From NCBI GenBank assembly GCA_016748015.1, contig JAAOMT010000659.1:871222-935221 (forward strand): 64,000 bases of DNA, in the 5' to 3' direction. This DNA is from Geosiphon pyriformis uo1. Its lineage: Eukaryota; Fungi; Glomeromycota. Shown piece by piece: positions 1-64,000 of this stretch. A model generated the notes under the pieces. The model did not search any database and was not told where the DNA came from. It worked only from the letters and a program-made list of their open reading frames with translations. Positions within the stretch are counted from its first letter, which is position 1. Each line of letters starts with the position of its first letter. The position numbers and the translations under genes were made by a program.

Positions 1-3000
1 TGGTTAAGATTTTGTTATTCAATCTTAATTTGTAAGCTCCATTTCTTAGAATTTCTTCTATGTGAAATGGTCCATCCCATTTGAGGTCAAATTTTCTACT
101 TTATTGTTTTTCTGCTTTGGTATGATGTAAGAGTACTTTGTCTCCAATCTTGAATTCAACTGGTTTGTCTGGTAGTTGATTATCATGTCTTTCTTTCTGT
201 TTTTCTTGTGACTTTTGTATGTTATCAGCTGCTCTTTTTTATTTGTTTTCCAATGTTTCTATTAAGTCATATGTTCTTCTTAACAATATCTCTTGGAAAT
301 TCTCTTTTGTTATTAATTTAGTTGGATATGTGTTAATCTCTATCTCAACTGGTAATATTGCTGTTTTACCGTATATTAATTCAAATGGTGTTGCTTGTGT
401 GGTGTTTTGCTTTATTATCCGATAAGCAAATAATACTGATGGTATAAACAAATCTCATTTGTCCTGGTTTTCTTGGCTGAGTTTCACTATTGCTTCACAC
501 AATATTTTATTAAATCTTTCAACTAATCTATTGGTATGGTGATGATAATGGTCTTTTAATTCCGAATCTTTGGCTCAATTCTGCTAATGTTTGGTTCACA
601 AAATGGGTCTCTTGGTCTGATAATAGTTCTCTTGGACATCTATGTCGACAAATCAGATCTTGATGAACAAATTTGACAACGGATTCTGTATCTGCTCTTT
701 GTATTGCTTTTGCTTCTGGCCATTTAGTAAGATAGTTTATGGCTACTGCAATGTATCTATTTCCTCTGCTGGTGATTATTAATGGTCTGACTAAGTCAAT
801 TCTAATGTGATCAAATAATTGTCCCACTTTGATTGGTCTTAACAGTTTACTTGGTCTGGTTCCTCTTCTTTTCTGACAAGCATCACAATTTTGAACATAT
901 TAAATAATGTCTGGATACATTGATGGCCAATAATATTTTTTTCTGGTTCTTTCTATGGTTGTTTTTTTGTGAAAATGCCCTACTATTGGATTTGAATGCA
1001 TGTTGAATAATATTGTTTCTTTTTCTGGTTCTATAATTACTCTGGTTGGTTGATCTGGATCTTTTCTATTCTTCCGATAAAGTATATTTTAGTAGGTAAT
1101 AAAATATTTTAATTGTTGTTTGATACTATTTTGTTCCATTTGAGATAATTTCTCCTTAAACTATTGAGTATCTATATAATGCTTGAGTTGTTAATATTTT
1201 TGTGAGTTTATCTTTTGTTATGTTGTTGTTGGATGTAGTTTGGTTTTGCTATATTTTTTTGAATTGGAATGTTTAGATTTGTCTCATTTGTAACAAACTG
1301 TCAGCATTTCCATTGTCTTTTCTCTTTTTATAATATATAGTATAATTATATGGTGTAAGTGCCATTTTCTATCTTAACTGTCTTCCATCTCCAAATTCTT
1401 GTTTTTGGAGTGATGTTAATCTTTTGTGATCTGTGTACACTTCAAACTTCTGGCTCAAGTATTTTTTTCATTTTATGACTGCCCAGTATATCGCTAAGTG
1501 TTCTTGTTTCAGTGTTTCATAGTTCTTTTCGACTGGTGTTAAGCCTCGGCTGGCAAATGCTACTGGATGTTCTCTTCCATTCGGTCCTCTCTGAGATAGT
1601 ACTGCTTCCAATGCTTAACCTAATACATCAGTAGTAATAATGAATGGTTTGTTGTAATCTGGATAGATCAATACTGGCATTTGAATGAGCTTTTCTCTTA
1701 AAATATTAAAAGCTTTTTGTTGTGTTTTCGTCCATTCATATTTCATGTTCTTGGTTTGTAGATGGTTGAGTGGCTGAGCTATTTTAGAAAAGTTTTTGAT
1801 GAAGTGACAATAATAGCTTGCAAATCCCAAGAATGATTTTAGTTTGGTCACATTGGTTGGTACTGGAAAGTTCTTTACTATTTCTATCTTGTCTGGGTCT
1901 GTCTTGATATCTTCTTTACTGACTATATGTTTCAGAAACTTCAGTTTTGTTTTGCCAAAGAAGCATTTGGTAGCATTTAGCTTTAACTCTGCTCATCGTA
2001 GTCTTTCGAATATTTGTTGAAAATGATAGAGATGATCATCAAATGTTTTTGAGAATACATTGGTGTTGTCCAAGTACACAACTACTGATTTCCACAATAA
2101 GCCAATATACACAATTTTTATTAGCCATTGGAAGGTTGCTGGAGCATTGGTTAAGCCGAATGGCATTACTTCAAATTTGAAATTCTCTTCTCTTGTGATG
2201 AATGCCATTTTTTCTTTGTCAGCTGAATCTATGACTATTTGCCAGTAACTGCTATCCAAGTCCAATGTTGAAAACCATTTGTTTTCTCCAAAAACATCAA
2301 ATAACTCTTGGATCTATGGAGTTGGATAACTGTCTCCACAAGTGACTCTATTGAGTTTTCTGTAGTCTACACAAAATCTGATCTTTCCATTCTTTTTCCA
2401 GATAAGTACCACTGGTGATGACCATGGGCTCATTAATGGCTGGATTAGCCTATTGTCCAGCATTTGATTGATCTCTTGACAGATGATCTTATGGCTTGCT
2501 GGTGGTACTCTGTATGCTCTTTGTTTGATTGACATTGTATCTCCAGTTTTGATCTGGTGTTGAATAATATCAGTTCTGCCAAATTTGTTTTTGCTGGCAA
2601 AGATGTCATTAAAATTGTTAAGTAATATCTTTAGTTGTATCTGTTGAAGTGGATCTAGATTTTCCATGTTCATTTGCTCTAGCTGCTCTGGTTGTAACAA
2701 ATAACATTCATTTCGTCTATAGATTGTTTGTAACATAATATCCACATATTTACACAATTGTGGAAAGTCTGGAATGGTGCTTGGTGATTGATCCTCAATT
2801 TCAGTGGTCAAATATTCAAGAGTAGTTCCTTTTGGTATCTCTACAACATTTCCCATATTGTTGTAGATGGGAATTTTGATATGGTTGTGATTCTTGGTTG
2901 GTATGTATAGATTGATAAGTCCAACTTCTCCTGTTTTACAAAGACTTGTTTCCGCTTCAAAAATTTGTGCCTGATCCTTCACCTTTTTTTCTATTGCTAA

Positions 3001-6000
3001 CATGTACTGGTCATATGATGGAATGGAAATTGCTTGACTCATTGAGATAATTTCTCCTTGGCCAATAATTTCTTTCTTTGCCATATTGACTGATATGTCT
3101 ATTCTACCCGTGGATCCAAATTCTTGTATCCCTCTTGCGGTTATTTCTAATTCTTCCCTATTTCTCACTGAAACTAACTGAGCTATTTTAACCAGAGACA
3201 GGAATATTGCCTGTGCTATCTTCTCATTTGGCTCTATAATATAGGCCTTTTCAGAGTCATTTTGTAGCATGGCAATGATATTTCCTACATATTCTGCATC
3301 AATTATTTCTCCTCTTATATTAATCCCTTTTTTTGCTAAACTACTCCTAGATACTAGTTAAACTATGGTTATTGCTGGAATTTCTAGTGCTACTTTCAGA
3401 TCAATGCAGGTGCATGAATGTGGTTCCAATTTAATGGTGTCTTTTCTAGGATATCTCAGATCAAATCTTGCATCAGTATCATGCACACATTCTGACATGA
3501 TACTCTTATTATTGTCACTATACCATTTGAGTTCCTGCTCTTTAGAGAGATCAGGAAGCACTATGTATATTTTGGGGTTCAAATTGGAGTCTGAATCATT
3601 GATATTCTCATTGCCATATTGCACGGAGCTGGAACTGGTGTTTTTGTCGTCTTTGTTGTTGAAGTTTGAATTGGTATTGAAAATTGATTCTGATTCTGAT
3701 ACACAGCTGCTGATTGATTCTTCTTCCTTTGGGATTGTGTAGATCATACGTGGTGGTGGATTGTAAATAAAATCACACTCATTACAATATTGGAAATCAC
3801 ATAAGATCAAACAGTAGTTACATAGTCTGGTGTTTATTTGAGCCAAATGTTGCTCTTGTTCTTCTCTTGTAGGTGCCAAAGTTTGATAATGTTCATGAAA
3901 CTCTTCTGGTTTCAGAAGATTTATGACTGGTTCTTTGTCCCAATCAAGTTCTAAGGGTTCTGGCAAGTTGTTCTTGACTTCTTTGATTTCTTTGGGTAAT
4001 GCTCCTTGAATTTTGGCGAGGGCCATTCTCCAGATTTCATCATCGTCGTGTAAACAAATGTCCAATCATCATACTGCTCTTCTCCAGGCGGCTTCTATGA
4101 GTGTTTCTTTCCTAACCCAATCACTGATGAGAATTGTGTACTGGCACAAAGTGTTGCACATTTCTCTTCGACTAGGAATGTTGTTTCATATTTCTTCGTC
4201 TAAGAGCGTCTTCTCACAAGCTAAACATGGTGTATTGTCCCATTTCCTTACTCGGTTTGGTCTTCCAAAGTGTTCTATAATGCACATGCAACAGTAAAAT
4301 TGGATTGCTGTTGCATATTTCTTATTGTCACTACAGTATGCGCCCATTGACAACAATTTCTTGTCACAATCAACACATATTAGCTTTGGTCAATAATAGC
4401 TCGATAATTGTGGTGGTGCGTATGTATAAGAGATATAACTGGCAGTTAGTAGTGGCTCTTTTTCCTTCACTTTTCCTTTCCCTTTTTCTCTCTTATCCCA
4501 TTTCCAAATTGGTGGTTCTTTTAAGTTATGGTTGGTGTCCCAGGCTTGGTCTGCATTCCAGGTAAGTTCTGTTCTCTTCTGTTTTCCTTTGCCATTGTTG
4601 TCCCATAAAAGTATTGGTGGCAGCTCATTGTGTTTTTCATCAGTCTATGAGACTTGATATGCTTCCCAGGTAGGTTTTGGTTTTTTTTCTTCAAGGTCAA
4701 TTAGTGGTGCTGTAGTGTTGGTAGCTTTGAAGTGACCACATATTGCTGGTACTCGCGTGTGTTGACCATTCTGGCTGAGTACTAGTTCTTAAATCATCCA
4801 ATCAAGCACAGCATTGGTTTTGAATAGCCAGTCATTACTTGCTTGGTATTGGGTGGCTTCCATTACCAGAACTTTGATGGGTACTACAATGCCATTAACT
4901 TCAATTGGAAAGTCATCAATTTCACCAATTGGGGTTTTGGTGGCTCCATCTACAGTGATAATCCTGGCGCTGGCAGCACAATCAACTCGGCAATCTAATT
5001 GATCCATGAGTTGTCATGTGATGATGCTGCCTGCTGAACCACTGTCAAGAATTAATTTGATGGAGTGGCCATCAATCTTGGCATTAGTGTATATAGCCAT
5101 GATTGGTTTCTCTTTAAGTGAAGCTCCACTGAATAATGACATATCTGATGGTTCCTCGAGTTCGAATGGGAAAATGGTATCCAAAGATTCATTTTTGGTG
5201 ATTGTAGCAAATAGGATATTATTGGTAAGTGGTTGTTGTTGTTCGATTCCCTGATTGTTGGAGGTGGCATTTTCTGAAGTCACCAGAAAGCTTAAATAGT
5301 GTTGGGAATTTGGGTTTTGGGTGAGACCAGTACTTGAATTTCACTGACAAGATCCTAATTGTTGATGAGAAGAGCTGGAAATTGGTTGATGTACAACTAT
5401 TGCCAATTTCAGTTTTGGGTAATCCTTGATCTTGGGTTCCCTGAAGTCATTTGAGCTGGGTTTGCTAGTGGTGTTTGAATGGTGGGTGTTTGATAGATTG
5501 CTGGTGGCTGTGGTTGATATATTACTTGTGGCTGCACCTAATAAATTGCTTGTGATGGCAGTTGATAAACTGGAGTTTGATAAACTGGTGGTTAATAAAT
5601 TAGTTGGTGCATCATAAACAAATAAGTGGATTGGTATTGGTCTTGATTCAGGTAATGGTTTGAAGTCTGAAACCAGCGATTGGGGTTTCTATATTGATTT
5701 CCCAATTGTGGATTGTTATAAGTATGGCAGTTGGCTCTGATGTGCCCTTGTTTACCATAGTTGTGGCAGACGCGCATCTCTGGCTGCCACGACTAATTGG
5801 ATGATGATGATAGACATGACTGATTTTGGAAATGATTTGTGTTTCCTTGATTGTTATGCCATTGAGAAGGTTAATAAATTGTGCGATTGTCAGCTAAGTA
5901 TCCCTCTAATTTCTGATTAATTGAATCACTAAATTGCTTCAATTTGGAATCCAATTCAGATGATCTATTTATTGCTAGATTCACAGCTTGAATGTGATTA

Positions 6001-7502
6001 GCTTCTAGTTTAGCTGCTTCAAAATCTCTGGTGTATGTGACTGCAGTTGGAAGGTCCACTGGGTGCATTGAATGTACTCATTGTAGGATGCTACTATGCA
6101 ATCCTCTAATAAATTGATTTAAAATCTGTAGTACTGTAAAATAGTCAGCTTGGATGGCTTGTATTTGGCATAGATTTCTATAGAAGCGTCCCAAATAGGT
6201 AGTGGCTGCTTCAGTGTCTTTTTGTCTGATAGTTGTAAAGGTGTTGGCTAATTTGTTGATACTATTATTGTTGCTAAAGTACTGCAAGAATTCAGTTTTG
6301 AATCCATTAAAATTTTGGGGTTTGACAGTGAGGCTTTAATACCATGCATCAACAGTATTCTGGAGAAAATAAGGGATTGCTTGTATTGTTCTAGTATCAT
6401 CCCAATTATTGGCTGTAATGGCTTTGGCCATGTCATTTAACCAGACTTGGATATTGTCTTCTTTACCATTGAATTTGTTGAGTTTCATGATGAGTGCATA
6501 AGCCATTTGTTGTTGCTGTGGTGGTAGAAGTTGTTATTGTTGTTGAGGTGGTACTGGTGGTGGTTGTTGATTTTGTTGGTTCAATGGTTGGATGGGCTGG
6601 CCAATTGGTTTAATGGGTAGTTGATTGATGACAATAACTGGAGATAAGTGTTGATTAATTACTTCGGGATTTGGATTGTTTTGATTTGGTGGGATTTGAA
6701 TATTTGGAGTGTTGTTTTCTGAATTGTCTAAATTGGGCTGGGTTTAAAAGTTTGGGGTTTCAATTTCCAGGTTTTCTAGAATCAGGTTTTGGTAAGTAAA
6801 TTCTTAATTCTCAGATTCTTCTTTCTCTTTTACTTTTTGTTCTTCTTCTGATTCAGTAATTTTCCAAGAACTCGCAATTCCAAAATTCGGTTGAGGTGGC
6901 AGTAATCAAAATTCTGATGGCATCGGTAATCGAGATTTAAATTCTTCAAAATACTCACTGTATGGTCCTAGTAGATCCTCTTTCCTTTGTTTACTTTGGA
7001 ATGGGAAATGTCCAAATGTTGATGTCATGTTTGATGTGAATGTGTCTGTTGATAATATATTGATAGCACTTCCAGGAGTATAGTAGTAGGATGGGTTGTT
7101 TGGGAACTCAACTCTAGTTTTTTTCCAAGTGGGTGGTTGTATCTTTTGAGGTGTTACTGCTGGTGTTTGTAGTTTTCCTTTGCCTTTACTTGTGTAAGTA
7201 ATTGGGTATCTTTGCTGTGTGTGGTGTTCAATTTCTTTGTTGATCTCAGTAATGATGGATGTGAAATTATGATTTGTGGGTAGGCTGGTGTTTTAAATTA
7301 ATTCGTTATAAAAAGTTTCTCTCACTGATTCAATATTCACAGATGTTTCTAACAGATAGGCAATTTTTTTGTTGATGTAGAAATTGAAAGCTAATTCTGC
7401 TGATATGTGATTATGAGTTAATTCCAAATGTTAACAGTAATGTTGAAATAAGAATTTCATGAATCCTAGATGGTTTGCTCTGATGTTTTCTAATTCTGCC
7501 AC
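1..7502 (-). pseudogene. disrupted gag-pol polyprotein of gypsy A1
   Basis: ORF fragments 239-451, 528-827, 1615-1851, 1993-2265, 2314-3270, 3358-4065, 4789-5283 and 5592-6436 join into one collinear Gag-PR-dUTPase-RT-RH-IN. Confidence 0.9.
3100..3490 (-). pseudogene. trimeric dUTPase domain in pol of A1
   Basis: Motifs DARFDL, SRSSL, GEIIDAEYVG, EKIAQ, RGIQEFGSTG correspond to dUTPase motifs I-V. Confidence 0.9.
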
Positions 7503-7542
7503 TTTTAGATTTGTGTTGGTGCTGGTTTTCTGTAGGATTATA

Positions 7543-7559
7543 CCTCACAGGGAGCACCA
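7543..7559 (-). promoter_or_regulatory. primer-binding site of A1 (TGGTGCTCCCTGTGAGG)
   Basis: Lies 2 nt inside the LTR end and is complementary to a tRNA 3' end CCUCACAGGGAGCACCA. Confidence 0.85.
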
Positions 7560-7561
7560 AA

Positions 7562-8411
7562 CATTACAGATGACTATTTCTGGTGTTGGATTAAATAACA
7601 AATCTGTAACTTGGTGCTAAAAGTTATTTGCGTTGATGTTATTAATCTGAAGGTTTTGTATCTGAAGGTTTCAGTTTAAGTTCTTTGTATAATGGACAGA
7701 GATTCAATAGTTGTTTTATCTATAGCTTTCCAGAATCGCAATTTTGTCAATTTTTCTTTTGGTGTAATGGCCAGCAATCCTCTGGTAAGTATTCCATATC
7801 TTCTGTACATGTTTTACCCTCTCGCAGGGGTCTTTTACCAGGCAATTTTTAACATCAGTAATCTAGCACTTTATTCAACCAATTAGTACACAACAATAAA
7901 ATCAAAATAAAATAAAATAAAAAAAAGAAATAAAAGAAAATCATGTATAAGCCAAGGCAATTTTGCAAGTCAGTATCCTGTTAATAACTGTAATTAAGAG
8001 CTATTGTTCCAGTGTGTTTAAGTATCAATTACTATTAACATAGAGTGTTAATAGTGGAATTAGGTTTGAGATACCAAATAGTTATTTATTGTGTTTGGAA
8101 GGTTGTTTAGATGAAATCTAAACTTAGAGGTCTGTCTTTTTAGCTTCTAATCCTACTGCTATATATACATAATTGAGATTCCTCAATTCCTCAATTCTTT
8201 ACAACAGGAATCCTGGGATTTCTGGAATCCTGCAATTCCTTTGAGAGGAATTCTAGAATTCTGGAATCCTGCAATTCCTTGTAAAAATCTTGTAATTCCT
8301 AGAATCCTGTAATTCCTAAGAAGAATCCTGGAATTTTACATTTTACTACATCTACTTCTGATTGATTAATAACTATGCTAATATATATTCCCAATATTTC
8401 TATAAGTAATA
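7562..8411 (-). repeat. 5' LTR of A1 (~850 bp)
   Basis: Collinear with 15345-16210. Decayed TG...CA termini. Internal GGAATCCTGCAATTCC-type tandem units at ~8170-8340. Confidence 0.9.
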
Positions 8412-11400
8412 TTGACAAATCAAATTTTGATGAATAAATTTGGCAATAGATTCTATATCTGCTCTTTGAATTGCTTTGGCTTCTGGCCATTTAGTAAGAT
8501 AGTCCATGGCTACTACAATATATCTGTTGTCTCTGCTGGTAATTGTCAATGGTCCGACTAAATTGATTCCAATACAGTCAAATAGTTGTTTCACTTTAAT
8601 TGGTCTCAATGGTTCACTGGGTCTTGTTCCTTCTCTTCTTTGACAAGCATCACAATTTTGCACATATTGGATGATGTTTGAATACATCAATGGCCAATAG
8701 TATCTTTTTCTGGTTCTTTCTATGGTTGTTTCTTTATGAAAATGTCTTGCAACTGGATCTGAGTGCATGTTGAACAGTATTGTCTCTTTTTTTTGTTCTG
8801 TAATTATTCTGGTTGGTTGATTGGAATCTTTTCTATTTTTCCAATAAAGTATATTTTGGTAAGTAATAAAATATTTGGATTGTTGTTTGATCCTCTTTTG
8901 TTCCAGTTGAGATAATTTCTCCTTGAACTGTTGAGTATTTATATAATGTTGAAGTTGTTGATATTTTTGTATATTCATTTTTTGTTATATTTTCGTGAGT
9001 ATTGTTTTGGTTTTGTTATATTTTTGGGTTGAAATGTTCTTAGATTTGTTTTATCCATGACAAACTATCAGCATTTCCATTGTTTTTTCCCTTTTTATAG
9101 TGTATAGTATAAGTATATGGTGAGAGTGCTATTTTCTATCTTGATTGTCTGCCATTTCCAAATTTTTGTTTCTGGAGTGATATCAGTTCTTTGTGATCTG
9201 TATACACCTCAAACTTCTGGCTCAAGTATTCTTTCTATTTCATAACTGCCCAATAGATTGCTAGATGTTTTAATTCTGGTGTTCCATAGTTCTTTTCGGC
9301 TGAAGTCAAACCTCAACTGGCATATACTACTGAATGTTCTTTTCCATCTGGTCCTCTCTGAGATAGTACTGCTCCTAATGCTTGACCTGATGCATCAGTG
9401 GTAATAATGAATGGTTTACTATAATCTGAATATATTAATACTGGAGCTTAAATGAGCTTTCTTCTTAGAGTATCAAAAGCTTCTTGTTGAGTTTCAGTCC
9501 ATTCATATTTTGCATTCTTGGTTTGGAGATGGTTAAGTGGCTGAGTGATTTTAGAAAAGTTTTTGATAAAATAATGATAATAGCTTGCAAATCCCAAGAA
9601 TAATTTTAGTTTGGTTACATTGATTGGTACTGGAAAGTTCTTTACTATCTCTATCTTGTCTGGATCTGTCTTGATGTCATCTTTGCTGACTATATGTCCT
9701 AGAAACTTCAGTTCTGTTTTGCCAAAGAAGCACTTGGTAGTATTTAGCTTTAATTCTGCTCATCACAGTCTTTCAAATACTTGTTGAAAATGATAGAAAT
9801 GATCATCAAATGTTCTTGAGAATACATTGGTGTTGTCTAAGTACACAACTACTAATTTCCACAATAAGCCAGTGTACACAATTTCTATTAGCCGTTAGAA
9901 GGTTGCTGGGGTATTAATTAAGCCAAATGGCATTACTTTAAATTCAAAATTCCCTTTCCTTGTGGTGAATGCCATTTTTTCTTTGTTGGCTGAATTCATG
10001 GCTACTTGCCAATAACCACTATCCAAGTTCAATGTTGAGAACCATTTGTTTCCACTGAAAGCATTGAATAATTCTTGTATTTGTAGAGTTAAATAACTGT
10101 TTCCACGAGTTACACCATTGAGTTTTCTGTAATCTACACAAAAGCAGATCTTCCCATTCTTTTTATGGACAAGTACTACTGGTAACAACCATGGACTCAT
10201 TGATGGCTGAATTAGCTCATTGTCAAGTATTTAATTGATCTCTTGATGAATGATTTTATGGCTGGCTGGTGGTACTCTGTATGCTCTTTGTTTGATTGGC
10301 ATTATATCTCCAGTTTTTATCTGGTGTTGGATGATATCAGTTCTGCTGAATTTGTTTTCACTGGCAAAAATGTTATTGAAATTATTAAGCAACATCTTAA
10401 GCTGCATATGTTGAAGTGGGTCTAAGTTTCCTATGTTTATTTGTTCCAATTGTTCTGGTTAAAACAAATTACATTCATTTTGTCCGTATATTGTTTGTGA
10501 TGTAATATCCACATATCTATAAAGCTGTGAAAAATCTGAAATAATGCTTGGTGGTTGATCTTCTAATTCTATGCTCAAGTATCCAATGATAGTTCCTTCT
10601 GGTATTGTGATGACATCTTTTGTTGTATTGTAGATGGAAATTTTGATATGATTGTGGCTCTTGGCTTGTATGTGAAGATTGATAAGTCCAATCTCTCCTG
10701 ATTCACAATGGATTGCTTCTGCTTCAAAAATCTGTGCTTGATCCTTTACTCTTCTCTCTATTGCCAACATGTACTGATCATATGGTGAAATAGAAATTGC
10801 TTGACTGGTTGAAACAATTTCTCCTTGGCCAACAATTTCTTCTTCTGTCATATTGACTGGTATAGCTATTCTACCTGTGAATCCGAATCTCTGTATCCCT
10901 CTTGCTGTTATCCTTAATTCTTCTTTGTTTCCTACTGACACTAATTAAGCTACTTTAACCAGAGACAGAAAGATTGCTTGTGCTATCTTTTTGTTTGGCT
11001 CTATAATATAGGCCTTTTCTGAGTTATTTTGTAGCATGGCGATGATATTTCCTATATATCTCACATCAATTATTCCCCCTCTGATATTTATCCCTCTTTT
11101 TACTAAACTACTCTTAGATGCTAATTGAACTATTGTTGTTGCCGGAATTTCCAGTGCTATCTTCAAATCAATGCAGGTACGTGAATGTGGTTCCAATTGG
11201 ATGGCATTTTTTTCTGGATACCTCAGATCAAACTTGGCATTAGTATTATGTGTGCGTTTTGGCATAATACCTTCATTATTATCACTGAATCATTTAAGTT
11301 CCTGTTCTTTGGTGAGATCAGGGAGCACAATATATTGTTTATAGTCTGGATCAGTTTTTAAATCTGAGTTGAAATCGTTGTCATTGTTATTACCATATTG

Positions 11401-14400
11401 GACGGAACTGGAACTGGTGTTTTTGTTGTCATCATTGTCAGAGTTTGAATCAGGATTAAAAATCGATTCTGATTCTAATGCACAGCTGCTAATTGGTTCC
11501 TCTTCTTCTGGAATTATGTAGATCATGCATGATGGTGGATTGTAAATGAGATCACACTCATTACAATATTGAAAGTCACATGGAATCAAACAGTGGTTAC
11601 ATAGTTGAGTGTTTATTTCTTCTAACCATTGCTCTTGTTCTTCTCAAGTAGATGCCAACCATTGATAGTGCTCATGGAATTCTTCCAGATCATCCTCAAT
11701 GTTGCCGAATACGTCGAACGTTAGAACATATTTAGATTCAGGCAAAGATAAGAGGTTGTTTTTGATTTCTAGTAGTTTACTAGTTGTCGTATCTTCTGCC
11801 TTCACACTCACCATTCTCCAGAGTTTATGTTTGTTATGTGGATATCTTTCCAATCATTGTAACACTCGTTTCCAGGTGTCATTGATTGGTGTTCCCTTGC
11901 ATACTCAATTATTGATTAGTATCATATACTGGCAGATTTCATCACACATTCTTCCTCTCCCAGGAATGTTGTTCCACATTCCTTTGTCGAAAAAAGTTTT
12001 CTCACAAGCTAAACATAGTGTATTATCCCATTTTTCCACTCATTTTGGTCTTTCAAAGCATTCGATGAGGCATGTGCAGCAATAGAACTTAGTTGCCATC
12101 TGGTATTCTTTGTCATTGCCACAGTATGTGCCTATTGACAACAATTTTTTGCTGCAATCAACACATATAAGCTTTGGTCAGCGATAGCTCGATAATTGTG
12201 GTGGTGTATATGTATAAAGAGTGTAACTGGCAGTTGGTAGTGGCCCTTCTTCCTTCGCTTTTCCTTTTTTTTTTTCTCTCTTATCCCATTCCCAACTGGA
12301 TAATTCTTCTAAGTCATGATCAGTGTTCTAGACTGGGTTGGCATTCTAGGTAAGTTCTGTTCCCTTTTGTTTTCCTTTGCCATTGTCATCCCATAAGAGT
12401 ATTGGCAACAGCTTGTTGTGTTCTTTGTCAGCCCTCAAGACTTGATATGCTTTCCAAGTAGATTTTGGTTTTTCTTCTTCGAAGTCAATTAGTGGTGCTG
12501 TGGTGTTGGTAGCTTTGAAGTGACCACACATTGTTGGTACTTGTGTGTGTTAACCATTTTGGCTGAGTACTAGTTCTTGAGTCATTCAATCAAGCATGGT
12601 GTTGGTTTTGGATAGCCAGTCATTACCAACTAAAGCTTGATATTGAGTGGCTTCTATTACCAGAACTTTGATGAATACTACAATGCCATTGACTTTAATT
12701 AGGAAGTCATCAATTTCGCCAATTAGAGTTTTGGTGGCTCCATCTACAGTCATAATCCTGGTGCTGGCAGTGCAATCAACTTGGTAACCTAATTGATCCA
12801 TGAGTTGTCATGTGATGATGCTGCCTACTAAACTGTTGTCTAGGATTAATTTGATGGAGTGGCCATTGATCTTGGCATCAGTATACATGGCAGTGATTGG
12901 TTTTTTTTCAAGTGCAGCTCCATTGAATAATGGTGTATTTGACAGTTCTTCAAGTTTGAATGGAAAGATGGCATTCAAAAATTCATTTTTGGTGATTGTA
13001 GCAGGTGGAATATTATTGGTAGGTGGTTGTTGTTGTTCAATTCCTGGATTGCTGGATGTGGTGTCTTCAGAAGTCACCAGGAGGCTTAAATAGTATTGGA
13101 AATTTGGGTTTTGGGTGGAACCAGTGTTCAAATTCTGCTGATGAAATCCTAATTGTTGGTGGGAAGAGCTGAGGATTGGTTGATGTACAACTATTGCCAA
13201 TCTTCAGTTTTGGGTGATCCTCAATCTTAGGTTCTCTGATGTCATTTGAGCTGGGTTTGCTGGTGGTGTTTGAATGGTGGGTGTTTGATAGATTGCTGGT
13301 GGCTGTGGTTGATATATTACTTGTGGCTGTACCTGATAAATTGCTTGTGGCTGTGGTTGATAAATGGGAGTTTGATAAACTGGCAGTTGATAAATTGGTT
13401 GATGTGTCATAGGCAGATAAGTGGGTTGATATTGATCTTAATTCAGGTGATGGTTCGAAGTCTAGAACCAGCAATCAGGATTTCTATATTGATTTCCCAA
13501 TTGTGAATTACTATAAGTATGACAGTTGGCTCTGATGTGCCCTTGTTTACCACAGTTGTGGCAGATGCACATCTCTGGCTGCCACGACTAATTGGATAAT
13601 AATAATAAACGTAACTGATTTTGGAAACGATTCATGTTTTTCTGATTGTTACACCATTGAAGAGGTTGATAAATTGTGTGATTGTCTGCTAAGTATCCCT
13701 CTAATTTTTGATTAATTCTGAATTGCTTTAATTTGGAATCCAATTTAAATGATTCATTTATTGCTAGATTTACAGCTTGAGTGTGATTAGCTTCTAGTTT
13801 AGCTGCTTCAAAATTCCTGGCATAGGTGACTGCAGTTGGAAGGTCTACTGGGTGCATTGGATGTACTCATTGTAGGATGCTACTGTGCAATCCTCTAATA
13901 AATTGATTTAAAATCTGTGGCACTGTAAAATAGTCAGCTTGGATAGCTTGTATTTGGCATAGATTTCTATGAAAGCATCCCAAGTAGGTAGTGACTGTTT
14001 CAGTATCTCCTTGTCTGATAGTTGTAAAGGTGTTGGCTAATTTGTTGATACTATTATTATTGCTAAAGTACTGCAAGAATTCAGTTTTGAATCCATTAAA
14101 ATTTTGGGGTTTAACAGCGAGGCTTTGATATCATGCATCAGTGGTATTCTGGAGAAAATAAGGGATTGCTTGTATTGCTCTAGTATTATCCCAATTATTG
14201 GCTGTAATGGCTTTGGCCACGTTATTTAACCAGACTTGGGTGTCATCTTCTTCACTGTTGAATTTGTCAAGTTTCACAATAGGTGCATAAGCCATTTGTT
14301 GTTGCTATGGTGATAGAAGTTGTTGTTGTTGTTGGGGCGGTACTGGTGATGGTTGTTGATTTTGTTGGTGTGGTGGTTGGATGGGCTGGCCAATTGGTTC

Positions 14401-15285
14401 AACAGGTGGTTGATCAATGACAATAACTGGAGGTAAGTATTGGTTAATTACTTTGGGGTGTGGATTGTTCTGATTTGATGGGATTTGAATATTCAGAGTG
14501 TCATTTTCTGAATTGTCTAAATTGGGCTTGGTTTGAAAGTTTGGGGTTTCAATTTCTGGGTTTTCTAGGATCGGGTTTTGGTAAGTAAATTCTTGATTCT
14601 CAAATTCTTCTTCCTCTTCTTCTTGTTTCTCTTTTTCAGATAATTCCCACAGAATAGTGGTGCTGAAATCTGGTGGCAGTGGTGGTGATCGAAGTCCTGA
14701 TGGTGTTGGTGATTGCGATTTAAATCCTTCAAAATATGTGCCATATGGTCCTAATAACTCCTCTTTTCTCTGTTTACTTTGGAAGGGAAATTTTCCAAAG
14801 GCTGCTGTTGTGTTTAATGTGGACATGCTAGTAAATGTAATATTTAATGGTGCTTTTGGGTGTATAGTGGTATGATAAATTAGTTAGGGACTCAACTCTT
14901 GTTTTCTTCCAAGTAGGTGGTTGTATTTTTTGGGTGTTACTGCTGATGTTTGCAGTTTTTCTTTGTCTTTGCTTGCATAAGTAATGGGATATCTTTGCTG
15001 TGTGTGGTGTTCAATTTCTTTGTTGATTTCCATGATAATGGAGGCAAAATTGTGATTTGTTGGCAAGTTGGTATTTTAAATTAATTCACTGTAAAAGGCT
15101 TTTCTTGCTAATTCAATATTTACTGGTGTTCCTAACAGATGAGCAATTTTTTTGTTGACATAGAAATTGAAAGCTGATTCCACTGATATGTGGTTGTAAT
15201 TTAATCCCAAATGTTGACAGTAGTGTTAAAATAAGAATTTTGTGAATCCTAAATAGTTTGCTCTTATGTTTTTTGATTTTGCTAC
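8412..15285 (-). pseudogene. disrupted gag-pol polyprotein of gypsy A2
   Basis: Fragments 8400-8978 (IN), 9895-10449 (RT), 10459-11265 (dUTPase and linker), 11290-11853, 12586-13200 (PR) and 13588-15066 (Gag). Confidence 0.9.
10870..11265 (-). pseudogene. dUTPase domain in pol of A2
   Basis: NAKFDLRYP, LASKSSL, GGIIDVRYIG, KIAQ, RGIQRFGFTG. Confidence 0.9.
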
Positions 15286-15325
15286 TTTTAGATTTGTGTT
15301 GGTGCTGGTTCTCTGTAGGATTATA

Positions 15326-15342
15326 CCTCACAGGAAGCACCA
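15326..15342 (-). promoter_or_regulatory. primer-binding site of A2
   Basis: TGGTGCTTCCTGTGAGG adjacent to the LTR, one mismatch to the A1 PBS. Confidence 0.8.
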
Positions 15343-15344
15343 AA

Positions 15345-16210
15345 TATTATGAATGATTATTTGGGGTTTTAAATCAAATAACAAACTTGTAACTTGGTGC
15401 TAAAAGTTATTCACGTTGATGTTATTAATCTGAAGGTTTTGTATCTGAAGATTTTGTATCTGAAAATTTTGGTTTGAGTTCTTTGTATAATGAACAGAGA
15501 TTCAATAGTTGTTTTATCCATAGCTTCTCAGAATCGCAATTCTGTCAATTCTTCTCTCGGCGTGATGGCCAGCAATCCTCTGGTAAGTATTCTGTATCTT
15601 CTGTATGTGTCCTATCCTTTTGCAGGGGTCTTTTACTAGGCAATCCTTGACATCAGTAATCTAGCACTTTGTTTCACCAATTAATGCACAACAATAAAAT
15701 AAAAAAATAAAAAATAAAGAAAAGAAATAAAAGAAAATAATGAATAAGCCAAGGTGGTTTTGCAAGTTAGTATCCTGTCAATAGCCATGATCAAGAGCTA
15801 TTGTTCCAGTGTGTTTTAAGTATTGATTACTATCAACATGGAGTGTTAATAGTGGAATTAGGTTTGAGATACCAAATAGTTATTTATTGTGTTTGGAAGG
15901 TTGTTTAGATGAAATCTAAACTGGAAGGTCTGTTTTTTTAGCTTCTACTACTACTACTATATATACATAATTGAGATTCCTCAATTCCTTAATTTTTCAC
16001 AACAGGAATCTTGGAATTTCTAGAATTCTGCGATTCTGTTAAGAAGAATTCTGGAATTTTGAAATTCTGCGATTCCTTGTGTGAGAATCTTACAATTCCT
16101 GGAATCCTGCAATTCCTGTAAGAGGAATTCTGGAATTCCACATTTACTACATCTATTTTTGATTGGCTAATAACTATGTTAATATATTTTCTATATTTCT
16201 ATGAGTAACA
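15345..16210 (-). repeat. 5' LTR of A2 (~866 bp)
   Basis: Begins TGTTACTCATAG on the minus strand and is homologous to 7562-8411. Confidence 0.9.
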
Positions 16211-17379
16211 CTGATTGTTTCTTTTTATTAGTATGACCAATAGGTTATAGGATGGCTGTTTTACTTAAAGATATAATAGTTGATTTATTAAAAAGTGATA
16301 TAAATGATTGTGCCCAAAAAAAAATGCTTCTACTGGGTTTACTGGTTGCTAAAGTAAGATTTCTAAACAATAATTCATATTTTCTTAGAAATTTGGTTCA
16401 GAAGTTTTGGTTATAGTTCCAAAAATAGAAAATTCCAGGAGTTTTTGAAGTTTTTGATTGTGTTTTAGTGGATTTATTAAGTAGAATTCTACTTTTTAAG
16501 GTCTGATGATATAAAAAAGTTGTTAATAAAAGAAATCTTGATTTTTTGTTGACTGTAAATCAAATACTTTTTTGTGTGACTAATGTATTTTTATTTTTAG
16601 ATTCAGATTTTTTGGAGTTAGATCTTGATGATTGTCTTTTTTTTACTTAAAAATACTATTTGCTAATATATTGTTATGGGTTGGAGTAACAAGCTAATGG
16701 ATAGCAAGGAAGAATAGGATTGTAGGATAATGAAAAAAATTAAAGGAAATTCAACTTTAAAGAACAAATTGAATAAGTATGGATTTAATATGTGAAATCA
16801 GTCTCATAAAATATCTCAGTTGCTATACTTTTTAAAAGATAATTAAGAAATCTGAAGATAGAAAGATAGTCCATACTGTCAACAAATGATCATGCCTGGT
16901 ATAATTTTATGCTTTATGTTGATGCTCTTAGAATTCAATATCAGATATCAGATGTATTCTTCAGTCATGTTTTTATTCAATAATCTTCAAATATTGCAAT
17001 TACACATTTCAGAAAAAGGGTAAGAAATAACCAACAAGTAATTTTTTATCTTAAGATGTTCAGATACTTGAAGGTAGAAAAAAAAAAATTAGCAATAAGA
17101 GAATAATTGAGATGAAAATTGTTATTTTTTTTATTTTTTTTCTTTGATTTTTATATGTTTTTCTATAGTTAAAAGATTTATTGCTTATATAGCTATCAAA
17201 AGTGGTCAATGATCAGGTTAACAGTCAAATTAATAATCACTTTTTAAAAATAGAGTGGCTAATTATATATAACATCAGTGGCTAATACATGTAATAATTA
17301 ATAAAAAGTATAGGTTTCAACTGTAACAATATTTCTGGATTTTTTAATTAATTATTAAAAAGATTTTGGCTATTTTTTA

Positions 17380-18670
17380 TATAATAATTGAAGTTAAATA
17401 TGTTAATAATTTTTAATGAATTTGTTCTTTGTGTTTTTTTGTGTTTGTTATTTAACTTAGTAAGTAGTTAACTTTGGTGTGTATATTATAACAAAACTTA
17501 TTTTTTACAATAACAGTTTTTAATGATATTCTTAAGTCTTTCCTAAAATGTTGAAATAATACTCTTTTATATAGTAAGTAATCTTTTTTTATAGTTTTAA
17601 TAGTTGCTATTTTGGTGAATTTCTAAGGTATTTTGTCTCTATGTATTTTATAATTTCACAAAAAACACCAAATATTATGAGTAAACTTGGTAAAATATTA
17701 TAGTAATATTTAGTACTTTAAATTTGTATTACAAGAGAGCTTAAAGATCTTTATTTTAAATACTTAAAGTAAGTCATTGATATCAGTTTCTGAAGGTTTT
17801 TTGCTAGTTTTATTCATAGAGTTCTTTGATTATAAAATATAAAAAATGTTTTGGCTATTTGTAATTTAAGTATATGAGTTATTTTTTTTGAGTTAGTTAA
17901 ATGCAGTTACTAGAATTTGGTAGTGTTTTTTTATTCTTCTAGTAAGTTAACAAAATATTATTAATATTTAATTCTAGAAGAAACTTTTTTTTTTTATCAA
18001 ATTATCACAAAGTCTATTTCTAAACAGTTGATTTTACAATATTACTATTCCACAAAAAAGAAAAATAAATAAATAAAAAGAAAAAAAAAAAGAAAAAAAA
18101 GAAAAGAAGAAATAAAAATAAAAAAAATTAATATTATTAATTACTGTAATTAAGAATAATTGATCCAAGTTATTATTGTTTAAGGTGTTTTATACTAAGA
18201 GCATTTGGCCAGAAACGAAGATAAAAAAATAATTAGTTTGGTTTAAACATAGAATTTGTGGATCATGAATAAATAATTTCTTGAATTTTAAATATTTTTT
18301 TTATTTAAAATAATATAGATGTATAAATAATATGAATTTGATAAATATAAATAAAGTAATGTATTTTTTATCTATTTTTGTCTGTTTGTTTGTCTGTCTT
18401 TTTTTTTTCTCTATTAAAACTACTTGTTTTTATACATATTTTTAGTTTTACAAGATTGTTTTTGATTGTTTATTATTACTAACTATTGCTTACTATTTCT
18501 GTTATTGCTTTATTTTTTTATATTATAATTAGTTATTTTATATTATGACTAGTTATTTTACATTATTGTGTGTTATCTTATATTATCTTGAGTTATAATG
18601 TGTTATTTTGTGTTATTTCGTATTATCACATTTTTCTAAGTTATCATATTTCTTAATCACGTTTTTTTTC
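17380..18670 (-). mobile_element. heavily decayed A-related gypsy 5' end (gag remnant, PBS ~17654-17670, LTR from 17673); boundaries approximate
   Basis: TTTCACAAAAAACACCAAATATTAT is a transition-decayed version of CCTCACAGGGAGCACCAAACATTAC. The A-rich block and ACTGTAATTAAGA block match LTR A. Confidence 0.55.
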
Positions 18671-18679
18671 AATATCTTT

Positions 18680-19200
18680 TGGATTGGTTTTTTTACTTAG
18701 ATAACAATAAAAAGATTCAACATCTTTTTTTATTCTAAAATTAAGAAAACCAAAAAGAAATTTACAATTTAAATTAGTATTTATCTTTTTGACTTTAAAA
18801 ATAACAGCAATTAAACTCAAAAGAAATCTACTATTAATATCAATTATAATACTACTGTTTTCATTATCATTAGATTTACTGTTTATATTCGAATATATAT
18901 TATTATCAGAACCAAACTTAACTAAGAAAACATTTTTATTATTATCAAAGTGTTTAATATTGCTAAGAATAACTTTTTTTTTCTAAAAAAAAAAGTCATT
19001 AGCAGAATCATAAAAAGTTTTTTTGAGTGCTTTTTTCTTTGATATATTACTACTTAAAACAGCTTTTAAGTTTATAATAAAAAGATTATTAGCTTGAAAA
19101 ATATTGAAAAAAAAATAACAAAAAAAAACAAAAAACTTTTTTTTAAAAAATATGTTCTTTGAAGAATTTTAAATGAAGAAAAAAAAAGAAGTTTTTATAA
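18680..19200 (-). mobile_element. decayed 5' fragment of a LINE ORF1 (approximate)
   Basis: Residual reading ...KKKVILSNIKH...VKFGSDN... resembles LINE ORF1 N-termini. The recognition is from memory of similar fungal repeats. Confidence 0.4.
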
Positions 19201-20836
19201 ATTTTTATAATTTAATACTTAATAATATTAAAAAAATTATAAACGAAATTTCTGATTTAATAATAATTATAGTATATATATTTTTTTTAATAATATAAAA
19301 TAATTTGTAATAATTTCAATATTTTAATTATTTTAAATATTTTAAAATATTTTAAGATAATTTTTAATATTTTATAATATTATTTTATATTAATTAAACT
19401 GTATGTATTTTAAATAATTTTTTATAAAGTAATTATAATAATACAGTAGTTTTTATTTATAGTTTTTTTATTATTTTGTTTAATTAAAAATATTTTAAAA
19501 TTAAAATTTTGCAAAAAAATAATGATTAAAATATTAATATTAAAAATAATAATAAAATTTATTTTTAATTATTATATTATTTATATAATTAAGATTAAAA
19601 CTAAATATAATATTAAAAGTAATTGTATAAAAAATCTTAATAATACTTTGAATAAAAATATTATAGCAAAAACTTTTTTCTCTTGTTCATCCCAAAAAAT
19701 TTCCAAAAAAAGTTAGTAGTTTTTTGAAAGAAGTTTTTTCAACATTCAGTACAATAAATCCAAACCATTTTTTAATTTCAAGGCCACTGTTGGTCCTAGT
19801 ATTGCCATCATGAAGAAGGTTGTTAAAGATTCTGGCTTTGGTGGTGGTTTTAAGCCTGTTTTGTCAAGGAAAAAGAGAAAAGATGTTGCTTTGGAGGAGG
19901 GTATTGGTAGCAAAGAGATGCCTACTGAGGTGCCGAGTGATCATTTTTGGGGTTTTAAGACTGGTAATACTACCAAGTCTGAAAGCATTAATATGGAGGA
20001 AGAATGTCTGGTTGAGGAAACCAGCTTTGACTATGGTGAGAAAGACATCTTAATTGATGGAGATTATAAGCATACACCTAAAGGACCAAGTGTAAAAACT
20101 ACTAAAGCATTGGGGAAGCCATTGGATAAGATAAATTTCTCAGGTCATGATAATGATGATAATGTTTTCTTGAATACCCCTTTGGAACTTCTCTCTCTTT
20201 TAAAGAATTTGGTCTCTGTTTCTGTTAGAAAATCTTTTGCTTTGGATATTGGCTTGAATAAAGTAGTTGGGAAATCCTCTCAAGAAAAGCTGATGGTGAT
20301 TAGAAAATTGTTTTTAAGAATCAATGGTTTTGGGGGGGTCTTTACTCCCTCAAAATTTTTTGGGATCATCTGGGCAATATTTACTTCTGAATTGGATTTG
20401 ATGAAAGCCACTAAAAAAACTGCTAATGTAAAGATCATGGTGAACATTGATCTTATAAAATCAACTGGTCATTCAGATCGGGCTGTGGTGATGAAGGAAA
20501 TTCTGGTTGAAACATCAGCTAAGACTGTGTGTACTGCACTGTTCGAATTTGGTGTAATTAAGTCAATCAAAATACAATTGGTAGGGCTGTGACAAAAAGC
20601 AATCATTAAGTTTAAGGAACAATCTCAGGCTGATCTTTTGGCAAATAGATGGTCTATCCTAATTGGAAAGGATGCAGTATATGTTGTTAGATCAGATTTG
20701 GATAAGGTTACATGGGATAAGAGAGATCTTTATAGAACATTACTCTATACTCTACCTGTGAAAACAAATGCTCACGACATCTGGGACTTTATTAGTTCTG
20801 TAGATAAGAAAACATGTATAATCAATCATTATCTGG

Positions 20837-21827
20837 TATTACCAGAGGTTTTTGGTCTTTTCTTAAATGTTGTTAATGTCTGTTTGTTGTAAATTCATGT
20901 TTTCTAGAAGTAGTTGGACTTTCAGTAACTGAATTTATCTTCAAATTATCTCCTATAATTTGAATTGCTGGGCTTATAAGTGGAATAACCAATTCCTTGC
21001 CAGTTACTTTATGTAGTTACGTTATAGTAAACGTCAACTCTTTCCCAGAAATTGCTTGTTTGGAAGCTCACTAAAAATGTGTAGTTACTTTGCTGTGAAA
21101 GTCAACTTTTTTACAGGAATCTTGTCTGTAGACTATCCTAATTATTATAATAAGAAAATAAAAGAAAAGTAAAAGAAAAGTAAAAAAAATTGAATTCTGT
21201 CAAGGGAAACGTTTTCTATCCAGGCCTGGAGTCACTAACAGTTTACTGAAATTGGTAGCTAATCAATTTCAAAATGTTAGTTGGGTTTTGGGGATTTTCC
21301 AAGTGCAATAATTAAAAAAATTTGGTTTTTTGAATTATTTGATATTTATTTCTTTTTGTGTGTATAGGAATGGTTCTAGTAATAAAATCTAAAGTAAGAT
21401 ATATTTTCTTGAAGAGAAAAGCTCTTCTTTTATACAACTTGTTGTAGTACTAGTCTATGAACTTGCACTTTTTCTCTTTGCTCAAATTTTGGCAAACTAA
21501 AGATACATTTTGATGAACTACAAGTTATTTTGCTGAACTATTGATTAATTTGGATGAACTATTCATAATTTCGGCAAATTTCTGTAAATTTCGGCAAATT
21601 TCTTATAAATTTCGGCGAATTTTAGAATGTTACAAAGTTCAAAGTATTGTGTAATTTGATCATCCTACTTTCTGTTATACTAATTAGATTATTTTAATTA
21701 AATCATGATATGTGATAATTGATTAAATAATAAATGATAATTTGAAATGATATTAATATACTAATTAATTATAGAGATTATAAGGGTAATTTCATGCTAA
21801 TTACTAGCTAAAATTCTACTGGTAACA
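20837..21827 (-). repeat. 3' LTR of B1 (991 bp)
   Basis: TGTTACCAGTAG...CTCTGGTAATA on the minus strand, directly repeated at 29782-31008. Confidence 0.95.
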
Positions 21828-22515
21828 TAATCTCCTCTTCAAGACTAAGCTCTGTTGAAGTCCAAGCACTATCTGTAATATTGAGATAGTGATCCAAAAT
21901 AATTGAAGTAATCTGGTCTGAAAATTGTTGAAATTTCAGTTCTGTGAGTTTGCCAATGTATTGAACTTTTATTGGTTGCAGTATTGGATTTTGTAGAATA
22001 TTTTCACAAGTATTAAAAAAATCATAGAGTCTAAAAGCTGCTCTAAGTTTGTAGCAAGTGTTTGTTGGTCCAGCTGCTGTTTTGAATTCATTGTGGATTT
22101 GTTTTTGTATAGCTTCAGAAGTAAGATTTGTTGCTTCAAGTTCCAGTTTTCGTTCATAAAGTGTCTTTCCAATGTGAAAGTATTTATAAATAGAAGTGTG
22201 TTTATTGTTCTGTTCATTGAGAAGTAGTAGAAGTTTTTGTTGTATTGTAGCATTTGGTGGAATGTCAATAGGGGCAATTAAAAGATTTTCTTCCAATGCT
22301 TGCTTTAAAAGTCTTGGTAACCTATTTTCAGAGTGACTTCTTGTTTTTTTTCTATAGGGGTGATAGTTCTGTGAATGATTTGCTACTAGAGCTGTAGTTT
22401 CTTTCTGAATGTAATTAATTTGACTTTCATTAATTGTTATAGATAAGTCAAGAAGTGTTTTCAAGACTAACATTAACTTTTGGGATATTTGTTGAATATT
22501 TCGGGGAATAATCAT
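21808..22515 (-). CDS. accessory ORF3 of gypsy B1 (235 aa, unknown function)
   Basis: Uninterrupted ATG-started sense ORF between the integrase end and the 3' LTR. It runs through the PPT and stops 20 nt inside the LTR. Confidence 0.7.
   Translation of the reverse strand: MIIPRNIQQISQKLMLVLKTLLDLSITINESQINYIQKETTALVANHSQNYHPYRKKTRSHSENRLPRLLKQALEENLLIAPIDIPPNATIQQKLLLLLNEQNNKHTSIYKYFHIGKTLYERKLELEATNLTSEAIQKQIHNEFKTAAGPTNTCYKLRAAFRLYDFFNTCENILQNPILQPIKVQYIGKLTELKFQQFSDQITSIILDHYLNITDSAWTSTELSLEEEIMLPVEF
21829..21842 (-). promoter_or_regulatory. polypurine tract of B1
   Basis: GAAGAGGAGA just upstream of the 3' LTR on the minus strand. Confidence 0.8.
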
Positions 22516-22729
22516 GATAAAATTGACTAATTATGAAAAGAGAGAATAAAGAAAATTATTTTTGGGATATGGAATTTTTATTTGTTTTTGGGTTTGGGTG
22601 TTTTTGTAATTTATTTACTATTTTTGTCTTTGTGTTTTTATTGTAAAATTTAAGTATTCAAGTTTGGTTGTTGTTTTATTATAATTATTGGTTCTAAATT
22701 TTGGAAAATATCTTTAGGATTAATTAAAG

Positions 22730-25700
22730 AAGAATGTGTACCAATTTGTGGAATTAATGGTTCAGGATTGTTTCTGGAATGATAGTATTTTAATCTGTTT
22801 CCATGTGCAACTTTTGCTAGTATTTTGTTATCAAGTCTTAACTTCTATGATCCATTGCCTAGAATTTCGTGAATATAAAATGGTCCATCTTATTTGTTTT
22901 CAAATTTCTCACTCCATTGTTTTTCAGCCTTAGTTCTGTGTAAGAAAACTTTATTTCCAACTTTAAATTCGTTGGTAATAGAAATTTGTTGTCATGTCTT
23001 TCTTTTTGTTGAGCTTGAGAATGTTCAATATAAGTTGCTGCTATTCTTCTTTTTTCTTCCAGTGTACTAAGAAAAGTGTAGGCCCTTCTTTGAAGTGTTT
23101 CTTGGAAGTTTTCTTCATTGATTGGTTGTACTGAGTATGTTTCTACTATGAAATTAATTGGTAATATTGCTGTCTTTCCATAAGTAAGATCAAATAGTGT
23201 GTGTTTCATAGTATTTTGTTTTAGTGTTCTGTATGCTAGTAATACTGATGGAATAAAGATATCCCATTCCTGCTCAAAGTCTGTTGAGACTTTGGCTAGA
23301 GATTCACACAATATTCTGTTGAAACATTTTACAAGTCCATTTGTTTGAGGATAATAAAGTAATGATAGAGGTCTTTTGACATTGAACTGTTCACAAATTT
23401 CTTGTATCAAGTTGTTTACAAAATGTGTTCTTTGATTAGATAAGAGTTCAATTGGGCATCTATGTCTACAGATAATGTCTTCATAGATGAAATTTGCTAC
23501 TGATTTTGCATCTGCTCTTTGGATGACTCTAGCTTTAGGCCATTTGGTAAGATAATCCACTGCAACTGCAATATAACGATTTCTTTGGGTTGTGATAGGT
23601 AATGGTCCGACTAAATCAATTCCAACTCTGTCAAAAGGTTGTCCAACTTTAATTGGATTTAAAGGTTCTGTGGGGCGAATTCCTCCTCTTTTTTGACAAC
23701 TATTACAAGATTCTACATATTGTCAAATGTCTTTTTGCATGTGAGGCCAAAAATAATGTTCAAGAGTTCTTTGAATTGTTCCATTTCTTCCCAAGTATGC
23801 TGAAGAAGGATCTGTGTGCATGTTATATAGAATTGTTTCTTTTTCATTTTCCTGTACTAATCTGAGTAGTTGGTTTAAGTTTTTACAATTTTTGTAATAG
23901 ATTTTGTTGTGGTGTATAAAATATTGTTTGGATTGGTGTTGTAATCAATGTTTTTCACTTGGAGACCAATTTTCTGGCATGGTGAGAGTCTCCAAATAGT
24001 TTTTGATGTTGTTGTAGTTTTCTGGATCTATTGTTGTTGATCTTGTTGTTTGTTTGCTGTTAAGTTTGTTGGTGTTTTGTTGGTGTTAATGTTGGTATTA
24101 ATATTGTCTCATTTTTGAAAGGCTATTAACATTGGTGTGTAGTTTTCTTGGTTTGTGATGTACAATGTATCTGTAGTCTGCAAGGAAGTCATTTCATCAA
24201 GACTGTTTGGCACTTTGTTCAGTTTTCTTTTTATTAAGCCATTTGAGGCCAATATTGTCAGTTATTATGTCAAATTCTTTTCTATTCTTCAGGTATTGTT
24301 AAAAGTGTTTGAGAGCCCAAATGACCACAGCGGCTTCCAATTCAGTTGAGCCATATTTGAGTTTTGTTGGCTTGAGTGTTCTGCTGGCATAGACAATAAC
24401 TTGTTCCTGGCCATTTTCATTTAATTGTAATAAGATGGCACCAAATGCTATGTGTGAAGCATCAGTGGCTAATTGGAATTATTTGTTAAAGTCTGGGTAA
24501 GCAAAAACTGGAACTGTTGTCAATTTTGTTTTGAGAGTTTCAAAAGCTTTTTGTTGTTCTTCAGTCCATTTGTATGATATGTTTTTGTTGGTAAGATAAT
24601 TGAGTGGTTTGGCAATTTCTGAGAATCTTTTTATAAATTTTCAATAGTAAGAGACTAATCCTACAAATTCTCTTAGTTCTGTAGTATTTCTGGGGGTTTG
24701 AAAGTTTTTGACAGCACTGATTGTTCCTGGATTTGGTTTGACTCTATCTTTACTAACTATGTGTTCAAGAAAGATCAAGCTTGTTTTTTCAAAGTGACAT
24801 TTCTTAATGTTTAACTTTAATCTTGCTTTCCGTAATTGTTGAAAAACTTTTTGCAAGTGAATAAGATAAGTCTTAAAGCTTGGTGAGTATACATCAGTAT
24901 CATCAAGATAGACAACTATTGATTGCCACAAGAGTCCTTTATATACAACATCCATGAGTCACTAGAATGTTGCTGGTGTATTGCAGAGTCCAAAAAGCAT
25001 AACATTAAACTCATAGTTTCCTTCCTGGGTGGTAAATGCTGTTTTGGGTCGGTCTTTTGGGTCTATTTTGACTTGTCAGTATCCACTTTTCAAGTCTAAA
25101 GTTGAGAAGAACTTGGCTTTTCCTAGAGCATCTACCATGTTATCAATTCTTGAAAGAGTGTAGACATCTCCAATTGTCACACTGTTCAATTGGCGATAGT
25201 CAACACAAAATCTGATTTTTTTTTTTTTTTTTGACAAGAACTACTGGTAAGACCCAAAGACTTCTTGATGGTTGAATCAATCCATTATTGAGCATTCTCT
25301 GGACTTCTTCTCTGATGAATTGGTGGCTGGCAGGTGGCACTCTGTAAGTTTGCTGACATTTTGGTGGAGCATCTCCTGTATGAATCTGATGTTGAACCAT
25401 ATCTATTTTTCCCAGTATATTGTTGTCTTTTGCAAATATATCTGCAAATTTAGCTATCAATTGTTTCAATTGTCTTTGTTGTTGAGGTTCTAAGGGACCC
25501 ATGTTGATTCGAGAAAGTTTTTTTTCCAAAAAGTGGTAGTTTTCAGTAGTAGAAATGATATTTGGATTTGGGAGTAGAGTGTGCCTTACAATTTCGATGA
25601 AATTAGAGACAATTTGAGGGTTTTCATCTTGAAAAATATTGCTGTGTATGATTCCAATTTCTAATTTGTTTAATAAGACAATAGAATAATTATTGGGGTT

Positions 25701-28700
25701 GTAGAATGTAACTTGAAATTTTTTTCATTCCTTTGGGAATATAAACGTTTGGAATTAATATTTCATGCCTCAAACAAATTTGTTTATTGGATTCAAAAAT
25801 TTGTTGGGTAGTAGTAGGTTTTGAGCAAGTGTAAATTTCGTGATGTTCTCCAAAAGGTGAAATGGTAATTGGTTGTAGAAGTTGAAGAATCTGGTAAGAT
25901 TCATTTTGTGTATTAAGAACTATGTTTACTGGAACTGTAAATTGTCCAGTTGAACCAAAACCTTAAGTTCCTCTTTCACTTTTTTCCAATTGTTCTCTGT
26001 TGTTTACTAATTGTAAACCCAAAATGTTAATTAAGAGTAAGTAAATTGCTTGAGCAATTTTTTCAGCATGTTCAATTTTGAATGGTTTGTTTGTCTCATT
26101 CTGTAACATGATGATAATGTCTCCAATGTATCCTGTATCTATAACTCCTCTTCTAATATTGATTCTTTTGCTTGCCAATGATGATCTGGAGGCAATTTGC
26201 ATCATTGCTCCTGGTGGAATTTCAAGAGCAATTTTGAGATTGATTTTTGTCAAGGACTTTGGTTGGAAAACTAAAGTATTTTTTCCTGGGTATCTTAAGT
26301 TATATCCAGCATCAATTTCGTGTGCTTTTTCTGGTCTGATTCCTTGACCATGGTTGTCAAAATATTTAAGTTGTAGAGGTGGTTGCTTTTTAAGAAGATA
26401 GATGGGGGTGGTTGGTAATTCTTCTACTAGTTCAAATACTTCAAATTCGATTTCATTTTCATCATTCTCATCTGGCAGAGGAATGTTAAGAGCATAACAT
26501 TCTAAACACCATTGGTTATCACAAAACATAACACATTCTTTACACAATTGAATGTTTATTTGCTCTAATTGTTGAATTTGAGCTTCTTTGGTTGGATATG
26601 TGTGGCTTGCAATTTGGTGGTAGGTTTCTATTTCATCTTCATAATCAAATCCAGCTAATTCCATAATATACTCAATATATTCAGCTTCTTTCATTTGGTG
26701 GACATCTTCTTGGGTGGCTTTATTGATCAATGCCATTGCTAGGTCAAAAATCATTTCAGCATCATAAAGGTAGTGGTAAAGTTTATTGAAAATACTGTTG
26801 TATGCTACATTAAATGGTGTTCTTCTTCTGACTTTTTCCGAAATTGATAGAGCATATTGACAGGTTTGATCACATACTCCTCCTTTCATTGCAATATCAA
26901 TCCAGTTGCATTCTTCTAGTAGCATATCTCCACATGTAAGACAAGGAGTTTTGTTCCATTTTCCACTTCTCTTTGGGAATCCAAATCGTTCTCTATGGCA
27001 TGCCTTGCAAAAGTACCAAGTGCGAGTTTCGTATTTTTCTTCTGGGGAAATACAGGCTTCCATAGATGAAAGCTTCTTTTTGCAATCTTTGTATTTTAGT
27101 GAAATGTATGGTGGTTTTTTTCGTGGTTCTAGTGTAGAATATCTAACTTTCTTCTATCATCTTGATTCTTCAAAAATCTTTTGTTCTGTTTTCTCAGCCC
27201 AATTGGATGGTAATCTAAGAGCCATGTAGGTTTCAGTGAGTGGCATTTCCTTCTCTTTTTCAAATTCAAATACTGAAGTTTTTTCTGATTGTTTGTTAAA
27301 GGTACCACAGGTTGCAGATACTATGGTATATTGTTCTTGGTATGAGATTTTAAGTTCTTGAGTTTTCCAGTTCAGGTTTGCATTGGCCTTAAGAAGCCAA
27401 TCATTTCCGACTAGAGCTTGGTATTGGGATGCATCCATAACAAGAACTTTAACTGGAATGGTAATTCCATCAATTGTAAAGGAGAAATCATTAATTTCTC
27501 CTACTAGAGTCTTCTTCATACCATCAGCTGTGACAATAACTGTTTGAGCTGGTCTGTCTACGTTTCATTTGAGTTGTTGCATCAGCTGGTAAGTGATGAT
27601 ACTTCCAGCTGATCCACTATCTAAGATTAAGTGAATGGGTTTTTCTTCTACTGTAGTTTCTGTATACATAGCAGTAATTGCTTTCTGTTCATTGACTGCT
27701 GTATTACTAAGCAGAAATGGTGATTCATTTGCTTCAAATTCAAATAGAAATATATCTGACAGATTGGCATTTTGGGCAATTTGAGCTGGTGGAATGGTGT
27801 AGTTAGAAGAGTTTGATCTTGGTGCTGCAACTTCATCTTCAGAAAGTGCAGTTTGTTGAAAATTCGATTCCTCTGGTATTGTAAAATAACTGGGTTGAGT
27901 GTGATAATGATTGGGTCTTTGCTGACCAGAATTTCGGAGAACCAACTGGTTATTTGGATTGATTCTGTTGTTATTATTCTGCAATTGATTTTGGGGTGTG
28001 AATTGGTTATGTTGAACCAATCTTCTTGCTGATACTTGATATTGTTGAGTAGGTGGTGTCTGATATGGCTAAATTGGTAAAAATTGCTGATATTGTTACT
28101 GCATTGGTTATAGAGCTGGTGGATAGTAACTGTTTTGATTTTGTGGTCTTGGTAAATAATAGGTTGGTAGTAGAGATTAGTAATAAAATTGTTGTGGTAA
28201 AGAGTAACATTGATTACTCCTGTTTTGTTGGTCTCTTTGTAATTTCCTACAATCTCGTTTCCAGTGTCCTAGAATTCCACAATAATGACAATTTTGAGAT
28301 TGGTTGTTGGATGGTAATCCAAAATTGTTTTGGTTGCGTCATTGTGGAGGTTGATATCTTTGTGGTTGTTGTTGCTATTGTTGTTGGTTTGTGAAGTAGC
28401 TTTCAACCTTTTTTGTGAGTTGGTCTATCTTCTCTTCAGCTGCTGAGCTGGTTTCTCCAATTGCAAAGTTTACAAGCTTGGTGTAATTTGCTTCTTCTAT
28501 TGCCATTTTATAGCTCTTTGTATGTCTAATAGCAGTTGCTAAGTCTGCTGGAGCATGTGGATAGACTTTCTTAATCAGTTTGTCTTTTAACCCTGCTATA
28601 AATTGATCCAGAATTTAAGCATCAGAATAGTAGTTATTGGTTTCCAATTGTCGGATTTGTCTGAGAAGTTTGTTAAATCTTCCAAGAGAGGTTATAACAG

Positions 28701-29736
28701 TTTCAGATGTTTCTTGTTTGATATTGTGAAAGCAGTTTCTGAAAGTGATAAAGGTATTGTTGTTAGTGAATTGTTGTAAAAAAGCATCTTTGAATGCTTG
28801 TCAGTTTTCAAATGTTTTTTCTAAATTTTCAAACCATTTTTCTGCTGTTCCTTAGAGAAAGTAGAGAATTGCTTTAACCATTCTTGCTGCAATCCAACCA
28901 TTTGCATCTCCTGCTTTTTGAACTTTGTCAAGCCATTCTTGAGAACTGGTATCATTGTCTTTACCAGTGAATTCTGGAATTTTTGCAATGTAAGCAGTTG
29001 CCATTTCTTTTTTGTTTTCTGTGATTTCTTCTGGTTCTGATTCAGTTTCTTCACTTTCCAAGCTTTCTGAATGATTACTTTCATTTTCCTGTAAGTAATC
29101 AATAATATTGGCACTTGTTGATATTGGTTTTTGTTGTTGAGTAAGATTTTTAGGTGACTGAAAATCTTTTGGTCTGGAGAAACAGTTAAGTAATGAACTT
29201 AGTGTTTGTGATTGAATAAGTGAAATTGAAAATGGTGTAATAGAAAATGGTAAAATAGAAAATGGTAATTTGACACTGGTTCCTTGTTCAGGTGTTTGCA
29301 AGTGTTTGGCAGTTGTCTTTAATAGTATTGGAGTATTTGGAGTGGTTCTTGAGTATTGTTTTACTTTTTGTTTGCCTTTGTTGTTTGTCTCTGTTTCTGA
29401 TTCAAAGTTAAAAGAGTATTTGGGCTGTACTGGGTATTTTTTTTCACAGTACTCAATAATATTAAAATTAAGTTCTTGGAAGTAGGTAGCAAGTGTTTCA
29501 CTGTTCAGGTCTTCTGTTCCCAATTGTGAATAGTGCACTAAATTATTGTAGAGGTTGCTTTTAACTTCTGAAATGTTGTAGTTTCTAAAAAGATAATTGT
29601 TAATATGGTTTTCAATATATTGGTATACTGATTTCTTAAAAACTTCAATTCTGTCTGGAATGTTGAATTTTTGCTTGCAGTGAGTGTAAATTGACTGGTA
29701 ATACTCTAGAGTTGCTGTGTTTGGTGTGGTTGCCAC
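22730..29736 (-). pseudogene. disrupted gag-pol of B1
   Basis: Gag 28852-29736, PR (LILDSGSAGS) 27157-28020, Cys-rich/dUTPase 25963-27063, RT 24641-25529, IN 22859-23560 with a GPF motif and no visible chromodomain. Confidence 0.92.
25945..26330 (-). pseudogene. dUTPase domain in pol of B1
   Basis: DAGYNL, IASRSSL, RGVIDTGYIG, EKIAQ, ERGT*GFGSTG. Confidence 0.92.
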
Positions 29737-29761
29737 TTTGAATTTGTTGTTGCTGTGTTAT

Positions 29762-29779
29762 TTTCATGGGAGAGCACCA
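29762..29779 (-). promoter_or_regulatory. primer-binding site of B1 (TGGTGCTCTCCCATG...)
   Basis: 2 nt from the 5' LTR, and the same as 63577-63594. Confidence 0.85.
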
Positions 29780-29781
29780 AA

Positions 29782-31008
29782 TATTACTGGAGGTTTTTGG
29801 TCTCTTTTCTTAAATGTTGTTAATGTCTGTTTGTTGTAAATTCATGTTTTCTAGAAGTAATTGGACCTCCAGTAACTGAATTTATCTTCAAATTATCTTC
29901 TATAATTTGAACTGCTGGGCTTATAAGTAGAATAACCAATTTCTTGTCAGTTACTTTATGTAGTTACATTATAGTAAATGTCAACTCTTTTCCAGGAATT
30001 GCTTATCTGGAAGCTCACTAAAAATGTGTAGTTACTTTGCTGTGAAAGTCAACTTTTCTACAGGAATCTCATTTGTAGGCTACTCTAATTATTATAATAA
30101 GAAAATAAAAGAAAAGTAAAAGAAATTGAATTTTGTCAAGAGAAACGTTTTCTATTTAGGCCTGGAATCACTAACAGTTTACTGAAATTGGTAGCTAATC
30201 AATTTCAAAATGTTAGTTAGGTTTTGGGAATTTTCCAAGTACAATAATTAAAAAAATTTGGTTTTTTGAATTATTTGATATTTATTTCTTTTTGTGTGTA
30301 TAAGAATGGTTCTAGTAATAAAATCTAAAGTAAGATATATTTTCTTGAAGAAAAAAGCTCTTCTTTTATACAACTTGTTGTAATACTAGTCTATGAACTT
30401 GCACTTTTTCTTTTTGCTCAAATTTTGGCAAACTAAAAATACATTTTGATGAACTACAAGTTATTTCACTGAACTATTGATTAATTTGGGTGAACTATTC
30501 ATAATTTCGGCGAATTTCTGTAAATTTCGGTGAATTTTAGAATGTTACAAAGTTCAGAGTATTGTGTAATTTAATCATCCTACTTTCTGTTATACTAATT
30601 AGATTATTTTAATTAAATCGTGATATGTGATAATTGATTAAATAATAAATGATAATTTGAAATAATATTAATATACTAATNNNNNNNNNNNNNNNNNNNN
30701 AAAAATACATTTTGATGAACTACAAGTTATTTCACTGAACTATTGATTAATTTGGGTGAACTATTCATAATTTCGGCGAATTTCTGTAAATTTCGGTGAA
30801 TTTTAGAATGTTACAAAGTTCAGAGTATTGTGTAATTTAATCATCCTACTTTCTGTTATACTAATTAGATTATTTTAATTAAATCGTGATATGTGATAAT
30901 TGATTAAATAATAAATGATAATTTGAAATAATATTAATATACTAATTAATTATAGGGATTATAAAGGTAATTTCATGCTAATTACTAGCTAAAATTCTAC
31001 TGGTAACA
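29782..31008 (-). repeat. 5' LTR of B1 (contains an assembly gap and a duplicated segment)
   Basis: Matches 20837-21827. The sequence after the N run (30701 onward) repeats ~30435-30680. Confidence 0.9.
30681..30700. other. assembly gap (20 N) with overlapping contig ends
   Basis: Run of n with ~240 bp duplicated on either side. Confidence 0.95.
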
Positions 31009-32299
31009 CTGGTTACATACATCAGAGCCAGATGTGTTGTTGTTTGTTTTGAGTCAGCCAAATCATTAGATGCTATTATGGAAACCACACCTGTGTTAAA
31101 AGATGCTCATTTTCATTGGTTCTATCTTGGTTCTGCTATATATGCAAAGTGTGGAAGGTTGAATCATACTTCTTTGGGCTGTGGTTTTGGTAGAAAATTG
31201 CTTTCTGGTAAGTTGCCACGCCAGGTGTTTTCAGATTTTGATAAAAGTAGACTGGCAACCATTTATGCCAAGCGTTCAGCTCTGGTCACTTGGCCAGTTG
31301 CTTTTGATGATGCTTCATGGGCTAGTGTTGTTAATGAGTCTTCTTTTCCCCCTTTCTCTGGTCAGAATGTTTTTTTAAAAAATGGCTCCTCTTCGGTGAT
31401 GAAGCCTACCCTGCTGGTGTCTTTAGAAATGAATGATAGGTTTGCTGCTCTTGAGTGCAGTCTTGCCAGCCTCGCAGAGTGAGTTGATAAGCTGGCTAAG
31501 AGGTTGGACACACCTGGGCCAATGGTTTTTCAGCTTAGCCCTGGACATCAGCCATTGATGACTCCTTCATCACAGAATCAAGGGGCAGATATAGTAATGA
31601 GTGAGAGTTCAGGTGTGGTCACTAGTGATGAGACTGTTGTGGGGACAGTGATTTTTGATCTTTCAGTTGTCTTGAAAATGGAAGAAACTTTAAAAAATTT
31701 TTCAGTTATGGTTATGAGTCTTTCAGCTAAAATAAACAATGCTGGTCTGGTGCCTATTATTCATTCTTCTTAATGATAGATCTGATTTGAAAAGTTGTCA
31801 CATGTAATGTTAGAAGAATAAATAATCCTGCAAAACAGGAAGATATCATTTATTGGCATAAGGATATGAGCAATTTAATTTCTATTTTTACAGAATCAAA
31901 GCTGAAGGAAAATGTTCATCTGTAAATTGCTAACAAGTTTGATGGTATTTGGGTGTTTACTTCTGGTTTGGATTCTGGTTATCTGAGTGCTGGTGTGACT
32001 ATATATATATGTTTATAGTTCTACAAAAAAACATATTATAATATTTTTTTTTGATATTTTAACTTGGTATTTGCTATTATTACTAATTAGTATTAGTTAT
32101 TATTGCAAACTGGTGCTTGTTATTATTACAAGATAATGCTTGTTATTATGTTAATTATTATTTTTTTAAGATTATTGTTGTGTTATATTATAATTAAAAA
32201 TTTTATATTTTTTTATATTTTTTTGCTAAATTTTTGAATTATAATACCAAAAAACAAACAATTTTTTGAATAGTATTTTACATAAAATTCAGATTAGAA

Positions 32300-35200
32300 A
32301 GTTTTTTTAAATAATTAAAAGCTTTATTAAACACCATAATATTTACCAATATAATATTTTTAAACCAAGTTTATTTGATTATATTAGTTTTTTTAAAGTT
32401 GTATTTCTATTAATTTTTATTAATATGCTTGCAAAAAACATTCAAGTATTTGTTCAAAATATTACTTAAACCAATAGAAATAAAAATAGCAAAGTAGTTA
32501 ATATTAAAAAAATTATTTATATTTAAAACTACTTTGTTAATTACTATATTAATCAAATTTAATAATATAAAAACATAATCAATTGTTTTTTTGACTCTTT
32601 TAAGATTTTTTATATAAAAATTTTAATAAATAAATTATCAATCAAAAAATTAATCAAACCAAAATCAATACACTTTTTGAAATTAGTATTATATTTAATA
32701 TTATTTTTATTGAAATTATTTTTTAAAATAACAAAAGTATTTTTATTAAATATACTAACTATAAAAAAATTGATAATAAATATTTAATTTAACTGTTTTT
32801 TTCAGAAATATATTTACATATAATCTCAAAACAAAAACTGACTGTTTGTTTTTAAATAATAAACAAATCATTAAAAGTTTATCAAAAGTTTTTAAAATTT
32901 TTAAAATATGTTTAGCCAAATATTATTTACAATTAATACAACACTAGTATTTATATATTCTAAATTTAAACCAAAAGTGAATACTCTTATATTCATAAAT
33001 TTATTTGCAATTTATAATTTAATATTAAAATAAAGCTTAATTTTAGTAATAATTAAAATGTTATTTTTTAATTCTCTATATTGCTTAATAATATTATTCT
33101 ATTTAACAAAAATGTTTACTTTTTTAATATTATATATAGCTATTTTTCAAGTTAAGTTACTTATTGAAAATATAAAGAAAGTAACATATTATTGCTTAAA
33201 CTAAAGAATTTTAGTTTATTTATAATTAACTTTATTAAATTTTTTAAAATTATTATATTAGTTTTTAAATCATTAATTTTAATAATTAAAACTTTAGATC
33301 CACTAAAAGAAATATTTCAAAATACATTAGTTATATCTGATAACAAATGAAAAAACTGTAATAATATTTTAATAGCTAATTTAAATTTTAGACTATTATA
33401 TTGTATAAGCATTTTTTTGGTATTTAATAATAATATATAATAAATAAAAATGTTTAACTTATAAATAATATTAACAATATAATTAGCCAACAATTTTATA
33501 GAATATTTTAAAATATCTAAATAAAAAATCAAAATCAAAGTTGCTAAGTTATTATTAGAACTGTTAAGTAAAAATTCTACCAAAAAAATACTAATTAATA
33601 ACATAAATAAAAGACAATTTAAGAAATCACTTATTATAAAAGCCTAAATAATATTATTAAAAAACACCAAGTAAAACACTAAAGCTTGTTTTTTTGTATA
33701 AATAAAAGCAAAATGCTTTTTATTAGAATTAGAAAAAAAAAATTTCAAATTTTAACCAAAATTTTTTAAATTCAACTTATAAATACTAAAAATATGACTG
33801 TATTTTTTCTATTTAATGTATATAAAAGTTAACAATTTAGTTCAAATTAAGCTTACACTCTTAAAAACAGAAATTAAATAAACAGCAGCATATTTGGCTT
33901 TAGCAGAATTAAAATACATAATAATACAATATATATATATATATAATACAGAATTTTATAAAATAAAACATATTTTTCTACTATAAAACAAGAAAAGTTT
34001 AGAAAAATTGTTATTATTAACCAAAATTTGAAATATTATTTAGCATAAAATTATTTTTATAATTTTTATTGTTTATTAGCATATATTATTATTTTAATTT
34101 ATTACTTATTATCTTAACAAATTATTTAAATTATTATTCAATTAATAATTCGATTTATACAAAACACAAATATAATTATATTATAATAATCAGATTATGT
34201 AATACACTAAATTATGTAACATTTAAATTTATTAAAATATTTTAGTAATTTGATAAAATATTTAACAGTTTATTAAAATAATCTATAGTTTGCAAAAATA
34301 ACTTGTATTTTGATAAAATATATTTTTAGTTTATTAAAATATTAAAAAAAAAGTGCTAGATTATAGAATAATAATAAACAAATTATATAAAAAAAAAGCT
34401 TTTCTCTTTAAAAAAATATATCTTAGCTAGAATTAATTTTTTTTTAAATATCTTTTTTATAAATCAATTCAAATAAAATTTACTTAAAAAACATAAATTC
34501 TTTAATTATTTTTGTTTCAAAATCTACTATTTCATACTAACAGTTTAAAATTAATTAGCTATTAATTTCAGTAATTATTAATAACTTTTAAGTTTGGATT
34601 TAAAACAACTTTCTTGATACATATTTTTATTTTTTTTCTTTAGTTTACAATTTTATTTTATTTTTTATTTTTATTTTTTTATTTTTATATTATTGGATAA
34701 TTTACAATCGAAATTTTCTGTAAAAAAGTTGATTTTTATAGCAAAATAACTATATATATTTTTAAAAAGCTTACAGATAAAATTTTTTGTAAAAAAGTCA
34801 ACTTTTATTATAAAGTAACTATACAAGTAATTAACATAAAATTGGTTATTTTATCATAAATCCAACAGTATATACAGTTTAAAATATAAAAAGATACTTT
34901 GAAAAAAATTTTAACTTATTAAAAATTTATTATCTTTTATTAATAGTAAAATTAATAATAAAACAGTATTAACAATATTAAAATAAAAATAAAAAAATCT
35001 TTAATAAATATTATAAATAATAGTGCTTATTAGCAAAGTGTATAGAAAAGTACAATAATAGTTTTTCAAATCTTATGTTTGTTTGTTATTATTGGTTTTG
35101 ATTATGTAAACAAAATTTGTGTTTAGCAAAATTAATTATTTGAAAACAACCAAGTTAGCAGTTTTTGTATTATTAAATTTAATTAATATTTTTTGCCAAA

Positions 35201-36200
35201 AACCAATAAATTGTATCTTAATAGATTTTACTATATTTAATTAATATTGATTTTAAAGCTGATTTGAACAGATTAACCAGAATTTTCTTAACAATAACTT
35301 TTTAATCTGATTTAATATTAAGTTTTTTTAAATTAATATTAACTTTGATATTTATTTTTATAGCCAATTATTTAGCAGTTTTTAAACTAATTTCAGATGT
35401 GAATATAAATTTAATAATGTCTTAAAATTTTAAAAAATTGATGTTTCTTCAAAATCATTAATTTAATAAAAAAGTTTTTTAATAATAAATTTAATTTTTT
35501 TGTTCAGAGACTTGTTAAAAACCACAACAAAACCAACATTTAATGTGAATAATTTAACTAGTTTAAAACTTTTATTTTCCTTGGTATTTGTAGTCATAAG
35601 TACAATAATATTAATAGATATAAGCAATAAAAAATCAAAAACTTTATTATTACTTAATATATTAAAAGATAGCTTCTTAGAAAGCTTAAATAAATTGTAA
35701 ATTATAAAATAAATGTCTTTTGGTATAATTTTATCTATGAATTTACTGTTACTTAAACTATTTTAATTGATATAACTGGTTTTTTCTACTATTATGTTTT
35801 TTAAATTTTCTAAATTAGATGTTTTAGTAATACTTCTTATTTTGCTATTAATTTTATTGCTTTAAAATTAATACTTACTTATGTTACTACTTTTTAATAC
35901 ATTTATAATTAAAGGCCCAATTGATGAATTTATAATATTAGATTCAGCAACAATTTTTTTGAATTATTTAACAAAGTTCTTTAAATTATATATATATGTA
36001 TTTTGGTTTTTTTAGACTAAAGCAATTTTTTATATTATTTTTACCAATATTTGTAATTTTAATTAAACTACTAGTTAAAATTATAAATGAACTTGTATTA
36101 AAAAAAATAGTTAAAAAAATAAAAAAATAAAAAAAATAAGTAAATAACCATTTTTTAAATTTCAGTAGTTTTATTATAAGCAAAAAATTAATAAAAAAAA
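32300..36200 (-). mobile_element. highly AT-converted LINE (ORF1 plus endonuclease start) interrupted by a solo LTR; boundaries approximate
   Basis: Minus-strand remnants VKSIKIQFIGFWQ (~35200-35240), FLYTLLISTIIYN (35011-35050) and YSRKICFI (33962-33985) match LINE ORF1. Confidence 0.7.
34012..35010 (+). repeat. decayed solo LTR related to family B
   Basis: Block-by-block collinear with 62604-63574 and ~1 kb long. Flanks TTGT/TTAT fit a decayed 4-bp TSD. The LINE reading frame resumes across it. Confidence 0.75.
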
Positions 36201-36419
36201 GAGTTTTTTGATTAATTTAAAAATAAAAAAAACTTATTTATAAATTATATAATTTATAATACATATTAGAAAAAAGTAATATTTTATAAATAAAACAAAA
36301 AAATAAATATAAAAACATATTTATAATAAATAATATTTATAAATTATTTTAATAAAAAAAAGTATTAAGTATTTTTAATTTAAAAAATATATAAATTTTA
36401 TTTATTTAAATAATTAATT

Positions 36420-38070
36420 ATATATAAAAAATACATAAGTTATATGTATTGTATATTATTTTAAATAATAATTTAAACTAAGTATGAATTATGTTTTTTC
36501 TATATGTAACCAGCCATTTGGACTGATTAGAACAATACTATATACTTATATAAACCAAAACTAAGTCTTTAATGCCTAAAAAAAACAAGCAAGACTTACA
36601 TAAGCCAAAACTAACACCAAATGTTTCAGTAATACTGAGCAGTCTAATTACATCAACAGAAAACACCATAGACAATTCAAAAATAAAAACAAAAACCAAA
36701 CTATTATGTGAAATCAGCCTATTTTTTTTCATAAAGACATGATGCTTAATATGAATCAACCAAACCTCTTTCCTAAAAACAAGCCAAAAATCATGCACAA
36801 AACTTATAATCTTCAGACCTGCAACTTTGGAATCACCAAAAACAAAAACAGCCTCTTGATGTTAATTATTAAGAACAAAGCTCTTGCAAAAAGTCATACA
36901 TTGTAACATTAGAAACACAAGAAAACATTAACTGAAATACACATAAAAAAGAATGAAGAAAACCAAAAAGCACTTTTTAAGTATCTGCATAGACATTTAA
37001 CAAATAATGGTAAACAGAATTGTTAATTGTGCAAAAAAAAACATGGTCTGAGATCTCAACATTATCACAATACAAACATATTATATTGAAGTAATACTTA
37101 TTATACAAATACTTTTAAATAACAATGAATAGTTAATAGTGCAAAGCTTTTATAAAATAACTATAAACACTAGTAGTAAGTCTACTAGTGAAACCAGTAG
37201 TCATATGTAAGTTAAAATGCTATACCAAAAATGAACTAAGCCAATTAATGTTTGAGAACAAACAATTAGCCAGAATCTTAAAACCAAAACTGATCTTCAA
37301 GTGTGCATAATAAATAAAGCAAAAAATTTTATAAACAAAATATTTAGAATTACTAAAAACAATATTACCACCAGTTTTAATATAATGTTTTTTCAATTGG
37401 AGAAAAAACACCAATTAAAGAGAGATACAATATTAGCAAATGCATCAATGCATTCATTATCCAAAACATCTGAGTGATTTTTTACTTTGTGTCAGCTAAT
37501 ATTCAAATTTTTGTTACAAATAATGTCTACAATATGCTATCATTCAATCCAACACTAATTCCAAAAATTTGAACACATCAAATCCAATTTAGATTTGCAT
37601 GCATCCAAAACTACTTGACTATCTATAAATAATTGAACTAAGCCACAAAAGAGAACACACTTAAGAGCCAATACAATAATCTGTAACTTTACTAATATAA
37701 AAAACATTAAACCAGAAATCTCAACATTCAAATTTAAATTTACATTCTCAAAAAAAACCACAGTACTAGCTCTTATGTGGGTTGTTCTTAAGTTTTTTAA
37801 AGACCTATCTATATAGACAAACTACTAATATTAACATCTAATAAACAACCACAAACCAATTCAAATTTACTTGATTCGAAAATATTAAAAGATTCAGTAT
37901 TACCCAAAAAAGAGGAAGAAAGCCATACCACTAAAAAAGTTAACAAAAAGCTTAAATTATTCAGAAATAGGGCCATAAAAATCCAATTTCTTCCAATACT
38001 TGAAGGTTTTTTAATCAAAAATATTACTATTTCAACAATAAAATTAGTCCACAAAAGCAATACTATATCA
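36420..38070 (-). mobile_element. decayed LINE 3' portion (RNase H, C-terminus, 3' UTR)
   Basis: ORFs 36538-36798 and 37555-37761 align by eye to the LINE copy 2 ORF2 C-terminus and RNase H (DSQVVLDAC). The 3' UTR matches 58993-59060. Confidence 0.85.
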
Positions 38071-38699
38071 CCAAAGCAAATTTAATTATTTTTATAATTA
38101 GAATATAAATATTATTAAAAAATCTATTAACTTTAATAAAACAAAATTAATTAAATAAGTATTATATATATTTATTAAAACTAAATAATCAGTTATAATA
38201 AATATCAAAAAAATTATATTAATTAATTTTTGCTTTTTATATTTTATTTTAAACTTAAAATTAAATATTTAAAATTTTTTATAATAACTAACCAAAACAA
38301 TAATTTAAAATAATATTAACTTAAAAATTTTAAAAAAATTCAAAAACTTTTTATATTAATTTTTTAAACTCAATTTTTTATAAAAATTATATATTTTGTA
38401 TTAAGTTTTTGTTTAAAATAAACATTATAATATTAAAAAACCAATAATTAATATTTGATATAAAAAATTATTTTTTTATTTTTTTATTAAGATTTAATAA
38501 ATATAACCTAACTATTATCTAAAAATTAAAAACAAATTAAATATTCTAATACTAAATATAATTTATGTGCTTTTTATATATAACTAGTTATTTAAGTTAA
38601 TTCAAGCTATACTATGTTGATACTCTAAAAAAAACTTATTTAAAAAAAACATTTTTTAAACAATTTTAAACAATATAATAATATTATTAATCAATCCAA

Positions 38700-40677
38700 C
38701 CAGCCACTTATTTGTTTTTAAAATATCAGTCTTTATAACAACAGATTTATGTTTTCAAAGTAACATCAAATTAGAAAACATATTATTATTAACAAAAAAC
38801 AAATTCATATAAAGACCAGACATATTAAAATCCTTATAATTATACTCAATTTTCAAAGCAATTATTTTTTGTTTCAGCTTATTAAAAGCTTTGTTAAAAA
38901 TACTTATGTGTACTAAAAGTTTATTGACTTTAAGACCAAAAAGACTACTTAAAACCAAATTTTTATTAATAAATTGTTCAAACACAATAATTATAAAACT
39001 AACTGACTTAACAATAGAATTAACCAAAGCAAAAAACTTGGCCAACTCAAATTTTAAAGAGATTAATTAAGAAGAAATCACAAAATTATTAATCATTATA
39101 TTAGCAAAAAAAGCTAAACCAACCAAAACCAAAAAAAATGCAGAAGCAGCAGTTTTAACATAAAACTTGTTGTCAACAACAAAAAAAATAAAAGTCTTGG
39201 AAACTTTAAGAGAAAAAAATGAAGACATTTTACAATCTAAAGTCAAATAATTCAAATTCTAATACCAAAAACAGTGCTGATTTTTAAAAGTTTTTTATTA
39301 GATATGGCATTTTTTTAGCATATTAGTTTTAATAATTACAACATTTAAATCAACCTGAAATTTAAATATAATCAGAGTAAACTGGAAATAATAATTAGAA
39401 TCAAGAAAGCAAAGAATAAAATATGTTTAACCACTAACCTAAAAAATCATATTACTAATTTCAAAAACAGTACAACCAAAAAAAAAATTAACCAATTTGG
39501 TCTTAAACTTATCACAAAACAGAATAGTCTTATTTTGATTTATTAAGAAGAAGATTCTAATATTATTTTTGCTTATTAAAACCAATCAATAATTCAAAAC
39601 AGACACAGTAAAATCCAGTTTATTAAAATAAACAACCATATATTACCAAACACTAACAGATTTTAGCAAAACACAGACAACTTTATTAAACACATTAAAA
39701 ACAGTCTTAATATTAGCAGCAAATATATATTAGAAACATATTATATAGCATAACAACAGCAAAAAAAAAACCAAATTTAGAAATCACCAAAAACTTGGCA
39801 ATTTTAAAGATGACCAAAAAAACAAAGCTTATAAGTTCAACCAAAAAAACAGCTTTCAAAAATTCTTAAAAAGCAAACTCTATACAGAAAAGCTTTATAT
39901 TGTCTTTTGACATTGACTTTGTATCCAAAAAACCATGTACAGACTGAAAAACAGTCTTAACATAAGCCAATTTAATTTTGAAAGTAGTATTAAACACCAA
40001 AGTAGAAGCCATTTATTCAATAAATCTTTAATAACTAGTAATAATTTCTTAAGCACTATTAGTAGCAGTACCAAAAATCAATAAGAAGAATAATTCAGTT
40101 TCTAAAAACAGATGACTTTATAAAAGATAATTACTTTGTTTTTAAAACCAGTAAAAATTACCAGAAAATATTATATTTAGCAACACAATTAGTAGTTAAT
40201 CTTAGTCTATCTTAAATAACATATTAGATAATATAACAGAAATTTCATCTAAGATCTCATTAAAAATTACAAAAAAGTTCAGTATAACAATAGCAAAAGT
40301 AAATAACTGCTTCCATTTTTTGAATCTTTGGTCTTTTTAACTATTTTTTTAAAGAAGTAATGCTAATAACACCAGGTATAAAAGCTATAAAGAAGAAAAC
40401 CAGTTTGCTAACTAATCTGTTTTAAAAAATTTTGGGCTTTTAAAAAAGATAAAGACAATATTAAGACTAATTTATGTGTGTTTTTTTAAAAAAACTTTGA
40501 CTAAAAAAGAACTAGTCAAAAATAGTTTTTTATTATTAATATTAAAGAAAAAGTTTTCAAAACATTTTGTCTAGCAGTTTTTACAACAGAAAAAACTTTT
40601 TTGATTAAAACTTTGTAAAATGCTAAAAAAAAAGTATTAGTTATAGCTTTTTTACTTTTTGTTCTGGTTGTGATCAT
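38700..40677 (-). mobile_element. decayed ORF1 of another repeat family, probably a LINE
   Basis: Starts MITTRTKSKKA, has a decayed Cys knuckle region near 39250-39350, and has a homologous plus-strand copy at 50471. Confidence 0.55.
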
Positions 40678-41929
40678 AAAATTAAGAAAACAAAGAATAT
40701 TGTTATATTTAAATTTTATTTTTTAATAAATTTATTAATAATTAAATTTTTTTTATATAATAAATACAAAGTTTATTAAAATAATTTTTATAATAATATA
40801 ATTTTTTTAATATTATTAATATTTTTTTATAAAAAGTTTTAATAAATATAAATGTAAATTAATTAATTTATAGTTTATAAAACCAGATTTAATGTGTTTA
40901 AAATATTGAATTTGTATTAAAAAAACCCATTAAATTTTTTATTTCAATATAATTAATAAATTTAAATATATAAAACAATTTTTATAAAATATTTTTACAA
41001 ATTTATAAAATAATTTAATTATATACTAAGTATTTTTTTATATAATACTATATGTTTTAATAAATTGATTTTTATTTGTATTAACAAAATTAAAACAAAC
41101 TTCACAAAATTTTTTACCTAGTAAATTGGTATTTTTATTATTTATAATTTTAATATAATTTTAAATTTTAAATTATATAACACAAAAGTTTTTTTTAATA
41201 ATAAAACTAATTTGTTTTTTTTATTCATTATTTATTATAATAATTAATATTTTTAGTAATGTTTTTAATTATCAAATATTTAAACAGCTTGGCTATTTAA
41301 AAATAATTTAAAAATACTATTAATTAAAATAATATTAAGAATTAAAAAAATTATTTAAAGTTTTATTTTAATATTTAAACCAAAATTCAAATTAAAAAAC
41401 AAGTTGCAGTACTATTTATGGTTTTAAAAATATTAAAATTTTTTAATAATTTTTTAATATAAATAAAAATACATAAAAAATCAGTATTAAACTTTTTTTA
41501 ATCTTACAAAAAATCACAGTTAAAAAACCATTTTTAATATTATAATAAATTAAATTTAATAACAATATATCTAACTTTTTAGTATTTATTCTTTTTGTTT
41601 TGATAGTATTTATTTTAAAATCTAAAAAAACTTTTTTATGATTAATTTTAAACTTAATATTAATTATTATAATTTTTTTTAATATTTGTTTAGAATTAAT
41701 TTTTATATTATTAAATATATTAAATATATTTATTTTGTTATCTAAAAATAAAAATTTAACCAAAAAAAAATTGTTTTATCTTTAGAATTTTTAATATTAT
41801 TGTTTATTTTTCTGGATTTTTTAATAAAATTATGTATAATATCTTTTAAAGTTTTTTTTGGTTATGTTATTATTATTAATAACCATCAGTTTTAATATAA
41901 AAAAATTAATACTTTATAAAATATTAAAC

Positions 41930-42018
41930 AATAAAAAAACAAAATAAAACAAAATAAAATAAAATAAAATAAATAAAACAAAACAAATAAAACAAAATAA
42001 AATAAAATAAAACAAAAA
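41930..42018 (+). repeat. (AAAAT/AAAAC)n simple repeat
   Basis: Directly visible pentamer array, similar to the A-rich block inside family A LTRs. Confidence 0.8.
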
Positions 42019-43973
42019 CTTTAAAATTTTTATTTTATAAAATTTTAAATATAGAAAAGAAAAAACTTTTTAAGATATTTATTTTTAATAAACCAAAATA
42101 TTTTAATTTTTATTATTAATTAATATTTTAAAATTAATATTAATTATTTTATTATTATTAATACAATATTCAAAAATTTTATATTAAATATTTTAAAAAT
42201 TAGTATTAATTTATAAATATAATTAAATTATTTATTATTCTAAAATATACAATAATAAAAATTTGAAGCAGTTTAAAATAATTTTAAACAATATAAGCAA
42301 TTTAAATAAAATTCTTAAAATTTAATAAATTTTTACAAAACAAATATTATTAAAATTTAAAACAATAATAATTTGAAATTGTATAAAAAAAGCTTATTTT
42401 TTTTAATAAATATATTTAATAACAGAATAATAATTTTATTACAATTTACCAAAACAATTTTTTTTAACTAAATTATAATCAAGAAAAAAATCATAATTTT
42501 GGAATGTTTAATTATTAACTTTAATAAATTAGATTTATTTAAAATTATTAAACTCAAAAAAAACAAGTTTTTTATTTTTTTTTATTGCTTTAACAAAGTG
42601 TAATCAATTATTAACTATGATATAAATTTTACAAATAGTCATAATTAACACTTTTTTACATGTAATTAGCCATTAAAATCGGTTTAAAATATATAAATAA
42701 ATATTATAATTATTTTTAAAACTTTAACATAATATTATTAAAATTTATTAACCAAAAAATAATTTAATACCAAAACTTTTTAATAAATTATAATATTAAA
42801 TTAAATCTTAACTAAATTAAGTATTTTTCTATTATTAAAAATTACTTTAGAATAACAATAAATATAAATTGTTTTTATTTAAATTAAAGTTCTTAAAAAC
42901 AAGTTTGTAGTATATACATATAATTAATTAAAATTAAAAGTTATTTTACAATAATAAAAATTGGCAGCTTTATAAAATTATTGAATTTAAAAAAAAATGA
43001 ATTTATTAATATTAAAAAACAAAACTTTTAAAAATACTTTAAGTAATAAAAATAATTTCTGATCAAAATTATTTATTAGATATAAAAATTTGCTTATTAT
43101 AATAAATTATAAACATTTATTAATTTTATATTTAAAAAAAATATAGAATATTTTTATATAAAAAACATAATTAAAAATATAATTAATTTAGAAAATTTTC
43201 TTAAAAAAAAATGAATAATAAACAAAAACTATTACAAAAATTTTAACATTATTGTTAATTACATTAACTGTTAATTAAGTAATTCACAAAACTGATTTTT
43301 AAATTACAAATATATTTAGAATAATAACCAAAAAATTAAATTATTAAAAATACTAACAAACCAATTTTATAACAGCACAATTTTAAGTAAATACCAGGGT
43401 TTCAAAATGGAATTATTTTAAAAAAATAAAGCTTATTTAAAATTTATTACTTCTGTATAAATACAAATTAAATATTTTTAACTTATTAATATTTATTTTA
43501 TTTTTAATAGTTTTTTTAATAATACCGGTTTATCATGGTCTATACATTGCAAATATTGGCAAAAATTTAATTAAGATTGTTAAATTGCGTTGCAGTTAAA
43601 GGGCAAAAACATTTTGAGCCAAAATTCGTTTCCTTTTGTGCACATAATTATCTAGAAATTCATGTCCCCAAATAAACAGAAAATTTTTTGATTCCTTATT
43701 GCAGACAACAATATTCTTATGAATGTAGTACGATGATACCTGCCATCAAGTTTACATTCACAAAAAATTTCCACCAATAGAAAGACTCCATCATTATTTT
43801 TGCAGAACAAATGTGCAGTGTGATGGTTTCTTAAGGCTGAAAGAGTGAGCTTAGCAGCTCTCTTTTTACTGTCAAAGCAAAGATCTTTCTATTTAGTTTT
43901 GGTGGCTTTTGCATTTTTTAGTCGGTGGGATTTCGAATAGTTTAAGTAACTTCTACATAGCCCTTTTGGGAAA

Positions 43974-46072
43974 ATGGGTGATTATTTTCGTAGTTGATTG
44001 GTTTGATCATTACCGATTCGTGGTCAAAGCCTTTTTAACGCGAAACTTAACTTTAACGTATGCCGTTGATGCGATTTTAAAGCGAACAAAAGGAAAGGGA
44101 CTAAAATGTCCTTGGGTACTTTCTTGACCGATCAGTGTATGTAGGCACTAGGCTGTTAGTGATCCTTCACTCTTTTCTAGTGATATATTGATCTGTTGTT
44201 ATCTGGAAATCTTCAAATAAATGTATTTCGGTTATCAACCAGCAACAGGATCATGGGCTGATCAAATGGAAGATTTACCCTCTGCACGTAAGTATTTGGA
44301 CATGGTTTTTTCTTTGGAATAATTCATGATCTTGTAGCTGAAAATTTTTCAATTTTTTTCAATAGCTGCGGCCTCATTTTCAGGTAAGGTTCGAATTTTA
44401 GAATTCAAAGATATATCGTAAAACCTAATGTTAATGACACATATTTAATCTTTTAGGGGAAAACGAAGGTGGTGGATTTTCCGATCGTGGGAGTCGGGGA
44501 GGCTTTAATCGAAGCTATTCTAGAGGTATCAATAAAAATTACCATAGGATCATAAATTTAAAATTATATATTTTGTAGATATTTCAATCTTAGAAAATTA
44601 CTTCTAGATTCACGCTACGAAAGTCGTGACTCACCGCGTGATACTAGGTTTTCGTCTCGTGCTGAACGTCCACCACAACCTCTTCCTACATCTCCACCAT
44701 TTACGGCACATCTTGGAAATCTGCCTTTTGATTTAACAGAGCAAGACATTCAAAATTTCTTTCATGAATCAAAGGTTTGAAAATGCTTCATTTTTTATTT
44801 TTTATTCAAAGTTTTTGATTAGGCTTAAATGGAATTTGATTATAAATACAGATTTCCAATATCAGAATTCTTCGAGATAGAGAAGATAAACCTAAAGGTT
44901 TCGGATATGTTGAATTTGATGATTTAGTATCTTTAACAAAAGCATTAGAGTTGAGTGGCGAGGTATGAGGGATTTTTTTTCTGTTAAGTGGTTTTCGTTT
45001 ATGTAAGCTAGATTCCCATGAAATTTCTGATTTTTCTTGATAATTTTATCAGACGATTCGTAACAGAGTTATTAGAGTTAGTGTAGCCGAACCACGTGAG
45101 CAGCTTTTATTATTTTAATATAGGTTTAAAAAGTCTAATTTTAATGCACACCTTAGAATTAATGTCTAAAATTTGATAGCACGAGAGCGTGATCAGCAAG
45201 AAGATCGTACTGCAGGAGAATGGAGAAGAGCTCCCAGAGATTCTCCTTCTTCATCACCGAGAAACGATCGATTTGGTAGTGGTGATAGATATGGACATCG
45301 AGAAGATCGATGGAGTGGAAGAAGTGAGCCACGCGAGTCACGTGAATCTCGTGAAAGAAATACACGTAGTGATCGTGGTGATAGTAGTCCTCGTGGTGAT
45401 CGTGTTGACCGTCCAGAACGTGGAGGATTCCGTGATAGAAATGATCGTAGCATGGATAGAACCGATCGTAGTAGAATTGATACCGATTGGAAAGGTGGGG
45501 CTTTTAGTAATAGAGGAAATAGTTTTCGAGATCGTCGACCAGAGGAAAGACCTGGTAATTGTAAAATTGATTTATTTTTCAAGAAAATAAATAGAAAATT
45601 GAAATGCCTCCTTACTTTTATATATTTTACAGGGACATCCAACACTTCCCCTCCACCGCCATCTTCTTTTCGTAAACGGCTTGACCTAAAACCCCGCAGC
45701 AATACAGCTCCTGCTACCAATACTACTGCTACTACTGCTACTACTGCTATTACTACTACTACTACCGCTACTGCTACTGCTACCACCACCATCATTAATA
45801 CCACTGAAACTACATCATCATCATCACCAACACTTGAAGATTCATCTTCCTCATCATCTGTGACTTCAGCTCCTCGTGTCCATAAACCAAATCCTTTTGG
45901 GGATGCTAAACCAATAGATTCTGATGAAGCGCTGAGGCGTTTCGAAGAACGCAGAAAATTAAAAGAAAAAGAACGTGAAGAGAAAGAGTTGGCGGAAAAA
46001 GAATTAGCGGAAAAAGAAAAGAGTTCCGATTCCGAAAAAGTTATCATTACCAAGGAAAATGGGGATGGTTAA
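43974..46072 (+). CDS. TIF3: eukaryotic translation initiation factor 4B (RRM protein). Exons 43974-43977, 44083-44136, 44243-44287, 44366-44383, 44457-44525, 44608-44774, 44852-44962, 45053-45095, 45180-45554, 45633-46072
   Basis: All introns are GT-AG and keep frame. MSLGTFLTDQSTGSWADQMEDLP, PPFTAHLGNLPF (RNP2), KGFGYVEF (RNP1), DR-rich region, RKRLDLKPRS, KPNPFGDAKPID. The 4-nt first exon is the least certain part. Confidence 0.9.
45708..45800 (+). repeat. ACT/GCT trinucleotide repeat encoding a Thr/Ala tract in eIF4B
   Basis: TACTACTGCTACTACTGCTACT... directly visible. Confidence 0.85.
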
Positions 46073-46507
46073 AATAATACGTCTTCGATCTACGCAGGTA
46101 ATTTCATATATACATACCTATCCTGAATGAAACATCTGACAATCAAAAAAAAAGTCAACAATAATATTTAACTTTAGTTTTTGTTTATTATATTACTATG
46201 TAATCATGCGAAAGATATTTGATGCTTGTAGTTATTTAGAGCTAGCACGAAACACTTTACACAATATTCAAAATATTATTCTCAAAAATCACCCTATTTT
46301 TAATTTCAATTTAATCCTAAAAATTCTGCGTTCCCATCATAATTTGCTACAGCGCTAGCTACACTCAAAGGACTTTAAATCCTAAGCATAAAAAAGCGGT
46401 CACTAATAATGTGTCAGTACTGATCATCATTATTTACTAATAAATTTCTGATATGGATAAGAGTTTCTTCTCTTTGAACCAAGTTTTAATCAAATTACCT
46501 TAAAAAT

Positions 46508-47134
46508 ATGCCGCGCGCTGAATGGAACGGGGAGAGTAAGTTTGCAAAGTCTCAATCTTTTAAAGTGCTGCGAAAATGAAAAGATGCTTTCTTGCGTTCA
46601 CAAGAATTAATCCCGAATTTTATTGTAGTTATCGCAGAGAGCAATGTTTATGAGACTGTAGAGGGCAATATTTATGTATGTAATAATCCCGATAATATCT
46701 GAATAAAGGTGTAATTTTTTCTTTTTTTTTTTCTTAAACAGTTCCCACCAACCAGTATCAAACGTGAGCTTTTTATTGAAAGTCCTAACACCACCACTTG
46801 TTCCTGGAAAGGTGAGGCCCATTACTACACCCTCTCTGTAAATGGTATGTCTTTATTAATTTCTTTAAATTTTTGTATGTTTATTGTTAAACTTATAATA
46901 AGAATTTTTAAATTTTCTCGATTCATCTTTTTATAAAGGTTCTAAAAACAAAGATGCTGCTTGGTAAGCCACTAAAATACTCATCTTAAAATTTAATCAC
47001 TGCACCCAACTCAGAATGTATTCTGATAATTAAATTTTGGCCATACATATAGGTATTATCCGAACCCAAAACCTGCTGCTGCAAATATCGCTGGATATGT
47101 GGCTTTTTGGCGAGGGGTTACAGTAACTCCCTAG
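46508..47134 (+). CDS. DUF427 (NTP_transf_9) single-domain protein, 94 aa. Exons 46508-46535, 46629-46675, 46742-46844, 46939-46963, 47053-47134
   Basis: Four canonical GT-AG introns splice to MPRAEWNGEIIAESNVYETVEGNIYFPPTSIKRELFIESPNTTTCSWKGEAHYYTLSVNGSKNKDAAWYYPNPKPAAANIAGYVAFWRGVTVTP*. It carries the DUF427 motifs VEGNxYFP, TxCxWKG-A-YY, AAWYYP and VAFW. Confidence 0.92.
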
Positions 47135-47904
47135 ATTTCAGTGATTCGACGTATGCTGGTGGACACAATTGATAATCGGTCGCCTTTCCTTTTTTGTAGT
47201 TTCTGATTTCATTCTTAGTTATTGTTTCGTGATATTATTTCGAACCACTTGAATTGGTTATCATCAAATTGATTAAATTTTAAATATTTCACCCGCCATT
47301 AAGCAAACAAATGAATTAATAAGATTTTCTGCATAAAATTTACTGTTATTTTTGAATCATCTAGGTCATTAAAATTGATTTGGCTATTTCTAGTTTAACC
47401 ATAACAAAATTTTTCAAATATGGTGTATAATACATTAGGGAATAGTATACTTTCTCATTGTACAGCTTCCGAGATGGGTTTGAATAAATGCTACTTGCCT
47501 GGATTATAAAATAAAGGTGCTTATAAACTCTTCATTATCAATCGTCATAATGAATTTCTGCGTGAGAGAACTAAGTTGGATATTTGTAATTGTGATTATC
47601 AGAATATAGTATATACAAAAATACAATGGGATAGGCAAACGTGAACAAACGTCGATGGCCCAAATAAAAAAGGTAAATGCAAATCGGCACATTGTATTAT
47701 CGGCTATCACCATCATCAATTTCCCTTGAAGAATTTCCACCTTATTCAAATTTTTGAGAAAAGAAATTCATCGTGATTTTGAAGCCAGAAAAAGTTAGAT
47801 TCTGATGTAGCGGATCGGCGGAAATCCTAATCACGGGACAACAAATCTCCTTCCATGTCGAAAATTCCTATCATTGCTAAGAAAAAATTTTCCTTTTTCT
47901 TCAT

Positions 47905-49362
47905 TCAGCCAGTCCTATGTTGGTCATGTCTGGAAGTTATTTCATAGCTATTCCTTCGAGAATCATTTTGTTCCCCTTCCAATAAATAAGTTTCTGAAGA
48001 TTCGGATAATACAGATTGTCTGTCAAAATAGCGATCAACTGAAGAGTAAGAGGGTGGTGGGAGAGTGAGATCAGCCAATGAAATGTCCAAGGCGGCTTCA
48101 GGTTGTACCTCCATGCCTACTTGGGTGTATGAGATACGAGGAATATCTTCGGAGGGACGTCCTCTTGAGCTGGATTCTAAAAGAATTGATCCTCGTTCTG
48201 ATCCATAAGCGGGCGGAGGGGCAAGTGTTCCCATAGACGGAGCAAGTCCCCATTTTTTGACGTTTGCCTCAATAAAAACAAATCCAAGTTGCCCAAAATT
48301 TACATGAACACAGCAAGGTCCATTGGCCCCAACAGTAGGGAATAAATTCATTTTCATTCCAGTAAACGCATCGTCCAATTTTTTTCCATTGCGAGTGAAA
48401 AAAATTGTACCAGTTCGAGGACGGAATCCAACTCCAATAACGTCACCTTGCTGGAATTGCGGACCATAGGTTTTTCCATTAAAGGGTGAATTGTAGTACT
48501 TTAATCCAGAGTCTGAAAAATAAGATACTGAATGGCGATTCCAACCTAATATCAATAAATAAGAGTTAATGTGAGAAAATTAATAGTATTCAAATAATTC
48601 CATAACGTTCAAAAAATATACCTGGAAGACGAAACAAAGGATAAGGTTTAGTAGCTAATCCGACGGCAACTGTGGTGGATGATGGTTTTTCATACATCTT
48701 TGCTTCCCAATAATATACCTCTTGTTGTTTTGGTAAAGGTAAATTAGTTTGAACACAGCATTCACCATCATAAAATGCTATTTCCGTTCGGCATTCCACG
48801 AAACAATGGGTGTGATGTAGATCAGGTTCAAATTCCCAAGCTGAGACACCTTTTTCTTGAATAGAAAGAAATTGCGAAAGGGTAATATCTGTAGAGATGC
48901 CATCCGGGGGATATGCTTCTTGAAACACTTTTTTTCCGAGAAGGGATTTCAATTAAAAGATGAATTAAGATAAAATGGAAAAGAATCATTTTTTGGTTTT
49001 CAAATTATCAACAATCGCTAAAGTAATAACTTACGACGAGCACGTTCATAATTCTGTCGAGCAGCTTCGTCTAGAGTTTCAACCAGGCTTGCTTCTGCCC
49101 GAGCAATTTCTGGATCATTGACGTCCGGTATTCTGTTTTTATTAACGGCGGCAAGCCGATGACGAAAGCATGCCCAAATAACTATGAGCATTATAATAAC
49201 AAATGCACTAATTGTTCCGACAAGGGCAAAATTTGTCGACTGAGATCTTTTTGCATTTGCGGTATCATCAGTTTTGACTAAAGAGAGTTGCAGCAGAAAG
49301 ATAAATACTATGAAAGGGAGAGTGTGCTTTAAGCGGTACAAGTTTAAAAGTTTTTTAGGCAT
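47905..49362 (-). CDS. SSH4: Ssh4/Ear1-family SPRY-domain Rsp5 adaptor. Exons 49362-49035, 48927-48622, 48545-47905
   Basis: Hydrophobic N-terminus plus a TM helix, IQEKGVSAWEFEPD, YYWEAKMYEKP, KPYPLFRLPGWNRHSVSY, GFVFIEANVKKWGLAP, and PY motifs PPAY and PPSY. Introns are GT-AG. Confidence 0.92.
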
Positions 49363-50470
49363 TTTAGACTTTATATTCCGGGGTTGGAATCTTTTTTTTT
49401 TTTGAAGGTGAAGTAAGCGCAAAAATCTCTTTGAATTTGTTATCAATTAAATAGGAAAGTCACACTGAAGAAACCAAGAAATAAAGAGAGGTAAAGGCTG
49501 TATATTTACTATAAGTCACAAGTAAAAGAAACTGCAAATATTATAGACTGGAGAAAAGGGTTATTATATTTTCACCATATGTACTACGCAACCCGAAGTT
49601 TCATCCTTATCTTATTAATCCTAATCCAATTCTAAAGTCTTAAAAAAAAAAAAGAAGTATGTTGGGTATAACTGATTGATATTCAATTATAAGCCAGAAG
49701 TTTGTAAATCAAGGCTTATTTCAAAGTCCAACTTAAACAGTTGTTTCAATAAGGCTAAATTATGCATGATCAACCAAACAAAATTTTAAATTAAGATAAA
49801 TGTTTATCCATTTTTATTGCCATTTTAGAACGAGATGTGAAATAATCAAAAGACCTATAATCGGGAATGTTGTTGTATAAAATTGAAAATCCCACGGAAG
49901 AAGATCTCCATCTCGGTTGATCAAGTTGGAAAAATATCTTAATCTCAAATGTTGTGTCATAGAACTAAATGTCTACTTTACATTACTACTTTTTTTCATA
50001 AAATGTTTCGGAGAACGTAAATGGTCTTGCAATTCAACGATTACCAGAAAGGTTATGATAATGGCATAAGTAGTCCCAAAAGTTACTTTTTGTACACTTG
50101 TACCACTTTAAGTGTTTTGAATTAAAAATATTGTAGCAAATCTATTTGCGAAAGGACAAAGGCCATATATATTTTTATGAATATTAAAATCTTCATTTAC
50201 ATGAAAGCTTGAAATTTGATACAAGTTTAAACAACTTTTCAATCTGCAAAGTTAATTTCAAAGTAATCTTAAAATTTTAATACTCCAATTTATAAACAAT
50301 AATTTAGAAAAACTATAATAATAAAATTTGTATAAAAAAATATTATATTAATAATAAGAATTATTATTAAAAAATTTTTTAATTAAAATTAATAAAAATA
50401 AAATATCTTATTAAATATTGAAATTAAAATAATTTATAAACATTAAAAACTCTTTCTCTCTTATATTTTT

Positions 50471-51950
50471 ATGACTACAAACAAAGCTAAAAGTAAAAAA
50501 AAAACATACTTTATTTTGGTTTTTGGTTTTTTCAATATATCTATTTTAAAAGCTTTTTTTATAATAAAAACAGCAAAACAATATTTCATTAAAGCATTTT
50601 CTTAAGTAATAAAAACATAAAACAGCTTTTAATTGTTAAAAAAACACTTTTTTTATCTTTGATTAAAAACACTTTTTTTTAAATTAATTTACCAAAGAAA
50701 GTTTTAATGTATTTATTATTATTGTAAAAAGTTTTAGAATTTTTAATTATAAATTAATAGTTAAGTTGTCATTTTTTGTTGTTTAAATAATTAGAAAAGC
50801 CAAATTAAAATAAAACATTAATTTTACTTGGTTTTTTAATGTTTTTTTTATTTAATAATATTTATATTAATTATAATATTCAGTTTTATTTGGTTATAAA
50901 CAATAATATTTTTTTTTAAACAATAATAATAACAATATATCTGTTAAAGTTAATTAAAATTAACAAATAACTATATTATTTAATATAATAAAATTTAGTA
51001 GTTTTTATTAATTAAATTATAAAAGCTTAAACTTTTTTGTTTTTCTTAAAAATATTATTAAATTTAATAATATCTGAAAAATAATTATTAATTATTAAAA
51101 TTTTTTGAATAAATAATTTTTATTTTAATATTTAACATTATTTAAAAATTTTAAATAACTTTTATTAAAATTGTATTTTAGTTTTTATATAATTTATTAA
51201 TTTAAATTAAGATTAAAACATTATTGAATTTTTTTATGTAAAATTAGTATTTTAAATATTGCTATCAAAATTAAGTTTATTAAAATTATAAAATTGCTTA
51301 TAATTTCTGTTTTTGGTTTTTTTATTGTTGTGATTTTTATATTTTTTCTTTTAAATAGCTTTTTTAATAACAGTAAAAATGTTTTTTATGTTTTTTTTGT
51401 AAAGTTTTTAATATTAAATTAAAGCTTACTAATTTTTATTGTTTATTTTAAATTTTTTAAAGTTTTTAAAATTGTTTTTGCTTGTTGGTTTTTATTAATA
51501 AAAAAAATAATTTAGAATTTTTTAATAAAAAAAAATTGCTTTTCTTTTATAATACTTTTAAAACCAAATTAATTATTTTTTTTATGTATTATTATTAAAA
51601 ATTAGAAAAGTTTTTAATAAAATTATTATTAAAATTAATACTTTGCAAAAATATTATATTTAATAAAAAAGTTTTTTTGTAACTTATTTTGTTGGTTTAA
51701 TGTTTTATAATAATTTTTAAAATTATTATTAAAATAAAAATAATATTTTGAAATTTTACTTATTTAATTTATTTAACTTATTGGTATTTTAATTTAATTA
51801 TAAAAAACTTAATATATTGGTTAAATATTTAAGTGTTTTTTTAAAAAGCAATTAATAATATTGCTAAATTAATTACCAATATATAAAAATTTTATTGGTT
51901 TAAAAAAAATTTAAAATAAATCTGGTACTGATTTTTTTTAAATTTAATTA
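50471..51950 (+). mobile_element. extremely AT-converted ORF1 relic, same family as 38700-40677; end approximate
   Basis: Starts ATGACTACAAACAAAGCTAAAAGTAAAAAA (MTTNKAKSKK), matching the minus-strand copy. Confidence 0.5.
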
Positions 51951-52521
51951 ATTAATAATGTTTTAAAATTTTAAGTTTTTTCTATAAAAATAATAAAAAA
52001 ATAACTTATTTATAATTAAAAAAAATTGTTATATTAATAAAATAAAAACACATATATTTTTTTTGTTTAATTTAAAATAATTTTAATTAATATAATAATT
52101 TATATATTGTTTATAATATAATATATATTTTAATATATAATAATTAAATTATTAAAAATAATTATAATTAAATTATATTTGTAAAAAATAAAACAATTTA
52201 TTAAGTTATAAATATTAATTAATATAAAAAATTATTATATAAACGTAAATTTAAATATAAAATATTAATTTAATTTAAAGTAACAAAAAAAACAAAAATT
52301 TTGCTTTTTAAAATTAAAATTATATAATTTTTTATAAATATAAAATTTCCATATATTTTTTTTTAGTATTAATTAACAAACAAAAACAGTAGGAAAAACT
52401 TTTTTCTCTCTTTCATCCCAAATTCCTAAAAAAAAGTCAAAAGTTTTTTACAATTCAGTATAATAAATCCAAACTCTTTATTCTTAACTATAAGGCCACT
52501 GTTGGCTATAGTATTGCTGTT

Positions 52522-54311
52522 ATGAAAAAGACTGTCAAAGCTTTTGGTCCTGTTGTTGGTCTTAAACTCATTCTTCTAAGGAAAAAAAAAAGAGGTGGTA
52601 TTTTGAAAAATGCTTCTGGTGACATTAATATTGTGTCAAAAGTTCAAGATAGTCATTTATGGGGTTCTAAGACTGGTAACACCACCGAGTCTAACAGCAT
52701 GAACATGAAGAAAAAATGTTTGGTGGAGGAAACTAGTTTTGATTATGGTGCAGATGGTACTCTTGCTGATGGTAATTTGGATCAGACACCTAAAGGCTCA
52801 TGGGTAAAAACCAAGAAGACATTGGGGAAACCATTGGGGAAAATTAATTTCTTGAGTGATAATAAGAGTGATGATATTTTGTTGGATGCTTCTCTGGCTT
52901 TGCCATCTTCTTTGAAAAACCTGGTTAATGTTTTTGTCAGAAAATTTTTTGTCTTAGATATTGATTTGAACAATGTTGCTGAAAAATCAGTACAGGAAAA
53001 GCTTGGGGTGGTTAGAAAGTTATTTTCAAAAATCAATGGTTTTGGGGGGGTCTTTACCCCCTCAAAATTTGCTGGAATCATTAGAGCAACATTTACATCT
53101 GAATCAAGTTTAATAAAAGCCACTAATATGACTACAAATATGAAAATTCTGGTAACACACCAATCTTAAAAGATCACTTAGGCATTCAGATTGGGCAGTA
53201 GTACTTAAGAAAATCCCAATTGGAACATTAGCTGAGACTGTGTGCACTGTGCTGTCTGATTTTGAGTTGATTAAGTTAATCAAAATACAATTGATAGGGC
53301 TGTGGCAAAAAGCTGTGGTTGAATTTAAACAGATTGATCATGCTGATTTGGTTGCAGCAAAATGGTCTATCTTGATTGGAAAAGATGCAGTATGTGTTAC
53401 AAGAGCTAATATGGACAAAAAATCATGAGATGTAAGAAATGTTCACAGAGCTCTTTTGTACACTCTGCTTATAGAGACTAATGCACATAATATTTGGAAC
53501 TACATTACTTCAGTGGGTGATAAAACTTGTGTTATCAACTATCATTAAGTTTTTTATGCCCAGACCAACTATTTGCTTTGACTCTGCTGATTTTTTGGAT
53601 GCTGTCATGGGAACCACGTCTGTTTTAAGAGGAGCCAATCTGCATTGGTCTTGTTTTGTTTTGGTTAGATGTGCTGGGTGTAGGAAATTGGGTCATACTT
53701 CCTTGGCTTGTTTTGCTGATGAGAAAAAGAGTGTCTCTTCTGGTACTTGGTCATGAAAAACTCTCTCGAGTTTTGATAAAAGCAGGCTAGCTGCCATTTA
53801 CGCCAAACATTTGGCTCCAGTTGCTTATCTGGTTTCTTTTGGTAGTGCTTCTTGGACACAAATTGCTAATGGAACCTCTTTTTTTTCTCTTCCTGTACAG
53901 AGTGTGTTGTTGAATTCTGGCTCCTCTTTGGAGATGAAGCCTACTCTGCTGGTGTTTTTGGATTTGAATAATAGGTTTGCCACTCTTGAGCACAGTCTCG
54001 CCAGCCTCACAGAGCATGTTGATAAGCTGGCTATAAAGTTGGATATGCCTGGGCCAATAGTTTTCTAGCTTAGCCCTAGATGTCAGCCATTGGTAACCCC
54101 TTCATCACAGAATCAAGGGACAGATATAGTGATAAATGAGGGTTCAAGTATGGCCACTAGTGATAAGACTGTTGCAGGTGCAGTGGTTTTTGATCCCTCG
54201 GTTATCTCAAAAATGGAGGAAACATTGAGGAATCTTTTAGTTATGGTTATGAACCTATCAGCTAAAATAGACAATGCTAATTCTGTTCCTGTCTTTCGTT
54301 CTTCTCAATAA
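52522..54311 (+). pseudogene. LINE ORF1 (nucleic-acid-binding, knuckle CAGCRKLGHTSLAC), frameshifted
   Basis: Fragments 52522-53169, 53240-53428, 53481-53756, 53811-54068 and 54090-54311 are collinear with copy 1 ORF1. Confidence 0.88.
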
Positions 54312-57300
54312 GTGGTATAATTTGGAAAGTTGCCACTTGCAATGTTAGAAAGATAAACAATTCTGCAAAACAAGACAATATTATTTGTTGGCACAAGGAC
54401 ATGGACAATTGTATTTTTATTTTTACAAAATTAAAGCTTAAAGAAAAAGTTTGCTCTTGGATAACCAACAAATTTGATGGTGTTTAGATATTTACTTCTG
54501 GTTTGAATTCTGGTTATTTGGGTGTTAGTGTTGTGATTGTTATGAATTTTTCTTTAGCAAAACATGTGTATAGAGTCTCTGAAGTGCCTGGTTGGCTTCT
54601 ATCCATCAAATTACTTTTCAAGAATAAGCTCTCTGTGTTAATTTGGGGCTCTATGCTGGTGTTTTTTTGACAGTCTGGTTTTTTCAAGCTGGTAAAATCA
54701 ACTCTTTCATTGCAAAGACTGTTAATAAGTCTTCTTTTGTTATTCTCAGTGGTGACTTTAATGAAAATAGGTTTTATAAGTGTGCTAGTTTTAAAAAATG
54801 CTTTGATCTGGAACTGGTTAATTCTTTGGTTGGAAGCTCAGCTGCTAAGATGCCCACTTGAGTAAATTCTAAGGGTGTTGTGAAAACCATTAACTACATG
54901 TTTGTTTCTTCAAATTTGGTTAGTGCAATAGTTTATCATGGCATTTTTAATGTTAATAAACATTTTGACATAGATCACCAGACTGTTTCTGTGTTGTTGA
55001 ATTTTGGTGGACTTTTGGATATGCATTTGAATTCTCTTTGCAGACAAACAAATAGAGATTGTTGGAAGTTTAACTTCAAAAATGTCAATAAAACAAATTG
55101 GTTTGAATTTAGAGATAATATGGCTGCTAATGCTTCTATGTTCTTGGATGTATTTAATTTTGCTGTGAGGTTTTTGGATCTGGATACTATGTGAGACATT
55201 ATTTGCAAGATCATGGTTTTCTCAGCTAATGGTATATTTAAGAAGAAATGGTTCAAGAGTTTTGATAGTGTTTTTATCAAGGAGTCTTTTAGATTTCATA
55301 AGCTGGAGTTGCTGGTTTCCAAGTTGGTCAGAACTTTGCATTTGATTTTTAGTGATGATTTTGTCTTATTGTTGGATGTATAAGACAAGCTTGATTCCAC
55401 TAGTGTATCAATGGTGAAATCTCTTTTTCTTTTAGGTTTTAATTTTGATATTATTTGTTCTGTACTTATCAAGGTGAGAAAATTATACTGTTCTTCCAAA
55501 TTGTTGGAATCTAAGTATACTGAAAAGTCTCATATCAAGCAGGCTATTAGTAAGAAAATGGAGAGTTTTGAATTAGACAAAGGTCATACCATTTGGAGTG
55601 TATTGGAGTATTTTTTTCATAAAGTGGTTTGGATCATCTGGTTGTGAGAGATGAGTTGATTTTGGAGTCTAATCTGGTCAAATCTAAAGTGGATAAGATT
55701 ATGAAGAGATGGACCAGAAAATGTAGGATGGTGTCTAATTTCTCTGATAATTGGGTTTGCCAATATTAGTCTCTGAACTACATATTTGATGATGTTTTTT
55801 TTGGTGTTATGTGTTTAATTAGTTTTGATGAAATGTCTGCCATTGTCAAGGATCTTTCTAATGAAAAGATGGCTGGTCTTTCTGACATCTCTAATGAATT
55901 GTGGAAACATTGTGACAAGTCAGTTTTAGATATGCTTCTGGTGCTTTTGAACTTTTGCTTAGTTGGTAAATCAGTTCTTGAATCTTGAAGGGAAGCTTGG
56001 GTTTTGATAATTTCTAAACCATATGAATAGAAGAGTGTTCTCACAAATACCTGTCCTATTGCTCTGATTGAAACGGCTCACAAGATTCTCTTCAAGGTTT
56101 TTTCTGATAGGATTTTTTCTGCTTGTAGTGCTTTCAATGTTTTTTGTGGGGATAACTTCTCTGTTTTGAAAGGTACAATAACACAGTCTTCTATTTTTGC
56201 CATTGGTTTTGTTGTTGAGGATGTTTTGAAAAAGGACAGAGAACTTTGGTTGGCTTTACAAGACATGCATAAAGCTTATGACTCAGTTGGTTAAGAACAT
56301 TTTAGAAGAAGTCTGGTCAGAATTAAGATGTATGGCAGATTTATAAAATTTTTTGGCAGCATTCACAATGGTTGCATTAACAGGGTGATGACAGACTTTG
56401 GTCTGACTGATGGATATTGTGTTTATGATGGGTTGGACCAAGGGGAAGTTTTTTCACCTCTTCTTTGGTGCATATTCTATGATTCACTTTTGTATAAGGT
56501 CAAAAGACAAGAGAGTGTGTATGGTTACAGGTTGAATTCTTATTTTATTTCCAAAACTGGCCAAACAGATTTTCAGGCTGGTTTGACTTTTTTTTTTGCT
56601 GCTGGTGCTTTTGTTGATGATACAATTTGGGTTGGTAGTAGTCAGGCTGCTATACAACACATTTTTGATGTTGCTAGTAAATTTTTCAGGTTTAATGACA
56701 TTTTCATAAATAATGACAAAATGGTGGTCATTCCTATCAACTGTTAGGTAACAGACCCTTATCTAATTATCAGTGGCTCTTCTATTTCTATTGTTAAGAG
56801 AGATGAATCTTATTGTTATCTAGGTATTTTTTTGTCGACTGAGAGTTTATCAAGGCCAAGCTTGGCTAAGGCTCATTTGGATGTATGGTTTTTTGCTAAT
56901 CTTGTTTTGAAGAAGGCAGTCTCAAATAAGCAGTTTGCATATTTGGTATCTGCTGTCCTTTTTTCAATTCTCTGTTATAGAATGCAGTTCAGTTATGTTC
57001 CTCTTAATGTATGCAATAAGTGGGATGTCCTAATTCTCAAGGGCTTAAAGTCTAAATCTGGTCTTCTGCTCAATTTTCCCAGTAATGCACTTTATTATCC
57101 TTCTTTGTATGGTTTAAAACTTTTAAGCAAATTCAGGCTAAAAGCAAGTCAGCTTCTGTTGTTTTCTTTGCAAATCCTGTTGGAATTTTGAATTGGTTGT
57201 TCTCTCATAGGTCTTATGATTTCCAGGTTTTCAGTTGGCAGCCTTACCATCTTTTGCAGTTTCCAGTTCATGTCAGGGTCTGTCCTTCAGATAATTTCTT

Positions 57301-58993
57301 GACAGAAATGGTCTGTATTTTTTCTGGATGTGATTTGTCTCTGGATGATTCTCTGGCTGGTGCTTTTTGTTTTTGTGGTGGTACTCCTATGTCTCTTGTT
57401 CTGGGTGAGCATTGTTTTTTCAAGTGTGTCTCTTCACTCCATTGCTATGGTATTGCTTTTGTGGAGCAACTGTGTAACCAGAATGGAGATGTCTTTAGTT
57501 GAAAGATCTTTAAAAAGTAGAAGCAGTTGGATCCATGCAGCCCAGTTTCTGTCTGGTTTGAGTTTTCTGTTTGTTTTCTTGATGGTGTGGTGTCTCCTCT
57601 TGTTAGCCCATCACTTATGGACATTTGTGCTTCTTTTGATATTCTTTAGTCTCATAAGTTTGAGGTCATTGGTGATAATTTGTTGCGTGTTAACACTGCT
57701 CATCTTTCTGTATTTATGGATAAGTCTCTGAGTGGCTTGGGAACTCTTAGTATGAAAGCTGGTGCTGCTGCTTATTTTGAGGATGTAGATTTGGGTTTGG
57801 GGGTGAGAGTGTCTGGCTTGATTTTTTCTATAATGGCGGAGTTGCAGGCAATTGCTTTGGCTCTTAAATGTATTCCTCTCTTTTGTTTAGTCAATCTGTT
57901 CTCAGACAGCCAGGCAGCCTTGGATGCATACAAATCTGAGTTTTCTTTGTTTAGACTGGATTTTAGGAATCAATGTTAGATAGAGCACTGCTACATAGTG
58001 AATGTTATTCATCATAAGAATTTGAATGTCAATTGGGTTAAGGTTAAAGATCACTTGGGTGTATCAGACAATGAGCATGCTGATGCATTTGCTAAGTCTG
58101 CAACATCATCTGGTTGGTACTTGCCTCATATGGTTAGTAAACAATTTTTGAGGGCCAATGGTACTGTAGTTTCTGGCAATTCTAAGCATTTTGTTTGTAA
58201 TGTTTTCCAGTTTGTTCATCAAGCACATTGGGAGATTGATTTTAGTTCTTGGGTTGTAACAAGTACTCTCCATGCTGATATTGATTGGTTCAGATTGTTG
58301 TTGATTTGACATCCAGATTTCCACCTGGCTGCTGGTTTTACTAGTGTGTTGACTGCTGGTCTCTGATCTTATTTCATGAAAGCTTTGTATTGTCAGCTTC
58401 TGGTTGCTGTATAGAAGCATCTTTATAATAAGCATTATCCCAGTGTATTGTGTTTGTTCTGTGAAAATGTTAAGGTCTCAGATCATGTTTTTTCTTGTCT
58501 ATTTAATGCTGCTGATCATGCTCATTTGATGGATGCTCATGTTTTTGCTTGGGTGGTGAGTTCTGGGTTGTTTTGTTCTTTCTTGTGTGTTTCTCAATTA
58601 CTGTCTACCTGTGCTTCTGATGTGGCTGTTGGTGTGGCCCTGTATAAAGACTTTGTTTTCAATAATTGGTTTAATGAGTCTGTTTTTACTTTTAAGGATT
58701 CCAAAATAGTGAGTTTAAATATAATGAATTTTGTTCGCGGATTGTGTGTGATATTCCAGGAGGATATTTGGCTGGTTTATGCCAAACACTGGGCTTTTAT
58801 GAAAAAAAATGGGCTGATCCCATGTGATGACTCTATCTGTGCCTCTGTTTCTGGTCTTCTTTCAGTTCTATTAGCTGGCATTATTAAATTGTTGGGTGTT
58901 GCCAATGCACATGATGTTGGTTTTAGGTTTCATAAGTCTTGTCGGTTTTTCTCAGGGATTGGTGACATAGTCTCTGTTTATATAGGTGTCTAG
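54310..58993 (+). pseudogene. LINE ORF2 (APE-RT-RNase H), disrupted
   Basis: ATCNVR, SGDFN, TINYMF, DIDH (endonuclease); QDMHKAYDSV, DQGEVFSPLLW, AFVDD (RT); ELQAIALAL, FSDSQAAL, VKDHLGVSDNEHAD (RNase H); CLFC...SDHVFSC. Confidence 0.92.
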
Positions 58994-59399
58994 TGTTGTT
59001 CTGATTGGCCTGAATGGCTGGTCATGTGTGGAAAATGCATGATTCACACTTAGTTTAGATTATTTGTATGATGTATAATACTAGGCAGTATTTGGATTTC
59101 ACTTAATAAACGTAAAAAAAACAAAAAAAAAACAGTATAAACTAGCAGACTTTAACTTAATATTATTATAAATAAGTATATTATATTATGTTTTATAATT
59201 TAATACTTATAATATTATTATATTATTTAAAAAATTTGATAAATTTAAAAGTTTTTATGATTAAGTTTTTTGTATAAAAAACAGAAATTCAAATATTAAT
59301 AACTTTTAATACTTATAATCTTACTTTTTTAATATAATAACTAATTTATTCAAATGTTTTTTATTTTTTTTAATAAATATTTAATTATTAATAAATTAA

Positions 59400-60023
59400 A
59401 TTTATATTATCTTTGTATTTTTTATTAGACAATATTTGATGTTGTAATTTTATTATTTATTTATTTTAATTAATTAGTTTAAAATAATAATAAAATAAAA
59501 GCAAAAAAAATAAAAATAAAAATAAATTTTTTATTAATAATTATAATTAAAAACTATTGATTTAATATATTAAAATTTTTAAATATTTGTTAACAATATT
59601 TATTGTTTTTAAAAAATAATAAAAATAGAATAAGTATTTTTATTATTTATAATTACAAATTATAAATTTTTTTGGTTTTAAATAATAATTTTATTTATTT
59701 ATAGATTGAATTAAAAATAATTAAATAAGTTAAATTAATTGCTTTTTTTTGTTAAATTGTAAAATTGTTAAATATTAAATATATTTATTATTATTATTAT
59801 TATATATATATAACTTTTATAATATAAGATATTTCGATATTTTTAATTATTTTTATACTTTTTTTGATTTATTATTGACATTTTTGAAATTTTTAATACT
59901 TTTAATATTTTTGAAATTCTTATAAATATTTTAAAAATTTTAGCATTATATTATTTTATTAAATTTTTTATATAATTAACTAATATATATTAATTATTAA
60001 TTCTTTTTTTCTTATAAATAACA
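59400..60023 (-). repeat. very decayed A-like LTR (approximate)
   Basis: A-rich block, ATAATTAAAAACTATTG block, TATATATATA box and terminal ...ATAACA occur in the same order as in LTR A. Confidence 0.5.
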
Positions 60024-60344
60024 ATACTAATAACTTTATTAAAAATACCAAAAGATTTTTTAATATTATTTAAAAAAATCTTTAAAAACATTATAAAAAA
60101 TTATAATAACAAAAACAAAATTATCAAAAATTTTATAATTTTAAAAATAACCAAAAAAAATTCACAAGTTTAATTTTAACAACAATATATAATAATATTT
60201 TAAATAAAAATTTTATATAAAAAAATATAATATTGTTTTTAAAATTTATTTTAAAATAATAAAACTAAAAATATTTTTTAAAAACAAAAAAAGTAATTAA
60301 TTTTTATTTATTAATCTAATTGCTATAATTAAATAATTTAATAA

Positions 60345-60406
60345 TATGAAGCACCAAGTTACAGATTTGTTATTTGTTTTAACACCTCAAATAATTATTT
60401 GTAACA
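60345..60406 (+). repeat. 3' end fragment of an A-type LTR
   Basis: GCACCAAGTTACAGATTTGTTATTT...GTAACA is the reverse complement of 7562-7620. Confidence 0.7.
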
Positions 60407-60749
60407 GTATTAATAATAATATATTTTTCAGTTTAATATCTCTTTAAATATATAAGTCTAATAGTATTAAAACTGATCCCTTAAAAACAGCTAAATAACT
60501 GATTAGATTGGTTTTTTATAATATATAATTATTTAATATAGTTCAAAAAATATTAACTGGATAAGTTTACTTTTATTATAGCAATATAACATAGCTTAAA
60601 CTGGTTTAAGTAGCTGGTTATATGTAAAAAGCATGTAAATTATACTTAATTTAGAATACTTAGTTTGTTTCATAGTCTTAGGTAATAATTGAACCATACT
60701 CATTAAATTTAATAAAAAAATTTTTAATTAATTATAAAAATAAAATTAA

Positions 60750-60940
60750 TAATTGTTAATAATAGTAGTTTCTAAAGGTTTTGAAGTCTGAAAGTTTTGG
60801 TTAAGTCTTTTGTATAATGAACAGAGGTTCAATTAATAGTTTTCTTTTATAAATTTTTTTTTTTAGCATGATAACCAGTTTATTCTAACAGTTATGTTTT
60901 TCTGATAAGCTATTCTTAAGTTTTCTACTCTTGTTTTCAG
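60750..60940 (-). repeat. A-related LTR fragment abutting a B LTR
   Basis: TCTGAAAGTTTTGG...TTTGTATAATGAACAGAG matches LTR A. 60838-60940 is an inverted copy of 62503-62603. Confidence 0.65.
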
Positions 60941-61920
60941 TGTTACTAATGGAATTCTAGTCATTAATTAACATAAAATTACCCTTATAATTTCTATTAT
61001 TAGTTAGCATATATTAATATTATTTTAATTATTACTTATTATTTAATTAAATTATCAAACATTATTATTTAATTAATAACCTAATTTGTACAATAAAAAT
61101 TAAGAAAATCAAATTACACAATATTTCGAACTATTTAATATTCAAAAATTTGTAAAAATTTGTAAAAAATTCGCCAAAATAATAAATAGTTTACCAAAAT
61201 AATTAATAGTTTGTAGAAATAACTTGTAGTTTGTTAAAATGTACTTTTAGTTTGTCAAAATTATAGCAAAAAAATAGTTCAAATTTATAGACTAGTACTA
61301 TAATAAGTTGTATAAAAGAAGAGTTTTTCTCTTTAAGAAAATATATCTTATATAATTTCAGAATTATCTTAATTTAAATTAATTAGCTTTACAAAAAGTA
61401 ATAAAAAAAAAACATTGAATACTTGAAAACTAAATTCCTTAATTTTTTGCACTTGAAATTTTCCAAAAACCCAACTAACATTTTAAAATTAATTAATTAC
61501 CAATTTTAGTAATCTGTTAATGACTTTAGGTTTGAACCAAAAAACAATTCTTTTAATAAAATTCTATTTTTTTTACATTTCTCTTATTTTTTTTTATTTT
61601 TTTATTATAATCATTAGGGTAGTTTACAGACAGAATTTTTGTATAGGAGTTAACTTTCATAGCAAAGTAACTATACATTTTTAATAAGCTTTTAGATAAG
61701 CAATTTTTAAGAAAGAGTTAATATTTACTACAATATAACTACATAAAATAACTGGCACAGAATTAGTTATTCTACTTATAAGTTCAGTAGTTCAAATTAT
61801 AGGAGATAATTTGAAGATAAATTCAATTATCAGAGATTTAACTACTTCCTAAAAACGTGAATTCATACCAAACAGATGTTAAAAATATTTAAAAAAAGAG
61901 ACCAAAAATCTCTGATAATA
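60941..61920 (+). repeat. family B LTR without internal sequence (moderately decayed)
   Basis: TGTTACTAATGGAATT...AGAGACCAAAAATCTCTGATAATA, collinear with 62604-63574. Confidence 0.88.
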
Positions 61921-61954
61921 TTGGTATAAATGGTAGTCCAATTATACATATAGA

Positions 61955-62603
61955 TATTATTACTTATAAAAATTAAAAATTATAATAATAAATAAAATAA
62001 CCAATCAAAAATAAGCATAGTAAAAAGAGGAATTGCAAGATTTCAAAATTACAAAATTGCAGAATTTTTTTCAAAAAATTTTGTATAACATAAATTATGT
62101 ATATATAGTAAAAGTATTAAAAGCAAAAAAAGTAATTTCAAAAGAATTCAATAAAATAGATAAAATTTCATTCAGTTTAGAACAACAATATCTTTTCTTT
62201 CAAAAAATAATTTTCTATAACTTGAAATGGAATCATTTCCATATTAATAAAATTATCTATTATCATCTAATCTATATTATAATTACTTGATTAAAAAAAT
62301 ATTAAATTATTTTACACTATTAACACTCCATGTTAATAAAATTTAATACTTTACTATACTGAATCAATAGCTCTTAATTATGGCTATTGATGAAATACTA
62401 ATTTTTTATTTTTTTTTCTTATTTTTTTTTGTTTCATTTACTAATTGATTAAAAAAATTAAACACTAAATATTTGATGTCAAAAATAGCCTGGTAAAAAA
62501 CCTAGAAACAAGAGTAGAAATTTAAAGATAGCTTACCAGAAAGACATGACTGCCAAAATAAACTGGCCACTATACTGAAAAAAAAATTCACAGAAGAAAC
62601 CAT
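61955..62603 (+). repeat. A-related LTR (5' part) interrupted by gypsy B2
   Basis: CCAATCAAAAATA, AATTATGTATATATAGTA, CACTATTAACACTCCATGTT and CAATAGCTCTTAATTATGGCTATTGA blocks match LTR A in plus orientation. Confidence 0.7.
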
Positions 62604-64000
62604 TGTTACCAGTAGAATTTTAGCTATTAATTAGCACGAAATTATTTTCATAATTCCTATTATTAATTAGCATATTATTATCATTTCGATTATCACTTAT
62701 TAAATTAGCCAAATTATCAAATATCATTACTCAATCAATAATCCGATTTGTACTCTAGAAATTAAGATGATCAAATTACACAATACCCTGAACCATTTAA
62801 CATAGTCAAAATTCGCCGAAATTAATGAAAATTCGCCGAAATAATCAATAGTTCAGTGAAATAACTTGTAAATTTGCTGAAATGTATTTTTAGTTCACCC
62901 AAATTGTAGCAAAGAGAAAAGTGCAAGTTCAAAGACTAGTACTACAACAAGTTGTATAAAAGAAGAGCTTTTCTCTTCAAGAAAATGTATCCTTCCCATA
63001 TCTTACTATAGTATTTTACTTTAGATATCTTAATTAGAACAAATCACTTTTTTTACAAAATCAAATAAAAATTAAAATATTCAAAAACCAAATCCTTAAA
63101 TTATTACACTTGAAATTTCTTCAACACAACTAACGTTTTGAAATTGATTAGCTACCAATTTCAATAAACTGTTAGTGATTCCAGGCCTGGATAGAAAACG
63201 TTTCCCTTGACAGAATTCTATTTCTTTTACATTTCTTTTAGTTTTCTTTTATTTTCTTATTACAATTATTAGGGTAGCCTACAGACGAGATTCCTGTAGA
63301 AGAGTTGACTTTCACAGCAAAGTAACTACACATTTTAGTGAGCTTCCAGACGAGCAATTCCTGGGAAAGAGTTGACATTTACTACAATGTAACTACACAA
63401 AGTAACTGGTATGGAATTGGCCATTCTACTCATAAGCCCAGCAGTTCAAATTATAGGAGATAATTTGAAGATAAATTCAGTTACTGGAGGTCTAACTACT
63501 TTCTAAAAACGTGAATTTACAGCAAATCAACATTAACAACATTCAAGAAAAGAGACCAAAAACCTCTGGTAACATTTGGTGCTCTCCCATAGAAATAACA
63601 CAGCAACAACAAATTCAAAGTGGCAACCACACCAGACACAACAACTCTAGAGTATTATCAGTCAATTTACACTCACTGCAAGCAAAGATTCAACATCCCA
63701 GACGGAATTGAGGTTGTCAAAAAATCAGTATACCAATACATTAAAAACCACATCAACAATTATCTTCTTGGAAATTACAACATCTCAGAAGTTAGAAGCA
63801 ATCTTTACAATAATTTAGTGCACTATTCACAGTTGAGAACTGAAGACCTTAACAGTGAAACACTTGCCACTTACTTCCAAGAACTTAATTTTAACATTAT
63901 CAAGTACTGTGAAGAAACATATCTAGTGCAGTCTCAATACTCTATTGACTTTGAATCAGAAACAGAAACAAGCAACAAAGACAAACAAAAAGTGAAACAA
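62604..64000 (+). mobile_element. Ty3/gypsy family B element B2, 5' end (LTR 62604-63574, PBS 63577-63594, gag start)
   Basis: Perfect TGTTACC...GGTAACA termini, followed by TGGTGCTCTCCCAT. Confidence 0.95.
63620..64000 (+). CDS. Gag N-terminal region of B2 (GTG-started, open to the window end)
   Basis: VATTPDTTTLEYYQSIYTHCKQRFNIPDGIE...KQKVKQ is near-identical to ORF 28852-29736. Confidence 0.75.
   Translation, partial: MATTPDTTTLEYYQSIYTHCKQRFNIPDGIEVVKKSVYQYIKNHINNYLLGNYNISEVRSNLYNNLVHYSQLRTEDLNSETLATYFQELNFNIIKYCEETYLVQSQYSIDFESETETSNKDKQKVKQ

Follow-up and report, generated by a model that had tools for sequence, protein, structure and literature searches.

TpC-biased loss of cytosine from the repeats of a Geosiphon pyriformis genomic window

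Elements and genes of the window

The window, a stretch of 64,000 nucleotides from Geosiphon pyriformis uo1 (contig JAAOMT010000659.1, positions 871,222 to 935,221), carries A-type and B-type Gypsy elements, LINE copies in different states of decay, extremely AT-rich tracts, and an island of three genes that we use as a control (Table 1). Repeats were compared by self-alignment in which only matches anchored on G/C columns were kept, plain BLAST being swamped by AT-rich chance matches.

Table 1. Features of the window, in window coordinates.
Feature	Coordinates	Strand	Remarks
Two tandem A-type Gypsy units	642..16214	-	LTRs near 7560-8408 and 15350-16214; dUTPase domain
Decayed PBS (likely)	17654..17670	-	6 transitions from A-type PBS 7543-7559
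LINE 5' part (G9A89_021416), B1 insertion target	19680..20836	+	resumes at 31009-31999
B1 Gypsy element 3' LTR	20837..21827	-	GC 0.27
B1 5' LTR, adjoins its PBS	29782..31008	-	GC 0.26
Decayed LINE 5' half	32269..35963	-	GC ~0.14; aligns to LINE 53012-55203
B-type solo LTR, nested in decayed LINE	34012..35007	+	GC 0.12
Decayed LINE 3' part	36026..38070	-	GC 0.22; aligns to 57443-59519
Second multicopy ORF, decayed copy	38632..40552	-	41-46% identity to P0241 residues 53-619
Extreme AT tract	40700..43500		GC 0.10; 1 CpG; TpC o/e 0.52
Three-gene island, control	43530..50170		third gene with SPRY domain
Extreme AT tract	50250..52350		GC 0.10; TpC o/e 0.45
Lightly decayed LINE	52400..59050	+	GC 0.36; CpG o/e 0.07; reference for directional counts
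Extreme AT tract	59100..60400		GC 0.09; TpC o/e 0.61
B-type solo LTR	60941..61922	+	GC 0.19
B2 5' LTR, least decayed B-type LTR, outgroup	62604..63574	+	GC 0.29

B1 is flanked on both sides by the 4-bp duplication CTGG, and its 5' LTR contains a gap of 20 N together with an exact duplication of 246 bp, likely an assembly overlap. The two A-type units are 82% identical and differ by 1087 transitions and about 250 transversions. Between 32000 and 43500, where 34012 is the only one of the five B-type LTRs, this solo LTR splits a decayed LINE whose protein matches lie at 33632-34000 and 34992-35963. The multicopy ORF further along is likely LINE ORF1-like: its relative P0241, from another Geosiphon contig, weakly matches the LINE ORF1s of the window; no Pfam family was found. 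The three extreme AT tracts presumably derive from repeats; a homologue search with them found no repeat homologue, and the idea that they are homologous LINE 5' UTRs was not supported, as z 4 was exceeded in 3/56 comparisons, and there by trivial scores. A preliminary description had proposed that a PBS decays into the string at 17654; both strings are present, and the proposed descent is only suggestive because the flanks do not align to the A element (no flanking alignment was found across 16250-19700).

Direction and context of cytosine loss

In the repeats of G. pyriformis, cytosine is lost by C>T and G>A changes on both strands, and LTR pairs show that the loss continues after insertion. 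The two LTRs of B1 (20837-21765 versus 29782-30680) differ by 45 substitutions in 897 aligned columns, every one of them C/T or G/A, with 0 transversions; 16 fall in the first 230 bp, close to the roughly 15 estimated earlier. Three non-CpG examples quoted at the time (CTCCT/CTTCT, GTGGA/GTAGA, TGCCA/TGTCA) are indeed found, at positions 116, 146, and 164 of LTR 20837, the direction at 146 being uncertain because all three other LTRs carry A there. An outgroup has C/G at 37 of the 45 sites, and 5 of the remaining 8 have a CpG origin. Many of the changes lie outside CpG, as had been claimed: 12/45 trace to a present or former CpG, and the 33 others divide into TC 18, AC 6, CC 6, and GC 3. An all-transition set of 45 would arise by chance with a probability of 1.5e-8 at a transition share of 67% and 1e-4 at 82%, but only 0.002 at 87%, the share of related metagenome elements; a high transition share is not peculiar to the G. 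pyriformis genome. The gradient proposed for the five B-type LTRs is borne out, with GC falling from 0.292 (62604) through 0.272 (20837), 0.260 (29782), and 0.190 (60941) to 0.124 (34012), so that the "near-pure AT" endpoint of the preliminary description is 88% AT. Against B2, the X1-run contigs show 311 differences, of which 211 are C>T/G>A, 59 the reverse, and 41 transversions.

Cytosines are lost in the order CpG, then TpC at about twice the rate of RpC, then CpC and RpC at similar rates, with no overall favour for CpA. Five lightly decayed pairs give CpG 78/102, TC 400/1075, CC 135/579, AC 209/966, and GC 95/509; five heavily decayed pairs give TC 174/260, AC 117/241, CC 23/55, and GC 30/82; and in two single-element LTR pairs TC stands at 46/163 against 20/198 for RC (OR 3.5, p 1e-5). 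Strands behave alike (TC 0.35 and 0.40), and no G excess at +2 indicates a CHG preference. Of the suggested CpG plus YpC preference, the CpG, non-CpG, and TpC components stand and CpC does not, which leaves TpC as the main bias. An increase at CpC is confined to the two LTR pairs (14/65 versus RC 20/198, p 0.03), and decayed copies do not show it (OR 1.2-1.3, p about 0.3). A simulated twofold YpC preference was likewise rejected, as it predicts a CpC o/e of 0.79 where 1.09-1.28 is observed. The remark that surviving cytosines mostly follow purines agrees with the decayed tracts (14.9 kb), in which o/e is 0.63 for TpC, 1.12 for ApC, and 2.20 for GpC.

We rejected a codon artefact: LTR pairs and codon positions 1 and 2 show the TC excess, and related coding elements, counted in the same way, lack it. 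Within the A internal pair it is present at positions 1 and 2 (OR 2.4 and 2.8) and absent at position 3 (OR 1.22, p 0.43). T<>A exchanges by flank class (TTA/TAA 10/329, ATT/AAT 9/646) are too few to use.

Beyond the window, 120 LINE proteins genome-wide show the same asymmetry in their amino acids, with TC-context changes E>K at 0.25 and D>N at 0.29, RC-context changes T>I/M at 0.11 and A>V at 0.14, and the reverse changes K>E and N>D at 0.02 and 0.01; many Geosiphon "hypothetical proteins" are decaying LINE copies and call for caution. Related metagenome elements are transition-rich without TpC bias (OR 0.89; AC and CC above TC above GC), and a TpC OR above 1.5 occurs in 1/35 of their Gypsy pairs versus 9/10 pairs of the window. 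As the signature differs between Geosiphon and these relatives, an enzyme or a lifestyle may have changed in the Geosiphon lineage.

RIP is a burst-like, strand-coordinated mutation of a copy, and AID/APOBEC editing produces strand-coordinated clusters or a bias toward one element strand. In the copies tested, no same-strand run of mutations is significant (p 0.27 and 0.07) and none of 6 tests finds clustering (lowest p 0.05), with the proviso that overlaid rounds of mutation in older pairs could blur such a signal; this lack of strand-coordinated bursts argues against both classical RIP and APOBEC. True RIP with a changed target, in the form of homology-triggered, RID-dependent premeiotic bursts preferring TpC, would suit the transitions-only B1 pair, the sharp borders of a decay confined to repeats, and the RID reported for the AMF clade (PMC8298701), and two decayed solo LTRs did lose CpA over CpY (0.57 versus 0.35, p 0.001). 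Overall, however, CpA is not preferred (0.26 versus CpY 0.28 in light pairs, 0.58 versus 0.61 in decayed LINEs), a simulated fivefold CpA preference fails, since its substrate index comes to 0.34 and the observed one is 0.98, and with neither runs nor clusters we consider this explanation quite unlikely; the earlier view that the context departs from classical CpA-type RIP is upheld.

APOBEC3 enzymes have the motif 5'-TC, and this is the context seen in the window, which is what an AID/APOBEC-like deaminase editing retroelements has in its favour. Against it, the changes post-date insertion, favour neither element strand, form no strand-coordinated clusters, follow no YTC/RTC rule (ATC 0.40, CTC 0.28, GTC 0.43, TTC 0.37), and rarely include C>G (20 versus 560 C>T). 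With a family survey naming metazoa, dictyostelids, and algae and no fungal member in the portion consulted (PMC5889660), such editing is highly improbable.

Confinement to repeats and the choice among explanations

Exons, introns, and intergenic DNA of the gene island have a CpG o/e of 0.85-0.93 and a TpC o/e of 1.03-1.22, and the borders of the island are sharp to within about 100-150 bp. Unique non-coding DNA has a CpG o/e of 0.88, young repeats 0.15, and decayed tracts 0.09, and the TC:RC share separates introns from decayed tracts with an OR of 2.9, for which the TT:RT control gives 1.0. In the base composition of the window, introns and unique intergenic DNA thus keep both CpG and TpC, as expected if decay is confined to repeats; this control is the composition of 3.6 kb of non-coding DNA, possibly under selection, and not a substitution spectrum. 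Leaving out one miscalled intron of the island's second gene, whose predicted splicing gave no open frame, gives the same result. CpG deamination combined with a flat AT bias, the account that would have refuted the preliminary reading, fails in simulation (TpC o/e 1.04 versus 0.63 observed), and a two- to threefold TC preference yields 0.71-0.55.

Could the same CpG/TpC-biased mutation act genome-wide, with selection or GC-biased conversion preserving the cytosines of unique DNA? The small, compositional control leaves some room for this, but introns retain CpG (o/e 0.93) and TpC, and CpG makes up 134/1048 of cytosines in unique non-coding DNA versus 14/2151 in decayed tracts, which renders it very improbable. 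Spontaneous deamination of C or 5mC in compact chromatin, with a lineage-peculiar, neighbour-dependent repair and no special enzyme preference, accords with scattered, two-stranded changes, with a modest twofold effect above a C>T rate that is high irrespective of context (per-copy 0.11-0.14 versus 0.26), and with the high transition rate and different context of the relatives. Alone, it leaves unexplained both the sharp borders and a decay far below intron GC (about 0.10 in the extreme tracts versus 0.21-0.23), and we regard it as unlikely.

The main rival to a methyltransferase is ultraviolet damage on methylated repeats: photoproducts at TC would be poorly repaired and readily deaminated in methylated heterochromatin, atop 5mC decay. 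Geosiphon bladders sit at the soil surface. They keep a CO2-fixing cyanobacterium (CO2 fixation: PMC1853082), and nuclei may therefore see light. In Arabidopsis, UV-B yields C>T at TC(C/T); methylated cytosines and transposons are hit preferentially, and, in the portion of the report consulted, CC>TT does not occur (PMC5146273). Here, LTR pairs rank TC 0.28 above CC 0.22 above RC 0.10 with CC not raised in decayed copies, B1 alone has TCC 8, TCT 8, and TCA 2, mutations are unclustered, and related metagenome elements have no TpC bias. On the other side, Arabidopsis genes and unmethylated cytosines are also mutated (PMC5146273), whereas TpC o/e here is 1.17-1.22 in introns and 1.03 in intergenic DNA; TCA equals TCY in pooled LTR pairs (OR 0.88); T>C after T is not in excess; and pooled CC>TT changes do not reach a significant excess (OR 1.34-1.46, p 0.08-0.2), sequential CC>TC>TT predicting the same. 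We judge an ultraviolet origin rather unlikely, and likewise its bold form, a fossil sunlight signature in the repeats of a cyanobacteria-farming fungus.

Our preferred explanation, to which we give a probability of roughly 0.45, is that a cytosine methyltransferase marks silenced repeats at CpG and non-CpG sites with a preference for 5'-T, and that the marked bases deaminate singly. Silenced retrotransposon copies would be methylated, and their marked cytosines would become T site by site on both strands, during vegetative growth as with the Dim2-dependent mitotic mutator of Zymoseptoria, down to an endpoint near 10% GC. The repeats of the window would accordingly carry methylation that includes non-CpG sites, the enzyme may be DIM-2-, RID- or DNMT1-like, and the trigger would be silent chromatin rather than the pairing of homologous copies. 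Published precedents include CG methylation of AMF repeats (PMC8647823), a reported presence of DNMT1, DNMT5, DIM-2, and RID in the AMF clade (PMC8298701), CG and CHH methylation of Phycomyces repeats (PMC11258239), and mitotic C>T in repeats driven by Dim2 (PMC8016269). More generally, the decay is likely the work of a slow mutator that is tied to methylation and differs from textbook RIP.

Several observations weigh against a methyltransferase. Fungal preferences described in the consulted portions of PMC4352252 and PMC8016269 concern the 3' base (CpA, CpT, CpG), and that of PMC3318451 describes a 5'-T effect only within TpCpG; here TCG is lost no faster than other CpG (37/47 versus 41/55), CpG being near saturation. 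The context fits UV too (PMC5146273), related elements whose hosts possibly share the enzymes have no bias (OR 0.89), the A internal pair shows no TC excess at the third position of codons, and a repeat homologue was found for none of the three tracts richest in AT.

Nearly all reported RIP-like signatures come from ascomycetes (PMC12543289), and Geosiphon was not found in the main text and 12/19 supplementary files of that study; in the consulted portion of PMC8647823 such signatures are undetected in Gigaspora and Mucoromycotina. The literature searched, to which the Geosiphon genome paper did not belong, yielded no description of TpC-biased repeat decay in Geosiphon. A signature that needs a 5'-T and is indifferent to the 3' base gives near-neutral RIP indices (at 32000-43500, TpA/ApT is only 1.08 and the substrate index 1.01) and could therefore have been missed; standard RIP indices are likely to miss such decay. 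The TpC signature provides an inexpensive, testable readout of the activity of the DIM-2 and RID homologues reported from mycorrhizal fungi. We advance only tentatively, at less than even odds, that Geosiphon has its own TpC-reading, repeat-directed mutator, methyltransferase- or deaminase-based, that takes repeats to about 10% GC: an analogue of RIP outside Dikarya, invisible to CpA-based screens.

Comparison with known systems

Five known systems resemble the decay described here and differ from it in the following ways, each as far as the cited sources were consulted. (i) Ascomycete RIP, which is RID-dependent (PMC4352252, PMC12543289), shares the transition-only decay of repeats into AT-rich relics with sharp borders; Geosiphon has no overall CpA/CpT preference and no strand-coordinated bursts, and the host lies outside Ascomycota.

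(ii) The Dim2 mitotic mutator of Zymoseptoria tritici (PMC8016269) shares non-CpG C>T changes confined to repeats; its targets are methylated repeats, and it needs no sexual cycle. It acts at CpA in >98% of cases and spares CpG, whereas CpG is the top target in Geosiphon, and outside CpG the 3' base matters little and a 5' T matters.

(iii) TpCpG hypermutation in Pucciniomycotina (PMC3318451) shares an influence of 5'-T on C>T changes of repeats. There the increase is limited to TpCpG and does not extend to partial matches, whereas in Geosiphon it extends to each of TpCpA, TpCpC, and TpCpT, and CpG is lost after any 5' base.

(iv) UV-B damage on methylated Arabidopsis transposons (PMC5146273) shares the TC context, the enrichment in transposons, and the lack of clear CC>TT. 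It prefers TC(C/T) and mutates genes too, whereas Geosiphon has TCA equal to TCY when pooled and the unique DNA of the window carries no sign of it in its composition.

(v) Deamination of 5mCpG in AMF (methylation: PMC8647823) shares a CpG that is depleted in repeats and kept in genes, whereas in Geosiphon the differences between the B1 LTRs are mostly non-CpG and a model of CpG deamination with a flat background fails.

Direction and context of cytosine loss

The two LTRs of the Gypsy element B1 differ at 45 sites, all 45 of them transitions, and 33/45 are non-CpG and 12/45 CpG-derived. The preliminary description, which had counted about 15 sites in the first 230 bp or so, all C/T or G/A, and had placed many changes outside CpG, is borne out, with 16 sites in that stretch. 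Because the LTRs of one element are identical at insertion, these changes arose in the chromosome. An outgroup holds C/G at 37/45 sites, under a rule that leans towards calling C>T, and the candidates for T>C are only 3 non-CpG sites. From intact to decayed copies, 45-63% of cytosines have become T and T>C amounts to only 4-11%, so the directional loss read earlier holds. GC content falls from 0.29 through 0.27, 0.26 and 0.19 to 0.12 in the five B-type LTRs (at 62604, 20837, 29782, 60941 and 34012, in that order), as the proposed gradient towards AT had it. Run X1, possibly the source of this assembly, has contigs that differ from the Gypsy element B2 at 311 positions (211 C>T/G>A, 59 reverse and 41 transversions; 19,911 pieces).

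Counted where both flanking bases are conserved, loss in five lightly decayed copy pairs is 0.76 at CpG, 0.37 at TC (cytosine with 5' T), 0.23 at CC, 0.22 at AC and 0.19 at GC; five heavily decayed pairs give TC 0.67, AC 0.49, CC 0.42 and GC 0.37. Corrected per-copy loads are CpG 0.97, TC 0.26, CC 0.14, AC 0.13 and GC 0.11. With context taken from intact copies only, the odds ratio (OR) of TC versus RC (AC and GC) is 2.0, in LTRs and LINEs alike, and that of CC versus RC is 1.2-1.3, non-significant. Of the CpG plus YpC preference first suggested, the CpG and TC components therefore stand and the CC component falls away in decayed copies. The cleanest neutral set, two LTR pairs each from a single element, shows TC 46/163, CC 14/65 and RC 20/198. 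The flank effect is strongest at -1 (p 6e-20) and weaker at -2 and +2.

The internal pair of the tandem Gypsy units (A) has 248/172/279 transitions by codon position, its divergence being partly under selection, with a TC excess at positions 1 and 2 and none at 3; bias-free lineage divergence may here dilute TC-biased post-insertion decay. A single LINE ORF1 family accounts for at least 120 Geosiphon "hypothetical proteins" (P0121-P0240), which are copies in decay. Genome-wide, E>K plus D>N changes in 120 LINE proteins have a per-column median of 0.26 versus 0.15 for RC-type changes (p 5e-6; 239 usable columns, from copies that share ancestry and were kept only with an ORF), and reverse changes lie at 0.001-0.07. 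The stretch 16250-17200 is an exception, with CpG absent yet TpC undepleted (observed/expected, o/e, 1.16; GC 0.245).

Confinement to repeats

Gypsy and LINE copies are stacked around a three-gene island (43530-50170).

Features between the B1 element and the gene island
Feature	Position	Strand	Remark
Decayed LINE	32269-35963	minus	split by solo LTR
Solo LTR inside decayed LINE	34012-35007
LINE 3' part	36026-38070
Second multicopy ORF, decayed copy	38632-40552
Unassigned tract	40700-43500		10% GC

The gene at 44221-46072, which may be eIF4B-like, has eight exons and a spliced open frame of 429 codons; the best named match of the island's SPRY gene is from Gigaspora rosea (76%). Over 86% of its length, the ORF at 19720-20589 is 100% identical to the Geosiphon pyriformis protein G9A89_021416, and the best 120 of its 169 matches all come from that genome. 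The unassigned tract and 50250-52350, the most AT-rich, flank the island, one per side, which may reflect either age or position. Four AT-extreme tracts sit just upstream of LINE starts; compared with one another, they have no demonstrable homology.

B1 sits within a LINE ORF1, which resumes past the element, and its 4-bp target duplication, CTGG on either side (20833-20836, 31009-31012), can be read as a CpG site that has decayed. A 246 bp exact repeat either side of a 20-N gap in its 5' LTR (30435-30946) is likely an assembly overlap. A dUTPase domain occurs in each of the two Gypsy families (2314-3357, 25963-27153), worth noting given the genome's heavy cytosine loss. Sense strands are A- and C-rich in Gypsy (1-30000) and T- and G-rich in LINE (52400-59000), likely element composition, since decay itself is strand-symmetric.

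Exons, introns and intergenic DNA retain CpG (o/e 0.89, 0.93 and 0.85) and TpC (1.18, 1.22 and 1.03; 1.17 for the 12 introns left without one miscalled), against 0.09 and 0.63 in decayed tracts, which makes a genome-wide bias highly improbable. Decay borders are sharp, within about 100-150 bp. Young repeat sequence was also evolved in simulation to 14% GC under rival mutation models. The account named beforehand as fatal to a repeat-targeted process, CpG deamination plus an AT bias equal in introns and intergenic DNA, fails: with CpG x8 and flat C>T, TpC o/e stays at 1.04 versus 0.63, and introns and intergenic DNA are spared. TC x2 gives 0.71 and TC x3 gives 0.55. A YC x2 model was rejected on CpC o/e (0.79 versus 1.28 observed), as was CpA x5 on substrate index (0.34 versus 0.98). 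The latter misfit, with CpA equal to CpY overall (above it in two decayed solo LTRs, below it in B1), upholds the claimed difference from CpA-type RIP.

Candidate mechanisms

CpG loss restricted to repeats is an established mark of 5mC deamination, and the CpG part would be such deamination. For the non-CpG part we prefer a putative methyltransferase-linked loss of cytosine with a 5'-T preference (probability roughly 0.45), since it accounts for why the loss keeps so strictly to repeats. AMF repeats are CG-methylated (PMC8647823), DIM-2 and RID are reported in the AMF clade (PMC8298701), and Dim2 acts as a mitotic mutator elsewhere (PMC8016269).

Both processes would proceed by slow deamination, one site at a time. 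Same-strand runs were absent (p 0.27, 0.07), as was short-gap clustering in six tests (lowest p 0.05); decay strikes both strands alike, and C>G is rare, so slow site-by-site deamination fits better than bursts of RIP or APOBEC. RIP is known for burst behaviour, and an altered form of it is improbable given the missing runs and clusters; APOBEC, which has known motifs, is scarcely credible on the same grounds and on the strand symmetry and rare C>G.

Geosiphon has a soil-surface habit. UV acting on methylated chromatin would suit its photosynthetic symbiosis and has a close precedent in Arabidopsis (PMC5146273), but on that account unique DNA should have lost some TpC too, and no such loss is seen there; we consider it unlikely. 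Context-dependent repair, by which cytosine loss would follow its flanking bases, seems somewhat less likely still.

Relatives and known systems

Among 76 related integrase loci from metagenomes, 70 were used as 35 disjoint pairs, which hold 2647 transitions and 385 transversions and a TC versus RC OR of 0.89. This OR exceeds 1.5 in 1/35 of these pairs versus 9/10 window pairs (the tenth at 1.48; z of difference 8.8); the relatives thus share the transition excess but lack the 5'-T bias. In these loci context runs AC and CC > TC > GC, and CpG depletion is milder (median o/e 0.36).

No account of hypermutated Geosiphon repeats turned up in the portions searched of PMC8647823, PMC12543289 (12/19 supplementary files; the other 7 may bear on novelty), PMC11952901, PMC11258239, PMC13297926, PMC8298701, PMC4352252, PMC8016269, PMC3318451, PMC5889660, PMC5146273 and PMC1853082; the Geosiphon genome paper may also bear on novelty. 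In the 10 supplementary files of PMC11258239 searched, Geosiphon appears in one assembly table and one sequence label.

The repeat signature is real, reproducible and lineage-specific. On the features tested it falls outside RIP, the Dim2 CpA mutator, TpCpG hypermutation and APOBEC editing, and it works like a slow analogue of RIP.
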